In this document: one piece after another, positions 1 through 64,000 of the stretch
Position numbering within the stretch: position 1 is the stretch's first letter
Layout of the letters: each line of letters starts with the position of its first letter
NCBI GenBank assembly: GCA_002269645.1
Contig: NIVC01003586.1
Coordinates: 1-64,000, forward strand
DNA length: 64,000 nt
Origin: Macrostomum lignano
Lineage: Eukaryota
Direction of reading: 5' to 3'
Position numbers and translations under genes: made by a program
Notes under the pieces: model-generated
Databases searched by the model: none
Told to the model about the DNA's origin: nothing
What the model saw: only the letters and a program-made list of their open reading frames with translations

Positions 1-185
1 GACATTCACAGACAGACACACAGACACCCGCAGACACACAGACACCCGCAGACACACAGACACCCAGACATTCACAAACAGACACACAAACACCACAAAC
101 AGACACACAGACAACCACAGACACCCACAGACAGACACAGACACCCACAGACAGACACAGACACCACAGACACACAGACACAGAC
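1..185. repeat. Degenerate CA/GA-rich microsatellite (acacag-type)
   Basis: Repeated gacac/acag/acac units seen directly. Confidence 0.9.
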
Positions 186-196
186 AAGCAATCTAC

Positions 197-993
197 TTAA
201 AAGAAGTAGAACTTTTTGTTTAAGCGATTAATCGCGTGCGGAGTCTGAAGATTGCGAAAGCCTCGCGAACAATTCGCCTCACCTCCACCAGCATGTCGGC
301 CACATGCTCAGTCTCGAAGCGTGATTCAAACACCAACACCAATGTCTGGATGAACAAACTCCCTTTACTCTGGTTTCTCACGCTTAGCTGCCCAGGTGTC
401 GCCGAGTGGGCTATCAGAATGTCATCGCAGCCCTGGCCACCTCCTGGACGCTGATCTCTCGTTTATTTCGTTGACCTTTTTCAGGAGCCTGACGAACTGA
501 TCAGCTTCCACCGGAGTCGGCCCTTGGATCCTCCGAGATCTAGCGTGTTGCTGCCACAGCAGAAGTAATTCCGTTGCGTATTTTCCTTGTTGGCGCCCGG
601 CAAGCCTGGATGATGACCAACTTGGGCTTGCCGGCAGCTTGCAGCTGAACAGCTAGAAAATTTCAGCCTCCTTGACTTGTCTGCTGTCGCTGCCTATGAA
701 TGCAGTCTTTTTCGCCGTGCGACAGAATGCAGAGTACGCAGGAGTCATATCTCTCCGATTGTTGAAGGAACTGACTGCAGTCGGACAGAATTTCGTCAGC
801 TTCGAGATCCTGCCTCACCGTCACTATGTACCCAAATGCTTCGAACAACAATCGAAGACTTCTGGAGTCAATTTCAGTTCCAACTCGCACCGAGTGCAAT
901 TGGGTGTTGAAAAAATGGCGATTGCTAATTATGAGACAGTGGCCCCCCGCCTATCGCGACTCACATTGTACGCTTCGGTAAAATTAATGCTCT
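197..993 (-). pseudogene. Caspase catalytic domain (p20+p10) with multiple frameshifts and an in-frame stop; pseudogene or poorly assembled copy
   Basis: Minus strand, across frames: YNVSRDRRG/HCLIISNRHF..RVGTEID..CVLCILSHG (catalytic His)..GKPKLVIIQACR (catalytic Cys)..DILIAHSATPGQLSVRNQSKGSLFIQTL..QTPHAINRLNKKFYFF* (stop 197-199). At least 4 frame changes and one TAG. Confidence 0.85.
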
Positions 994-1001
994 GATGATA
1001 C

Positions 1002-1110
1002 GTATGACATACGCAGTCATACGCACAGGCACTCACTCATACAGGAGTGTACAGCGGCCCTAACTCTATTTATAGTTAGGCATGTTTAATTTAGTTCCAA
1101 ATCAATATGA
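1002..1110 (-). mobile_element. Truncated copy of tRNA-derived SINE family A
   Basis: acgcagtcatacgcacaggcac..caggagtgtacagcggccctaact..gttaggcatg shared with 3572-3899, 30725-30817 and 61660-61918. Confidence 0.75.
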
Positions 1111-2054
1111 CTACTGGGCTAACTCGTACGGGCCCCAGTAAGTGGAAGTTCTAGACTTCTCTGGTTCCACATTGAAATATGGCCAAAAGTAAGTAAAGAT
1201 AGTTATTAAATGAGTCCATAATTTTTTTGCTCCAACGAATTCTAGCCCAGCAGAACAGCAGCCAAACGCTAAACTGCACCACTAAGATGCCAGAAGCAGC
1301 AGACTGACTGTGCCTATTCTGTGTATTTTCAATGCAGACACGCAAGAAAAAAACTGGCTGATTCCTCGATTTCCAACAGCAATCATCAAGCACTTCGCAC
1401 ACGAGAGGCATGGTCGGGAAACACAGATAAAAGAAAATCACTTAACCAAAATGTCTGCGAATCTTTCTAATAAATCAGAAGCTACCGTATACGCTAAACA
1501 GCAACTGTTCTACTTGTAAGTAGTATCTAACAAACCATACAATGTAGGTAAAATTAAAATTGCTTAGTTGCTCAAGTACAATAATGTGGTCACCTCACGC
1601 CTAAATATATAATAATAATAATAATAGTATATAAAAAAATGAAAATTTGACTCGCATGCTGTGCTAATTCACCTATCTTTACTACTAGTTTGTAAGTAGT
1701 AACGTGAAGAAATCAAATTGTAAGGTCAGAAATCACAAAATTGTTCAAAAAGACAAAAAATGAAGTCCGATCCGCATTGCTCTGCAGATAAGTTCATAAA
1801 TGGGGGGGATCTCATGAGACAGAATTTGCATACACTATAGTTAATATCAGATCCAGCAACCGCAAGGGAGGGAGCGAGCCAAGCCCTGCGAAAGCGTTAA
1901 CCGTGACAAGCGGCAACTTAAGAGCGGCTCGTGCCACTTTTTAAAGACTCAAATACATGACATTGCGATGAATTCCTTGGTGGCTTACTCTTGGTTGAGG
2001 AGTAAGGGGGCCGCACCATCCAATAGGCTGGCAAAAACGATGGCGCCCCCCCAT

Positions 2055-2240
2055 GATAGCGCGTCCCTCCAGATGATGACGTCACCTACGATGGTGCCCC
2101 TCCAGGTGATGACGTCACCTACGATGGTGCCCCTCCAGGTGATGACGTCACCCACGAAGGTGCCCCTCCAGGTGATGACGTCACACACAATGGTGCCCCT
2201 CCAGGCGATGACGCCACCCCACGATGACGTCCTCACGATG
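2055..2240. repeat. 33-bp tandem repeat (cccctccaggtgatgacgtcacctacgatggtg), about 5-6 units
   Basis: Direct observation; most units contain the TGACGTCA palindrome. Confidence 0.9.
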
Positions 2241-2518
2241 CGGCTTTTCAATAAAAAATACCGACTACGCCCTTTTCTTATTGAAAAGCCAACTCCAATG
2301 GCGACGCTTGTGGACACTGATAACGTTCGCAGCGGGGCAACTGAGGAACAGTTTAGCAAAATGAGAAATAAAATTAAACACGCTAACAGGCACAGAAACG
2401 GCGTCAATATTGTATATTAATAGCATGAAGAATTACACAAGCGGCTGCGCACATAACAATCTGGTGTCAAAATTTCTTCCCAATTGAGGATCGAGTAAGC
2501 TATCTCGATCGGAGCTCT

Positions 2519-5500
2519 TTACGGCGCCACGCCGGGGCTCTCCGTAGACTCCGACTGTTGTTGCTGCTGCTGTGGTTGCTCAGCTGCTTGAGTATCCGCA
2601 GCCAAAGCGGCTGGTGGCAGCGGCGGCGGCGGAGGTGGCAGGTCTATTGGCGGCACGTTAACTGACACAGGCGGCATGCCGGGCAAAGTGAGCTCTGTGC
2701 TCACTGGTGGAAGGTGTAAATCTGCCGGCTGCTGCTGCTGCTGCTGAGGTGGCGGAGGCGCCGGAGAAGCAGTAGAAGTCTCGGGCGGCACCAGCGGAGG
2801 CGGCGGCGGCGGCAGTGGAGAAGCCGCAGAAACTGGCGCCGGTGGCGGCGGAGGCGGCGGTGACGGCAGCGATTGAGAAGCCGCATAGGTGGGCGGCGGC
2901 ATCGATTGTGGAGGCGGCGGCATCGATTGTGGAGGCGGCGGCATCGATTGTGGAGGCGGCGGCGGCGGCGGAGGCAGCGGTGAAGACACGGGGGCGGGGG
3001 CAGCACTGGGCGTGGCGGCGGCTGAACTGAGCGGCACCTGAAATATTTTAAATCAAGTCTGGTGACCAAATCGGAATGGTAATTGGATGGTTTTAAAACT
3101 GCTGCAATTCAAAATTTTATCTCTTCCCCGTGGGGGGGGGGTGGCTAGTCCACATATACTAATACACTAATAAAAAATTAACAGAAACCTGTTGAAATGA
3201 TGGAGTATTCAGTTTGACAAAGCCTAAAAAGTACAAATAAAAGTATATTGTTGAAGACTCGAACTTCTACCTCAGTAAATCCGTCGCTAGCCGGAGCGCG
3301 CATTACGTCGCTAGGCAACGGAGTCAGCTGATCTACCGGCGGCTCCCTCGTGGGGATCCGATGCAAATAGCCGTAGCCGATGCCGCAGCCAAGTAGGCCT
3401 TCGCCGCCCCAGACAGAGTTGGGTGTAATCGTCACCTCGCGGCAGGAGTCCGACACAGTGCTGTACACGTACAGCTTCAGCGGCTTGCCATCGTGGGCTT
3501 CGATTAGTGTGATCAGATCCTCGTAGTCCTGCGGGAGGGTTGCCAGAGCTATTCCGACTCAGTATGCGGCAGTTTAAGTGACATTGTCACACAACCGGCG
3601 AGAGGCATTACTGCCCATTACGCCGACTCCTCTGAGCAGTCACACAAACGCGCGGATACGTACGCAGTCATACGCACAGGCACACTCACACAGGAGTGTA
3701 CAGCGCCCCTTACTTTATTTTATCGTTAGGCATGTACACTTCACTGTGCCTTGGAGTTGGCTCTCAGGGGCGTTAATTGCACGAGCGGAGCCAAGCCAAA
3801 ATTCCAATTTAGCCCAAAATCAATGTGACTGCACTTGGAATCGAGCCTGGGCCGCTGGCACAACAGAGCGCAGCGCTAGTCCACTGGGCTACGTGCCCCT
3901 AAGCCTGACTTTTTGTTTGCTAGAGGGATCTGACAGTGCCTCTGTCAGTACAGAATGATCTGACAGTATCTCTGTCAGTACAGAATGATTTGACTGTGTC
4001 TCTGTCAATACAGAATGATCTGACAGTGTCTCTGTCAGTACAGAATGATCTGACAGTGTCTCTGTCAGTACATAATGATCTGACAGTGTCTCTGTCAGTA
4101 CATAATGATCTGACAGTGTCTCTGTCAGTACATAATGATCTGACAGTGTCTCTGTCAGTACAGAATGATCTGACAGTGTCTCTGTCAGTACAGAATGATA
4201 TGACAGTGTCTCTGTCAGTACAGAATGATCTGACAGTGTCTCTGTCAGTACAGAATGATCTGACAGTGCCTCTGTCAGTACAGAATGATTTGACTGTGTC
4301 TCTGTCAGTACAGAATGATCTGACAGTGCCGCAGAAGGCAAAAAAGAACAGACCTGCAACAGAGTGTCGGCCCCAATGATGTAGTCGGTGTCAGACTGCA
4401 GTCCAGCCAGACCCGCAGGCGAATTCGGCTGCACGTCCATCACGTGCCAAACGTTCTCGTTGGCCCCGTCGAATGAGCAGAATCGAATACTGACACCCAA
4501 TAGGCCCTGGCCGCCCCAGCCTTCACACGGCACCAGGGTGACCTCGCGACAGCTCTGAGTCTTGCTGCTGTACACCAGAGTGCGCACAGGCTTGTCCTTG
4601 TGCTGGATTAGCAGGTCTCTCAGGTTCTCATTGTCCTCATTCTGAAATTTGGTTTAGACAGGCCATTTGATTTAATAAATTTTGAATAAACTATTTGATG
4701 CTTATTAAACAGGCAATTCACATAGAGCTTAACTTACTAATCGTGTATTTCCAATAGCAATGATGAAGTCAAAGAATGCCTCTAGGCCTGCCTTGTGACC
4801 TGGCGAGTTTTCTTGTACCTGATACAAATTGCAAATTTATTTAACAAAATTTGTATGGTTGGGGTGGTGTGGGCTAAATCTAAAATAAATTCAGTTTTAG
4901 CCTAAATTCAGTTCTTATGCAATAAATAATTATTAGGCCTAATCATTAATTTAGAGCTTCAATTAAAAACAAGATAATTATCATATCTAGGCCTAGATCT
5001 AGATAATTTAGATTATTAATAGATTAGAACATAGATTACTAGAATAACTAGATGGGCCACTTAGAACATTTTCGTGTAAGCTACTTTCAGTTCAGTAGTA
5101 AGTTAAACAGAAGAATTTTAATATATTTATACAGATAAGAATCATTTATTGGCTCTTACCCCAACTAAAACCCTCAAATGCACCTTTCCACACTGCTTCC
5201 ATACCCTGCCTTAAATTTTATTGCCTTTCTTGGAATGCTAGCCTAAAGTTGCCATGTACATTTCAGTGGACTGGCTAATGTACATTACTGCTAAACCAAT
5301 TAGCTTGCAAGCTACTTATGCCTGCAAGCTCAGGAGCTTCTAAACTTATCAATGTCATTTTAGCTGCCTTTATTTTTATAAAATAGCTTATATATTCTCC
5401 ATTGCTATTGAACTAAAAGTAGAAAGCTATTTAGTCATTTTAGTATCTGTGGATTAGAAGCAATGCTGAAGCAAATATATAAAAATTGAAGTAGAAATGC

Positions 5501-8224
5501 TTTTATAAGTTAATCTATTATTTCTATATTCTATATAATTTGTATATTACTTTTTATTAGTTTTATATATATATTTATTGAGAATATTCTCATAATTTCT
5601 AGAAAATTTGATCCAAAAACTTTATGGAACATTCTAGAAGCCTACTGGGTAGATATATATTGAGGGTGAGTATGTGCAATCTTAAGAGATTACTTTTCAT
5701 GATTGTTGCTTTTGAAGCCAGATCAACTAAATGGATCTCTATTAACCCTTTATTAATGGCCTATTATTCTATAACTTCAAATCTGGCATTAAAGCAACTG
5801 AATTGAGCCACTATATTAACAGTGCATTTGGTGCCAGTATAGTGTCTAAACATACTACAAAGATTAGTTTGCTCAGTTTTGCCAAAGATATTTTAGCCTC
5901 AAAGATTTGCCCTGGTTAGGATATCCTTCTGACATGAATGATGACTATCTGTGCACACTTATTGAGGCTAACATCTGAGAAACTACTTGTAAGTTGGTGC
6001 AAGTCCTTAGGGTAGACATCAAACAATTGCCATTCACTTGCATCAACTGGGCAAGGTGCACAAGTTGACTCAATGGGTATCCCATGAATTGTCCAATTGG
6101 GACCACAAATGTAAGGCAGAGATGGCCACATCTTTTTTTTCTATTGGCATATGTATAAGTGGCTAAAGTTGATTGTTTTGGCAATAAAAATTATATTTAC
6201 ATATAAATATCAAGCATTGCCAGTCAAGTGAATTCTTATGCAACCCCTAAGCCATAGTCTAAGGCCAGACTCCACCTTTATAAGGTCATGCTATGCATTT
6301 GGTAAGACTATAAAGGTGTGATCCTCTATGAGCCATAGTCAGGAAGGTGGCAAGTGCACGCGGGAATCAATTTATGGAAAAATCCTTGGTGCACGCCAAT
6401 GTATGCCAATTTTTTAAAACCCTTAACATGACGTTTCTGTTGCATGCCAAAAATCTTGAATACCAAAAATCATGTACGCTGAAAATTGTGTATACCAAAA
6501 TCCTATATGCCAAAAGTGGTTACACCCTCTGTTTACCCTACAGTAAATTGTAAAAATTTGAATATTAACCGTATTAGATACTATTTTTAAATAAATTTTC
6601 TACTTACATTAAACAAAGTTTATATAAAAAAAGGAAATTCACTACAAAGAACATAGTGAGTATCAAAAACTTTTTCTTCACATTTCAAGAAACAAATAAA
6701 CTAAGTCTACAAGAGTCACAAAATAAGAGCATTTAAAAGTTATTGGATATTTTAATTTTAATGTAGGCTGTAGAGTGTAGGCCTGGCTGTAGGCTAGGCT
6801 GTAGCCTCAACTAGTTTGTTTAATCAATATTCAAATTGAATTGTTCACGTTTAACTTTATATATTGTATATATATTGTGTATACATCTATATCTGACTTG
6901 TTGATATATTGTCAGTTTGTAATTGCACGCCAAGGTTACACGCCAAGTAAAAAACTTGTACACTGAAAATTTAGGCGTGGCTTGAGACCCCTATTTGCAC
7001 GCCAACTTTGCACACCAAAATTTTAGCGTGGCTTGTGCACGCAGGAAAATTCCCGCGTGCAGGCCACTATCCTGAGTATGGTCTATGAGCTGCTGTCATC
7101 CAACATATCAATTATAGCTAACTAGTACAAAGGTCCAAAGGCTAGACAGATTAGCTACTACCATTGCATAGAAGCAACTGAATCATGGTTTGGTCCAATT
7201 CTTGCAAAATAATGTCTGCCCCACATTGCTAAGATTTGGCTAGGAACTAATGTCTTATTCCCTATATTCTTCTACCCTGGTGCCTAGTAACTACTATCTA
7301 TTCTTGGCCCTAACCAATATCTTAACAAGCAAAAATTTATTGATGAAGAAGCCTTGAATAACTAGCTTAATAATTTTTTCCTCAAAACCTAAGAAATTCT
7401 AGACTGATAATATTATTTCTAAATTCTACCTGAAAAATAGCAAGCAGTGATCAATTTGGATGGCAATTACTTTGCTTCTTATTTACATTAAAAAAACTCA
7501 GTTTGGAGGAAGGTTCTAGAAACTATAAGAACATTCTTAACAACCAAATAGATTTCCTAAGATATATTTAAATAGACATTCAAAGAAATCATCAAGATAA
7601 TTTAAAAAAAATAGTATTTAGAAACTTTATATTGACTTGCACCATAGTAATCATTGTACTTTTACTTAACTTATATAAAATAATTAAATATATTGGCAAA
7701 TCTATATTATCAAATGCATAGCATAATGGACAAGTGACAACCTATTTGATTTATATCTTTAAGAATACATTAGAAGCATTATTTTGGGGCCAACATGTTT
7801 ATAAATCTGGTCTACTATATTATCAATTGTGCTAGAGTCTGCCAAAAACTTTGATAATAAGTGTCCTTTATTTTTTAGGTCTTCGCCTAAGGGGGACTGA
7901 CTGCCCTCGATCCTGGTTGCGCAACTATGTTCATGTTGGTTTTACTTGTGATTGTGAGTTGTGACTTGTCTAATACGAGATGAATAATATTTTGTTGGTT
8001 TTGTTTGCCTAAAGATATATGCTTTTTATACCATTTTGTTCACATTAGCATTTCACTTACATTTTAGAATGAATCACATATTTATTACGCTTACAGTTTA
8101 TAAACTAATATTTCTCCTAGAAAGTATTGTCAAAAAATGAGTAACATTACGAATAGCGTACCCGAAGAACATGATATCCTTCTGTCCCACCTCCAGGTAC
8201 AGGTGTGCTATTTTCAGCACCCAT
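2519..8224 (-). CDS. GORASP2: Golgi reassembly stacking protein GRASP55/65, 5 exons, about 402 aa
   Basis: Exons 8162-8224 ([22 protein letters not shown]-terminal MG myristoylation), 4738-4818 ([27 protein letters not shown]), 4354-4641 (..[26 protein letters not shown]..), 3271-3528 (..[20 protein letters not shown]..), 2519-3037 (Pro-rich tail). All GT-AG, phase 0, two PDZ-like GRASP domains. Confidence 0.95.
3572..3899 (-). mobile_element. tRNA-derived SINE family A, near full-length copy in GRASP intron
   Basis: Minus strand starts GGGCACGTAGCCCAGTGG (A box)..GGCTCGATTCC (B box-like); body shared with three other copies in the window. Confidence 0.8.
3927..4330. repeat. 30-bp minisatellite (tgacagtgtctctgtcagtacagaatgatc), about 13 units, intronic
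   Basis: Direct observation; each unit holds a TGACAG..CTGTCA inverted repeat. Confidence 0.95.
5030..5460. mobile_element. MITE family C copy (tagatgggccact terminus), degenerate right end
   Basis: Colinear similarity to 57670-58105 over about 400 bp. Confidence 0.7.
6333..7081. mobile_element. Non-autonomous DNA transposon (family B) with CCATAGTCAGGAAGG TIR and 8-bp TSD
   Basis: Left ccatagtcaggaaggtggc, right gccactatcctgagtatgg; TSD TCTATGAG at 6325-6332 and 7082-7089. Confidence 0.85.
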
Positions 8225-9291
8225 TAACGAAGCTTTAAATACGTTGTCGTAAGATTAAATTATATAAATAATGAAACTTCAACACATTTAAGATTCAGGA
8301 CTGTTCAAAGAATGTCGTGATCTTCACAGAAAAGCATTTCTAAAAAATCTTGTAACACGTAATATATTTATTTATGACACAATAAAGCACATAATTGTTT
8401 AATATAATAAAATATATTTTCTGTTTTTCAAATAATGTGGATACACAACGTAGTTTATTCACTAGGATTTACTTCTTAGCAAAAATTATTTGTTTTAATC
8501 GAAAAACATTTAAAATTTAGATTCCGGCCACTTTTAAAACTTATACATGAAAATTGACATGTGAAAATGTTTGCCTTACTCTTTCGAAAATGCTTTATTT
8601 GAAAAAATACGAAACTCAAAAGTAAAATTTTATGGGTTCAACGACTATTCCAACATTATATTAAATAAATCTTGACGAGAGGACCTAATTTGTGTTTCTA
8701 TTCCGGACCACCTGGGCCGGTGGCGTTTTGTCACTTTTTTACGCGCTGATTTGCAAGCAGTAATTTGTCTAAAAAGCCTCGGTCACTTTGGACACCAGCA
8801 GGTTGTTGGCACGTTGATAATCTGATTGTTGGGAGAAAAGGCTACATGCATGTAAGTACAGTCACATAATTAAAACTTGTTTAATCAGATGATCGCTTCC
8901 CCATCTGGAACTACACTCTTGGTAGCTGGAGAGGGACTTTAATTTTTGCTTGTTTGCTTATCTGTGCTGAATTAAAGCAGAAATTGTTCGATAATTATCG
9001 CAGCAGCGATCGGAGTGCTCTACAACAAACGATCTACATTACACAGTAGGGAGCGGCGCACTAGTATATGGGGCGATACTGCTAGCTATCTCGTCGATCA
9101 GTCGTTCAATCAGTGCATTGAATCATTCAGATCATGCATGCATCTGCATATCATTTGTGCCCCGTCAGGCAGCCGCGGGCAAACTATAATTTATTTTTAA
9201 TGTTCACCGTATATAGCTTTAGTTAGCCTCTGAAGATTAATTATTAATCATTACGTCAGCGCTACATGTATTTGAGAGGTTCGTTATTAAA

Positions 9292-9595
9292 CAGGGGCGT
9301 CGCCATAGATTTTGTGTTGTGGGGACAAGTCAAGAATTCTACATGTGCATAGCTAAATTCCTACATCTACATTATTATTTTGAGAATCGGTGTTGTTAGC
9401 ACTCATTTAATTGGTGCTGCAGGAATTCGTTTTGGCGCCGCAGACATTATACAGGCACTCATTTTTGGTTTCGTATTAATTTATTAATTTGTTATTGATC
9501 TCCACAACGGGTCACAAAAAGGTGGGGTAAGGGACAACATATTGGCATGTCCCCCATAGCTTTTATTTGGGGCCCCCCGGTGGCGACGCCCGGTG
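9292..9595. mobile_element. Possible small MITE with hAT-like ends
   Basis: caggggcgtcgcca ... tggcgacgcccggtg imperfect TIR; no TSD found. Confidence 0.35.
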
Positions 9596-10295
9596 ACGAT
9601 TTGCACAATTCGGTGAAGTGTACATGTGTACTGCATTCGGTCACTCACAATCTCGCCAACGCAAGAACCTACTGCACAAGTCCTCTCTGCATGATCAATG
9701 CGATCCAGTCCCAGCAGCAAAAGAAACCAGTTGGCAGGATAGCTTGGAGTCCCTTCTAGGATCCTCAAACTAGGGTTGAGGGGGCGGTTATGGATTAGTT
9801 TAATCTACGGATTAGCTGATTTATAATCTTTTGGAAATCGCTCTGCTTGGCTCTCGCTGCCTTCTTAGCCAACACGACCTACATGTGCAGTAGCTGCTCG
9901 CCACATCTCTGCTACCAGCTTGGAGCTGACCATCTGACATGAGATTATTTTCTGTATTCTGAGGCTAAAGAAGCTGTTTCCGATCAAAGGCCAAATTAAA
10001 GAAGGTCGAAAACGTATCACGTAAAATTTGATCTAGCACGGTGCTACTCGTAATTCATATGCAGTAAGCTACGTAAGCAGAGAAGGGAGTTTCAAGAGCG
10101 GTGTTTAACTTGATTTTAGTTTGTACAAATCGTTTCGACTATTGTATAATTTAAACGTCAAATTACTGTGATAAGGTAATTTGGAGCAGTGAGCATAAAT
10201 TCCACACAGGCATCGAAAGAAATGGAACTTCATGCTTGTACACTCTTGCTAACACACGCTGGATCCGCAGTCCAAGTCCAGAGCCGCAACAATAA

Positions 10296-11261
10296 TGTTG
10301 TATCCCCCTTCCTCGCTGGCACGGCCGGGTTGGGCGACGGGTAGCGGTGTCGGGGTTCGGGTACTGGACTGCCCAGGGCTTACGAGCTCGATCGGCGACC
10401 CCGAGGCGTACGGACACTTCGGGGGGAGGTCAAGGTTGAGAAGTCGAGAGAGAGGGGAGGGGCGGCTGTGGGCGGGCGGCCACTCGACAGCCTGGTGAGT
10501 CAAGGAAGAGAGAGAGGGCTGCGGGCGGTCGGCCACTCGACAGCCTGGTGAGTCAAGGAAAAGAGAGAGGGCTGTGGGCGGGCGGCCACTCGACAGCCTG
10601 GTGAGTCAAGGAAGAGAGAGAGGGCTGCGGGCGGTCGGCCACTCGACAGCCTGGTGAGTCAGACTGAGGAGAGAATGAGAGAGAGAGAGATCAGGAGAGC
10701 GACCCCGAGGAACACAGGCAATTGTCTCGACAGCTTACCGGGCCGGGTCGATTATAGCACTCATACACGGGAAGGCCGATCGATTGCAATAAATTGAGTC
10801 TTCGCAGTAAGAGACCGTCTCTACGGTTGATCGCTGGTCACGTTCGTTTATTTATCGCGGTGGGCGCAAATGGGCGCAGGCACGGTGAGAAAAGGGGCGG
10901 GGTCTGAGCGTCGCCTTAAATAACGAGTAAAAAGGGGCAGGGGCGCAAACAAGGGGGGGAGAAAGGGCTTAAACAATGGAGCTGATTGACAGCTGATTGG
11001 CTGCGGCGAGGGGAGGGTGGAAGCGCGCACGGCCAGGGAGAGGGAGAGAGAGCAGAGGCCCAGCCAATCAGCACGGCTAGCCAAAGGGCTAAACAGCCAA
11101 GGCGAGAGAGAGAGAGAAAGAGAGCAGAGGCTCAGCCAAAGGGCTCATAGCTCCAGACTGGCTTGAGCCGGGGGGGGGGGGGTAACAATAATCAACTACC
11201 AAAGTCAACAACTATCAAAGTGCACTTGCACCAGGGGAGCACTGTGACACAGGTCACAACA
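10296..11261 (-). repeat. 3' LTR (966 bp)
   Basis: Matches 18125-19088; the only difference seen by eye is poly-G length (13 vs 11). Confidence 0.97.
10785..10828 (-). other. Spliced-leader (SL) exon-like sequence in 3' LTR
   Basis: AACCGTAGAGACGGTCTCTTACTGCGAAGACTCAATTTATTGCA; matches the M. lignano SL as recalled (CCGTAAAGACGG..TTTATTGCATG) and the flatworm AACCGT..ACGG..TTGCATG pattern. Confidence 0.8.
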
Positions 11262-11272
11262 CCCTCCCCCCT
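11262..11272 (-). promoter_or_regulatory. Polypurine tract
   Basis: Minus strand AGGGGGGAGGG directly abuts the 3' LTR. Confidence 0.9.
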
Positions 11273-11389
11273 AAAAAAAAGAAAACGACGCGCTTTGACT
11301 GAATGAAAATGAAAAAAAAATGTAATGAAATGAAACTGAATGAAAGAGACCAAGAGTGTCAGGCAGCGGCCGAGAGCGCAGGACAGGGG

Positions 11390-11770
11390 CCGAGGATGTC
11401 GGACAGGCCGAGAACACCGGGCACGGCCGAGAATGCCGGACTGTGGCCGAAAACGCCGGGCATGGCCGAGAATGCCGGACAGCGACCGAGAATGCCGGGC
11501 AGCGGCCGAGAACGCCTGGCATGGCCGAGAATGCCGGACAGCGGCCGAGAATGCCGGGCAGCGACCGAGAACGCCGGGCATGGCCGAGAACGCCGGGCAT
11601 GGCCGAGAGTGCCGGACAGCGGCCGAGAATGCCGGGCAGCGGCCGAGAATGCCGGGCAGCGACCGAGAACGCCGGGCATGGCCGAGAGTGCCGGACAGCG
11701 GCCGAGAATGCCGGGCAGCGGCCGAGAATGCCGGGCAACGACCGAGAGCGCCGGGCATGGCCGAGAGTGT
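11390..11770. repeat. GC-rich about 20-bp tandem array (ggccgagaatgccgggcagc variants) in the element 3' UTR
   Basis: Direct observation; source of several spurious ORFs. Confidence 0.9.
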
Positions 11771-11899
11771 TCCCCGCCCTTCCTTCGGGGCCGCTCCCAG
11801 TGCCAAACAGAGGGATCACAACGACGATCAGAGGAGAGATGGGATGAAATGAAGGAGTGAAGGTCTCTTGCCCGCCCTGGCATCCTGCCCCAGAACCCC

Positions 11900-12781
11900 C
11901 TAGACCGCCACCTCCGCCGCCCGGCGCAACAACCCCAACACGCGTCCTCCGTCGATTAGTTCAAACTGAGGGATCGCAACACTCATGACGAACCGAGTGC
12001 TTCGCTTGAAGGCAGGCCGCCGCCAGACACGCCGAGCATGACCCCGACACTTGGCGCTGATGTCACGGAGAATGAACTTGACAGTCTGAGCCAAAAGCTC
12101 GGCGATTTCGCGTCGATGATCCAGCCGCTCGCTGCCGCACAGTCCCACCATTTCAGTCAAAAGCCGGAACATCGCAGCTGGACTCCCCGACAACAAAGCG
12201 TGCCGAAGCTCCGACCGGATTCGAGCTCTTCGCTGCGTTGCCTCCCCGCTCCAGGTGTATTCCACCTCGGTACTCGGCTCGCTCCTCATCAGCCACGCTG
12301 GCGACTCCCGTTGGTCGATGACGAGCTCCGGTTCGTCTTCTGACATCGAAGTTTCGCCGTCGGATTCATTCAAGAGCTCTTCTTCCTCTGACTGCGTGAT
12401 TTCACAGCAGCTCTGAGCAGTCTCCTCGCCGCCGCAACCACCACGCTCGCTTCCTTCCGACTCCCTGTCCTCGTCTGACTCTTCTGTTTCGTCTTCAATC
12501 GTTACGACAAACTCCTCCGGGACGCACATCCCATCCGGCGGGACAAAATACCGGGCGCACTCGAGCGGGTTGCTAACGGCATCCTGCCCGAACCGGTCGT
12601 ACAGCGCTCGTCGAAACGGACACAGCAGGACCGCACTCGCATGCTGCAGCCTCTGGAAATTCTCCGTTCCACCGGGTCCACACTTGTCGGGGTGCCGTCG
12701 CAGGCTCTCACGGCGGTACGCACGTCGCAGCTCCTCCTCCGTCGCGAAGGGGCTGACACCAAACTCGGCGTAGAGGTCCAT
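11900..12781 (-). CDS. Retrotransposon ORF3: N-terminal DnaJ J-domain, acidic tract, unknown C-terminal domain (293 aa from the ATG)
   Basis: MDLYAEFGVSPFATEEELRRAYRRESLRRHPDKCGPGGTENFQRLQHASAVLLCPFRRALYDRFG has the J-domain helix pattern and HPD motif; same strand as pol, between integrase and PPT. Confidence 0.88.
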   Translation of the reverse strand: MDLYAEFGVSPFATEEELRRAYRRESLRRHPDKCGPGGTENFQRLQHASAVLLCPFRRALYDRFGQDAVSNPLECARYFVPPDGMCVPEEFVVTIEDETEESDEDRESEGSERGGCGGEETAQSCCEITQSEEEELLNESDGETSMSEDEPELVIDQRESPAWLMRSEPSTEVEYTWSGEATQRRARIRSELRHALLSGSPAAMFRLLTEMVGLCGSERLDHRREIAELLAQTVKFILRDISAKCRGHARRVWRRPAFKRSTRFVMSVAIPQFELIDGGRVLGLLRRAAEVAV

Positions 12782-12984
12782 GCCCGGAAAGCAGTGCCTG
12801 CAACAACCACGACTCACTTTTGAGAGCAGGGCAATGGTTCCTTCGAGCCTCTTTGGGGCGCCGATCCTTCATCCCTGATGGCAGGGTTGGGCAGGTGGGA
12901 CCTCCACTGACGGGCCTTAAGAGGGGAAATATATATTTTTGTTTGTGAAGCAGAGGCAATAACACGAGCCCAGTTTTCAATAAC

Positions 12985-13180
12985 GCGGGTGATGACGCAG
13001 ACGATGCTTCGAACCAAATGTTGATGACGCAGGTGATGACGCGGATGATGCTTCGAACCAAATGTTGATGACGCAGGTGATGACGCGGATGATGCTTCGA
13101 ACCAAATGTTGATGACGCAGGTGATGACGCGGATGATGCTTCGAACCAATTATTTATGACGCAGGAGATGACGCGACATT
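12985..13180. repeat. 44-bp tandem repeat (gatgacgcaggtgatgacgcggatgatgcttcgaaccaaatgtt), about 4 units, between pol and ORF3
   Basis: Direct observation. Confidence 0.9.
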
Positions 13181-13202
13181 GCGCACGCACTCACGTCCGC
13201 TC

Positions 13203-16200
13203 TTAATAATAAACGGGCGTTCCATAACGCTGCGGAACCCTTCGATCCCTCTGGGGTCGACCTTCGATGACTTCAACTGGCGCTTCCGGCTGCGGCTGCA
13301 CTCCTGGCTGCTGCACATCCATTGGTTCTCCCTCCTCTCGAACCCGCCCGGAATGTCGCCACCATCGCTCCTCATCCTCATCGTCCGATTCCGTCTCTTG
13401 AGCAGGACCTGGGTGGTACCTCCTTGGTGCAGGACGCCGAGGGCCACCGGTGCCGTCGACCGGGTACTTCCGGTACCGAGGCAGGAGGTTGTTAAAGTGC
13501 ACCACCTTGATCGGCTTCCGTCGACCTTCCTGTCGAATCCTATAGCGCGTCTCCGACAGCTTCTCGAGAACTACGGCAGGTCCGGTCCAGGGTGAGTGGA
13601 GCTTCGCTTTGGCACCGGCCTTCAACACGGGGTTGTAGACGAACACCTCGTCGCCAGCCACGAATTCTCGACCCTTCACCTTCCGGTCGTACCAGTCTTT
13701 CTGCACTCGTTGATATGACGTTATTCTCTCACGCACCACCCGATGGGCTTCCACGAGCGTCTCCCGCAGGTTCTGGACTTCCTCGCAGTACGGTTCGATG
13801 TCCAGTGGGCGCGCCACTCCCAAGTCAACTGGCAGAGACATCTCGCGACCATGCAGAAGGAAGAAGGGTGAGTAGCCGGTGCCGCGGTGCACACTGGAGC
13901 GATACGCCATGAGCGCCGGGGCAACGAATTCGTCCCACCGCCTCTGATCCGGCTCCTTCACCAGGTGCGCCCGGATCACTGCAGTCAGCGTCTTATTGAA
14001 GCTTTCCACTTGGCCGTTTCCAGAGGGGTGATAGGCGGTCGTACGCGTCTTTCGGATATTCAGACTTTCGCACAGCTGGCCGATCAATTGCGACTCGAAA
14101 TTGGCTCCCTGATCCGAGTGGATTGTCCCTGGGGCTCCGTAGTGACAGACCCACTCCTCGAGCATTGCCCTTGCACAGGTGCTGGCCGTCTGATCTGGCA
14201 CCGGTACTGCCACTGGCCACTTACTGAACGCGTCCTGCATCGTCAGTATGTATTTGTTGCCTCGGACGCTGGTTGGCAGTGGTCCAATCAAATCCACCAT
14301 CACTCTTTCAAACACATGGCTGCTGGGAATCGGCTCCAATGGGGCCTTCCGCCGCATCCCGGGCTTGCTCCGGTTACAGTCGTCACACCTTCGCACAAAC
14401 TCCTCGACCTCTCGCTTCAAGCCGGGTCTCCAGAATCGGTTCCTGACTTTCTCCAGAGTCTTTGCTACGCCGAAGTGTCCACCTCCTGGTCCAGAGTGCA
14501 GCGTCTGCAGAGCGTCGGGGATCAATTTCTTCGGGAGAACAGCCCGCGGTGGGTGACGTCCCAGATCCTTGATGACGAGGGTGTTGTCCACAATTTCCAG
14601 CCGAGGCTTTTGTGCCCAGATGGCTCGGGTCGTTGGTGACGCACCCCGAGGTGGCTCTTCGTTTGCTCGGCCGGCGTGCATCGACTGGTAAACTGGAGCG
14701 ATGTCGTTGTCCACAGCTTGTGCTGCTGCCAGCTCATCTCGGCTGAGCAACCCGAGCAGCGTCGTTACCCTGACCCCGGGGAGGTCATCAGTCCGGCACG
14801 ACGGGCAGTTATCCATTTCGGGATGTCGTCGCGGCGGCTTGCGTGACAGCGCGTCCGCATTCTGATGACGCGCCCCTGGCCGATGCTCCACTGCGAAGTC
14901 GAATGGCGCCAACCTCTCCATCCACCGAGCCAACTGGCCTTCCGGCTGCCTCATACTTCGGAGCCACTGCAGACTTGCGTGGTCGGTGCGCACCCGGAAC
15001 CTCCGGCCAAGTAGATAGTACCGGAACCTCTCTGCGAATGTCACCAGCGCCAGGAGCTCGATTCGTGTCGTGCAATAGTTGAATTCGGCCCCTTGCAGAC
15101 GCCGACTCCCGTACGCAATAACCCGCTCTGACCCGTCTTCTTGTACCTGCGACAAGACTGCTCCGAGACCCTGTCGGGTACTTCCATCGGTATCCAAGAT
15201 GAACTCACCAGCCGTGGGGTCGAAGTTCGGGTAGGCCATCACGCGGCAACCGGTCAATTCTTCTTTCAGCTTTTTGAAGGCCTCATCGTGTTCCTCTCTC
15301 CAACTGAACGGCTTGTCTTTCTTTGTCAGATCAAAAAGTGGTGCAGCGACTATCGAGAATTCTGGTATGAAGTTTCGGTAGTAACCAGCCAGACCCAGGA
15401 ACGACTGAAGGTCTTTTGCATTTCTTGGAATGCTCCAGTCACGGACTTCCTTGATCTTCTCCGGGTCGACATCGATTCCGTCCTTTGACACGACGTGGCC
15501 AAGGAATTTGACCTCATCGGCCAGGAATCTGCACTTAGATGGCTTTAGCCTCAAGTTGGCTGCGCGCAGGCGCTGGAATACCGCCTCGAGATTCGTTAGA
15601 TGCTCGCTGACAGTTCGGGACCAAATGATGATATCGTCGATGTAGACGAGCGCCATTTTCCACAGAAGGTCGTGTAGTACCATATTCATCAACCTTGTGA
15701 ATGTCGCCGGCGCATTGGTCAATCCGAAGGGCAGCACCTTGAACGCGAATTGCCCCCGATGCGGAATGACAAAAGCAGTCTTTTCTTGATCCTCCCTTTT
15801 GACCTTAACTTGCCAATAGCCGGAGCAAAGGTCGAGCGTCGAAAATACAGCCGCACCTCCGAGCGCTTCAAGTGCGTCATCGACACGCGGGATTGCTATG
15901 GCGTCCTTGACAGTTCGTTGATTCAACTCTCTGTAGTCGACACACAGTCGCAGTTCCCCATTCTTTTACGGACACAGACCACTGGCGAACTCCACGGCGA
16001 TTGGGTCGGTTCAATCATCTTCGTTGCCAAAAGCTCGTCGATTTGTCGGTCGACTTCGCCGCGCCAATGTGGCGGTAGCCGTCGCGGAGGCTGTTTTACG
16101 GCTGTTCCGGTGGTCTCAATTTCATGCTGCACGATGTCCGTCGTCCCGAGGCGCGCTGTACTCTCTGCGAAAACATCTGCGTATCGATTCACCAATCTTA

Positions 16201-17155
16201 GGAAACTCGCTTTGTCTGCCCCCGTGAGCTGCTTGGAGCCGTGCTGGTTCAGTGCCGCCTCTGGGTCCCATGGATCGCAGCTGGGTCGTAAAACCGACGC
16301 TTGCTCTTCGATGCTGGCTACCAGAACCTCTTGAGCCGGATCTGATGGTCGAAACCAGCCGATGACAGCTCCCTTCCGCAGCCGCAGCTCGGAGTCCGTG
16401 ACATTCGCGAAGTGAACTGGTAGGGTGTTGCCCTGCTGGATGAGGCAGACGCTCCTGGCTAGCATTGGTCTCTCATCGCTCTTCAGTTTTTCGTCTGGTT
16501 CGGCGACGCCGAGCACTCCGGAATTCTGTGTCGCTGTTCTCCGAATCCTGGCTGAGACGGTCCGTTCGTGATTGGCCGGAATGATCAAGTTTTCGTTCAG
16601 GTACAACCGGCAGACGACTGGTTTGTGCTTGGTCTCTCGGATTGGCACACGTGAACCGTTCACGCGGAAAACTCCTCCGGCGAAATCGATTTGGCACCGG
16701 TGGCGGCGTAAGAAGTCGGTGCCTAGCAACAGTTCGTAGCCGACCCCTTGGACCACCGCAATTGGCGTCTGTAAAGTTTCTGATCCGAACTGTAGGGGAA
16801 GCGACGCGCATCCTAACACATTCATGGGAGTTCCGTTCGCTGAGATCAGGTGGGTTTCCGAAGGGCTGAGTTCAACTCGAACCGACTTGCTCAACTGCCG
16901 CCAGGTCCTCTCGTTCACCAGCGACATGACCGAGCCCGAATCCAACAGACACGGCAACTCAATCTCGCCAATTTTTACCGACACGTAGATTGACACGGGA
17001 TTAAAAGCTGTTGCAGGTTGATCTCTATCTCTTGAGCAGTCCGCCGGACATCCTGCTGCACGTCGCTCCGGGGCTGCATCTTCGTCTCGGGTTGGGGCCT
17101 CTACTGTCTCGGCGGAACTCCCTCGCCCCTGCGGAAGTTCCCCTTGCCGTTTCCC
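13203..17155 (-). CDS. pol: protease, dUTPase-like spacer, RT, RNase H, integrase (GPY/F); one 1-bp frameshift at about 15965
   Basis: LLDSGS (PR), YIDD (RT), TDGS..YGSRRL (RH), H-H-C-C then D..D..E (IN), SPWTGP. ORFs 15923-16996 and 13203-15926 join if one A is added to the A4 run. Confidence 0.95.
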
Positions 17156-18081
17156 TGTTGCTGACGGGTTGGGCAGTTAGTCGCGATGTGCCCTGGCTTG
17201 TTGCAGAAGAAGCAGCGAATTCCTCCCGTTCGTCGAGGCTTCTGATGGTCGCCTTCGTCGGAGTCGGTCGGTCGAGCTGCGGCGCTGCTATGCGGTTCCG
17301 CTCTCAGCGACTCGAGCTGAACCACTTTGCCTTGAAGCTGCCTCACCAGTTTCTTCAACTCCTCGAGCTCTTTGTCCTTTTCTTGGGAGTAGGCTCCATC
17401 CTCCCGAGGCACAGATTCCGCCGCGCCGCTCACCACGAAGACTCCTCGGTGGCCGCTGCCAGTTGCTCCAGCCGATCTCGGTCCCTTCGCCGCCTTGGAC
17501 GCCGCCTCGAGCTGCCTCACCGCGCGTTGTGCTGCCACCAGACCTTCGGGCTGCTGCAGGTAGAGCTTCTCTCGCTGGAGGTCGGAGAGTCTCACCCCTT
17601 GCATGAAGCGATCCTTTGCGAGGTCGTCCTGCAGCTCGGCAGTTGCCGCCGGGTAGGCACAGCGCACCAGTTCAAGGAGAGCATCTGCGTAGGCCTCCAA
17701 CGACTCGCCATCCTTCTGATCTCGGGTTTTTAGCTCGACCTTGCTGTCCTGCTCTGTCCGGTACCGGGAGAAGCGAGCCTCCAACCGGGCGGTGAATCCC
17801 TCGTAGTCCAGCGGATCCACAGGATCGTCGGGTCCCGGCAGGTTCAGATTATCGACCGCAGCGTACGCCGTAGCGAGATCCAGCATGCTCATCAAGTGCT
17901 CGCGGCGATGCTCCTCGTCAATCTCGGCGGAGTCGCAATAAGCGTTGAAAGAGCGCAGCCAGAGTCGAAAATTCATGCTTGACGTGTACTTCACGGGCTT
18001 CGGGAGTCTCGGTGGCTGGGCTGGTCCATCCGCTCGCAGACGCTCGGCTAGCAGCCGAATCAGTTCGTCCACATTCGCCAT
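17101..18081 (-). CDS. gag with CCHC zinc knuckle (326 aa)
   Basis: CFFCNKPGHIATNC; typical gypsy capsid region; ATG 25 nt after the PBS. Confidence 0.95.
   Translation of the reverse strand: MANVDELIRLLAERLRADGPAQPPRLPKPVKYTSSMNFRLWLRSFNAYCDSAEIDEEHRREHLMSMLDLATAYAAVDNLNLPGPDDPVDPLDYEGFTARLEARFSRYRTEQDSKVELKTRDQKDGESLEAYADALLELVRCAYPAATAELQDDLAKDRFMQGVRLSDLQREKLYLQQPEGLVAAQRAVRQLEAASKAAKGPRSAGATGSGHRGVFVVSGAAESVPREDGAYSQEKDKELEELKKLVRQLQGKVVQLESLRAEPHSSAAARPTDSDEGDHQKPRRTGGIRCFFCNKPGHIATNCPTRQQQGNGKGNFRRGEGVPPRQ
17114..17155 (-). promoter_or_regulatory. Candidate -1 ribosomal frameshift signal (gag-pol)
   Basis: G GGA AAC slippery heptamer (17149-17155), 7-nt spacer, 9-bp stem with 10-nt loop; -1 frame is open into protease. 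Confidence 0.75.
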
Positions 18082-18105
18082 GACAGCTCACAAGCAAACT
18101 GAGCA

Positions 18106-18123
18106 GTCCCTGTTCGGGCGCCA
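18106..18123 (-). promoter_or_regulatory. Primer binding site, tRNA-Lys
   Basis: TGGCGCCCGAACAGGGAC, 1 nt inside the 5' LTR; this is the known tRNA-Lys(UUU) PBS sequence. Confidence 0.92.
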
Positions 18124-18124
18124 A

Positions 18125-19088
18125 TGTTGTATCCCCCTTCCTCGCTGGCACGGCCGGGTTGGGCGACGGGTAGCGGTGTCGGGGTTCGGGTACTGGACTG
18201 CCCAGGGCTTACGAGCTCGATCGGCGACCCCGAGGCGTACGGACACTTCGGGGGGAGGTCAAGGTTGAGAAGTCGAGAGAGAGGGGAGGGGCGGCTGTGG
18301 GCGGGCGGCCACTCGACAGCCTGGTGAGTCAAGGAAGAGAGAGAGGGCTGCGGGCGGTCGGCCACTCGACAGCCTGGTGAGTCAAGGAAAAGAGAGAGGG
18401 CTGTGGGCGGGCGGCCACTCGACAGCCTGGTGAGTCAAGGAAGAGAGAGAGGGCTGCGGGCGGTCGGCCACTCGACAGCCTGGTGAGTCAGACTGAGGAG
18501 AGAATGAGAGAGAGAGAGATCAGGAGAGCGACCCCGAGGAACACAGGCAATTGTCTCGACAGCTTACCGGGCCGGGTCGATTATAGCACTCATACACGGG
18601 AAGGCCGATCGATTGCAATAAATTGAGTCTTCGCAGTAAGAGACCGTCTCTACGGTTGATCGCTGGTCACGTTCGTTTATTTATCGCGGTGGGCGCAAAT
18701 GGGCGCAGGCACGGTGAGAAAAGGGGCGGGGTCTGAGCGTCGCCTTAAATAACGAGTAAAAAGGGGCAGGGGCGCAAACAAGGGGGGGAGAAAGGGCTTA
18801 AACAATGGAGCTGATTGACAGCTGATTGGCTGCGGCGAGGGGAGGGTGGAAGCGCGCACGGCCAGGGAGAGGGAGAGAGAGCAGAGGCCCAGCCAATCAG
18901 CACGGCTAGCCAAAGGGCTAAACAGCCAAGGCGAGAGAGAGAGAGAAAGAGAGCAGAGGCTCAGCCAAAGGGCTCATAGCTCCAGACTGGCTTGAGCCGG
19001 GGGGGGGGGTAACAATAATCAACTACCAAAGTCAACAACTATCAAAGTGCACTTGCACCAGGGGAGCACTGTGACACAGGTCACAACA
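18125..19088 (-). repeat. 5' LTR (964 bp) with CCAAT, GC boxes, TATTTAAG, AATAAA, SL-like exon, splice donor and 4x about 50-bp repeats
   Basis: Direct repeat of 10296-11261. Confidence 0.97.
18614..18657 (-). other. Spliced-leader (SL) exon-like sequence in 5' LTR
   Basis: Identical to 10785-10828. Confidence 0.8.
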
Positions 19089-21559
19089 ATAAAACTTGGC
19101 TCACGACTCCGGTAGGTCTTCAAAGTGACGCTGCTCACGTCTGATTTCTTCAGATTAGTCCCGTTTGATGTGGCGGAATCCGCTGCAGGCCGAATGACAT
19201 CCAGCATCCGTTCTTGACTGCCGAATTGATGGCGCCTGCTTGCATGAGCTTTCTGCGGCGACCCACGCACCGGCGGCATCGATGACTGCAGCAGCGAGTC
19301 GTTGCTTCGTCGATGAGGTGCGGCGGACGTCGGCAGAGGACGCGACTCCAGCTCGCAGAGCAGGCAGTCTTTATAGAGCGCCGACTTAAGAAAACGAGCA
19401 TAGCTGTCCATGCGCATCAGGTTGAAGATCTGGCTCTGCGCTGCGTTGAACATGCCGACATCGAGCTGGCCGCTGCTCAGGCGACGCTGCACCTCGCGCT
19501 CGGTGGCGCCGTCCAGATTGATACTCGCTGGAGCCTCGCAGCCAATGTGGAGTCGCTCGATACGATGGGCCGCGGCGAGAATCTGCTGAGAGAGGGTGCA
19601 GACGTTATTGACTTTACTAGATAAATGAGCTCCCAGGTGGGAAAATTGATGAAAAAATTGTGGTGACCATTCGGAAAAGCTGCGTCATTGCATAACGCGA
19701 GTCTGGGGAAGGATATCCTCTTGTACTCAGACAGTCAAGCAGCGATCCTCGCCCTTGAGCGCACCACCACCACCGACTACATCGGGTAGCTTAACTGCAT
19801 GCTTAGGTGCCTTCAACAAGGTGTCTCTAATATGGATTTCCGCGGGCACTCGGGCCATCCCAGCACCCCAGCTGCTGCCCAATCACAGCAGGGTGAGCTG
19901 GAGTGCAGAGCTGCTGCCCAATCACAGCAGGGTGAGCTGGAGCTCAAGAGCTGCTGCCCAATCACAGCAGAGTGAGCTAGAGCCCAGAGCTGCTGGCCAA
20001 TCACAGCAGGGTTAGCTGGAGCCCAGAGCTGCTGCCCAATCACAGCAGGGTGAGATGGAGCCCAGAGCTGCTGCCCAATCACAGCAGGGTGAGCTGGAGC
20101 TCCGAGCTCAAACGTGCCACTGGCTCACAGTTGGCTGGCTTGGGAGATGACGCTCATACAGCCTACTCAGCTGAGCACTAACTGCGATCAACTCTGCTTA
20201 ACCGCGAAAGCTTCAAAGTAACAAGCTCTCAGCTGAGCTGCCAGCCTCACCTCGCCAGGTTCATCCGTCGGCAGTTGCTTGAACTCTTCGACAGCCAGCC
20301 AGAACTGGATGTTCTCTTCGCTGAATTCGGTTCGGAGAAAGTCGGCGAACACCCAGACACCGTCGGTGTCAGCCAGCAGGTGGTCCAGCCCGGTGGCCCA
20401 CTTGGCTACCCGATTCGCTCCGCGTCGCAGCTCCTCCAAGCCTGCAATGAATAATTGTGATGGAACTATACTGGCACTCCTGACACTATGCTGGCACTCC
20501 TGACACTATGCTGGCACTCCTGACACTATGCTGGCACTCCTGACACTATGCTGGCACTCCTGACACTATGCTGGCACTCCTGACACTATGCTGGCACTCC
20601 TGACACTATGCTGGCACTCCTGACACTATGCTGGCACTCCTGACACTATGCTGGCACTCCTGACACTATACTGGCACTCCTGACACTATGCTGGCACTCC
20701 TGACACTATGCTGGCACTCCTGACACTATGCTGGCACTCCTGACACTATGCTGGCACTCCTGACACTATGCTGGCACTCCTGACACTATGCTGGCACTCC
20801 TGACACTATGCTGGCACTCCTGACACTATACTGGCACTCTTGACACTATGCTGACACTCTTGACACTATGCTGACACTCTTGACACTATACTGTCTGGCA
20901 CTCCTGACACTATACTGGCACTCCTGACACTATACTCACGCTCCTGAATCTATACTCTCCTTTCTCTTCAAACAGACTGCATGAAACGCACATGTAATAG
21001 CTCATACATTTGTTTCATAACATTCCGGAAGAAAAATCTGACATCCCAGTCAGACTTTGGAGGTAGAGTGCATATAATTGCGCCCATCTGTTCATAGGGA
21101 TCTAGGGACAATGGTACGCAAGCAGAGCTACCATATTTTCGTACCCGCTGCTGCAGCGGCGCAGTCCCGGCTCAGCTGGCCGCCGACCATCCAGTCGTCG
21201 TCGAAGTCAAGCGTCTCCTTCATCTGGGCCAGATTCTGACAGCTGACAGCCAGTTTGGAACGGCCCTGACTGCCGTGCTGGTGCAGCTGATGTTGCGGGA
21301 ATCTGCAAGGTGGCGCGAACTCATCGATGTCGGGCTTGACTTGCTCGCCACCGGAACTGGTGCTAGCGAGGCTGTGCTGGGATCCGAAGAAGCTCAGGTG
21401 GCCGATGTTGCTCAGGAGGTGACTCAGCCTGTGCCAGCGGTGCTGATGTTAGTGCTGCGTTGATTGCTGCTTCTGCGACTGCTGCTGGGCGTTGGCAAAT
21501 TTCTGCTTCCCAGCGCCAGTCTGCTTTGCCGACTTTCCCTTGCCAGGCTTGTAGAGCAT
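19019..21559 (-). CDS. Regulator of G-protein signalling (RGS12/14/loco-like RGS box), disrupted by the LTR element
   Basis: Exons 21145-21559 (in-frame TAA at 21449-21451), 20251-20441 (W..GLDHLLAD..F.DFLRTEFSEENIQFWLAVEEFK), 19089-19582 (INLD..MFNAAQSQIFNLMRMDSYARFLKSALYKDCLLCELESRPLP); reads into the LTR to a stop at 19019. Confidence 0.88.
19700..19862 (+). pseudogene. Degenerate RNase H fragment of a non-LTR retrotransposon in RGS intron
   Basis: GKDILLYSDSQAAILAL..NKVSLIWISAG resembles [18 protein letters not shown] of the LINE at 36150-39968. Confidence 0.65.
19858..20100. repeat. About 40-bp minisatellite (agagctgctgcccaatcacagcagggtgagctggagccc), 6 units
   Basis: Direct observation. 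Confidence 0.9.
20462..20945. repeat. 20-bp minisatellite (ctggcactcctgacactatg), about 23 units
   Basis: Direct observation; starts about 20 nt from the RGS exon 2 acceptor. Confidence 0.95.
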
Positions 21560-22903
21560 ATTTGAGTCGTTTTTGTGCTTTTGTTACTGATTAAAGCTAA
21601 GCTCCAACAATGATCCAGTGATAGCCTACATGCGTGCGTTGCTCCGATCGCATTACAGTTTCAAGCAAAATTTTGTCAACTTTCGATAAAATATCTGCGG
21701 CCTCATATTATTTTGGCGTCAAGCATTTTAAGCTCTGCAGATAATCAAAGCGTTGAAAGATAAAGCGACCAAACCCCAAGCTTTATCTGTCCCGCGTTTG
21801 CATAATTTTTCTTTTCCTACATAGCTCTCTCGAGCTTTGCTCTGCTTCCACAGTCAGAAATTAACTCACAACCATGCATAAGTTTAGTGAAGTGTTCGAA
21901 TTGCATATAGTGAATTCAGAATGACGTCAATTAACTCGTCGGCTTTAACCTCAATTGCGTAAATTTATATGTAAATCTAAATGCATGCACTGTAGCCTTA
22001 TTTACATGAATACATGCACACAAAAATCACTGAATGTACAAATCTAAATGTACATGTGCAAGGTACATTGTCATTCGAAAGCCTTTCATCATTACTCTAT
22101 TTTACATGGGTGTGCAGGCTCAATGATTAGTGCCGATTACGTTTTTTTCCAGAGACATTGCATTGCAATTTAGCAAACGAATCATCACAGTGTGAATTCT
22201 AACGCCTTGAATTTTACCGACCGAGTTGCCGCGCGTCAACACGTACTTTTATACCGGAAAATCTTAAACAGTTTTCCTGAATTTCTCTTGCAGCTGGCTG
22301 TCACCACTCGCGAATTAGTTAATTTTAATTGGCTCTTCTCTGGCCGGCACTCCCGGGCCTGCATGCACGTTGCTATGAATCAGCAATAATGTACATTTAT
22401 GATATATGTAGAATAATAAATGTATGGTTTACATTTACTGTAGTCTATCAGACCACTATATAGTATACTATTCATATACACACTAGCTGTACCCTGTACA
22501 ATGTATGCTGCGTAGTACAAATGTACAAAATGAGTTTTATGTATAAATTAAATGTATAGGATTTTATTAGAGGCGCATGCAGCTACAACTGTACCATCTT
22601 AAAACTCGAGATTCTAAAACGGTGAAGGAATGATAAGCTGAAGCCTGTAGGGTTTGCATCACTTTGTTGTCCAAAGTCTTATTGCCACTTACATATGTAT
22701 TCGACACCGTCCCACTTTAAGCTGCAGTTCGAAGGCAACAAATTATCCTCATTTTACATTAATTTTTAAATTCCATGCATCCGAAATCATAATCCTGCTT
22801 CTTAAACCTAAAAATCAATATTTAAGTAAGTCAACTTAAACACCTTTCCAAGGACGATTTGAATTGTACGTCCCCAACTAGCCAGGACTGGCTGGTTAAT
22901 TAA

Positions 22904-24416
22904 CAGTAGGAATACCAAGCCATTTTTCCGCCCGTCGAACTACCAAGAGGGGGGGAAAAATTTCCCCCCTCCTGACAATTTTTTTTGCTGCGCCGGAACG
23001 GAGCAACGCAGGCACACGAAATTCAAGAACACCGGCAAACTTTTTGTTGCACACCTTCTCAAACAAGAATCAAGTCGCCAGCCCTCCGGACCGTCGAGAT
23101 ATTCGACGATTCTGCCAGAAGGTCGGATTTTTCCCATAAGCGCTAGTGTATTCAGTACACCCCTGTGCGCCAAATAGCACTGCGCCTCAGTGCAGCCTTG
23201 CCAAGTCTCCAAATTTCATCAGCACGTCGACCAAATGTGTCTGCATCAGCTCTGACTTCGTTGGTTACTGGCCTTCACCGAGACGGAGCTTCTAGACCTT
23301 CAACAGGTGGCACCAGGTGACTATGAACACCTTGATGCGAATTTCTCGAGTTTCACCGATCGAGCCTCGACAGTAGGCAAGCCTCAACTGCCGAACACCC
23401 TCAGCTAGTCTCCTGAGCATTCCGTCATCATCCCAACACCGTCGGCACCTTCAACAGGTGGCATCAGGTGACTATGGACGTCCTTTTGCAACTATGTCAG
23501 GTCTTTCTTATCAAGCTTTAATAATGGGCAAACCTCAACCGACGGACATTGTCAGCTAGTCTCTCAAGCATTCCGTCATCATCCCGACGCCGTCGGCTCC
23601 TTCAACAGATGACACCAAGTGACTATGGACACCCTGATGCGAATTTCTCTAGTTTCGCCGATCAAGCCTCGACAGTAGACAAGCCTCAACTGCTGGACAC
23701 CTTCAGCTAGTCTCCTAAGCATTCCGTCATCATCCCGACACCGTCGGCACCTTCAACAGGTGGCATCAGGTGACTATGGACGTCCTTTTGCAACTATGTC
23801 AGGTCTTTATTATCAAGCTAGAGAAATTAGAGAAACTAGAAACTAGAAACTAGAGAAATTCGCATCAGGGTGTCCATAGTCACTTGGTGTCATCTGTTGA
23901 AGGAGCCGACGGCGTCGGGATGATGACGGAATGCTCAGGAGACTAGCTGAGGGTGTCCGGCAGTTGAGGCTTGCCTACTGTCGAGGCTCGATCGGTGAAA
24001 CTCGAGAAATTCGCATCAAGGTGTTCATAGTCACCTGGTGCCACCTGTTGAAGGTCTAGAAGCTCCGTCTCGGTGAAGGCCAGTAACCAACGAAGTCAGA
24101 GCTGATGCAGACACATTTGGTCGACGTGCTGATGAAATTTGGAGACTTGGCAAGGCTGCACTGAGGCGCAGTGCTATTTGGCGCACAGGGGTGTACTGAA
24201 TACACTAGCGCTTATGGGAAAAATCCGACCTTCTGGCAGAATCGTCGAATATCTCGACGGTCCGGAGGGCTGGCGACTTGATTCTTGTTTGAGAAGGTGT
24301 GCAACAAAAAGTTAGCCGGTGTTCTTGAATTTCTTGTGCCTGCGTTGCTCCATTCCGGCGCAGCAAAAAAAATTGTCAGGGGGGGGGATTTCCCCCCCCC
24401 CTTGGTAGTTCTACTG
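22904..24416. mobile_element. Foldback-type element with about 500-bp inverted arms and internal 151-bp repeats
   Basis: 22937-23430 is the reverse complement of 23930-24410; ends ttaa|cagtag..ctactg|ttaa; units start at 23297, 23448, 23599, 23750. Confidence 0.85.
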
Positions 24417-25863
24417 TTAATGTAAGAGCAGGCCTGTATGTTAAAACTAAAACTAACAACAATTCACCTTCTAAACAATATACAGTATATAGACAAACCG
24501 GTGAGGGTAAATTTATCCAAATTTAAATTTTCTACGTTTAAATAACTTTTATTGTACTGATGAACTTCTAAAGACGAATCTCAGAAAGATTTTTGTTAAA
24601 CACTGGCACTACTTTCTAAGATTTTTTCGTTACAAAACCGAATTGTGGGTTTCTCAGAGTTATTCTGACTTTTCTCTGAATACTTCTGAATTTTCATTGA
24701 CCTTCGCCATAATTTCACTAGACGAAATGCAAAATGTCCTGTTTTGTTCTGTAGATGCCCCAAAGTATATACCGCGTGTCCGATTTCGCTATTTACTCTG
24801 TTATGCACCTTCTGACATTCTCACTACCACCTTCTTGATGCATGAATTTTAGGCAATGGCTAGAGTTCTGGCACTGCCCACTGGAACCCATTTTCTAACG
24901 GTTATGGATCCGGCAGTGGTATTCCAGTAGTGCAATTTATGGGTACAGGCCTAATATAGCAGAAACATTTTACTTTTTTAATGGGTGGTTTATAGGCCCT
25001 ATTGAGATTTTGTTCAAGATAAGATCAAAATGAAACAAAGATATTCAAAATAAGATACTTTGAATTATCTTATATATATATATTAAATAAGATACTCAGA
25101 ATTGTGTTCTGGTTCTAGAATTTGGATCAAGAAATTTTCTCAATCCATTGTCATGTTTATACTTTAACAGTAAAATATATTTGAAATTGTCAATTTTTTC
25201 ATTATTGTTAAAAATATATAAATATTCCATTTTTTGTCATATCCAATAAGAAACAAAGTCAAAGAAAGACAAAAAAATTATAAAAACTGACAAACATAAA
25301 TTAGGCCTAGGTTTGAAGCTTTTCATTTTCCTACTAGGCCCTAATTTTGGTTCTGGAATTGGAATTATTTTGGTTCTAGAACCAATCTTTGTAAAAAGCC
25401 TTATTGCAACAACACTTGAAAACCCCAACCAATGAACCAAAAAAACAAGGCTTAAGAATCTTAATAGGACCTATTTATTATATTATATTAATTAGAAATG
25501 TTATTTAAATTTAGAAGTTAAGCCTAATTTTCAATTTTCATTGTATCTATAAAGTAGATCCATATGTAATTCCTAGAACATAGATAAATTTACTAAAAAA
25601 ATAGTAACAAATTACTGCTACACCTATAATTAGGAAAAAGGCATATATGCTATAAATTTTTGGTGTAGGTCTATACTCAAGAATAGTGATAGATCTATTC
25701 AATAGATAGTACGTAATACTAATACTAATACTAAAAAGTATAGTGCTTTTGAAGTGAAAAGAAGGATTATAAAGCAAAATCAAATTGATTTTAAAGCAAA
25801 ATCAAGAAACTGTTTTACCAATCGCTTAATTGTAACATCATAGTTGTTTTTCGGTTCGCCAAA

Positions 25864-26220
25864 GTGGGTGACTTCGTTGGCCAGTTAAAATTGCATGTCC
25901 CCCATGCTCTGCGTGCTGGTGTCGTCTATCAATTCAACTGCTCTCTTGACCAGAGCGTCTCCTACGTGGGGAAAACTAAAAGACACCTACACACCAGAAC
26001 CAGGGAGCACTGGCTCAAACCGTCTGCTATACAAGATCACTTACTGCATTGTAGTAGCTGCTCTAACTGCAACCCAAACGAGCACTTTAAAATCATTGAC
26101 CAATGTCAGTCAGACTTCAAACTTAGAATTCTTGAGGCCATGCACATAAAAGCCCAGTCACCCAGCCTAAATACACAACTCCAACATAGTGGCATGGGTC
26201 ACCTACTCCGTGTCTTTTGA
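25864..26220 (+). mobile_element. 5'-truncated Penelope-like element, GIY-YIG endonuclease fragment
   Basis: GVVYQFNC..SYVGKTKRHLHTRTREH..SAIQDHL..LRILEAMHIKAQSPSLNTQ. Confidence 0.88.
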
Positions 26221-26400
26221 TGAGAGAGAGTACTGGGTGTACATTCTTTCCGCCCCTGGACTTCACTTTGCCATATGGACTAACTCATGTGTTCTCCAAT
26301 ATTGATTTGTTCAATAATTTTTCTAATTGTTCTTGTTTACCTACAACCAACTCCACATATTTATTCGAAAAACCTGTTTAATTTCGTTGTTTAAAAAATA

Positions 26401-26438
26401 AACCTGAAGATGCACCTAGGAGTGCGAAACGCGTCGTT
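26401..26438 (+). ncRNA. Minimal type I hammerhead ribozyme of the Penelope pseudo-LTR
   Basis: aac-CTGAAGA-t-GCAC ctagga GTGC-GAAAC-gc-GTC-gtt: conserved core, stem II, palindromic stem III. Confidence 0.8.
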
Positions 26439-28134
26439 ACTTACATTATGTTGATTTGCGGATTCATTTTCCTTTTACTAGCCAAGCAAGCTACACTACC
26501 CAATCTATACATGGTAAGTTATCAAATTGCACAAACGTAATGTCAGTTAGTATTAGTAATTGTGCTTAGAGTAGATATAAAAGAATTGAGTTCAATTCTG
26601 AGTTTAATTCAATTCAGATACTAGATAAATATAGTATAAGCCCAAGATTAGACTGAATCTTGTCAGTAAATTAATGTACAGCACTAATACAATTATTAAT
26701 TAGATGACAAGGAATTTTTGTCACAGAAAGGTGTCATAGTTACTCTTGCATTTGGTCCATCACTACTCAAGAAATTAACATATATGTTGGTATACAAAAA
26801 GTGATTTTCTATTTTTTGTATGACACGCATAAAATTGAAAATTACAATACTAATAACAACTATAATAGTTGTCTATACATTATTAATAACATTTCAAATT
26901 GACAATATGAAGCTTAATAAAAGGTAATTTATTTGGCATATAATATTAGTATATTCTAAAAAATAGATTATTTTTTCTAGGGTACATTTAGAATGTTCCT
27001 AATTATAGAACTACTATATTTATATATTCAATATTAGGCCCTAGGTACTATAGTTTAATTATAATAATGCCATTGATCAACTCCATTGCTTGCAAATACT
27101 GTCTTAAACAAGGGCTGCACTTTGCACTAGAAACCTTTTATTCTGTGAGATAATGCATATCCTTATGCTATTGTTTATATAAAAGTAAAAGTAAGAGTTA
27201 AGCTTTTTTTTCTAAAAATATTGCAAATCTTCATCTTTTTTTAAATATTTTCTTGACTCCTTAGGAAATGATTAGTGCCAACAGCAAATCCCTAAACCTA
27301 GTGTTCTATTGCTATACCTCTGTACCTTTATAGCCATAGCCATACTAAATTTTACCATGCTATCTCTGTAGCTGTAATTTGTTATTTTCTAGATAGTCAA
27401 ATCTCCATATTCCAAAATTTCCTATAGCCATAATTTAAATCAACAAAATTAACAAAATAATTGATTTCAAAAACCAAAAAGCAAAAATTTGAAGCCAAAG
27501 CAAAAGCAATCAAGCAAACAGTGAAAACTTTCAAATTTAATGGCTTTTAAGGCCTAGTTTGGTACAATAAATATAAATACATTTATATGCAAAAGGCAAT
27601 AATGTATCTTTTTATTTAGCCAAGAATATAAAATTTAAAATGAAAAAAGGTAAATAATTTTTTGCATATAAAAAAAAATTCAATTTAGTTTAGAAATTAC
27701 ATAAGGTGCTCCAAATCTATAATCCATAACTGTATCTGCCACTAAGCAAGATTTCCATAGCCACTATATAATCGAATTGTGCTAAAAAATGCTACCCCAA
27801 ATTTTCCCATAACTGTAGCTGCAGTTACAGTAGAGCATTACCTAAGCCAGATAGATGCCACTTTTGAGAGACTCTTTGACAAGCTGATTGAGCACTATTA
27901 ACAGTGCATCTTCATGAATGGTGAATATCTGTGATGACAGCAACAGCAATGGGGAATATTTTGGGCAAAAATTGTTTTAATATAATATTTGAACTTAACC
28001 ATTGAAATTGCATAAAACTAACACTACCCTTTCCTAAAGACTTAGTTATAGTTGTATCTAAACTTCCAGCTTCCTTGAGCATTTGTGTAAAAAATGGTGA
28101 CCTCTGTCCTGAAAAACTTTTGAGACAACCTCTG

Positions 28135-28729
28135 GTATTGCTTTTGACGCTCTAACATTCTGACACTCTGACATTCAAAATAAGACTGCATAGGATCGCA
28201 AGCAAGGCCAGGCTAGCCACGGCCAGAGCAAGCCCAGTCTTGGCTGCAGGGATGGCTTGGCCATAGACTAAAAAATGGAATATCAAAATGAGAATAAGAC
28301 GCTCAATATGAGACCGGGAGTGAACGTAATTTATTTGCTTTTTGGCAGTCACCATACAAACAGCTAAGGAGAAATTAGGCAATAAACAAGAAGCAGAATA
28401 GCATATCGAAATGTTTAGTCCATCACTGAAGTCAGCCTGGCGGACTGCGTTAGAAGGCCATTCGATTTAAGGACATGCCAAAGTGCCTCTGACAGTGGAG
28501 TCCCAACTGAGGGTCAGAGGGTTAGAGCGATGTCTGAAGGCTTTCACACTCAGTTTCGTATTGAGCGTCTTATTCTCATTTTGATATTCCATTTTTTAGT
28601 CTATGGCCAAGCCATCCCTGCAGCCAAGACTGGGCATGCTCTGGCCGTGGCTAGCCTGGCCTTGCTTGCGATCCTATGCAGTCTTATTTTGAATGTCTAA
28701 AGTCTTATCTAGAGCGTCAAAAGCGATAC
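28135..28729. mobile_element. MITE-like element with about 175-bp TIRs, 205 bp upstream of the IYD start
   Basis: 28135-28311 is a near-perfect reverse complement of 28556-28729; no TSD identified. Confidence 0.8.
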
Positions 28730-28934
28730 TTTGGCTCTAACTATTGTATTTCATAGTATAATTAATTTGTTGAAGTATGTAAATGCTTAGGTTTTTAGCA
28801 AGTTTTGCATATATGATGATAGTAAACATTCAAATAAGGGTAAAACCAGGCCTGATCTTGTTCATGCTTAAAAAGCAAACAAATTGAATTGCAACTCCAG
28901 TAATATTTGACTGCCTAGTTGGAACCTGCCAACC

Positions 28935-30506
28935 ATGACGGACGCATTCACACTGTGGAGTCTGTTCAAGGATTCCACCACGCTGCAGGCCGTGCTGGGC
29001 TCGCTCATCGGCTTTCTAGTGATGCACCTGTTCCAGCAGCGCAGGACCGCCGTGCCGAACATGCCCATGGACGAGAGGCTCATGCCAGGGTACAGGGGCG
29101 GCCTGTCCGCTGCTACAATGCCCAGCGATCTACCATTTAGCATGGGCTCAAAGTCGCAGAAGACAAAGAATTCTAAGCAACCCGAGAAGCAGAAGCAGAA
29201 AAGTCAGCAAGCCGACCAGAAGGCTACGCAGAAGCGGACAGCCGAGCTGGAGCGCAAATTGTTTGAGATGCTGGTCGAAGAGGATGATAGCGAGGACTCC
29301 GACGAGCAGCGGGGGGAAGGCAGAATGCCAGCGCGGAAGCAGCAGCAGCAACAGCAGAAGCAGAAATCAAAGCCAGCAGCGACTTTAAAACAAGCGCCGC
29401 AAAGCGAGCTCAGGCGTCGGCGAGGCCGCCCCCCGGTTGTGGATGAATCAGTCGATCCGGAAGAAGATGACGACGAAGATGAAGAAGAAGCTGGGGAATC
29501 TGAAGACAAGACAGACAAAGACAGTTCGGAGCAGTCAGCTGGTGAGGAGGCGGAACTCAGCCTGGTGCCGTATTCCAATGTCGCCTATTCCGAAGCCGAG
29601 ATGTTGAAACGGGCGACCGACTTTGCCAACTTGCTGAGCCGCAGACGCTCGTGCCGCCAGTTCAGTGAGCGGCCGGTGGACCCCGAAGTGGTGCGGCTGC
29701 TGGTCACAGCGGCCGGCTCCTCGCCCAGCGGCGCCCACACCGAGCCCTGGACCTACGTGTGCGTCACTAACGAGCTGATGAAGCGGCGCATCCGGGAGAT
29801 TGTGGAAGAGGAAGAGGAGATTAACTACGCCAGAAGGATGAGCGCAGAGTGGAAGGCGGACTTGGCTAAACTGCGGACTAGCTGGGAGAAGCCGTATCTT
29901 ACTGAGGCTCCGGTTATTGTTGTGCTTATGCGACAGGTACGCAAGTTAGTGCTCGATGCACTTTTTTGTGTGATGGTTGCCTTGCTACTAACGAGTAGCA
30001 AGAAAAGGATGCGAATCAAATTTCTTACAGAGCAATAAAAAACACTAAAATGTGGGTTTAACCTCTTTTTGGACAAAATTAGAAGTCTGTATGTACATTG
30101 ATTCTTTTCAATCTGAACTCAGACGTGAGAGAGGTAGCTCAGCCACTGCAGAACTGAGAGATAGCAGCCCACTGAAAGATAAATATTGGATAGCCCATAA
30201 CCACCTTGAAATGCAATTGGACAGGTGCACGGCTGGCGCAGCGGTCGGGAGGAGAAGCGACAGCACTATTACTCGGAAATCTCGGTTAGCATCTCAGCCG
30301 GATTATTCCTGGCCGCTGTGCAGAATGTCGGCCTGTGCACTTTAACCAGCACGCCGATGAACGCCGGGCCAGCGCTTCGCCGACTGCTCGGCCGGCCGCC
30401 CAACGAGAAGGTGCACCTGCTTCTGCCGCTTGGCTACGCGGCCCACAATGCCCAGGTGCCTAATCTGACTCGCAAGCCGGTGGAAAAAATCATGGTTAAT
30501 ATATAA
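28935..30506 (+). CDS. IYD: Iodotyrosine deiodinase (nitroreductase fold), 2 exons, 427 aa
   Basis: Exons 28935-29936 and 30225-30506; N-terminal TM anchor; RRSCRQFS, SPSGAHTEPW, EEEEEINY, EKPYL, HYYSEISVSISAG, TLTSTPMN. Confidence 0.95.
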
Positions 30507-30724
30507 TGACCTTGTCAGACTACTGGGCCACTCCATTTTTAAGTAGCTAGATTTGAGTTTTAAATGAGCAGCTTCTGATTAATCATTTTTCGCAATTTTG
30601 CTGCGTTTCATTACTCAGAATATCACATTTTGTAATTTTCTTTGATCATTATAATGCTTTTATAACGTGCTGCTTGGGCCTCCACTTAATGAGGCCACCA
30701 CCAGCACCTTGGCGCACCCTGGCG

Positions 30725-30817
30725 CACTTTAAGCGACACTGTCACACAACCGGCGAGTGGCACATAGGCGCGCGGGTACGTACGCACAGGCACAGGAGTG
30801 TACAGCGGCCCTAACTT
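30725..30817 (-). mobile_element. 3' fragment of SINE family A
   Basis: tttaagcgacactgtcacacaaccggcgag..caggagtgtacagcggccctaact shared with 3572-3710. Confidence 0.7.
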
Positions 30818-32335
30818 TCCACTCTGCTACGGCCCCTGTCCGCTGCCGCTTATTAATTAGTTATAAGTTTTACTGCTTTATCCTTAATAGCTTACACATT
30901 AGTTAATGCGAGCTATACTTATGTCATATTTTATTGTGACAATGTGCTATCCATTCCATGCACGTACATACGCATGCTATTCACTTGTGCTGATGCTAAA
31001 TACACTAAGCAGGTATTCATCTAAAATCATGGAAATGCAGTGGAAGGGGCGCTAAACTCGATTTTCCTAGAAAAGATCTGGAAAAGAAGAGAAATCGTTT
31101 TTTCTCAACCGAAATTGTCTATGGCAAAACCTCTTTCAGCGCTGTGCGGTACTACAAATAAAGGTTCCTTGACTGCTTTCAGCTTATTTCTAAGAAATCA
31201 AACGTAGCGTTCTTCCACTTGGCTTGTCTATGCGCAAAACAAGTAAATAATGAAGCAGTTAAAGTTTTTTAATTAGTTATTTTAATTATTTCATAGTAAG
31301 AAGTAGCTTTAAATTATAAAAGCAAAAAATCTTTACACGCTGTTAAGTTGCACCAGCAGATATATTTCTGCTTCTCTATATGAACAAGCAGCAATAAAAT
31401 TAGAGAATTTCATTTCTATTCTCGCAGAAATATTTATAAAAAGACAGTCTTTACAGGTAAATATAGAGAGCGAAGTCGAGCAAAAGCAAAAGAACTTCAT
31501 CTCAGTTCTTTGTTGAAAATATAAACTGCTACAAGCAAAGAATATAATACTTTTATTATGATGATGGAGCATTTTATACAAAGAATCCTTAAAAGACGCG
31601 ACAGGGGAAATACAGACGGGCCAACGCTCGATGCGGGCGAATCATCGGTGAATCTGAAGTTTATAATTTTATAATAATAAAGCACCTGGTGCTTAAGCTC
31701 GTCTAATCTAAATAATCTAGAAACAAAGGACATGCAGAGTAAGCGATTCGAAAATGATGAGTTTAATTTTGAATTAAAGCACACTAATCAATAGCAAGAT
31801 GAGCTGGCAGCTTCTTAGTAGTTCTGTCAGTTTATAAGTTAATCATTAGGGCCATCAAGATAAGAATTCCCACTCCAAGCTGCAGTCTCCCACAGACTGC
31901 AAGCCAAACACAATCAAGTAAAGAATTGCTATTCGCGCATGGTGACCAAAGATCATCTATCCACAAGATGGGATAAGTGTCCTAAAAAATCCCCGTAAAA
32001 ATTTGTCAGCTCAATATGACAAAAAAGCTTTAACTATGCGAGACAATGGCATTAGTATTAATGAGACTGACAGACAAAAGCACTGGCGATTGTACAAAGC
32101 AATGGTTGGCAGGTAGGTATTCGGTGTTAAAGTCGCAGACAAATCTAGATAGCCAAAATTAGAAAACCGATTCTCTCTCTATATTGCACTTTTTTCAAGT
32201 ACATTTTCGTTTTTTTACCTCTACGAGCGAAGTTGGCGGTCTAAAGGGTGCTTACCAGTAACTCACCCTGCGCGAGAAAGATTAGGGGAGGTGGGTGTTC
32301 ATATGACCTCTGGGAAACTGCAAAAGCATTCAGCC

Positions 32336-34557
32336 TCAATCCAGGACTAGACTGACCAGCAGGCCGTAGTGATCAGAAGTGTGCATCTGCAGGCCTGGCG
32401 GCCTGTCCCGCCCGCACAGCTCGAACCTATCAACTGTCATGCCGCGCACTAGCAGGCGATCGGGCCGGTAACTGGACCGCATCAAACGGCCAATACAGCG
32501 CCGGCCGCAACGCCGGCCAGCGTTCACATTTTTAGCTGCGTCCCACGTGTACTTTTCACCTTTGGGCCGGCCGCTGGCCTCCCACGCGTCCGAGACCGTA
32601 TCGGGCAGGCCGCCCGCCGATTTCAGCTCGTCGCTGCACATTATATTGAAATCGCCGCCTGTTTGTTTTATTGAATCGGATGGTTTTGTTATAGCGGAAT
32701 GGCGAACAGATTCTGATTTGAACATAATTAGAACATAAAGTTTATCAGCTAAGCTGGTCATTCATTTATTTTTGTCATTTTATTATTATTGGGATTCTTC
32801 GGACTAATTAAGACTTTTATCAATCGTCAAAGTTAAGTACTCTGTAAACATTGAGTCTGCAAGAAGTCTACAGACAGAATCCTATTTACCTGAGATCTCA
32901 GCAATTCCACTCAAGCCTCGACACCTCAGCAATTCCCCCAAGCCTTGACATCTCAGCAATTCCACTCAAGCCTTGACATCTCAGCAATTCCACTCAAGCC
33001 TTGACATCTCAGCAATTCCACTCAAGCCTTGACATCTCAGCAATTCCACTCAAGCCTTGACATTTAAGCAATTCCACTCAAGCCTCGACACCTCAGCAAT
33101 TCCCCCAAGCCTTGACACCTCAGCAATTCCCCCAAGCCTTGACATCTCAGCAATTCCCCCAACCCTTGACATTATAGCAATTCCCTCTGTAAGCCTTGAA
33201 ATTATTATAGCAATTCCCCCTGTAAGCCTTGACATTATAGCAACTCCCCCTGTAAGCCTTGACATTATAGCTATTCCCCCTGTAAGCCTTGACATTATTA
33301 TAGCAATTCCCCCTGTAAGCCTTGACATTATTATAGCAATTCCCTCTGTAAGCCTTGACATTATTATAGCAATTCCCCCTGTAAGCCTTGACATTATAGC
33401 AACTCCCCCTGTAAGCCTTGACATTATAGCAATTTCCCCTGTAAGCCTTGACATTATAGCAATTTCCCCTGTAAGCCTTGACATTATAGCAATTTCCCCT
33501 GTAAGCCTTGACATTATAGCAATTTCCCCTGTAAGCCTTGACATTATAGCAATTCCCTCTGTAAGCCTTGACATTATAGCAATTCCCCCTGTAAGCCTTG
33601 ACATTATTATAGCAATTCCCCCTGTAAGCCTTGACATTATTATACCAATTCCCCCTGTAAGCCTTGACATTATTATACCAATTCCCCCTGTAAGCCTTGA
33701 CATTATTATACCAATTCCCCCTGTAAGCCTTGACATTAAAGCAATTCCCTCTGTGAGCCCTGACATTATTATAGCAATTCCCCCTGTAAGCCTTGACATT
33801 ATTATAGCAATTCCCCCTGTAAGCCTTGACATTATTATAGCAATTCCCCCTGTAAGCCTTGACATTATAGCAATTCCCCCTGTAAGCCTTGACATTATTA
33901 TAGCAATTCCCCCTGTAAGCCTTCACATAGAAATACGTAGGCTATGCTGCTCTTAAAAAGTTTCTTAGAAATCGGAGAGAACTTTTGAATTGTTTGCGCT
34001 CACCAAGCAGGGAGCGGGTCGCGGCAGACGAGGTCATGGCGCGCAGACAGGTGACCAGCTGGGCGCGCCGTTCGGCAGTCTGAGAAGCGCCAGATTCCAA
34101 ATGACAGTTGAACAGCCGGGCCTGCTTGTCGCCAAGCTGCACATTGCAGGCCAGCAGACAGCGGCCCATTTTAGAATTGTCTAACGGCAGGACCCGACAG
34201 TCCAGGCACTGCACAGAATCTTTGATCAGGGTGGCCACAAAATAATGGTCTGTGTGACCGCCCGGCAGCAGGCGATAGTTGCTTAGCCGCTGAAGCAGCT
34301 GGTCAAAGCTGGCGGGCACGACCTCCTGAAGCAGGGCCACGTGAACATCGTGCGCCAGGATGCAGTTGGCCACAGATTCTGTGCGCACTGCCAGCTGCTC
34401 CGAGTTGAGCCCCTCAGTGTTCCACAACAGCACGCGTAGTGTCATCGCACCTGCGCCGGCTAAATTGAGTGATGACAAAACGTCTAGCAGAAGTTACAGT
34501 GCTCTACTATTTACACTTCAGTATGTATCCAAATAAATGCTTACCTATATTATCCAT
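32336..34557 (-). CDS. TDP2: Tyrosyl-DNA phosphodiesterase 2 (EEP family)
   Basis: Exons 34004-34459 and 32336-32658, with a probable small upstream exon 34545-34594 (MDNI); motifs WNTEGL, LQEV, HLES, GDFN, TWD..NVN, SDH; splice phases consistent; 5' end uncertain. Confidence 0.9.
32895..33925. repeat. 1-kb intronic minisatellite grading from 28-bp (gacatctcagcaattccactcaagcctt) to 30/33-bp units (gacattatagcaattccccctgtaagcctt)
   Basis: Direct observation. Confidence 0.95.
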
Positions 34558-35830
34558 TGGCGTTTTCAAAATGCCAGAACCGAAAATTCCAAATCTGAAA
34601 TGGTTTCAATTATAGCTTTTCTAATATGCAAATATGCTGCATAAAGCTGAAAAACCTGTGCACTGGTAGATCTTGATTAGGCACAGATTGAGAAACTGTT
34701 TGATGGAGGCCAAGCTTAAACTAAACACAGCCCTTCAAAAATCAAATCCTTTCCAAAATTTGAAAAAAAACTTTAAATCTGGCACTGTCTGTGATTGTCT
34801 GATATAACTGTCTAAATAAGTTATATAGCCAGTGCTACTATATAGGCTACATTTTAAATGTGGCTGTTTTGGGACAATCCATATTTCTACATTTATACCA
34901 TTTCTTTATCATTTATATAGACTTTGTATTGTATTGTATAAAAGCTAGTGCTAGTGTTTTGCATTTTTTATCTAAAATTTAATTAAAAAATTCATTGAAA
35001 ATAAATTTTGAGAAATACAATAGATTTTTAGAAAAATATAAATAAGCAAAAATAAATAGTGCTAGCAATTGTTTTGACATGTTTTGTTTAAACTACTAAA
35101 TTATGTGGCATTACCACATTGAAATAACAAAAAATTGTACTTTAAATATTAGCTGGCAAATAATGGATTAATGGTTCAACAATTATCTTTCTATTATATA
35201 TAGTAGAGAATAAATATAGTAATGCAATATACTCTAATATAAATTTTAGCAAAATTAAAATTCAACTACATTTAGGCCTATAATCTTGTAGCTTCATTGT
35301 CTATAAAAAATTCAAAGTTATCCTTAGTAAAACTAAATGGCCCATAACTAGCAATGTAGCCTTTAGCTTAGCTGGCTTTAGAGCAATTGAAAATTATACA
35401 AAGAGGAAAGAATAAAGAAAAAGTGATAGTCATTTACCATTTAAAAACTTTTTCCAATAAGGCTAATCCATGCTAGACGCTATCTGCAATAATGGCTATT
35501 GGCTGCAATAGGGCTATGGAACATGACAATATTCCTAGATAACTAGGTTATATCTCTATACAATGATTTGAACTATCAGTTAGCATAGACAATAGAAACT
35601 TAATTTGGTTAAGATTTTTATATGCACTACATAGTAGTATGTGCTCAATTCTTTTAGCATGTACCATTATTAGAATCACTATGCTTTATAGTTGCATTAA
35701 AACATGATATATATACATATATGCACAATACCTAACTGACCTAGCTAGCTCGTAATCTTGCTATCTGACAAGGGGCCCAGACAATTGACAAAGTAAGTGA
35801 TTAAAATGCCCACCTGAAAAAATAGATAGT

Positions 35831-35891
35831 ACTAATTAGATGATAAAGCATTTAACTTTAATAATAGTCATAGTTTTTTTATCATTTATCC
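35831..35891 (-). other. Degenerate 28S-rDNA-like segment (copy 1) within a dispersed repeat
   Basis: actaattagatga..gcattt..agtcatagtt; flanks similar to 42320-42520. Confidence 0.5.
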
Positions 35892-36149
35892 TAATGACAA
35901 ATGTAATGTTATTTTTGCTTAGGTTTCTTTTATAGGTAAATCACAATTTGGTCAAAAAATAAGTTGCACAACCAGTGTAAATCAGGGGGTCATATATATA
36001 TGCATGAATATATTTCCAATTTCAAAATTTTACTTAGTTAATAATTATGACTTACTTACTTACTACTACTTACTACTGACGGGGGGCGCAGGCGCCGCGA
36101 ATAGGCCGCGAGGCCCCTATCGCAACCCCAAGGTAAAAGAGCACAAGGA

Positions 36150-41029
<4,880 letters not shown>

Positions 41030-42357
41030 TTATCCCAGGATTGCTCCCAGGCGAGGCTCCGGCAGGCCCCCGGTCCACACTCTGCAAGATCAGGGGGCGG
41101 GAGGCCGGCTGCGGGCTTGGGACACAGGCGCCAGGTCGAGTTGACAGCCGACGCCCGAGCCCTCCCCCACAAGAGCGGCCCTCGAGAACCCGTGTGGTAC
41201 CAGTTGCAACTAAGGGCTGTCGATGGGTAGTTGGCGCTTAGCCAGCAGCCAACTACTTAGCAGCCACCTGCCCCGCAAAAAAGCAGCAGGGGGGATCCGT
41301 CCCCCACCAGCAGACCAAGACGAGGAAGCTAGCCGCTTCCACGCCAGGCCAGAACGAAAAGGAGGGGGAAGAGCCTCCTCGAAAAACGAAAAGCTGGCGG
41401 ATGTCACAGAGTCCCTCGGTTTAAGTTGCCGTTTGCCCCCCATAATTATGACTTAGTTTTTTCCCCAAAAATTGCATATTACTTTGCTTGCCTCCAGTTG
41501 CAACTTAAGTTCATCTAGTTGCAACTTAGTTGCTTCTAGTTGTGATATAGTCTTTTTGTTTTTCTTTTCTTTTTTTGATTTTTCTTCTTTCCTCTTCTTT
41601 TTTATTTTTTTCTACTTTTTTTCTTTCTTCCTCTCTTTTCGTCTATTTCCTCTATTCCTCTATTTCCTCTATAAGTGGACAAAAGGCATCCAACCTTCCA
41701 TTGTAATTTTGTAACTTTTTGGTATTGCATTATAGTTTTGGATAAATGGCAAGAGTAACTAACTGTCTCATTAAGACTAAATGACTAATCAGCTAATTAG
41801 TACTATACCTATATTACTATGTTAACATGTTCTATGTTGCATCTTTTAGATAGGCCTACTTAATTTTTAGCTTTAATATAATTTATAATATTATTTAGGT
41901 CAAATAGAAATAATTTTATATAATAAAATACTACATGGGAGAATAGCAATTTGTTATTTTTTATTAGTAAACAGTGCAATCTGTTTAAATAAACATTTAT
42001 TGTTAGCATATTGTGACTATACTTCTTAGAACATGATTCACCTGTTCTTCACACTGTAGCCTATTTATTGTATATATTCTTAATTTAAAGAAGTACACAA
42101 AAAAATAAATGCACAAAAATATATAAGCTTCTCTTGAAATGAACTGCAAATTTTATTTCTACAACTACAAGGTTCAATCAAGCACACTACTCAAACAAAC
42201 TTGCTGTCTGTGTCTAACCTTACCACACCCTACCCTACCCTCTTCCGCATAATACCATTGACCATAAATGCGCAACTGCTGGCCGATCTGGCCACCGTAA
42301 ATTGTGGTGGACCAGGGGTAAGTCGCAAAAATGCCCAGCCTAAAGAATAGACGTATT

Positions 42358-42421
42358 ACTAATTAGATGACGAGGCATTCAGCCCTAATAAGACAGTTAT
42401 AGTTACTCCTGCCGTTTACCC
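42358..42421 (-). other. 28S-rDNA-like segment (copy 2) spanning the R2/I-PpoI site
   Basis: 54/64 identity to the recalled conserved LSU sequence gggtaaacggcgggagtaactatgactctcttaaggtagccaaatgcctcgtcatctaattagt. Confidence 0.75.
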
Positions 42422-43767
42422 AAAATTGCGTTAGGTTTTTTTTTACAGGTAAGTCGCATTTTTGTTAAAAAAGTAAGTCGCATGGGCATGGCCAGTGTAA
42501 ATCAGGGGGGTTGCGCAATGCGCATGCATGCCATTGACATTAGGGCCAAATAACTGTTCTGCTAAAAATCACTAACTCACTTTACTTTTTTATTCAAAAC
42601 TGTACCAACCCACCCTTGTTACTGTTGTCTTCACTGCTTTAAAACATAATACTTACTAGAGCCTATTACTATTACTAGGAGACTAGAGTAGGCCCTAGGA
42701 CTGCATCATTGTGTCAAGAAGAGAAAAGCTTTTCACTGAAGTGAAATGACTGGTTGCCACTTAGTTAGGCCTTACAATATTAGCTGTAGTATAAGTTTGA
42801 CTTAGTGGAAAGGCCAGGGGCCGGGCCAATAAACTAACCCAACTGCGAACGGCTATCTTCTAGTTTCGTTCGTTTAATTCCAACACCCACCCCCCACCAC
42901 CCTTGAATAGAGGGCGAAATAATTCCGGAAATAATTAAACGAACAAAACGAACGAACGAACGAACATACGCAGTTTAAAGGTTCTTAAAATCTAAAATCT
43001 AAAATTTTTATTACTTTTTTTAAATATAAAATATTTTTTTAAGAATATAAGAGTATTTAACATATGAAATATATATTACTTGTAACCGTGCAGCTGTCAA
43101 TAAGACATTGTTATAACTGTTAAGGTAAATATGTCTGTTTTTAAATCTTGTTTTCTTTTGCTTTCTACGATGTGACTGTCATAAATTAATAAGAATCGCG
43201 GTCGTTCGACGTTCTTGAAGTAAGGTTTGGACTATAAACACAATGGCTGCATTTAAATATCTCAGTTAGTTAACTGTGATTCAAAAATTAATATGGTAAA
43301 GCCCAGACATGGATGTTTGATTCTAAAAAAAGTGGTGTGTGTCAATGCTTTGTCAGTATAGGCCCTATCTATAGTGTATATTATTAACAATAATATCAGT
43401 AAATGTACTGGATTTTCATAGCAAATGTGGAAAAGCATTGCAATGTCAATTTAACATTTTAAATATCATTTATCTTGATTCTTGTCAATGATTTTTGGGC
43501 AATAGCTTGTAAAATGAAATGAATAGCCAAAGTCTCCCACGAAGACCATAATTTGAATTTTCAATCAAGAGGTGCTGAATCAGAGTGGCCAACTCTTATG
43601 AGCAATGCGACAATTTATTATATATTAGTTAATATTGCATAAGCAATAAAACAAAATATGTTATAAACAAGTTTTGAAAACTTATATAAATAATAAATAC
43701 AATAAAAAGTACAGTACAATATTAAATAGAATACAAATTATACAAATAATGCAATGTGAAAAAAGTA

Positions 43768-44294
43768 CCATAGTCAGGAAGGTGGCACAGTGTGCGCCGG
43801 AATAATTTTTTTGGGACGATATGTGCTCCGTCTATGCGCCATTTGTGCACTGTCTGTGCACCGTCTGTGCGCCACTCTTCACAAGTAGAGTTTTCTAAGA
43901 AAGGCCTTTGTACGAAAAGCCTTTTTAAAATGTTATGCATATTTTCATTTTAAACAAACTTAAATTATACCTACGAATAGAGTAATGCAAAATTGACGTT
44001 TTTAGCAATAGTTTATACTAATTTTATTTACTGTTAATTTTAAAGAAGCAAAAAGTTTATTACTGACTTTCTAGACTATATAAATCTCCTTTATTTTATA
44101 TAAAATTGTTAATTTTCATTATAATTTTCATGCATGTCAGGGACCTTATGCGCTGCAATTATGCGCCGCATGCGCTAGGGACCTCAGTGTGCGCCAAGTG
44201 CGCCAACGACCCCTTGTGTGCGCCGCACTTGTGTGCTGAGACCCTTTGTGTGCGCGGGAATTTTCCCCCTCAGAGGCAACCTTCCTGACTATGG
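43768..44294. mobile_element. Second family B non-autonomous DNA transposon
   Basis: ccatagtcaggaagg..ccttcctgactatgg TIR; 8-bp TSD AAAAAGTA (43760-43767, 44295-44302). Confidence 0.88.
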
Positions 44295-46630
44295 AAAAAG
44301 TACAAAATATAATTACTTTTATAAGATATCTTATAAGCCATGTCAGTGCTTAGCCTTAGGCCTTTAAATTTTGTGCTTAGATCTACCCTATAGTTAGGAT
44401 AGTACAACATGGTATGCTAGAAAAATGCCTCTTTTTATGTTATAACAAATATATGCCACTTTTATATTGTTAAAAATATAAACAATAAAGGACCTTTTTT
44501 GCAGTTGTCAAATTTTTTAACAAGAAAAATATGACTAGGCTTAAAGAAAAGTTAAATAAACCCATTTGTGCGTGCACTGCGCTTTAGAAAAATTTCAAAA
44601 GTCCATCCGCAGTTTTACAACTTTTTCCTATAGGAAAGAGGCTTGCAAGTTTATTCATTGAATTTCATTGCTCAGCTAATACATAGGGCTACATATTGAA
44701 AGGCGCCAATAATAAAACCTATTGAATCTCAACAGAGTCCTATCTATCTTTTCACACTACAACTGCTATGTACACTTTGCCCAAGCCCAACCCCCTGTTC
44801 CGAGGGAATCATTAAATTTAATTGCAGCCCCCAACACAGGGGGGTTATTTGCCTTGAACCTGGAACATGTGCACCCACCCCCAATACATAGCAACTTGCA
44901 GGTGGAGGTTGGGATGGCTTTTTTTATAAACCAACTGCAACCCTTCCACTGGAAAGACAGAAGGGCCAAAGAAGGTTAAAAGCAGTTTTCTACTTTTTTA
45001 GGGATGTTAAAATGTAAAAATTAAAAATTAAAACAGCCTAAAGCCTGATCTGGAAAATTTGCAGTTTTCCCATAAGATTCAATGCTGATTTGGCAGTATT
45101 GTAGGAGTTCACTTGCAACAGACAAACATTGAATCAGTTTTAGTATATTGAAGCTTAGAGCCTATATCTATAAAAATACTGCTTGTTTTGTTAATAAAAA
45201 GCTAAAAGAGTTCTTCAAAACTTTTATAATGCATGTATTTTTTAAAGAGAAAATTTCTTGCAATGTGTAACTTGTGTATTTGTCAAACTTTTAAGTTTTA
45301 GTAAGCATAAATTAGTGTGCCAAAAATTTACTTGAGATCAAAATGGTAGGCCTATGCCAAAATAGCTAAACTATTCATTACATTAGTATGCTAGATATTT
45401 TTGGCATGCATATAACTTTCAAAGTATGGGACTTGCCTTATAGTTTTTTGTTAAGCCTATAAGTATAGTTATGCTAAAAATCACTAGAAAAGACATTTTT
45501 ATTTAAGATATATAAGTTTCTCTTTACAAAAAGAAAAAAAAACATTCTATTTAAAACAAGCTATAATAGTAGATCTAAGGTCCAATTTCAAAATAGGATT
45601 TAAAAAGTCAAGATGCTATAGTTTTCCTATTGTGCAGAAAATCCTAGACTAAAGGACTTATTGTTATTAAAAACATATGCTGTGTTATAACACTATGTTG
45701 ATTTAGATTTACCTTAATATATTGTCTATAAATATCTAAAAATATTCTAATAATAGAGATATGCCCAACCATTAAGCTATTAATTTTTTAACAAATTAGT
45801 TAAACTTCAACTTAAGTATAGGTAATAAATTATAATGAAAGCCTTTTGACAATTGCTTTAAACAATTATTTTAAACCAATAATTATCTAGTTCCAAATAT
45901 CTAGCTCGTACTAATAAGCTTCAATCTTTGCAATGTCTATGACGTTGAAGTCTAGGCCATTATCTTATAGGACTAATAGCTGATTATTATACTTGTGTTC
46001 AATTTTAAGAACTTGAAAAATTCTATATTATTGTCACCTTAAACTTAAAGAATTTGTCATATCTTTTGACTAAACTTGATAAAAATTAAGATTTTATTGT
46101 AATTTTGGGTGATTTGCAAAAAAGTTGCATGATCAGTGTGATTTTAAAGGTTGCAAATGTATGGTCATACTGCCTACATAACCATATGACAAGTGTTTCT
46201 AATTAATAATTGATATAATCCCTTATCAATCAAATTCAGTATTATTTCTTTTATAATTGGATGATTTGAGATTAAAAGCAATGAGATGGGATTGAAACTT
46301 TTATTAAGGTGGATAAAATGGTTAGATAGTAAGATAAAGAATGATTTAAATCAATTCATTAGATTTTAAGACTATAGATAAGGAATCCTGAAATTACACA
46401 GGTCCTTTTAAGTCCCAAAAATTTTGACTATTGAGAGTATTGGCATTTTAAAGTCTTATCAACCATAATTTATTTAAAAATAGAATAATAGAAAAGTGTT
46501 GATTATTTTATTCACCATTACTTGTCATGACACACAGCTGCTGATACTACCAGAACTAAATGTTAAAACTTTCTGAATAGCTGTTTAGTTGCTCCAATTG
46601 CAGTCGCCAACTCACGCAGACACGGACGCA

Positions 46631-46939
46631 ATGTCCTCAGATGTCGAGAACCGGCAGCCGACTGCTAAGCTGGCCGAGATTGGCGACATCTTCAGTCGGA
46701 AACTGCACAGCTTCAATCCGGACAACTACAATATCTATCATTTCGAGGAGCTGACCATATCCGGCCGGAAGTACCTGTTCCGGCCATCTGTGCGCAACGA
46801 CATGCTGACTGTTGTGCTGAAATACCGCGACCGCATGTGCCTGCTTGTGTCCATGCCCTGCCCTAGTGGAGACCCGGCCGCTAGGATACACGAGATTCAC
46901 CAGTATGTTATGCAGTCAGAGTCTGCGGCTGGTGTGTGA
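46631..46939 (+). CDS. Small protein of unknown function (102 aa), paralogue of 49031-50137
   Basis: ATG after a splice acceptor; shares NIYHFEE..I.GRKYL.RPS..SMPC with the downstream ORF. Confidence 0.75.
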   Translation: MSSDVENRQPTAKLAEIGDIFSRKLHSFNPDNYNIYHFEELTISGRKYLFRPSVRNDMLTVVLKYRDRMCLLVSMPCPSGDPAARIHEIHQYVMQSESAAGV

Positions 46940-48317
46940 GCTTTTCTTATATGCAGCCTCAATATCACAAGGCAGTGTTTTGTCTGTTCAAAGACTTGGC
47001 TGTACGAGGGGTATTTCAAAATTAAGGAGAATTCTTCCATAGCTTTTGATTGGGTATGCTGTCCATATTTGCACAATGCGCTAGGTGAAAAATTTCACGT
47101 TAATAAATTGACCCATTTCAAAATATTAGGATTTTAGGCATTTAAAAAATATATTTTTAAGTATAAATAGTATAAAAGAATAAAAGCTATCTACAGGAAT
47201 ACTACTGACAAGAGTTGAATTTAGTAGTATTATGGGACATAAACAATAATATCAATAGCGAGTGACTTGCAAAGATAATATCTGTTAGATAAAGACCTCT
47301 TAGGACAGTAAATCGTGAAAAGACTACTACTAACTGGAGTTTTATTCAGTAGTATATTTCTCGCTGTCACCTTGAGTCAAAACGAGACAAAACGCAATGA
47401 TTTATTTACACTGGCTTCTATGACCGCATAAGAAAGTAATGTCTTAATGTGTAAGGCAATCTTGTAATGAGCTTCAATTTTATTGACTAGGCTGGTCACT
47501 GCTTGCTAGAAAATCTCCATATTCTTTCGTTTGTATCTACATATTAAGTATGCGCTTGCTCATAGTGTACGCGAAGACGATACCTTAGTTAAACGATTTG
47601 TCCTTCATTTGACCTTGTTTATTTCGATTTCAAGAACGCTTTACTAATGTGTGTTAATATTAATATTTTTATTTGTTGTTTTGACCCACCTTGTGTGCCC
47701 ACCTCAGCCTCAACTAAAGCTGCAGTCCTTAATTTCTGTCACTGCCTACTGTTCTCTCAGTAGTTTGCGCGCTTTTTATTCGACAATTGTTTTTACAAAG
47801 AACACCCCGAACAAAATGCGTTAACTTTGTCAAATAACACCGGTATTTGCAATTGTTCCTGCTCGTATATAATACATTTTAAAAATATATTTTTTATGCA
47901 TGCCAATTTTAATTGTAAGATTTAATGACGATTTTTATTTAGGTTTTTCGTATTCATTTTACTGCGCTTAATACTTGCGCTGCGGCACATATGGCGCGCA
48001 TGATTTACTTGCATCTCTACTGTAAGTAGAGCAGTCTGCGTGTTCTTTCCGTATCTTTATAGCACTGTAATTGGCAGTGCGCCTGCAAATGCCTGCTCTT
48101 TCCCATTCTCGTTGCTATTTAATATTGTCACTGATGACTGGTATAACGCAATTAATAAATACATTTAGTCGCTTACACAGTTCAGTCATAAATATCAATA
48201 TGTTTTACTGCTTCTTTTTTCCATTAATGCACAACTGCATTAGAATTTTTATTCATAGCCAAGTTACACATTATACATAGTCATATATGAATTTTACCAA
48301 TGCCAAGTACTAGCTCA

Positions 48318-48880
48318 TCCACAGCCATAGTGAGAGTTTATCCACAGTTATAGTGAGTTTATCCACAGCCATAGTGAGAGTTTATCCACACTTATAGTGA
48401 GAGTTTATCCACAGGCCACAGCCATAGTGAGATTTTATCCACAGGCCACAGCCATAGTGAGATTTTATCCACAGCCATGGTGAGAGTTTATCCACAGGCC
48501 ACAGCCATAGTGAGATTTTATCCACAGCCATGGTGAGAGTTTATCCACAGGCCACAGCCATAGTGAGATTTTATCCACAGCCATAGTGAGAGTTTATCCA
48601 CAGCCATAGTGAGAGTTCATCCACAACCATAGTGAGAGTTTATCCACAGCCATAGTGAGAGTTCATCCACAACCATAGTGAGAGTTCATCCACAGCCATA
48701 GTGAGAGTTCATCCACAACCATAGTGAGAGTTCATCCACAGCCATAGTGAGAGTTCATCCACAACCATAGTGACAGTTTATCCACAGCCAGAATGAGAGT
48801 TTATCCACAGACATAGTGAGAGTTCATCCACAGCCATAGTGAGAGTTTATCCACAGCCATAGTGAGAGTTTATCCACAGC
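48318..48880. repeat. About 21-bp minisatellite (atccacagccatagtgagagttt)
   Basis: Direct observation. Confidence 0.95.
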
Positions 48881-49030
48881 TACAATGAGTGACAGTCTGA
48901 ATGACTTGGAACTTTAACCTTAACCCAGACATCATTTTAAACAGCACCAATAAATGATAAATTAACGTTCATGCCTTTAACTCCCAGCGTCACCTGTTGA
49001 GCGAGAGACATCGTCGCTGCCCTGTCAACA

Positions 49031-50137
49031 ATGGCAACGCCAGCCAAGCAGAGCAAGCTAAGCTTAGCGGAGCTGTTTTCTAAAAAGTTTCACTCCATCA
49101 ACTTGAGCAACTTCAACATTTATCACTTTGAAGAGCACGCCATCGACGGTAGGAAATACCTGTACAGGCCGTCCGCTGACAACAGCCTGGTGCACATCGT
49201 GGCGCCGTTCCGCGAGGCCCACTGCTTCTTATCCTCGATGCCGTGCCAGCCAGATGATCCACTTGGCCAGGTGCGCTCGGTGCACCAATTCATTGTGCGA
49301 TTGGAGAGCGGCGAGGTCAGCTTTGAGGAGACCAAATGCGGGGGCCTGGCTAAACTGGTTGATCCGGCTGCGACTGGCGCCAAATCTGCGCCGAAATCCA
49401 CGGCGCCACCGGGTAAGGCGACGTCGGCGGCGGCAGCGAAACCGGCTACGTCAGCAGCGGCGGCGGCAACGAAGGCCGAGACGACGGCGGCAACAAATTC
49501 CAAGACAGCAAGCTCGGCAGCCGTTGCAGTGGAAGCAGAAGACGAGAAGAACAAGAAGAAACCGGCAGCGCCGGCCAAGGACAACAAAGACAAGGACGGC
49601 AGCAGCGCGAAGGCGGGAGATTCTAGCGAAACGGCTGCGGCAGCGCCAGCTGAAGCACCGGCCAAACCTGCGGACTCGGCGAAGCCACGCGACGAAAAAG
49701 TCGTCAAGGATAAGTCGCCGACTCCGCCGCCACAGTCGCAGCCGAAGGCCGCTGACGGAACCCAGGAGGAGAAGCAGGCGAAGGAAGAGACTGCGGCGTC
49801 AGCTTCCACTGCCGACAAGCCCGACGGTACCGCCGACAAGGAGGACAAGACTCCTCCCAGGGCCGGCAAGGATGCGGAGTCGCAGTCGGGCAGCGCCGAA
49901 GGCGACAGCAAAACCGCGGCTCCCACGACGGTGGCAGCCGAAGACAACGCTGAAGGTGACGAGCTGGCGGGCTCGAATGCGACGGATTCAAAGCCGGAGG
50001 TTGCTGCAGCCGACGGCAAGGCCGAGGAGGACAAGTCGGCAACGGAGGCAGAGCCGGCGGCGGCCGCAGAATCGGCGCCTGCAGTTGCCGTTAGCAACGG
50101 CGGCGGTGGAAAAAGCGGCGGCGAAGACGCTTCCTAG
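49031..50137 (+). CDS. Unknown-domain protein with long Ala/Lys/Glu/Asp low-complexity tail (368 aa)
   Basis: Long ORF with coding-like composition; in-frame stop upstream of the ATG; N-terminal domain paralogous to 46631-46939. Confidence 0.85.
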   Translation: MATPAKQSKLSLAELFSKKFHSINLSNFNIYHFEEHAIDGRKYLYRPSADNSLVHIVAPFREAHCFLSSMPCQPDDPLGQVRSVHQFIVRLESGEVSFEETKCGGLAKLVDPAATGAKSAPKSTAPPGKATSAAAAKPATSAAAAATKAETTAATNSKTASSAAVAVEAEDEKNKKKPAAPAKDNKDKDGSSAKAGDSSETAAAAPAEAPAKPADSAKPRDEKVVKDKSPTPPPQSQPKAADGTQEEKQAKEETAASASTADKPDGTADKEDKTPPRAGKDAESQSGSAEGDSKTAAPTTVAAEDNAEGDELAGSNATDSKPEVAAADGKAEEDKSATEAEPAAAAESAPAVAVSNGGGGKSGGEDAS

Positions 50138-51582
50138 CCTGAATATGTCTGTAGGAATTTCCACAGATATGATAATAACTAGATTGGCTATTTACATGTA
50201 TAGCAGTTTACCTACTGTCAATTCAGTAGCAAGGAAGAGTTTGTAAGCTATTTTGTGAAAAGAAACAAAAAATGATTTTCCACGTAGGGGAATTGAAAGG
50301 CAACAAATGAACCTTGTCCTAAAAATACCAGTACATCAAAATGCTTGATTAAATCTTACTACTGAATTGAAAGTAGCTTACACGCAAATTTGCTGGGCGG
50401 TCTGTCTAGTTTATTATCATAGAATCTGTGAATGGCTTCGATTTATTTATTAATTTGCTAGTTTTTGTTATTTGATAAAGGCAGCGATTTACCGCGCATC
50501 TAGTTACAATATGCTATTTAATACTACTGTATCACATAACTGGCATCACCTGGGAGCTCTCGGTTTGTTGCTGATTGTGTAACCGAATTTTTACCTGTGT
50601 TTTTTCTGTTTTTGTTTTCACTTGTTTTTACGTTTTGACTCTTGCAGGATTAAGGCGGATTTAACTAGCAGCTTGCAGGCTCTTCTGTTTATTGGATGTT
50701 TCTTAAGTTCTTGTCTTTAACTGCCTGTGCTGTGTTTTGCCGCACCTGTTAATTAGTTGAATTTGCTGCTGTGTTATATAATGCGGCTTATTTACATTAT
50801 CAATATTTACCTGTTGTAACATATAGGAGAGCAGCTGTACTATTGCGCACTATATAATACCTGAGCACCTGTTGATTGTCATATTTAATGCTTTGACCCT
50901 TCAAGTCCTACCGTATTAAACTGAAGCAATCCTAGCAGCTTGCAAAATGATTTGGCTGTCAATTGGCCATTGCTGCTAACATATGCCAGTAAAATTAATT
51001 CCATTATTTCATTGACATTTCTACCCCAGGGTCCTAGCACAGCCTACATGCACTCCACTTTGGCATCTGGGTCGGTTTTCAAATTTGTAAATTCGAAATT
51101 TTTCAGCATTAAAATATTTCTCCTGTTGTGCGTCCCCTGTTTCTATCCTAATTTAGACTTGGTTTCTCTTTGTAAATAAGATTCTACAATAAAATATGCT
51201 GTAATACAATAATTTTATACACTAATTTATTAATAAATTTCTAATAGTAACAGCAGCCCTGTTGCAATATTTATGTTAGCGATTGTACCAAAACTTCTGT
51301 GTATTATAACCTTACTGATTTTATATATAACAGTAAGTTGAAGCATTATTTGTAATATTACATAATTTCATACATAATAATAATAATCTGTTAATAATTG
51401 CCTGTTTTGTTCAGCGCAAAGCCTTGTAGAATTTCACTGCTGTTTGCATCCTATGGGCCACGAGAAACTTGCTGTTGCTTAAACTCTTTTTCCATCATTA
51501 TTGATCTCTTTGATGTGTGCTCTCTTGAGTCTACACCGATTGCCAGACGGCCATTTGCCAGCCAACATTTACCAGCTGTTTT

Positions 51583-51644
51583 GGGTAAACGGCAGGAGTA
51601 ACTACCCTTATTCAAATGGCGAGATGCCTCGGCAGCTAATTAGT
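51583..51644 (+). other. 28S-rDNA-like segment (copy 3)
   Basis: gggtaaacggcaggagtaacta[19 nt divergent]atgcctcggcagctaattagt. Confidence 0.7.
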
Positions 51645-51739
51645 ATTCTGTGAGCTTATAATTGAACCCTCTGTCAGCAAGACCTGCACGCAGTTCTTGA
51701 ATTTGGATTGTTTAATAAACTCTAAACACTATGTTAATT

Positions 51740-52035
51740 CCCCGGCATGCCAGTCATTGATTTATTGACTACAGCTGGAATAGCCGGTCAGCTGATCTGA
51801 TTGATTACTCATCTCATCTCTCATCGTTCATTGGTAAAATGGCCAACCAAGAAAAGACAGAGGGCTGGTCCAGAGAAGGAGTTCCGAGGCCTCCCCAGAA
51901 TTATAAACTCATTGATCAGATCGAGGGGTTTCAGGGGCTGCAGCGGCGCTTTTCCCATTTCTTTTCTGCTTGAAACCCGATCTGCCAAACTGGATGCCCT
52001 GTCGGTTTGTCAAATATTGATTGGCCATTTTTATT
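51740..52035 (+). pseudogene. Possible degenerate 3' fragment of an RNase H-type LINE
   Basis: GPEKEFRGLP..VCQILIGH loosely resembles the ORF2 C-terminal ..MCMVLTGH region. Confidence 0.3.
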
Positions 52036-52304
52036 ACTGCCTTGGCTGGAACTGCTAAATTAGCTTATGCAGTCTTGGCGTCACGAACTTGTAGGTAAAC
52101 AGTTGGGGAAATGCAAATAGGCAGCGGCTGTGAGGGAAAATTCTCCTTAGAACTGGAGATTCGTGCTTAAAACATGAGCACCTCAGAAAACTGTTTAAAA
52201 TAGCGATAACTTGAACTTGAGTAAAATTACTTCAGGGAATTAACTTATACAATCATTTTACTCTAATAGTAGGTAAACTACGCGTTTCTTATAAATTTTT
52301 TGGG

Positions 52305-52445
52305 AGGCCAAGGACTCACCCTCAATTACCCCAGCTAATGCTGGTGCCCATTTTACAGCTGGGTGAACTGAAGCAATGCAGAGTCAAGTGTCTTGCTTAA
52401 GACACAATTTGTTCCAGTGACACTAGGCTACAACCCCTAGGCTAG
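52305..52445 (-). mobile_element. Partial CORE-type SINE (family D)
   Basis: ccccagctaatgctgg..cccattttacagctgggtgaactgaagcaa..gtgtcttgct shared with 62050-62170. Confidence 0.75.
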
Positions 52446-53371
52446 TCTCGCTGAAATGACGAAAACCTCGATTCTCCGTATTGTGTATTTTCGGTAAAAC
52501 CTGCCGACTAGAAAGTTTTCCTAGAAACGTAGTTTCCCATCCTTCTACCTGAGTAGTCCTTGAGCAATGGTAGATCTGGACGGGGTCAATAGGGGTCGGC
52601 TGACCCTATACCTTGGAAGAAGTCTCGCCTAATCTCGCAAATAATATAATTTGCTTGGCTAAATATGCATTTACACAGCCTAAAAAGTAGTAGGAAAAAT
52701 ATCCCTTGTCTATCCGCTCCCTTCTGTCTCACTCCGCTGCCTCCCCGCTAATGGGACAAGAGTTGGGAAGCGCTTCCCTCTGCCGCTTATCTGCACCAGC
52801 CGCAATCAGGCTTCACGGGGAGAAGGCGGAATTGATGAAGAAGAAGCTGAGAGCTGAGCAATGACTCAGTCCATAACAGCAGCCCTGAACTGGCAGCTCT
52901 GGAGAGCAACTGTATTTTCACACATCTTGCGCCCAGCATCAAGTGGGCGAGGCCGAGAGATTGTGCAAAAATTGGCAGGCCGGCTTGTAAGCTGATTTCA
53001 TTGCTTCTGTAGTCTGCGGGCGGTCGTGTGCAGGCAGACCTGGGCCCTCGAGGTAATTCGCTAGATACTTCTGCCGCTTCCTACATCGCTCGTTAGTCCA
53101 GCCTCCCGTGGGGGGGGGGCGCGGCACTGACAGCTGACTAATACACATGTCCGCTAATGTGAGCATAAGACTGAGAATGTGCTGCAGACTCCTCTGTCGC
53201 TGCATCATTTAAAACTGCCGTTCTCTTTACAACATGTTGAATTATACTTTTATTTTATTAATTCGAAATTGAGCACTAAAACGGTTTATTCATAATTTTC
53301 TATCAATTTTTCATAAGACACATTGTTATAAAACTCAGACTGAATCCAGCAAGTCAATCCGCGCCAAGCTC

Positions 53372-54394
53372 CTACAGCTTCTGGCTGGCCAGTGCACCGA
53401 TGGCATTGCAACTGCAGCCGCCGCCGAAACTGCTGCAGCCGCCGCCCCGACACACTGCTGTCTCGTACAGCGAGGCGATCTCGCACGGCCCCTCCTCCGC
53501 CGCCGCAGCCACCTCCCCGCCCAGATGCAGCGGCGCCGTGGCCGCCGTGCGCCGGTTCGCGAAAACCTGTCGAGCTGCCGACGACAGACCGGCGTTGCCG
53601 CCGCCGACGCCGCCGCCGCTGAGAAGATGCCGATGGTTCGTCGAAGTTCCGCTACCGCCGCCCGCCAGGGCCGCCGACGCCGCCGCCGCAGTGCTAGCCG
53701 AGGATTCCGAAGATCTGATCGATCTGGACGACGACGCCCGCTGAGCGGCGATGATGATCAGGAGCACCACGATGACCAGCAGGCAGACTGCCAGGGCTGC
53801 CGTGGCCGCTGGCAGCCAGGCCTCTCGATGCCCGGCCGCCGCAGCCGCCGCAGCCGCCGCTGCTGCTGCCGCCGCTGCCGCCGCAGCCGATGCCGCCGAA
53901 GGCGTCGGAGTCGGGCTAGACGGCGGCGGCCATGTTGAAGTTGGCTGCGGAGGCCGCGGTCGGGAGCAGAGGGCGCCGCCCTGGTACTGCTGGCAGTCGG
54001 CGAACCCGATCAGCGCTGGCGGCTGGATCGTCAGGCACTCGTTCCTGGCCAGCCGCCAGTCCTCCGCCACCTCGCCGCTTCCGACGCCGCCCTCGCCCAG
54101 CTCCCAGCGGCAGCTGCACCGGCGCCTGTCCCTGACGCCGTCGATCCACAGCCGGCGGTCGACGCGCTCCTCGGCCAGCCGAGCGCCGGCCGCTGCGGCG
54201 CCCCCGTCCACGGCCGCCGCTGGAGCGAGCGCCAGGCCCTCTCTGGCGCACAGCTGGGCTGCCTCCGACCAGGGCATCGCGCCGAGAATCACCCGGAGTC
54301 CCGGCAGTGGCTGTTGCGCGTCCGCCTGACATGACGCTATTGTTAGAACTGTTGCCATGGCAACTAGAAGCAAACCGGCAGCAATCTGCGACAT
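53372..54394 (-). CDS. Type I membrane protein with C-type-lectin-like ectodomain (340 aa, single exon)
   Basis: Signal peptide; W.EA..LC..LWIDG..W..ECL..DC..ALC spacing; TM AALAVCLLVIVVLLIII; cytoplasmic LYETAV. Confidence 0.75.
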   Translation of the reverse strand: MSQIAAGLLLVAMATVLTIASCQADAQQPLPGLRVILGAMPWSEAAQLCAREGLALAPAAAVDGGAAAAGARLAEERVDRRLWIDGVRDRRRCSCRWELGEGGVGSGEVAEDWRLARNECLTIQPPALIGFADCQQYQGGALCSRPRPPQPTSTWPPPSSPTPTPSAASAAAAAAAAAAAAAAAAAAGHREAWLPAATAALAVCLLVIVVLLIIIAAQRASSSRSIRSSESSASTAAAASAALAGGGSGTSTNHRHLLSGGGVGGGNAGLSSAARQVFANRRTAATAPLHLGGEVAAAAEEGPCEIASLYETAVCRGGGCSSFGGGCSCNAIGALASQKL

Positions 54395-55049
54395 GTTGTC
54401 CTTTTCTCATTCGAACTCGATGAAGGCTTCTCGACTTCGATCTGGAGGCTGACTGGGGGGGGGGGGTAAATATATCCGCTGCTGGCGCTGCCTGCTGACC
54501 AATTGCTGGGAGCTGGGGAAGGGGCCGCGTAAGTGGATTTGCTCTCCGGGATAACCGGCTTCTGAGGAGAAATAAGAGGCGGAGGCTTGGGGAGAAAAAG
54601 TAGGCCATGGCTTTGGAAGGCGGCGGGGGGTTTGGGGCTGGGGCGCGCGCCCGCGATTCAATTTTTGTCGCGTCGATGGCTCAGAGAGAAGGGAGGCGGC
54701 AGGCAGGCTGGGAGGGAAAGTGCCCGCGCATTGCAGTCTAAAGTCTACAGATGGGTGTCCCCAGAATCCGGGGAGGGGGGCTCTGCAGTGTCCCGCCTAA
54801 TCAAGTGCAACTGGGCAGTGGTCCGTGAGTTTTTCCCTCGATGCCCTGATTGGTGCTGACAGATCTGTAATCTGCTCTGGGCTGGCTGGCTGGGGGGGGG
54901 GCAGCCAAGATTGCTCAGATCTCAGGCGGAGCGGGGCGGAGGTCGGGCAGCTTTAGTACGTTTTCACTCTTCAGTTGGACACGCTCTGTTGCTCTTTGAA
55001 TGCAGTTTGGGCAATGTCATTTGCTCAGCTGGAGGTGGCGATGATGTCC

Positions 55050-55336
55050 CTCCATCTAGCACCCCTGCCCCTCTAGCACCCCTGCCCCTCTAGCACCCCT
55101 GCCCCCTCTAGCACCCCTGCCCCCTCTAGCACCCCTGCCCCTCTAGCACCCCTGCCCCCTCTAGCACCCTGCCCCTCTAGCACCCCTGCCCCCTCTAGCA
55201 CCCCTGCCCCTCTAGCACCCCTGCCCCCTCTAGCACCCTGCCCCTCTAGCACCCCTGCCCCTCTAGCACCCCTGCCCCTCTAGCACCCCTGCCCCCTCTA
55301 TCACCCCTGCCCCTCTAGCACCCCTGCCCCTCTAGC
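55050..55336. repeat. 16-17-bp minisatellite (cccctctagcacccctg)
   Basis: Direct observation. Confidence 0.95.
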
Positions 55337-55719
55337 TAAGTATACAAAGCAGAAAGGCATCGAAGAATCCATGATTCACTTTATAAAGGCACGACAACTC
55401 GTGCCCAGCTGCTTGCGGGAAGAATCTTCAGAGCTGAGGGCAGGAGGGACGGCACTGAGGGTGGCAGGGGGCACAGGCCTCGTGCTCCGCCTTGCATGAC
55501 CTGGCGAGCTTATCGCCGCAAGCCAACAAACTCCTGAGAGAGGAGAAACACGCGAGCACTGGAAGAGTCGTTCACCCAAATCCTCAGGTGATTAGAAATG
55601 ACAGACTTGGCATGCCGGGTTCAGTTTCGAGATATTCGCTGAGTTGGAGAAAGATTTTGGGCCGAATCCCTTCCAAGCGACCGGGTCAGCGGCCAATGAG
55701 CTGTGCCGCAAGAAAGTAA

Positions 55720-56060
55720 AATTGGATGGGTAAGATTGTAGGAGAGTGAGATTGGATAGGTGAGATTGAAGGAGATTGAGATTGAATGGGTGAGATTAAA
55801 GGAGAGTGCGATTGGATGGGTGAGATTCAAGGATATAAGGATTGGATGGGTGAGATTCAAGGATATAAGGATTGGATGGGTGAGATTCAAGGATATAAGG
55901 ATTGGATGGGTGAGATTCAAGGATATAAGGATTGGATGGGTGAGATTCAAGGATATAAGGATTGGATGGGTGAGATTCAAGGATATAAGGATTGGATGGG
56001 TGAGATTCAAGGATATAAGGATTGGATGGGTGAGATTCAAGAATATAAGGATTGAATGGG
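55720..56060. repeat. 30-bp minisatellite (ggattggatgggtgagattcaaggatataa)
   Basis: Direct observation. Confidence 0.95.
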
Positions 56061-56406
56061 TAAATATCTGGAGCTATAAAAAGTTGAAGCATATTAACAA
56101 AGTATTTTTAAATAATGTTCGTAGTTTATTGTCGTTATGACAACCAAAGATCATTGTAAGGAAATTTCTGTATTTTATAATAATTTAAGTTAAGATTAAT
56201 GATTAATGACCAATAGAATTATTTTCAGGGAAGGGGAAATCTCAAGGAGTTAACCCGTGTTTTGGCCATAGACTATGCACTCACGGTGCAGCCCGATTGG
56301 CCATGGACATTCTCACAGAGGCTGAATTAATTAAATAACCGCCATAGACTATTGGCATTCGTGTTTCGGGATAAACCTCAGTTCACCGAGGGTCCAGATT
56401 CTCAGT

Positions 56407-56910
56407 TCACCACGGCCTAGCGTTAGGCGCTGACGGGTACGGAGGCTGCTGACAGCCTGGGGGAGGCGGCGGACAGGCACCGATCGGGTAGCCTCCTTGA
56501 CCTTGGCCCGGCCTGTAGGGTCCCGGCGGCGGCGGCAGCGGCGGCGGCAGCGGCCCACAGTTTGGCGGCGGTGGCGGGCGGTGATGATGTTGGTGCTGGT
56601 GCGGCTCCGGAAAAGGAAAGGGTCCGTGATGATCATGGTGGTGCTGGTGCGGCTCCGGAAAAGGGAAGGGTCCGTGATGATCATGGTGGTGCTGGTGCGG
56701 CTCCGGAAAAGGGAAGGGTCCGTGATGATCATGGTGGTGCTGGTGCGGCTCCGGAAAAGGGAAGGGTCCGTGATGATCATGGTGGTGCTGGTGCGGCTCC
56801 GGAAAAGGGAAGGGTCCGTGATTGTGGTGCTGATGTCCCAGTGGAGGCGGCGGTGGTGGCAGATGCGGATGTCCGTGATGACGGCCGTGGTGGTGATGGT
56901 GGTGATGATC
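56407..56910 (-). CDS. Terminal exon of a His/Pro-rich repeat protein (167 aa), absent from the ORF track because it has no Met
   Basis: ttgccaacag| then [30 protein letters not shown]-(HHGPFPFPEPHQHHHD)-type repeat x5-..PPPPGPYRPGQGQGGYPIGACPPPPPGCQQPPYPSAPNARPW*; synonymous TTC/TTT change between repeats. Confidence 0.75.
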   Translation of the reverse strand, partial: DHHHHHHHGRHHGHPHLPPPPPPLGHQHHNHGPFPFPEPHQHHHDHHGPFPFPEPHQHHHDHHGPFPFPEPHQHHHDHHGPFPFPEPHQHHHDHHGPFPFPEPHQHQHHHRPPPPPNCGPLPPPLPPPPGPYRPGQGQGGYPIGACPPPPPGCQQPPYPSAPNARPW

Positions 56911-57209
56911 CTGTTGGCAATGTTTATATAATTTATTTTTTATATTCTACTCGCATAAGTACTTAGTAGTAGTATAAGTTTTTTCCCTTTTTTCAAGACT
57001 TGCATATAGTCAACCTACGCTGATTGGTAAACTTAGATTTGCTTCAACTAATCCATTAACGATGAAGTAGACCTTTTGACTACTCTACTTTTCAACTGTC
57101 AGTAGTATCGTAAAGTTTCTTGATAATAAACTTTGACAGCATAGAAAAAAACAGCCTTTCATACTCCCTCCTCTCTTGTACAAATAGAACAGAAGACTTT
57201 AAATAGGTT

Positions 57210-57620
57210 AGGTTACTCAGCACATTTGCGTGTTACCTACTTTCAGTTCAGTAGTAAAAGTTAAATAGAAGCATTTTAATGTATTTTAGAACACGATTAT
57301 TTAGGGTCAAGTTTATTGCACTCCCCCAGCACCTGCCGGTCGCGCCTTTCCACACAAAAATCTTTACCCCGCCTCTCCGCCATCCAATTTTATTTGGTGT
57401 TTCAGTCTAAAGCTGTCATGTACATTTTAAGTGGCTCTGGCTAATAAATCTACATTAATACGAGTATGTATGTAAGCATAATGTCTGAACCTTACTAGCA
57501 GCAGTGTTAACGTTGAACAAACTTGGCCTGTAAACTTATCAAGTCATTTCAACAGTTTTTTTATAAAATAGCTTAGTTATGTATTCTTCCTTGCTACTGA
57601 AGTACGAGAAAACTGTTTTG
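57210..57620. mobile_element. Degenerate MITE family C copy
   Basis: Colinear with 57700-58050. Confidence 0.6.
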
Positions 57621-57669
57621 CCAAGCATGCCGCATAAATGTACGAGCGCGTATGCTCATATATGCTTAT

Positions 57670-58105
57670 GTATAGAACCACAGATAGATGGGCCACTCAG
57701 CCACATTTGCGTGTAAGCTACTTTCAGTTCAGTAGCAAGTGAAACTGAAGCATTTTAATGTCTTTTAAAGCCAAGGCTTATTTATTGCCTCTTACCCCCC
57801 CCCGCTTAAACCCTCCAACTAACACTACCCCAATTTTTATTGCTTTTCTCGGAATTCCAGCCTAAAGCTTCCATGTACATTTCAGTGGACTGGCCAATGT
57901 ACATTATTGCTGAACCAATTAGCAAGTCGTTTACGCCTGCAAGCTTGGGCTTCTAAACTTATCAAAGTCATTTCAGCTGCCTTTACGACGTATTTTTATA
58001 AAATAGCTTATGTATTCTTCATTGCTACGGAACTGAAAGTAGAAAGCTGTTTTACTAAGTTGAGTATATATGCCTGAGTGGCCCATCTAATTATTCTAGT
58101 ATCTG
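57670..58105. mobile_element. MITE family C copy with intact TIR core
   Basis: tagatgggccactcag (57685) and ctgagtggcccatcta (58089), perfect 16-bp IR, plus an inner IR ctactttcagttc/gaactgaaagtag. Confidence 0.8.
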
Positions 58106-58934
58106 TGAGTAGAACTAAACAAAAGCGCAATGCCACTCTGGCTCAAGCATGTTCGATGCAACTTACTCCCCAGGACATGTTGCGGCGCAGAGTTGTAAGT
58201 TTAACAGATGAAAAATCAAATAACTGTTTTAGCTGTCTGTCAGGCAGATCGAAACGTATAAATGTGCAGCCACAGTTTTCACGAATTTTATATTAAATTC
58301 ACCAAGCCTTGCCTTGCCTTGCAGCTGAGCCTTGCGCAGCGTTGAGAAAAGCAAACCAGTTCTTTATCTATCTAGCAGATATATTAATAACACGCGCAAT
58401 CCGGCCCAGTGTGACGCAAAATAGTGTACTGTAAATTCTGCAATAATAACATTGCGAAAACTTTCTGCAAACATGCAGGCGTGTCTCTTTGGCCTTGTAA
58501 TGTAAGAGCTTTCTGCTTCTGGCGAATGGCTGCGGTCACGTTATTCTGCTAATGACTGCGAAATTTCTTTTAGACTTCACTATAGGCAGGAAATGGAAGC
58601 ATTTTGGGGAAATCAGTCACTGACTTCTGGGCCTGATCGACAGGCCCGGGCACCGACCGGGTGGGTAATTGATGAAAAAATTTAGCGAAAAAATTGTTCC
58701 GCGTAGTAATTGATTTCCCTTTGACTTGCTTCCTTTTCTCCCTTATTTTTGGCGCTCCTAGGGAAAACTATTCTAGTCTGGAGAGAAATTGCAGATGGGC
58801 TTGAAAATGAGGTATCGATCAGTCTGCTCCGTCCGCAGTTGGAGATTATCGGGATCTTCAGGCTTGATAAATGGGAACAAATGGAGATCTGAATATAGAG
58901 GTAGACACAGAGGGTATAGATATTGTAGAGATTG

Positions 58935-59205
58935 GGTAGACAGAGGTAGACAGAGAAGGTGTAGATGGGGCAGACAAGCAAAGAAGTAGAGATGGGACAG
59001 ACAGAGGTAGGCAAAGAAGTAGAGATGGGACAGACAGAGGTAGGCAAAGAAGTAGAGATGGGGCAGACAGACGTAGGCGAAGAAGTAGAGATGGGGCAGA
59101 CAGACGTAGGCAAAGAAGTAGAGATGGGGCAGACAGACGTAGGCGAAGAAGTAGAGATGGGGCAGACAGACGTAGGCGAACAAGTAGAGATGGGGCAGAC
59201 AGAGA
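58935..59205. repeat. 36-bp minisatellite (aagtagagatggggcagacagacgtaggcgaag-type)
   Basis: Direct observation. Confidence 0.9.
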
Positions 59206-60181
59206 CAGAGAAGGGAAGTAGGGCTAAAGGATGTGTATAGCGACATGAAGGCGGACGCGGGGCTACAAAGAGAGAAAGGTAGATGGAACTAATCTGAACG
59301 GGGAGGTTAGAAGTGCAAGTCAAGAAGTCTTAACTAACAGCGACTTCTGCAGTCTCAACAAAGCCAAAATTAGCTATATTGGCCACAATGGAGCTAACAA
59401 ATCGCACGAAAAACCCCAGGCATTGTAGCGATTTTTTCCCCGGCAGCAGACCGCAGACCTATACATGTAGGTACTTTGCCTATTATTTCTTCTAGAAGAG
59501 AGCGCGCCCATCGTCTTGGAAGGGAGGCAGGGCCAGTTCAGCAACACAGGAAACGCAATTTCCACTTTTGCAACGGGTTCCAGCCTGCCTCTCACCCAAG
59601 TCACAACTGATACCCTCCGTCTTGGCATGGGAGAAGTGGCGCCCGGCTACTACAGCTGACCGGCCCGCTGAAATCAAATCCCAGTTGCGTTTCGCGTTTT
59701 TTTATTCTCCAGCCTCCCGCCTTCATCTCTGCCCGGTTCTCCTCCTATAAGTGACTTCTCCTGCCCGACGGCCCCTGACCGCTCTAATGAGGAAGCGACG
59801 GGAGCGCCTTGCCGAGACAGGCTTAGAGGCACCCGCAATAGCCATGGGAGAGTGAAATGAGGAATTTTCACACTCAGTCCCAATGCTCTTCTTGGCTGCA
59901 TGCGGCAGAGATGAAGATGCGGCTGCTGGGAGGCTGCGTGCTTGGCCTCTATTCTCTCCGGCCAGGCAGCCTCCGAGTGAAAGCGGGACTGCGGCGGAGA
60001 GGGTTTCTGTTTTTTGAAGAGGCTGAGCATGCTGCAGCTTCATCATGTCGCCCTGAATGCCGCAGCAGGACGGGGCGGGGCGCGTGACTTCCTGCCTAGA
60101 ATGAACCGCTCTGAATTTCTGTTTCCAATTTGGCAAAAAATAAGTAAAAACCGAGCTAAATCAAAATTATTAGGAATAGAA

Positions 60182-60720
<539 letters not shown>

Positions 60721-61659
60721 AGGCAGATAGGCAGGCAGGCAGGCAGATGCAGGGTGCAGAGGGCTCGGTAATGGGAAATGAGAAAACCGAGAAGGTCTAA
60801 GTGCATGCCTCACTGGACTTGGTGAGTCGCTTTTCTTCCATTGCCTGCGCAGCCTCAGCGTCTCATCTCACCCGAGTCCCCACAGGCCAAACAAACTCCT
60901 GACGACTCCCATGCAGTCTCCCAGTTCTCCCTCCCCTTCCCTATCGCCTCCCTCCGATAGCGCCCAAGTGAAAACAAGGAAATGGGAAAAACTGGAACTG
61001 AACCTCCCTCCAGAAATGCTTTTCCCGACTCCTCTTTTCTCTTTCACTTTCTGCTCCCCCCTCACTCCCACCCCACCCCCGTGCCCGTGACGGCGACCCT
61101 CGGCATCGATCCCGGACGATATTCGGACCCGGCGAAAATCGGTTCCAAATTAAGCAGCTCGCCGCAGCAGGGGGCCTGGACGGGAACGGGCTTGAAACTG
61201 CAACCCTCAGAGACCCGAGAGAGCCCTGCGGTTCGCTGATCGACCTTCGTTTTCTCTGTCTTGCCTCCTTCTCACCGCACACTTATTTCAACTGTCCATA
61301 TCGGGTTTCCTCATCTGCGCATTTCGTGCCTTAGGGTACCTGTGGGTCGGTCTGAAAATCTTTTTTCTCGAAATGACCCCGACTGTGAGAGCTAGTAGGG
61401 TTAGGGTTGGAAATCTGATAGACATTCCCATTCTCCCAGCATTCCGAGCTCATCCGTCACCTGTCGCTCGCTGTATTGCCGCCCTTAATCTCCGGGATTA
61501 CCCCTAGCTGCTCGACTCGAGTGAGCCTCGCTGTCGGCATGTAGCTGCGGTTCGGTGAAATTTGATTAACAACTCAGCTTGTGAGCTTGTCTGGCGTAAA
61601 ATGAGGGCAACAGAGGTGACTGCATGCTCTTTTAGAAGCAGAGGACTTTGTTATGCAAC

Positions 61660-61918
61660 TAGCGAGAGGCATTACTGCCCATTCCTATCGACTCCCCTGA
61701 GCAGGCACACAAGCGCGCGGATACGTATGCAGTCATACGCACAGGCACACACTCACACAGGAGTGTACAGCGGCTCTAACTTTATTTATCGTTAGGCATG
61801 TACACTTCACTGCGCCTTGGGGGTTGGCCCTCAGGGGCGTTAATTGCACGAGCAGAGCCAAGCCGAGATTCCAATTCAGCCCCAAATCAATGTGACTGCA
61901 CTTGGAATCGAGCCTGGG
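61660..61918 (-). mobile_element. SINE family A copy lacking the extreme 5' head
   Basis: Colinear with 3598-3851. Confidence 0.8.
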
Positions 61919-61989
61919 CGCTTTTATTACACTTCATAATATTGTAATTAATCATAATTGATTACACCTGCCCTAATGGGCAGTTGTGC

Positions 61990-62259
61990 AACCGACAGCT
62001 CAGCCGCAGCAATTGCGCGGCGCATCTGAAGGCTGCGTACGGCTGCTCAGTCCAAGGACTGGGGGGTCGCCACACACCCTCTCAGTTACCCCAGCTAATG
62101 CTGGCACCCATTTTACAGCTGGGTGAACTGAAGCAATTCAGAGTTTAAAGTGTCTTGCTCAAGGACAAATTATTCCGATTGGGTCGAGAATCGAACCTCC
62201 GACCTTCCAGTCGTGAGTAGCGCAATGATGTTGTATCCTAACCACTAGGCTACGACACC
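61990..62259 (-). mobile_element. tRNA-derived CORE-type SINE (family D)
   Basis: Minus head GGTGTCGTAGCCTAGTGG (A box)..GGTTCGATTCT (B box), then a MIR/CORE-like segment; 3' boundary approximate. Confidence 0.8.
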
Positions 62260-62390
62260 ATTGCGCTTCGAATTGACGTAAAGTTAGTACTCCGCTGAAA
62301 TTCAAGCCAGAAATTTATTTATTCAAATACAAGACTACCTGCAAATCCAAGAAACTACGGTATGAGCTGAGTGAAAATTTGCTCAGGCGA

Positions 62391-63317
62391 TCAGAAAAAT
62401 GAAATTATATCAGCGAATTTATCCGGGCCCGTGGCTGCCACTGGATGTCCATGCGCTGGAGCGGCCGCGGCTGCAAGCGACACCGTGCGCAGCTGGCCGC
62501 AGGTGCACCGTCGCTTCTTCGGCACCCACCAGCTCGCCGACTCGCCCAGCAGCTGCTGCTGCTGCCGCGGCTCGCCCGCCTCTTCATCCTCGGAGTCGCT
62601 CGGCTCCGCAGCCGCACCGCAGCCGCCGCAGACGATGGCGCCGTCAGTTTGTCGTCGAATTAGCCAGCGAAGTTGCCGACGCTGCTGGCGCTTCTGCCGC
62701 TGGTGGCGAGAGGTCGATGGGAGCGGCGCCTCCTCGCTGCCTGGGCTGTCGGAGTCGGAGCCGCCCGATGCCGCCGAGTGGAGGCTGAGCAGTGGCGGCG
62801 GCCGCGGCGGCGGCAACAGCAGCGGCTCAGATTCGGCTCCGCTCCCCGCTGCCTCCTCGGCCACGTCGCTGCTCTCGTCGTCGTCATCATCGTCCTGCGG
62901 TCGCCAGTCGTCGTCAGCCAGCTGACGTTCCCGCCGAGGATGAACGCGCCGCCGATTCTGCTGACGCCAAATTCGCCGCAGAAGCAGGCGGCGCATCCGC
63001 CAGCGCAGGGCCGCCAGGGTGGCTGCGCAGGCCACGGCGCCCGCCACAGCGATGGCAGCGGCGGCTGCGGCGGCAGCGGCTGCAGCGGCGGCCGACTGAC
63101 CTCCTCTGACCCTGTAGCGGCCGGGTGTCAGAGTCTCGTTCGCCAGGACGGCGGCGGCAGCGGCGGCGGCGTCGGTGGCAGCCGAATCCGCCAGCTCGGA
63201 CCGGTTGCCGCTGCCGACAAGGCGAGCCGCTGCCGCGGCTTTCTCGCCGCCAGACGGTACCGCCTGCAGCGGCAGCAGCGGCAGCATCAACAGCGAAGCC
63301 AAGACAGCCGCTTGCAT
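62391..63317 (-). CDS. Putative membrane protein of unknown function (308 aa from the ATG)
   Basis: Signal-like MQAAVLASLLMLPLLPLQA, Ala-rich hydrophobic segment followed by RWRMRR, acidic tracts, VCGGC and CTC motifs; GC-rich, so partly low-complexity. Confidence 0.6.
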   Translation of the reverse strand: MQAAVLASLLMLPLLPLQAVPSGGEKAAAAARLVGSGNRSELADSAATDAAAAAAAVLANETLTPGRYRVRGGQSAAAAAAAAAAAAAIAVAGAVACAATLAALRWRMRRLLLRRIWRQQNRRRVHPRRERQLADDDWRPQDDDDDDESSDVAEEAAGSGAESEPLLLPPPRPPPLLSLHSAASGGSDSDSPGSEEAPLPSTSRHQRQKRQQRRQLRWLIRRQTDGAIVCGGCGAAAEPSDSEDEEAGEPRQQQQLLGESASWWVPKKRRCTCGQLRTVSLAAAAAPAHGHPVAATGPDKFADIISFF

Positions 63318-63454
63318 TGGTCTCCGCTCTGCTTTGATCGAACGCTTCACGATCGGAGCTTTTCATTTCCTCTGTAGGTGAGCCTTATGGACCTGATCGC
63401 TCTCAAGCCGCTCCGCTGATTGGCTGGGCTACTCGCAGTATCTGTAGAGATACT

Positions 63455-64000
63455 GTCACCCTACTGTCACCCTACTGTCACCCTACAGTCCCCCTACTGT
63501 CACCCTACTGTCACCCTACTGTCACCCTACTGTCACCCTACTGTCACCCTACTCTCACCCTACAGTCCCCCTACTGTCACCCTACTGTCCCCCTACTGTC
63601 ACCCTACTGTCCCCCTACTCTCACCCTACTGTCCCCCTACTGTCACCCTACTGTCACCCTACTGTCACCCTACTGTCACCCTACTGTCCCCCTACTGTCC
63701 CCCTACTGTCACCCTACTGTCACCCTACTGTCACCCTACTGTCCCCCTACTGTCCCCCTACTGTCCCCCTACTGTCACCCTACTGTCACCCTACTGTCAC
63801 CCTACTGTCACCCTACTGTCACCCTACTGTCACCCTACTGTCACCCTACTGTCACCCTACTGTCACCCTACTGTCACCCTACTGTCACCCTACTGTCACC
63901 CTACTGTCACCCTACTGTCACCCTACTGTCACCCTACCTACTGTCACCCTACTGTCACCCTACTGTCACCCCTACTATCTACTGTCACCTACTGTCACCC
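63455..64000. repeat. 11-bp minisatellite (ctactgtcacc) running off the window end
   Basis: Direct observation. Confidence 0.97.

Follow-up and report, generated by a model that had tools for sequence, protein, structure and literature searches.

Extra ORFs beyond gag and pol are known from Ty3/gypsy LTR retrotransposons: an orchid element reportedly carries an AlkB ORF, and Cer1 is said to encode CERV, an additional ORF that is not an env. J-domains bearing an HPD motif engage Hsp70, with the remainder of a class C protein picking the client, and pestivirus Jiv is a captured J-domain. In the excerpted text of PMC5408684 the bdelloid Juno and Vesta elements of the Ty3/gypsy type (Metaviridae) are described as carrying DEDDy and GDSL ORF3s, and in that of PMC11720896 polyomavirus T antigen engages Hsc70 through an HPD J-domain. 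Here we describe a J-domain gene, ORF3, carried by Ty3/gypsy elements of Macrostomum lignano, starting from a copy in contig NIVC01003586.1 (positions 1 to 64,000; this whole stretch of 64,000 nucleotides is called the window below). These elements have in common with Juno/Vesta, the orchid AlkB element and Cer1 the gag-pol-ORF3 layout, a captured cellular domain and an expected spliced sub-genomic RNA, but differ from other gypsy ORF3s in their J-domain co-chaperone cargo joined to an unrecognised helical domain, in an apparent single origin across eight lineages and in the modular addition of chromodomain and TatD-like parts. Like T antigen, ORF3 is a parasite-encoded protein with an N-terminal HPD J-domain followed by a disordered region and then a folded domain; unlike it, ORF3 belongs to a retrotransposon, has no helicase, lacks LxCxE in nine of 10 proteins, and its Hsp70 binding is a prediction only. 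The gypsy-borne chromodomain of one of our families (F) recalls chromoviruses, which carry theirs at the integrase C-terminus and not in ORF3. The literature searched yielded no gypsy ORF that encodes a chaperone cofactor; nor, among the top matches listed, was there an LTR retrotransposon bearing a J-domain or a TatD domain, or an LTR containing a spliced leader.

The nearest described group in the same animal is Gmr1/Osvaldo. In the parts of PMC12801592 that classify M. lignano LTR elements, one member is Mlig-id38, and the LTR of a J-less element from our sister group (L127, see below) starts like it; the 4-bp target duplication is also common to both. Family A, the family of the window copy, is placed near Gmr1/Osvaldo by neighbourhood and not through a tree with reference elements. 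No ORF3 or J-domain is described in the consulted parts of that paper: 'DnaJ' is absent from its main text and occurs in its supplements only in a differential-expression table, where the first 2 of 13 places are a host gene. Term searches of the available text of PMC13524379, PMC5408684, PMC6338049 and PMC8775202 likewise returned no 'DnaJ'. Databases already contain some ORF3 proteins, as gene models carrying no name beyond 'J domain-containing protein'. The window element comprises the following features:

10296..19088, minus strand: full-length Ty3/gypsy LTR retrotransposon (family A) with TG...CA ends and a 4-bp target-site duplication
18125..19088, minus strand: 5' LTR, 964 bp, with zero substitutions and one 2-nt length difference against the 3' LTR
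18106..18123, minus strand: primer-binding site, an identical 18-mer in families C and A'
17101..18081, minus strand: gag, 326 aa, with weak Retrotrans_gag/PNMA matches and a CCHC zinc knuckle
13203..17170, minus strand: pol with approximate start, encoding protease, RT, RNase H and integrase; disrupted by one frameshift near 15960
11900..12781, minus strand: ORF3, J-domain protein of 293 aa, open from ATG to stop
11262..11272, minus strand: polypurine tract
10296..11261, minus strand: 3' LTR, 966 bp

The order gag, protease, RT, RNase H, integrase is that of Ty3/gypsy elements and the closest solved relatives of the family A RT are Ty3 RTs (E 8e-44); the primer-binding site is of a type that we take to be tRNA-Lys. 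The element is young, and its LTRs are without substitutions. A 4-bp target duplication was also seen at 11 of the 12 other loci for which both ends were captured. ORF3 starts 421 nt past the pol stop and within the LTR pair. The preliminary description had put it in the env position, which holds for its location between integrase and 3' LTR and fails as a statement about the protein: since the highest 19-residue hydropathy in family A ORF3 is only 1.09 (0.94-1.56 over 10 ORF3 proteins), the product is without a membrane segment and is not an envelope protein, and Pfam gave no env family match for family A or its relatives. There were no Rfam matches within the element and no tRNA genes in the window. 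Tandem repeats of 19-20 nt in the 3' untranslated region (window 11360-11790) and others of 44 nt in the stretch separating pol from ORF3 (window 12980-13170) are candidate binding sites for an element protein; the sister family A' bears a 3' tandem array of its own. Host exons surround the element, namely an RGS-like one next to the 5' LTR (window 19240-19600, minus strand) and, farther away, a GRASP55/65-like one (window 4340-4640, minus strand), both recognised by eye.

The ORF3 protein is built of three parts:

12596..12778, minus strand: J-domain, residues 2-62; contains HPD and closes with a lineage-specific CPF/YRRxLYD motif
12263..12508, minus strand: linker, about residues 92-173, acidic and disordered; VVTIED at residue 92 is a weak SUMO-binding-like motif
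11906..12247, minus strand: C-terminal domain of five helices, residues 179-292, conserved; its basic loop ends in Trp

Pfam DnaJ (PF00226) matches residues 2-62 over model positions 1-63 of 63 with 48.2 bits (E 1.2e-12, cut-off 27.8 bits), the HPD lying at residues 30-32 between helices II and III. An AlphaFold2 model built on a 10-sequence alignment has a pLDDT of about 90 at residues 1-90, under 50 in the acidic, Ser-rich stretch at 100-173, and again about 90 in five helices at 179-292. In many matches about 65 residues of its J part superpose on solved J-domains with an rmsd of 0.9-1.8 A (another comparison aligned 69 residues at an rmsd of 1.2 A and Z 9.1), and a complete J-domain with the four-helix fold is present by both Pfam and predicted structure. 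The first reading of the DNA, which had proposed an intact 293-aa ORF after integrase with a complete HPD J-domain, an acidic Ser-rich tract and a novel, helical-looking C-terminus, and had named the HMM search and structure prediction as checks, is therefore upheld in all three parts of the protein. The class A/B DnaJ features (G/F region, zinc finger, DnaJ C-terminal domain) had no Pfam match in family A and eight relatives; ORF3 is best described as a putative class C type J-domain protein, for which stimulation of the Hsp70 ATPase is predicted only. The C-terminal domain modelled alone reaches a pTM of 0.80 and found no match at E<=0.001 among PDB or viral structures. Its best structural match, to B12-binding cap bundles (Z 7.9, rmsd 2.6 A, 81 aligned), is within the range of common helical arrangements; an Atlas search gave nothing, and the best 60 of 81 PDB sequence matches included none outside the J-domain. 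The models thus describe a confidently folded domain without a recognised family, whose predicted fold offers no clue to its target. The basic loop with its Trp was recovered by pattern in 6 of 10 proteins and is also seen in the alignment.

A search of the genome DNA with family A gave 24 matches, 19 of them full length (96-100%), three partial and two at 73%, counts that are perhaps inflated if the assembly is redundant. The 293-aa frame is open in 14 of the 19 full-length copies, including that in the window, and HPD is present in 17; a pol frame of at least 1300 aa is open in 4 of 17 other family A loci. Breaks per kilobase, some of them possibly assembly errors, are similar in ORF3 and pol, and the variant codons of ORF3 are six synonymous and eight non-synonymous. 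With so few variant codons and such similar break rates family A is by itself too young to show selection. A protein search of the genome with ORF3 produced 154 matches, drawn from 134 of 233 candidates scored, and the loci mapped were 40 diverged ones, the two 73% loci and 20 family A copies, with 20 more in a second round, which added family H. At least seven further lineages in the genome have a homologous ORF3 in the same slot between integrase and 3' LTR, with lengths of 327 aa in B/B2, 315 in C, 283 in E, 328 in F and 558 in H; in D, G and A' the gene is decayed. Identity to family A ORF3 is 31-37% for B, C, E and F. The J-domain, the CPF/YRRxLYD ending and the C-terminal domain align across all ORF3 families; HPD is conserved in families A to G at about 30-37% overall identity, and HPD together with K33 is retained in seven families other than H. 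The remaining J-domain matches in the genome are ordinary host genes.

Across unbroken natural stretches of ORF3 the dN/dS is 0.09-0.28 in 15 of 16 comparisons, the sixteenth being saturated; values from pairs with dS above 1 are rough. In the cleanest pair, B against B2, ORF3 has a dN/dS of 0.25 (327 codons, P 3e-6), next to 0.25 and 0.30 for pol, and the C-terminal domain is lowest within this pair at 0.15; the J-region gives 0.09-0.13 in deep pairs. As estimated from these codon comparisons, selection on ORF3 is as strong as on pol where the two are comparable. Had the frame been confined to one copy or its dN/dS been near 1, the initial proposal of an accessory gene would have fallen; with most copies open and dN/dS well below 1 it survives, and ORF3 is a real, selected, element-borne J-domain gene.

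In a tree of RT-RNase H sequences (26 rows, families drawn from the best 150 of 3946 RT candidates, with two long outgroup rows as root) a single clade, supported at 97/97, takes in 18 rows. ORF3 or its remains are seen in 14 of these, and the other four (L119, L120, L122, L123) are cut or deleted at that place. The sister group of six rows (99/97), which includes L127 in this tree without reference elements, has zero matches to the J or C-terminal profiles. A comparison with host DNAJ genes had also been proposed at the outset: in a J-domain tree of 72 columns, with rough support, 16 element-type rows stand apart from 26 host rows (96/95), and no close donor is found among these 26 host loci, which are part of the host J-domain set. 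One Ty3/gypsy clade has ORF3 as a conserved accessory gene with a three-part build and, as far as these alignments and trees can tell, acquired it once, before the eight lineages split. Beyond this genome, a search of 1.84 billion representatives gave matches extending past the J-domain in P0003, P0005 (Logan), P0007 and P0058 (JGI/IMG) and in two Macrostomum gene models; P0157 (Logan) combines a J-domain, a chromodomain and a partial C-terminal domain and is 76% identical to F. Two database proteins that differ hardly at all from those of families E and C carry the label Macrostomum lignano in their sources. A metagenome scan with P0007 found none, and the 80 metagenome loci kept of 240 were set aside as ordinary J-domains without the C-terminal domain or retrotransposon genes.

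Several individual copies deserve mention. A young-looking A' copy (LTRs 99.5% alike) has most of its ORF3 deleted, and an element can therefore sometimes do without ORF3 in cis. Copies with near-identical LTRs and a mostly deleted ORF3 are L135:1740-3640, L123 and L125, possibly helped in trans. In L046, a family E copy, an internal deletion joins RNase H in frame to the J-domain in a 1099-aa frame, and copies of this kind account for fused database gene models such as P0155. A 763-aa frame with RT and GIY-YIG-like parts, Penelope-like by eye, is inserted into a family E relative (L119:1009-3297, minus strand). A 1449-aa single-frame J-domain protein without other Pfam match occurs in at least five places (L137:726-5072, minus strand, and L138 among them); with no retrotransposon genes alongside, it was left out as an element gene.

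Some lineages have added to the basic build or lost parts of it. Family F ORF3 carries a chromodomain between the J and C-terminal domains (Pfam E 1.4e-12), with two of the three aromatic residues that we take to form the usual cage; this gypsy chromodomain, situated in the linker and outside integrase, is seen at L048:2023-3006 (minus strand) and also in P0156 and P0157. Families D and H bear a C-terminal TatD-like domain in ORF3 (E 1e-8 to 5e-5), which is degenerate and lacks most of what are presumably the metal ligands of TatD:

L140:1417-3090, plus strand: D/H ORF3 with TatD-like domain
L035:1316-2671, minus strand: D/H ORF3 with TatD-like domain
L166:952-2034, minus strand: D/H ORF3 with TatD-like domain

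In the abundant family H the 558-aa ORF3 is open in 11 of 21 fetched copies and HPD is absent, and Hsp70 recruitment is thus not required in every branch. A tight motif, hydrophobic residues followed by ISD[DS][DE], a pattern picked after inspection, occurs in 6 of 13 proteins (each <=0.003 by shuffling), from the three deep lineages B, C and D and from P0005. We take it to resemble the SUMO-binding motif of Daxx/PML, and presumably it could alternatively be an Atg8-binding motif. A looser pattern is matched by 5 of 10 proteins at shuffle rates of 0.09-0.27, and family A has only this looser variant; neither the tight motif nor a chromodomain or TatD-like domain is present in the window ORF3 itself. 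A complex prediction of host SUMO (L190) with ORF3 residues 80-170, folded without alignments, scored 0.01 and is counted neither for nor against an interaction.

The expression of ORF3 and an unusual insertion in the LTR involve three further features:

12798..12803, minus strand: predicted 3' splice acceptor TTGCAG, 16 nt ahead of the ORF3 start
18614..18655, minus strand: copy of the host spliced-leader exon in the 5' LTR, 3' of AATAAA, 41/42 identical to host SL RNA genes
10785-10826, minus strand: second spliced-leader copy, in the 3' LTR

All 10 families examined have an AG acceptor-like site 0-16 nt ahead of where the J-domain begins, and in seven of them it fits [T/C]TNCAG, reported at trans-splice acceptors of M. 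lignano in the portion of PMC8629364 consulted. Contigs from four presumed-RNA runs give coverage of 28-30 of the 30 bins across the element; those with ORF3 read straight through the acceptor, and none contained a splice joint there, contigs being prone to drop rare forms. ORF3 would be expressed from a spliced or trans-spliced sub-genomic RNA. Joints to 18614 were discarded as element splicing: they have 20-22 letters on one side and loose ends in unrelated sequence and are read as spliced-leader transcripts of other genes. Both LTR copies of the leader lack the final two letters of the exon and lie just past AATAAA, at the likely R/U5 border. The 28-nt core of the leader occurs 90 times in the genome (control 0), and 30 fetched loci comprise 18 family A LTRs, five SL RNA genes and seven other places; it was found neither in 30 loci of other families nor in a full-length A' copy. 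The leader may have been captured through reverse transcription of a trans-spliced element RNA, a route that its place just after AATAAA fits. Depth over the family A LTR from spliced-leader reads is 14,000-53,000, and since the LTR copy absorbs such reads it could distort expression counts of family A. The host SL RNA genes (leader, then GTAAG; L114-L118) stand in tandem arrays with a spacing of about 11-19 kb. Canonical heat-shock elements, as in ONSEN-like heat-activated elements, were absent from the ORF3-clade LTRs under a pattern search (0 of 7 LTR regions and 0 of 3 further LTRs); the same search found one in the LTR of the J-less L127, and this absence in the tested J-bearing LTRs is a further difference from Gmr1/Osvaldo as presented in the available text of PMC12801592.

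As to function, our leading proposal, at a probability of roughly 40%, is that ORF3 is an Hsp70-recruiting nuclear adaptor acting on chromatin complexes. The J-domain would stimulate host Hsp70, the choice of target would fall to the acidic linker together with the helical C-terminal domain, and Hsp70 brought by ORF3 to a protein complex on chromatin would pull it apart to the benefit of the element. The most likely client is a chromatin complex, given added modules that read chromatin or bind nucleic acid and a linker motif resembling those that bind SUMO; the add-on domains suggest chromatin or DNA more than particle assembly or PIWI loading. The likeliest target would be a silencing complex marked by SUMO that sits on copies of the element itself, with the element's integration complex next. 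The HPD-less family H and the A' copy with most of ORF3 deleted weigh against such an adaptor, as do the missing tight motif and added domains in the window ORF3, the high shuffle rates of the looser pattern, the incomplete chromodomain cage and the degenerate TatD-like domain. A more specific version, in which ORF3 binds chromatin of its own copies that bears SUMO or methyl marks and removes the silencing complex by way of Hsp70 as a counter-silencing tool, one family also hiding a host spliced leader in its LTR, is a speculative extension that we consider doubtful. It would resemble VANC of the Arabidopsis VANDAL transposons, an accessory gene for which family-restricted counter-silencing is proposed in the sections of PMC6719617 consulted; VANC, however, belongs to a DNA transposon, acts in the context of plant DNA methylation and has no J-domain, and the corresponding role of ORF3 is conjectural.

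Another explanation, for which we see a minority chance, is a private cytoplasmic co-chaperone which would bring Hsp70 to Gag/Pol and fold the RT or assemble or open the particle. Hepadnavirus RT and many capsids depend on Hsp70/Hsp40, and an HPD J-domain selected as strongly as pol and co-inherited with the RT is what one would expect of it. Yet six related RT lineages have no J or C-terminal match, and the cytoplasmic step evidently works without ORF3 there; three J-less lineages have identical LTRs (320-360 bp, little room after pol), the chromodomain and TatD-like additions fit poorly, and HPD is gone in family H. It is unlikely that ORF3 is instead an RNA-handling regulator like Rev or CERV, whose basic loop would bind element RNA, with Hsp70 reshaping the RNP to serve export or the control of splicing: the conserved loop with Trp, the acceptor-like site in 10 of 10 families and the precedent of Cer1 CERV speak for it, but no RNA-binding fold is recognised and the chromodomain add-on suggests chromatin. 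The Hsp70/Hsp90 machinery also loads Argonautes, and ORF3 might divert it to sabotage small-RNA defence at the step of PIWI/Argonaute loading. This we hold to be improbable, as no sequence feature indicates Argonaute and a general block would release all elements and hurt the host, an argument made in the excerpted text of PMC6719617. That the J-fold is now a mere scaffold for a functional C-terminal domain, Hsp70 being uninvolved, would accommodate the open, multi-copy, HPD-less ORF3 of family H and the low dN/dS of the C-terminal domain between B and B2, but is very improbable given HPD and K33 in seven other families and the strongly constrained J-region of deep pairs. Finally, a recently captured, functionless host DNAJ fragment or env equivalent, which the six synonymous and eight non-synonymous variant codons and the five broken copies among 19 in family A might have suggested, is largely refuted by one origin without a close host donor, dN/dS far below 1 and the lack of a membrane segment.

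In the consulted part of a 2019 review (PMC6719617) no transposon-encoded factor was known against the piRNA or KRAB pathways. ORF3 is a concrete candidate for an anti-silencing factor in a host species with RNAi and transgenesis, and the question of anti-piRNA or anti-KRAB factors therefore becomes testable. If the particle-chaperone explanation were true instead, these elements would be the first retrotransposons to supply their own Hsp70 cofactor. With either outcome, a J-domain appears to have been captured once, kept under selection of about the strength seen on pol in eight lineages, and fitted with chromodomain and TatD-like modules.

Follow-up and report, generated by a model that had tools for sequence, protein, structure and literature searches.

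The locus described here raises the question of how a retrotransposon expresses a third open reading frame (ORF3) in a host that uses spliced leader (SL) trans-splicing. The window, i.e., the whole stretch analysed, comprises 64,000 nucleotides of Macrostomum lignano contig NIVC01003586.1. Within it, the minus strand carries a young Ty3/gypsy element of Macrostomum whose LTR contains an SL copy and whose conserved ORF3 encodes a J-domain (Table 1). ORF3 probably requires some subgenomic route. It is textbook knowledge that Ty3/gypsy elements can express a third ORF through splicing or an internal promoter, and thus a splice junction itself would not surprise a specialist. A first-pass annotation had proposed such a junction, linking the LTR leader in frame to ORF3.

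Table 1. Features of the element (positions in the window; slashes mark exon boundaries).
Feature	Position	Strand	Remarks
5' LTR	18125..19088	-	964 nt; ends TGTTGT...ACAACA; 4-bp target-site duplication TTAT
SL-like segment in LTR	18614..18655	-	compared with host SL printed in PMC8629364
Leader ATG and 9-codon uORF	18564..18593	-	weak context (-3 T, +4 A)
Candidate splice donor G/GTAAGC	18562..18568	-	exon end 18568; copy also in 3' LTR
Primer-binding site (PBS)	18106..18123	-	presumably tRNA-Lys type
gag	17101..18081	-	326 aa with CCHC knuckle
pol (PR-RT-RH-IN)	13203..17160	-	Pfam matches; 5' boundary approximate
pol-ORF3 spacer	12782..13202	-	421 nt
Candidate acceptor TTGCAG/G	12797..12803	-	exon start 12797; fits host cis-acceptor and SL trans-acceptor motifs
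ORF3	11900..12781	-	293 aa; HPD-bearing J-domain, then an acidic linker and a C-terminal helical domain that is conserved
Polypurine tract (PPT)	11262..11272	-	11 nt
3' LTR	10296..11261	-	966 nt

The hallmarks of Ty3/gypsy elements are present, i.e., paired LTRs (a 2-nt gap is their sole difference), a target-site duplication, a PBS, which we take to be of the tRNA-Lys type, and a PPT. Pfam matches reveal gag followed by pol domains in the order PR-RT-RH-IN, the protease match being under the curated cut-off; pol overlaps gag at the slippery heptamer GGGAAAC (17155) and is interrupted in this copy by a frameshift near 15965. The clades Mag, CsRN1, Gmr1/Osvaldo and Mdg3 are listed for Ty3/gypsy elements of M. 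lignano, and the SL-like and PBS motifs of this element are absent from the supplements of that study (PMC12801592). The LTR lacks the canonical heat-shock element (HSE) of the HSE LTR families of M. lignano (0 matches to the two published patterns).

ORF3 is predicted to be an accessory gene encoding a J-domain Hsp70 co-chaperone fold followed by a helical domain. It matches Pfam DnaJ (PF00226; E 1.2e-12, 48 bits versus a cut-off of 27.8) and bears the HPD motif. The predicted structure of a relative (P0007) superposes on J-domains, the best match reaching Z 12.1 at an rmsd of 1.1 over 69 residues. For ORF3 itself, single-sequence folding gave a poor model (pLDDT 49). For the C-terminal domain, an atlas search gave no match and fold comparisons gave generic helical bundles only (Z up to about 8). 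A viral library yielded J-domain matches only, and no Env family was matched that would make ORF3 an envelope glycoprotein. ORF3 is intact with its HPD motif, and its GC3 (0.69) is like that of gag (0.70) and pol (0.65). Full-length relatives exist at 33-35% identity to ORF3; two of these are fusions with pol ends, in gene models from other elements. Given such relatives, ORF3 has probably been retained by selection. It represents a conserved family of J-domain proteins that is tied to pol in several elements of Macrostomum. The ORF3 start codon lies in a strong context (-3 G, +4 G), and a Met is present at the J-domain start in all five family relatives including that region (P0003-P0007); as this Met is internal in three of them, it is not a start-calling artefact. 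DNA of ORF3 relatives did not turn up: scans of metagenomes and viral sequences with the ORF3-family alignment gave no locus, and none of 18 pol-related loci checked had an ORF3 relative or an LTR match. Neither ORF3, nor gag, nor ORF3 extended upstream had an exact match in sequence look-ups. Word-index searches returned generic DnaJ proteins and the query members P0007 and P0058, and a literature search found no report of a retrotransposon-linked J-domain ORF3 family.

The acceptor TTGTTGCAG upstream of ORF3 ends at 12798, and the exon from 12797 begins 16 nt ahead of the ORF3 ATG (12781). The acceptor motifs of the host are CAG or [T/C]TNCAG; 12797 fits the top trans-splice motif, and an acceptor near the 5' end with no upstream donor suffices for trans-splicing (PMC8629364). 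This acceptor is the sole YTNCAG among the three YAG sites of the spacer, and its pyrimidine tract is middling (33 of 172 YAG sites are equal or better). Some YAG that is in phase and open occurred less than 100 nt from the start codon of ORF3 in 39% of 2000 shuffles, and the stricter YTNCAG form, in phase and open near that ATG, in 4% of 2000 (both post hoc). In a near-identical copy, the public gene model P0186, a chimeric prediction with a donor other than 18568, enters ORF3 at the same acceptor.

The spacer is a candidate internal promoter plus outron, judging from its motifs. Tandem repeats of 44 nt with five TGCGTCA sites (13163, 13119, 13075, 13031 and 12999) lie just upstream of a TATA-like TATATAT (12935) and an initiator-like TCAGT (12910) spaced by 27 nt. 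This pair is a motif match only, with motifs picked post hoc; among 5000 shuffles of the spacer it arose at 0.06% under a strict and 0.4% under a loose definition. The consensus sequences applied for TATA and initiator sites are those of other animals and may not hold in Macrostomum.

We tentatively favour, at somewhat short of an even chance, an ORF3 mRNA that starts at an internal promoter and is SL trans-spliced at 12797. Transcription would begin in the spacer with its repeats, TATA-like and initiator-like motifs, and the unpaired acceptor 12797 would receive the host SL in trans, thereby removing a 111-nt outron containing an out-of-frame ATG (12872). Translation would begin at the own ATG of ORF3; the leader ATG would form a short uORF, and the LTR donor 18568 would be unused or minor. 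The cis-splice proposed earlier is no more probable than such a promoter. Counted for this reading are the TATA/initiator pair, the TGCGTCA repeats, the lone YTNCAG, the strong conserved ATG, the lack of a cis-junction in the RNA contigs and the precedent of Tor3b/4b (see below). Counted against it are the lack of an SL join at 12797 and of an ORF3 depth excess in RNA contigs (see below), the terminal ATG of the SL, which if joined at 12797 is out of frame and opens a 30-codon frame overlapping the ORF3 start, and a donor-like GTGAGT located 20 nt upstream of the acceptor.

RNA data were assembled contigs from three studies (sets X3, X11 and X5; four of 24 listed runs were examined), taken as RNA only because a host intron is spliced in them, no run being recorded as RNA. 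Gag, pol, spacer and ORF3 were all covered. Among the matches listed (the best 32 of 749 contig pieces and 24 of 125 loose ends), both the 18568-12797 junction and the alternative considered in the first-pass annotation, direct SL joining at 12797, were absent from all three sets, and in each run one contig crossed 12797 unspliced and without differences. As a control, the host RGS intron was spliced in 3/3 sets, and joints with sides of 20-30 nt were reported. ORF3 to gag-pol depth ratios, a rough measure, were 1.22, 0.81 and 0.97 (0.93 in a DNA-like run), indicating no abundant subgenomic RNA of any kind. Contigs drop rare forms and cannot show transcript starts, leaving room for a minor splice. 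Assemblers may miss an SL join at 12797 beside an SL of 50,000-80,000 depth. SL joints at 12482, 13314 and 16708 (sides of 20-22 nt) were set aside as coincidental matches to SL-carrying mRNAs of other genes, as was one at 11971, which has no preceding AG and is run through unbroken by an element contig. A host intronic repeat served to gauge the expected background, which element coverage exceeded about 130-fold in X3, about 34-fold in X11 and 3.8-fold in X5 (rough values); DNA carry-over as its source is unlikely in X3 and X11 and possible in X5.

A somewhat unlikely alternative is a cis-splice joining 18568 to 12797 in an RNA that starts in the LTR, the route taken by env of ZAM/Beagle-type elements. 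The mRNA would open with the SL copy and carry the in-frame leader ATG, and leaky scanning to the ORF3 ATG would give nearly the same protein. The signals named in the first-pass annotation, i.e., leader ATG 18593, donor 18568/GTAAG, acceptor TTGCAG/12797 and their matching phase, are all present on the minus strand; the unspliced ATG does read as a 9-codon uORF ahead of gag with its stop inside the donor. This ATG is the only one between the SL-like start and gag and lies 20 nt downstream of the SL-like segment end (18614). Joining gives 26+16=42 nt, stop-free and in phase with ORF3. Donor 18568 is the first donor-like site of the leader and fits the published host motif GT[G/A]AG (PMC8629364), and the acceptor is shared with gene model P0186. 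Among 12 GT[AG]AG sites upstream of ORF3, only that at 18567 is both open in frame and phase-compatible with 12797. G/GT[AG]AG within the first 100 nt of the leader occurred in 2.8% of 2000 shuffles, and an ATG with an open frame into a phase-2 G/GT[AG]AG anywhere in the leader, the joint chance, in 2.6% of 3000 (both post hoc). The internal-promoter reading leaves this donor-side phase match (2.6%) as a coincidence.

Against cis-splicing stand the missing junction in RNA sets that all splice the RGS intron and have a contig bridging 12797, and an ORF3 depth without excess over gag-pol. Also, the leader ATG is weak, and is not needed because ORF3 has a strong ATG of its own that is retained in relatives; donors elsewhere in the element are not depleted (13 observed on the sense strand versus 14.3 expected). 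The splice would have to be minor, or confined to unsampled tissues or conditions. The promoter-like look of the spacer also speaks against it. Thus, of the proposed spliced mRNA the signals stand and the pairing of 18568 with 12797 lacks support in the RNA contigs; as contigs cannot prove absence, the idea is weakened rather than refuted.

A full-length LTR transcript that is SL trans-spliced at 12797 with no internal promoter, or low-level ORF3 expression from unspliced RNA, is decidedly unlikely. The host resolves operons by SL trans-splicing (PMC8629364), 12797 fits the motif, and the spacer is crossed by unspliced RNA only, at even depth; however, upstream donors exist in cis, so that cis-splicing should be favoured over such operon-like trans-splicing, no SL join is seen at 12797, and the promoter-like spacer is left unexplained. 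It is very unlikely that ORF3 now has no working expression route in the family, or uses another junction, with the 18568/12797 phase match due to chance: no subgenomic form of any kind appears in the RNA contig sets and in-phase acceptors are common in shuffles, but the intactness, GC3 and full-length relatives of ORF3 speak against it. Gag-J and Pol-J fusions through the strong donors of gag or pol were dismissed because the phases do not fit; all four gag donors are out of phase.

The SL copy bears on the preferred reading, trans-splicing of an internally started mRNA. The published host SL has 35 nt, and positions 18646-18614 equal its first 33; its terminal ATG is not retained (PMC8629364). 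Host SL contigs stack on 18614-18649 in the RNA runs. The SL copy suggests that RNA of the lineage has been trans-spliced before. That the LTR holds a functional SL RNA gene was discounted: in such a gene the SL is immediately followed by a donor and further on by an Sm site, within about 109 nt in total (PMC8629364), whereas the donor here is 46 nt from the SL copy, the following 168 nt contain no U-run, and an Rfam search of 18100-19100 gave no match. A literature search for SL sequences in LTR elements was mostly without matches. Excerpts of one report describe pieces of SL sequence within LTR and LINE elements of flatworms, with trans-spliced retrotransposon RNA as their suggested origin (PMC12582326). 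The element here likewise holds a partial leader sequence; unlike those, its copy spans nearly the whole SL and is fixed in the 5' and 3' LTRs of a young family. In either case any function is hypothetical.

Both routes to ORF3 have counterparts in the available excerpts of reports on other elements. Env of Drosophila errantiviruses is spliced within the subclades ZAM and Beagle (PMC12992720). In Oikopleura, Tor3a env is spliced from the LTR and Tor3b/4b env is expressed from an internal promoter (PMC4402516). As in ZAM/Beagle and Tor3a, a donor here follows a short upstream exon and an acceptor precedes ORF3 in phase; unlike in ZAM/Beagle, where the cargo is Env-F, the product is a J-domain protein, ORF3 has its own conserved ATG, the donor is inside the LTR, and the junction is unobserved. 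Tor elements are also Ty3/gypsy-type and show both candidate routes, and Tor4b starts in the post-pol spacer, as proposed for ORF3. Their cargo is Env, the excerpts of PMC4402516 mention no trans-splicing of Tor RNAs, and the start of the ORF3 mRNA is here a prediction from sequence.

Non-env ORF3s of bdelloid rotifer LTR retrotransposons encode a GDSL esterase or a DEDDy exonuclease (PMC5408684), and the CERV protein of C. elegans Cer1 is expressed by splicing (PMC10309623), in the excerpts of both reports. Like these, ORF3 takes the place of env while encoding a non-envelope product, captured or novel, and would be expressed as a separate unit; none of them is a J-domain protein (PMC5408684 has 0 occurrences of 'DnaJ'), and CERV shares exons with gag, unlike ORF3 with its out-of-phase gag donors. 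Overall, the new aspect looks to be the J-domain cargo, both expression routes being known from Tor and ZAM-type env genes.

The interest of this element lies in a conserved pol-linked J-domain ORF3 together with an SL copy in the LTR, within an SL trans-splicing host. One unlikely proposal is SL mimicry, in which an mRNA cis-spliced from an LTR exon that opens with the captured SL copy, and thereby resembling a host SL message, would encode a lineage-wide J-domain co-chaperone that recruits host Hsp70 to element replication (e.g., to the assembly or uncoating of Gag particles). In transgenic-ready Macrostomum, the 5' end of ORF3 would reveal whether a retrotransposon exploits or mimics SL trans-splicing for an accessory gene. 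If true, SL mimicry would be a means of expressing a chaperone-recruiting accessory gene.

The splice signals proposed to join the LTR leader of the retrotransposon to ORF3, the J-domain gene, are confirmed in the DNA; the junction itself is unproven and was not seen in the one direct test. All coordinates of the first-pass annotation are correct on the minus strand: the leader ATG (18593) lies 20 nt past the SL-like segment, a copy of the host spliced leader (SL) within the 5' LTR, the exon would end at 18568, followed by GTAAGC, and the acceptor TTGTTGCAG, whose last base is 12798, lies 16 nt ahead of the ORF3 ATG (12781). As had been claimed, the phases match, 26 and 16 nt giving 14 stop-free codons, and in unspliced RNA the leader ATG opens a 9-codon uORF with its stop inside the donor. 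This ATG is the sole one before gag (3.2 expected, P=0.11).

The chance of the phase match had been put at 1 in 3; the design is somewhat better than that, yet not compelling. In post hoc tests, 2.6% of 3000 shuffles of the leader yield an open-frame ATG reading into a G/GT[AG]AG donor in phase 2; of 2000 shuffles of the spacer, 39% place some open YAG in phase close to the start of ORF3, and 4% do so with the stricter YTNCAG. Among the 12 GT[AG]AG sites 5' of ORF3, 18567 alone combines an open frame with a compatible phase; donors are not depleted in the element (13 observed versus 14.3 expected), and the pyrimidine tract of acceptor 12797 is matched or beaten at 33 of 172 YAG sites. A donor-like GTGAGT stands only 20 nt 5' of the ORF3 acceptor (12798-12817), a GT...AG span too short for an ordinary intron.

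Features of the retrotransposon, its host gene and other elements in the window
Feature	Coordinates	Strand	Remark
LTRs	19088-18125 and 11261-10296	(-)	mutual difference, one 2-nt gap only
ORF3	11900..12781	(-)	J-domain gene, 293 aa
Spacer	12782..13202		between pol and ORF3
SL-like segment	18614-18655		inside 5' LTR
RGS exon	19582-19089, resuming below 10296
Non-LTR retrotransposon	36150-40891	(-)	apparently intact, judged by translation
Long inverted repeat	22950-24401		576-nt arms, 93%
Long inverted repeat	28170-28697		155-nt arms, 96%

The element is a young Ty3/gypsy retrotransposon with a 4-bp target-site duplication, PBS and PPT, in which gag overlaps the PR-RT-RH-IN pol at a slippery heptamer; the DNA-like run suggests, by a rough estimate, about 5 copies per single-copy depth. 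In the window copy, pol is interrupted by a frameshift near 15965. Contigs from three of four runs differ there from the window by an indel; the interruption may therefore be peculiar to this copy, or may reflect an assembly error. At 13386, near the pol end, all four runs have a 24-nt in-frame insertion relative to the window and P0186, the public gene model of a near-identical copy, has corresponding extra residues, which indicates a private deletion in the window copy. Between ORF3 and the PPT, the 3' UTR (11400-11800) contains ~400 nt of 19/20-nt tandem repeats. The insertion point of the element (boundaries 19089/10295) lies ~15 codons short of the stop codon of a gene with an RGS domain (Pfam RGS), element and gene having the same orientation. 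The empty site is expressed in X5 (loose end 19084) and contigs of X3 and X11 likewise depart at 19084; the insertion is therefore polymorphic or confined to one homeolog. Elsewhere in the window, the non-LTR retrotransposon encodes ORF1 (307 aa), whose stop overlaps the start of ORF2 (1272 aa, with regions resembling endonuclease, RT and RNase H), and the inverted repeats are possibly fold-back or MITE-like elements.

For the RNA test, four of 24 runs were aligned to 11830-20440, three presumed RNA (X3, X5 and X11, from three studies) and one DNA-like (X15), all as Logan contigs; 32 of 749 contig pieces are listed. Such contigs derive from Minia3 graph simplification after removal of singleton k-mers (10.1101/2024.07.30.605881, accessible part), and rare variants are dropped. 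The control, the host RGS intron (19582-20251), is spliced in 3/3 RNA runs and 0/1 DNA-like run, which identifies the three runs as RNA and shows that joints flanked by 28-nt sides are picked up. The predicted 18568-12797 joint is seen in none of the three RNA contig sets, and one contig per RNA run bridges acceptor 12797 without differences (11830-13032 in X3 and X5, 11877-13032 in X11): RNA, whichever its strand and origin, passes the acceptor unspliced. Because the control intron competes with no unspliced form, it does not gauge how readily a minor isoform would show up, and the splice may occur as a minor or restricted event. In X3 and X11, element coverage is far above the level expected from DNA carry-over.

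ORF3 might instead be transcribed from a promoter within the spacer and SL trans-spliced at 12797, the reading we tentatively prefer. Within the 421-nt spacer, five TGCGTCA sites lie in 44-nt tandem repeats; these are followed, with a spacing of 27 nt, by TATATAT (12935) and TCAGT (12910), TATA-like and initiator-like by the consensus of other animals. This pair, picked post hoc, occurs in 0.06-0.4% of 5000 shuffles. A transcript would begin there, carrying an out-of-frame ATG (12872), and the acceptor, unpaired 111 nt into it and matching the host's top trans-splice motif, would take the SL, as expected of such acceptors under a rule cited in PMC8629364 (accessible part). Against this, no SL join at 12797 is among the joints listed for the three RNA contig sets, ORF3 shows no depth excess (ORF3/gag-pol contig depth, a poor measure, is 1.22, 0.81 and 0.97 in RNA runs versus 0.93 in the DNA-like one), and an SL joined here would bring its ATG in the wrong frame, opening a 30-codon overlapping frame. 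Production of ORF3 mRNA by the cis-splice, with its signals in place and its junction unseen, is somewhat unlikely, and the two routes may coexist. Operon-like SL trans-splicing of full-length RNA, or ORF3 translation from it, is improbable, although RNA does pass the acceptor intact. That ORF3 has no working expression route is the least probable.

In the ORF3 product, a J-domain that contains HPD (Pfam E 1.2e-12) is followed by an acidic linker and a C-terminal helical domain; over 276 residues the product shares 95% identity with a M. lignano model in UniRef. A search of 1.84 billion representatives gave a specific family (P0003, P0005, P0007, P0058, P0004 and P0006), and in the M. lignano models P0004 and P0006 the relative follows integrase ends of other elements. 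Over 69 residues the structure predicted for P0007 (pLDDT 77) superposes on J-domains (Z 12.1, rmsd 1.1), whereas its C-terminal part has generic helical matches only. Met stands at the J-domain start in all five relatives covering it, three times internal to the predicted protein. Given this conserved Met, and the strong ATG context of ORF3 against the weak one of the leader, ORF3 probably starts from its own ATG, a spliced-on extension being dispensable. P0186 enters ORF3 through acceptor 12797 from a spacer donor; it is a chimeric prediction and therefore supports only good scoring of this acceptor. In P0003, a 14-residue extension ending Leu-Leu-Gln directly before the J-domain Met could be acceptor-like sequence read in frame, and in P0006 the pol end appears to run almost straight into that Met.

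The published M. lignano SL matches 18646-18614 at 33 of 35 nt, its terminal ATG being absent (PMC8629364, in part). Two layouts can be read at 18614-18760. In one, a TATA-like motif at 18684, ~28 nt before the SL copy, would give RNA that begins with an SL mimic; in the other, TATTTAA (18751) together with AATAAA (18681, the sole occurrence) would place the copy just past the poly(A) site. RNA contigs extend from U3 into the copy, to about 18621. In X15, numerous contigs whose flanks are unrelated on either side align to the SL-like segment, at a bin depth of 900 versus ~8 for single copy, indicating that SL-like sequence is present in many genomic contexts. Downstream of the putative start, four 53-nt repeats in the LTR (18290-18500, and again at 10460-10670) each carry a perfect AP-1-type TGACTCA and GC boxes, with donor-like CTG/GTGAGT on the opposite strand. 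This LTR has no heat-shock element.

The suggested env-like splice would resemble that of ZAM and Beagle, in which a short exon 5' of gag, coding for a peptide, is joined to env (PMC12992720, in part). ORF3, however, is no envelope gene, and the junction was seen in none of the three RNA runs. Accessory ORFs of the Drosophila MDG1 group need no splicing for their expression (PMC11952523, in part). In Oikopleura, the env of Tor4b starts at the position of the proposed spacer start, whereas that of Tor3a is produced by splicing from the LTR (PMC4402516); non-env ORF3s are already known from rotifer LTR elements (PMC5408684) and Cer1 (PMC10309623), SL fragments from flatworm LTR and LINE elements (PMC12582326), and a conserved SL throughout Macrostomum (PMC10468722), each by the accessible portion of the source. 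The accessible main text of a M. lignano LTR-element survey mentions neither DnaJ, ORF3 nor splicing (PMC12801592), and that of a metazoan env survey neither DnaJ nor Macrostomum (PMC13524379); no report of a J-domain ORF3 was found at abstract level, most subscription papers lying outside the coverage. The mechanism class is ordinary under any of the routes; it is the J-domain cargo, together with the SL copy in the LTR, that makes this locus worth 5'-end mapping.

Follow-up and report, generated by a model that had tools for sequence, protein, structure and literature searches.

A host spliced leader at the predicted R/U5 border of the LTRs of a Ty3/Mdg4 retrotransposon in the flatworm Macrostomum lignano

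Retroelements and spliced leaders (SLs) are known to meet in several ways. The non-LTR retrotransposons SLACS, CZAR, CRE and NeSL-1 insert into SL RNA genes, so that there the SL is the flanking target of the element. The retrotransposon of Macrostomum lignano described here is likewise associated with an SL, but it carries the SL inside its own LTRs, and the TTAT sequences that flank it contain neither an SL nor the context of an SL gene. In Caenorhabditis elegans, transcripts of the Ty3-type element Cer1 are trans-spliced to SL1, which provides a precedent for SL trans-splicing of the RNA of a Ty3-type element; however, SL1 is found only on a spliced subgenomic mRNA and not on the full-length RNA, and no SL has been reported in the genomic LTRs of Cer1 (PMC3315495). 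In retroposed dinoflagellate genes, relict SLs have been described (Slamovits and Keeling 2008, cited in PMC12582326) and, as the case is cited there, an SL exon was likewise fixed in DNA through reverse transcription of a trans-spliced RNA. Those are processed host genes copied by the machinery of another element, whereas in M. lignano the SL sits in the element's own LTRs and is passed on by the element's own replication cycle.

The closest described cases come from parasitic flatworms, in which 597 candidate SL RNA loci that adjoin LTR or LINE elements and hold only a partial leader were discarded, these partial leaders being ascribed to trans-spliced transcripts of retrotransposons that became integrated (PMC12582326, Mol Biol Evol 2025). 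These loci resemble ours in consisting of leader sequence only, near LTR or LINE elements, and in the explanation offered for them. SL fragments beside retroelements are already known in flatworms, and an earlier note on the DNA studied here, which held that no SL-carrying LTR family had been described, went too far in view of these 597 SL-like loci. The published loci are a count removed in filtering, given without anatomy, whereas the M. lignano element carries 43 of the 45 nt of the leader in both LTRs and is a member of a young family, in a free-living macrostomid, that spread after the capture. A survey of 137 LTR families of M. lignano mentions neither an SL nor an ORF with a J domain (PMC12801592), and we found no literature on an SL at the R/U5 border of an LTR.

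The window, by which we mean the whole stretch of 64,000 nt that was analysed, contains a complete Ty3/Mdg4 (gypsy) type LTR retrotransposon on its minus strand, with both LTRs, a target-site duplication, a primer binding site (PBS), a polypurine tract (PPT), gag and pol (Table 1). The two LTRs end in TG..CA and differ solely in the length of a homopolymer, by 2 nt, and this near identity indicates that the insertion is very recent. The Pfam domains found are zf-CCHC, gag-asp_proteas, RVT_1, RT_RNaseH, Integrase_H2C2 and rve, in the order protease, reverse transcriptase, RNase H, integrase, and the closest relatives of the Pol protein are flatworm Ty3-type Pol proteins. In the parts of pol that align with sister Pol the window copy has no in-frame stop. 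The 18-mer of the PBS is common to the sister elements L002 and L012, in the same place; we assign it to tRNA-Lys, and take it to be complementary to the 3' end of tRNA-Lys(UUU). Scans of the window and of four loci found no tRNA genes. The third ORF has a J domain, as in sister elements. Exact-protein look-ups of gag and ORF3 returned no record, and homologue searches returned three relatives for gag (44-45% identity) and none for ORF3, and so yielded no additional family copies. A scan of the LTR for heat-shock elements, prompted by the ORF with the J domain and by the published survey (PMC12801592), found none.

Table 1. Features of the retrotransposon and of its LTRs, in coordinates of the window. 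LTR positions are counted along the sense strand.
Feature	Position in window	Strand	Position in LTR	Copy in 3' LTR	Basis
Complete Ty3/Mdg4 (gypsy) LTR retrotransposon, both LTRs included	10296-19088	-			direct repeats, offset 7829; TG..CA ends, PBS, PPT, gag/pol/ORF3
Target-site duplication TTAT, element 5' side	19089-19092	-			read in sequence
5' LTR, 964 nt, U3-R-SL-U5	18125-19088	-			repeat alignment
Inverted CCAAT box		-	192	7829 lower	motif scan
CCAAT box	18825-18829	-	260	7829 lower	motif scan
TATA-like box TATTTAAG	18744-18751	-	338-345	7829 lower	motif scan
AATAAA, predicted poly(A) signal	18676-18681	-	408-413	10847-10852	
CA, predicted cleavage site and R/U5 border	18657-18658	-	431-432	10828-10829	
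SL exon copy, nt 1-43 of 45, 5' LTR	18614-18656	-	433-475		alignment to published SLs and SL RNA genes
53-nt tandem repeats in U5, 3.7 units, TGACTCA in each	18293-18490	-		10464-10661	
PBS TGGCGCCCGAACAGGGAC, 18 nt, one base past 5' LTR	18106-18123	-			read in sequence
gag, 326 aa, open, CCHC zinc knuckle	17101-18081	-			ORF and Pfam
pol (protease, RT, RNase H, integrase), one frameshift	13203-16996	-			Pfam; frames vs sister Pol
ORF3, 293 aa, open, N-terminal J domain (DnaJ)	11900-12781	-			Pfam 1.3e-12
20-nt tandem repeat array between ORF3 and PPT	11362-11769	-			repeat search
PPT AGGGGGGAGGG, abuts 3' LTR	11262-11272	-			read in sequence
3' LTR, 966 nt	10296-11261	-			repeat alignment
SL exon copy, nt 1-43 of 45, 3' LTR	10785-10827	-			BLAST/alignment
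Target-site duplication TTAT, element 3' side	10292-10295	-			read in sequence

The earlier note had recognized the host SL in a 44-mer of both LTRs, and this identification stands. The window contains this 44-mer at exactly two sites, 10785-10828 and 18614-18657, both on its minus strand and 7829 bp apart within a long direct repeat; 100 dinucleotide-preserving shuffles give an expectation of 0 matches. Aligned by BLAST with the published M. lignano SL, also given as a 44-mer (PMC5173321), both LTRs of the window are identical at 41 of the 42 positions compared (1-42), and a second copy of the family, L001, is identical at 42/42 (8067-8108). Further published SLs that served for comparison are a 35-mer of M. 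lignano (PMC8629364), a 45-mer of M. cliftonense that starts with GCCGT and a 43-mer of M. hystrix (PMC10468722 supplement). The note was also right that the LTR segment departs from the host SL by one base, in the loop of its hairpin, and by a missing terminal TG, but it was wrong for Macrostomum in letting the leader begin with AACCGT, since the M. cliftonense 45-mer and two SL RNA genes start with GCCGT. With the start so placed, the first A of the 44-mer (18657) is part of the upstream CA and lies outside the SL, and the second A (18656) is SL +1 changed from G to A, a position at which L001 keeps the G. The SL copy proper is 43 nt long, is the same in the two window LTRs, and breaks off at a 3' junction that reads TTGCA/ATCG, 2 nt short of the exon end; the final two bases of the SL, TG, are missing from every LTR copy, that is, from the window pair and from L001. 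We looked for a poly(A) remnant or microhomology at the junction between R and the SL and found neither. Judged by these alignments, the LTR segment is the host spliced-leader exon short of its final two bases, and no other part of an SL gene accompanies it. A chance match or an artefact of assembly might be considered, as the assembly is built from long reads and homopolymer length differences are visible in it, yet the 42/42 match, the shuffle expectation of 0 and the presence of the SL in three LTRs on two contigs reduce this to a negligible prospect.

The anatomy of genuine SL RNA genes and of trans-spliced mRNAs shows what the LTR copies have and what they lack. When public metagenome contigs were scanned with a 29-nt core of the SL, four transcript-like contigs came up in which the SL stands at the 5' end and is followed by host coding sequence; these encode porin, isocitrate dehydrogenase and phosphagen kinase, and, unlike the LTR copies, they retain ..GCATG at the end of the exon. 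IMG/VR, scanned for the SL, gave no matches. Two further contigs hold genuine SL RNA genes: L009, a metagenome contig (gene at 615-722), and L011, which came up when prokaryotic genome contigs were scanned in the same way and is a flatworm contaminant contig in a Flavobacteriaceae MAG, in which a U1 snRNA gene (Rfam E = 7.6e-40) is followed by the SL RNA gene at about 1589-1700. These comparators come from Macrostomum-like DNA and stand in for M. lignano's own SL RNA gene. Both have a 45-nt exon and a GTAAG donor, beyond which lie a stem-loop, then a U-tract and a hairpin on the 3' side, both read ...CTTT/GCCGTAAAGACGG...TTGCATG/GTAAGACACC..., and both show a three-hairpin fold, which for L009 is the canonical one (z = -3.0). 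Rfam, applied to the whole window, to the LTR at a relaxed threshold and to the SL genes of L009 and L011, matched no SL family, and since it does not match even genuine SL genes it is uninformative for flatworm SL RNAs.

When the LTR is aligned with these genes, the similarity covers exon nt +1 to 43 and nothing else. On the upstream side the genes carry CTTT in front of GCCGT and the LTR carries GATCA; downstream, it reads TTGCA/ATCGATCGG where the genes read TTGCATG/GTAAG, and it continues with unrelated sequence whereas the genes go on into the stem-loop, U-tract and 3' hairpin. Directly after the LTR copy we found no GT donor, no Sm-like U-tract and no 3' hairpins, which agrees with the statement of the earlier note that neither a GT nor an Sm site follows; the nearest GTAAG in the 3' direction is at LTR 522, 46 nt downstream. 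The reading of the SL together with this GTAAG as an SL RNA-like gene with a long exon was rejected, as no Sm-like site or hairpins lie past the donor. Because the LTR copy is confined to the exon, from +1 to 2 nt before its end, has flanks unlike those of the genes and lacks a donor, it appears to derive from a spliced SL at the 5' end of an RNA, much as the note had proposed when it took the segment for a trans-spliced product instead of an SL gene, and we consider an origin through RNA well supported. Capture at the DNA level, by insertion of an SL RNA gene or pseudogene into the LTR, would account for the presence of exon sequence with nothing further, but the donor, the intron, the Sm-like site and the upstream flank of a gene are all absent, the similarity ends at the limits of the exon, and the two LTRs carry an identical segment that recurs in a second insertion. 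We find such a capture hardly credible.

That second insertion was reached through pol, whose ORF is, over the part covered, 100% identical to BOX15_Mlig001877g1 of M. lignano (NIVC01003073.1, GCA_002269645.1), the locus we call L001; this match makes M. lignano the host. L001 is about 99% identical to the window element and has another 5' flank, of which no part, over 7.6 kb, is present in the window. It has at least two frameshifts in pol and two units more in the 53-nt repeat array, and it has one complete LTR, its 3' LTR being ended by the contig before the position of the SL. The SL is accordingly present in three LTRs on two contigs, from two copies of the family, so that the motif is not peculiar to the copy in the window, and its presence in insertions at separate loci indicates that the SL-bearing form of the element has transposed. 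The LTRs of the two copies differ by four substitutions in 964 nt, two of which are at nt 1 (G or A) and nt 7 (A or G) of the SL (post hoc P ~0.01); in a family this young, conservation is uninformative on the SL.

The sister families do not share the leader. It is absent from three families of M. lignano (L003-L005, with about 50% Pol identity), among them L004 with intact LTRs of 834 nt, from L002, a metagenomic sister with the same PBS and the same type of ORF3, and from five further relatives, L012-L016, two of which (L012 and L013) are Logan contigs of gag relatives too short to include the R/U5 region. A non-LTR retrotransposon within the same window is also without the SL.

Within the LTR, the order given by the earlier note on the sense (minus) strand, a TATA-like box, AATAAA, 19 nt and then the SL, is correct. 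AATAAA occurs a single time in the LTR and ATTAAA not at all; 18 nt separate AATAAA from the 44-mer and 19 nt from SL +1, and the CA that directly precedes the SL is 18-19 nt past the signal. Cleavage normally occurs 10-30 nt past AAUAAA, preferentially at CA, and the positions 10-30 nt past AATAAA make up about 2% of the LTR. The block of CCAAT and TATA motifs lies 70 nt upstream of AATAAA and is probably the ancestral promoter, because it is the sole part of the LTR that is detectably similar to that of the sister L002 (segment-wise alignment, z = 2.9). From these motifs and their spacing we predict that transcription starts at LTR 365-375, that the RNA is cleaved at the CA and that R is about 60 nt long. 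U5 would then begin with SL +1, and the SL would lie at the R/U5 border so predicted, which is where the earlier note had placed it. At 11-22 nt past the predicted cleavage site, where one expects a downstream polyadenylation element, the LTR has the U-rich part of the SL, and the SL would at the least have to be compatible with such a role. A polypyrimidine-CAG motif is found near LTR 598.

The same stretch of LTR could be read in another manner, with the SL as the start of transcription. In the 5' LTR the sequence ATAAATAAA would take the role of TATA box and in the 3' LTR that of poly(A) signal, R would be very short, and the transcript would begin with an SL-like leader that mimics a trans-spliced mRNA. 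The distance of about 28 nt between ATAAATAAA and SL +1 is typical of that between a TATA box and a start, and no base is missing from the 5' end of the SL copy. However, a stronger promoter, CCAAT/TATTTAAG, lies 70 nt upstream and is conserved in the sister element, and the LTR has no poly(A) signal further downstream. As the next CA is 48 nt past AATAAA, R could measure no more than about 10 nt unless the spacing were atypical. A leader encoded in the genome would, moreover, receive no trimethylguanosine cap, and the AUG has been lost. A start at the SL therefore appears decidedly unlikely.

We favor the view that the SL is the relic of an element RNA that was itself trans-spliced and then reverse-transcribed with a non-homologous strand transfer, and that it is now carried as a tolerated passenger; we put the probability of this reading at roughly 0.6. 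In normal replication, first-strand transfer requires R at both ends of the RNA. The genomic RNA of the ancestral Ty3/Mdg4 element would have received the SL by trans-splicing at an acceptor in its leader, so that the SL took the place of R and of the initial part of U5 and the RNA's 5' end became SL-U5'-PBS, without a 5' R. Minus-strand strong-stop cDNA, primed at the PBS, would have run to SL +1 and, having no R with which to pair, would have landed at the poly(A) site, on the RNA's 3' end, in a transfer that used no homology. Plus-strand synthesis would then have given both LTRs the structure U3-R-SL-U5'. Only a transfer to the end of R would have been viable, because landing elsewhere would delete the promoter or R; with R and the poly(A) signal intact, the lineage would have remained mobile and gone on to insert at two or more loci. 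The order observed, U3-R-SL-U5', is the order that this scheme predicts, and the SL keeps its whole 5' end, with the predicted poly(A) site as its upstream bound. The reverse-transcription scenario of the earlier note thus offers an explanation for the position of the SL, and the specific mechanism of strand transfer, being consistent with that position, is plausible.

The missing terminal TG is not predicted by simple trans-splicing, and a later loss of 2 nt or a template switch is needed to account for it. The latter suggests a different course of events, in which reverse transcriptase, at work on the minus strand in U5, changed template to an SL-bearing host mRNA packaged along with the element RNA, or to an SL intermediate in free form, copied this as far as its 5' end and then passed to the 3' end of the element RNA; on that view, host 5' UTR could make up the 46 nt that separate the SL from the following GTAAG. 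A switch at short homology would explain the absence of the last 2 nt of the exon without a later deletion, and the segment 3' of the SL has no detectable similarity to the LTR of the sister L002, so that it cannot be proved to be the element's own U5. That LTR is, however, itself too diverged to decide the origin of the segment, its U5 end being unalignable. Template switching also requires two non-homologous events where trans-splicing requires one, and an arbitrary switch point would be unlikely to fall 2 nt from the end of the exon. We regard a template switch as unlikely, and prefer trans-splicing of the element RNA itself.

With regard to present function, the earlier note suggested that the element may imitate SL-bearing host mRNAs for the purposes of translation, export or evasion of piRNAs. 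This receives no support from the position of the SL, which lies about 60 nt inside the predicted transcript. SL RNAs carry a trimethylguanosine cap, which a genomically encoded copy would not receive. As the SL is internal and not adjacent to the cap, and has neither an AUG nor the trimethylguanosine cap, mimicry of SL-bearing mRNAs is unsupported. The SL is today most likely a passenger without an adaptive role, tolerated some 60 nt inside a 5' leader of about 630 nt.

It is nevertheless conceivable, although we think it very improbable, that the SL is exploited, whether as a self-mimic that counters small-RNA silencing, through an alternative start at SL +1 that would give the RNA an SL-like 5' end, or as a second R. 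About 30% of host genes carry the same 45 nt, and if the self-mimic were real, small-RNA silencing of the leader would be costly to the host. If the SL acted as a second R, pairing between SLs would let trans-spliced element RNAs complete first-strand transfer. Were the SL exploited in any of these ways, the fact that two of the four substitutions cluster in its first 7 nt would reflect selection or repeated re-copying from SL variants.

What this locus adds to the SL fragments already known beside flatworm retroelements is a near-complete SL that both LTRs carry at the predicted R/U5 border and that has spread with a young family in a free-living flatworm, and with it a precise anatomy for a host SL in retrotransposons, which has so far been reported only as discarded hits. 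For work on Macrostomum there is a practical side, as annotation that relies on the SL, such as the trimming of reads and the search for SL genes, can be confounded by the LTR copies. The published search for M. lignano SL genes required 100% identity to the 35-mer, including its final TG (PMC8629364), and would therefore have missed these copies, from which the TG is absent. For the element itself, the position of the SL would record a rare accident, in which a trans-spliced RNA without a 5' R completed reverse transcription and left progeny that were still mobile. In an animal that uses SLs, SL trans-splicing may thus not always be a dead end for an LTR element.

The window copy of the Ty3/Mdg4 element and L001, the second copy of its family in M. 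lignano, are separated by only four substitutions across the LTR, and two of these four fall within the first seven nucleotides of the spliced-leader (SL) copy, a clustering for which a post hoc test gives P of about 0.01. At both substituted SL positions, it is L001 that retains the host SL sequence. The two copies also differ in the number of 53-nt repeats in U5, with four units in the window copy compared to six in L001, and a TGACTCA (AP-1-like) motif is present in every unit. A further tandem array, built of 20-nt units, separates ORF3 from the element's polypurine tract.

The coordinates of these features, and of the SL RNA genes used as comparators for the LTR copy, are collected in the table. 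On L011, a contig that is filed under a Flavobacteriaceae MAG and is flatworm-like contamination, a U1 snRNA gene lies about 300 bp upstream of the SL RNA gene.

Coordinates of features in the window and in the comparison contigs
Feature	Sequence	Position	Strand	Detail
SL-copy substitutions, window vs L001	window	18656 and 18650		LTR 433 and 439
53-nt tandem repeats in U5	window	18293-18490 and 10464-10661
53-nt tandem repeats in U5	L001	about 8200-8540
20-nt tandem array	window	11362-11769	-	about 20 units, 80% matches
ORF3, J-domain (DnaJ) protein	window	11900-12781	-	3' of pol
J-domain ORF, metagenomic sister element	L002	5865-6659
J-domain ORF, M. lignano sister family	L004	8953-9933
U1 snRNA gene	L011 (JAGQZA010000190.1)	1121-1283		Rfam E = 7.6e-40
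SL RNA gene	L011 (JAGQZA010000190.1)	about 1589-1700		Macrostomum SL exon
SL RNA gene	L009 (Ga0302322_100095745, JGI metagenome contig)	615-722		genuine Macrostomum type, three-hairpin fold
ORF downstream of SL RNA gene	L009 (Ga0302322_100095745)	about 1775-2923
Minisatellite arrays, first five	window	2065-2226, 3927-4328, 19870-20933, 23296-23819, 32891-33929
Minisatellite arrays, other five	window	48317-48880, 55055-56822, 58925-59203, 60176-60730, 63451-64000
367-aa ORF, nitroreductase-family domain	window	28935-30038	+	Pfam 5e-12

Elsewhere in the window, minisatellite arrays are unusually abundant, with periods of 4-151 nt; one of them is (ATAG)n with 139 units, and another, with a period of 11 nt, extends past the window end. 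The window also holds an apparently open non-LTR retrotransposon (36150-40891, minus strand), in which no SL sequence was found. Its ORF1 encodes 307 aa; ORF2, which comes after it, encodes 1272 aa and has AP-endonuclease, RT and RNase H domains. The 367-aa nitroreductase-family ORF presumably belongs to the host, either as a gene or as a block of exons.

A J-domain ORF is common to the window element, its metagenomic sister L002 and the M. lignano sister family L004, in which a chromodomain is fused to the J-domain protein. A literature search for J-domain ORFs in LTR retrotransposons found no paper describing them. In both the window element and L002, the ATG of ORF3 is closely preceded by a pyrimidine-rich TGCAG acceptor, which suggests that ORF3 is expressed from a spliced subgenomic mRNA.
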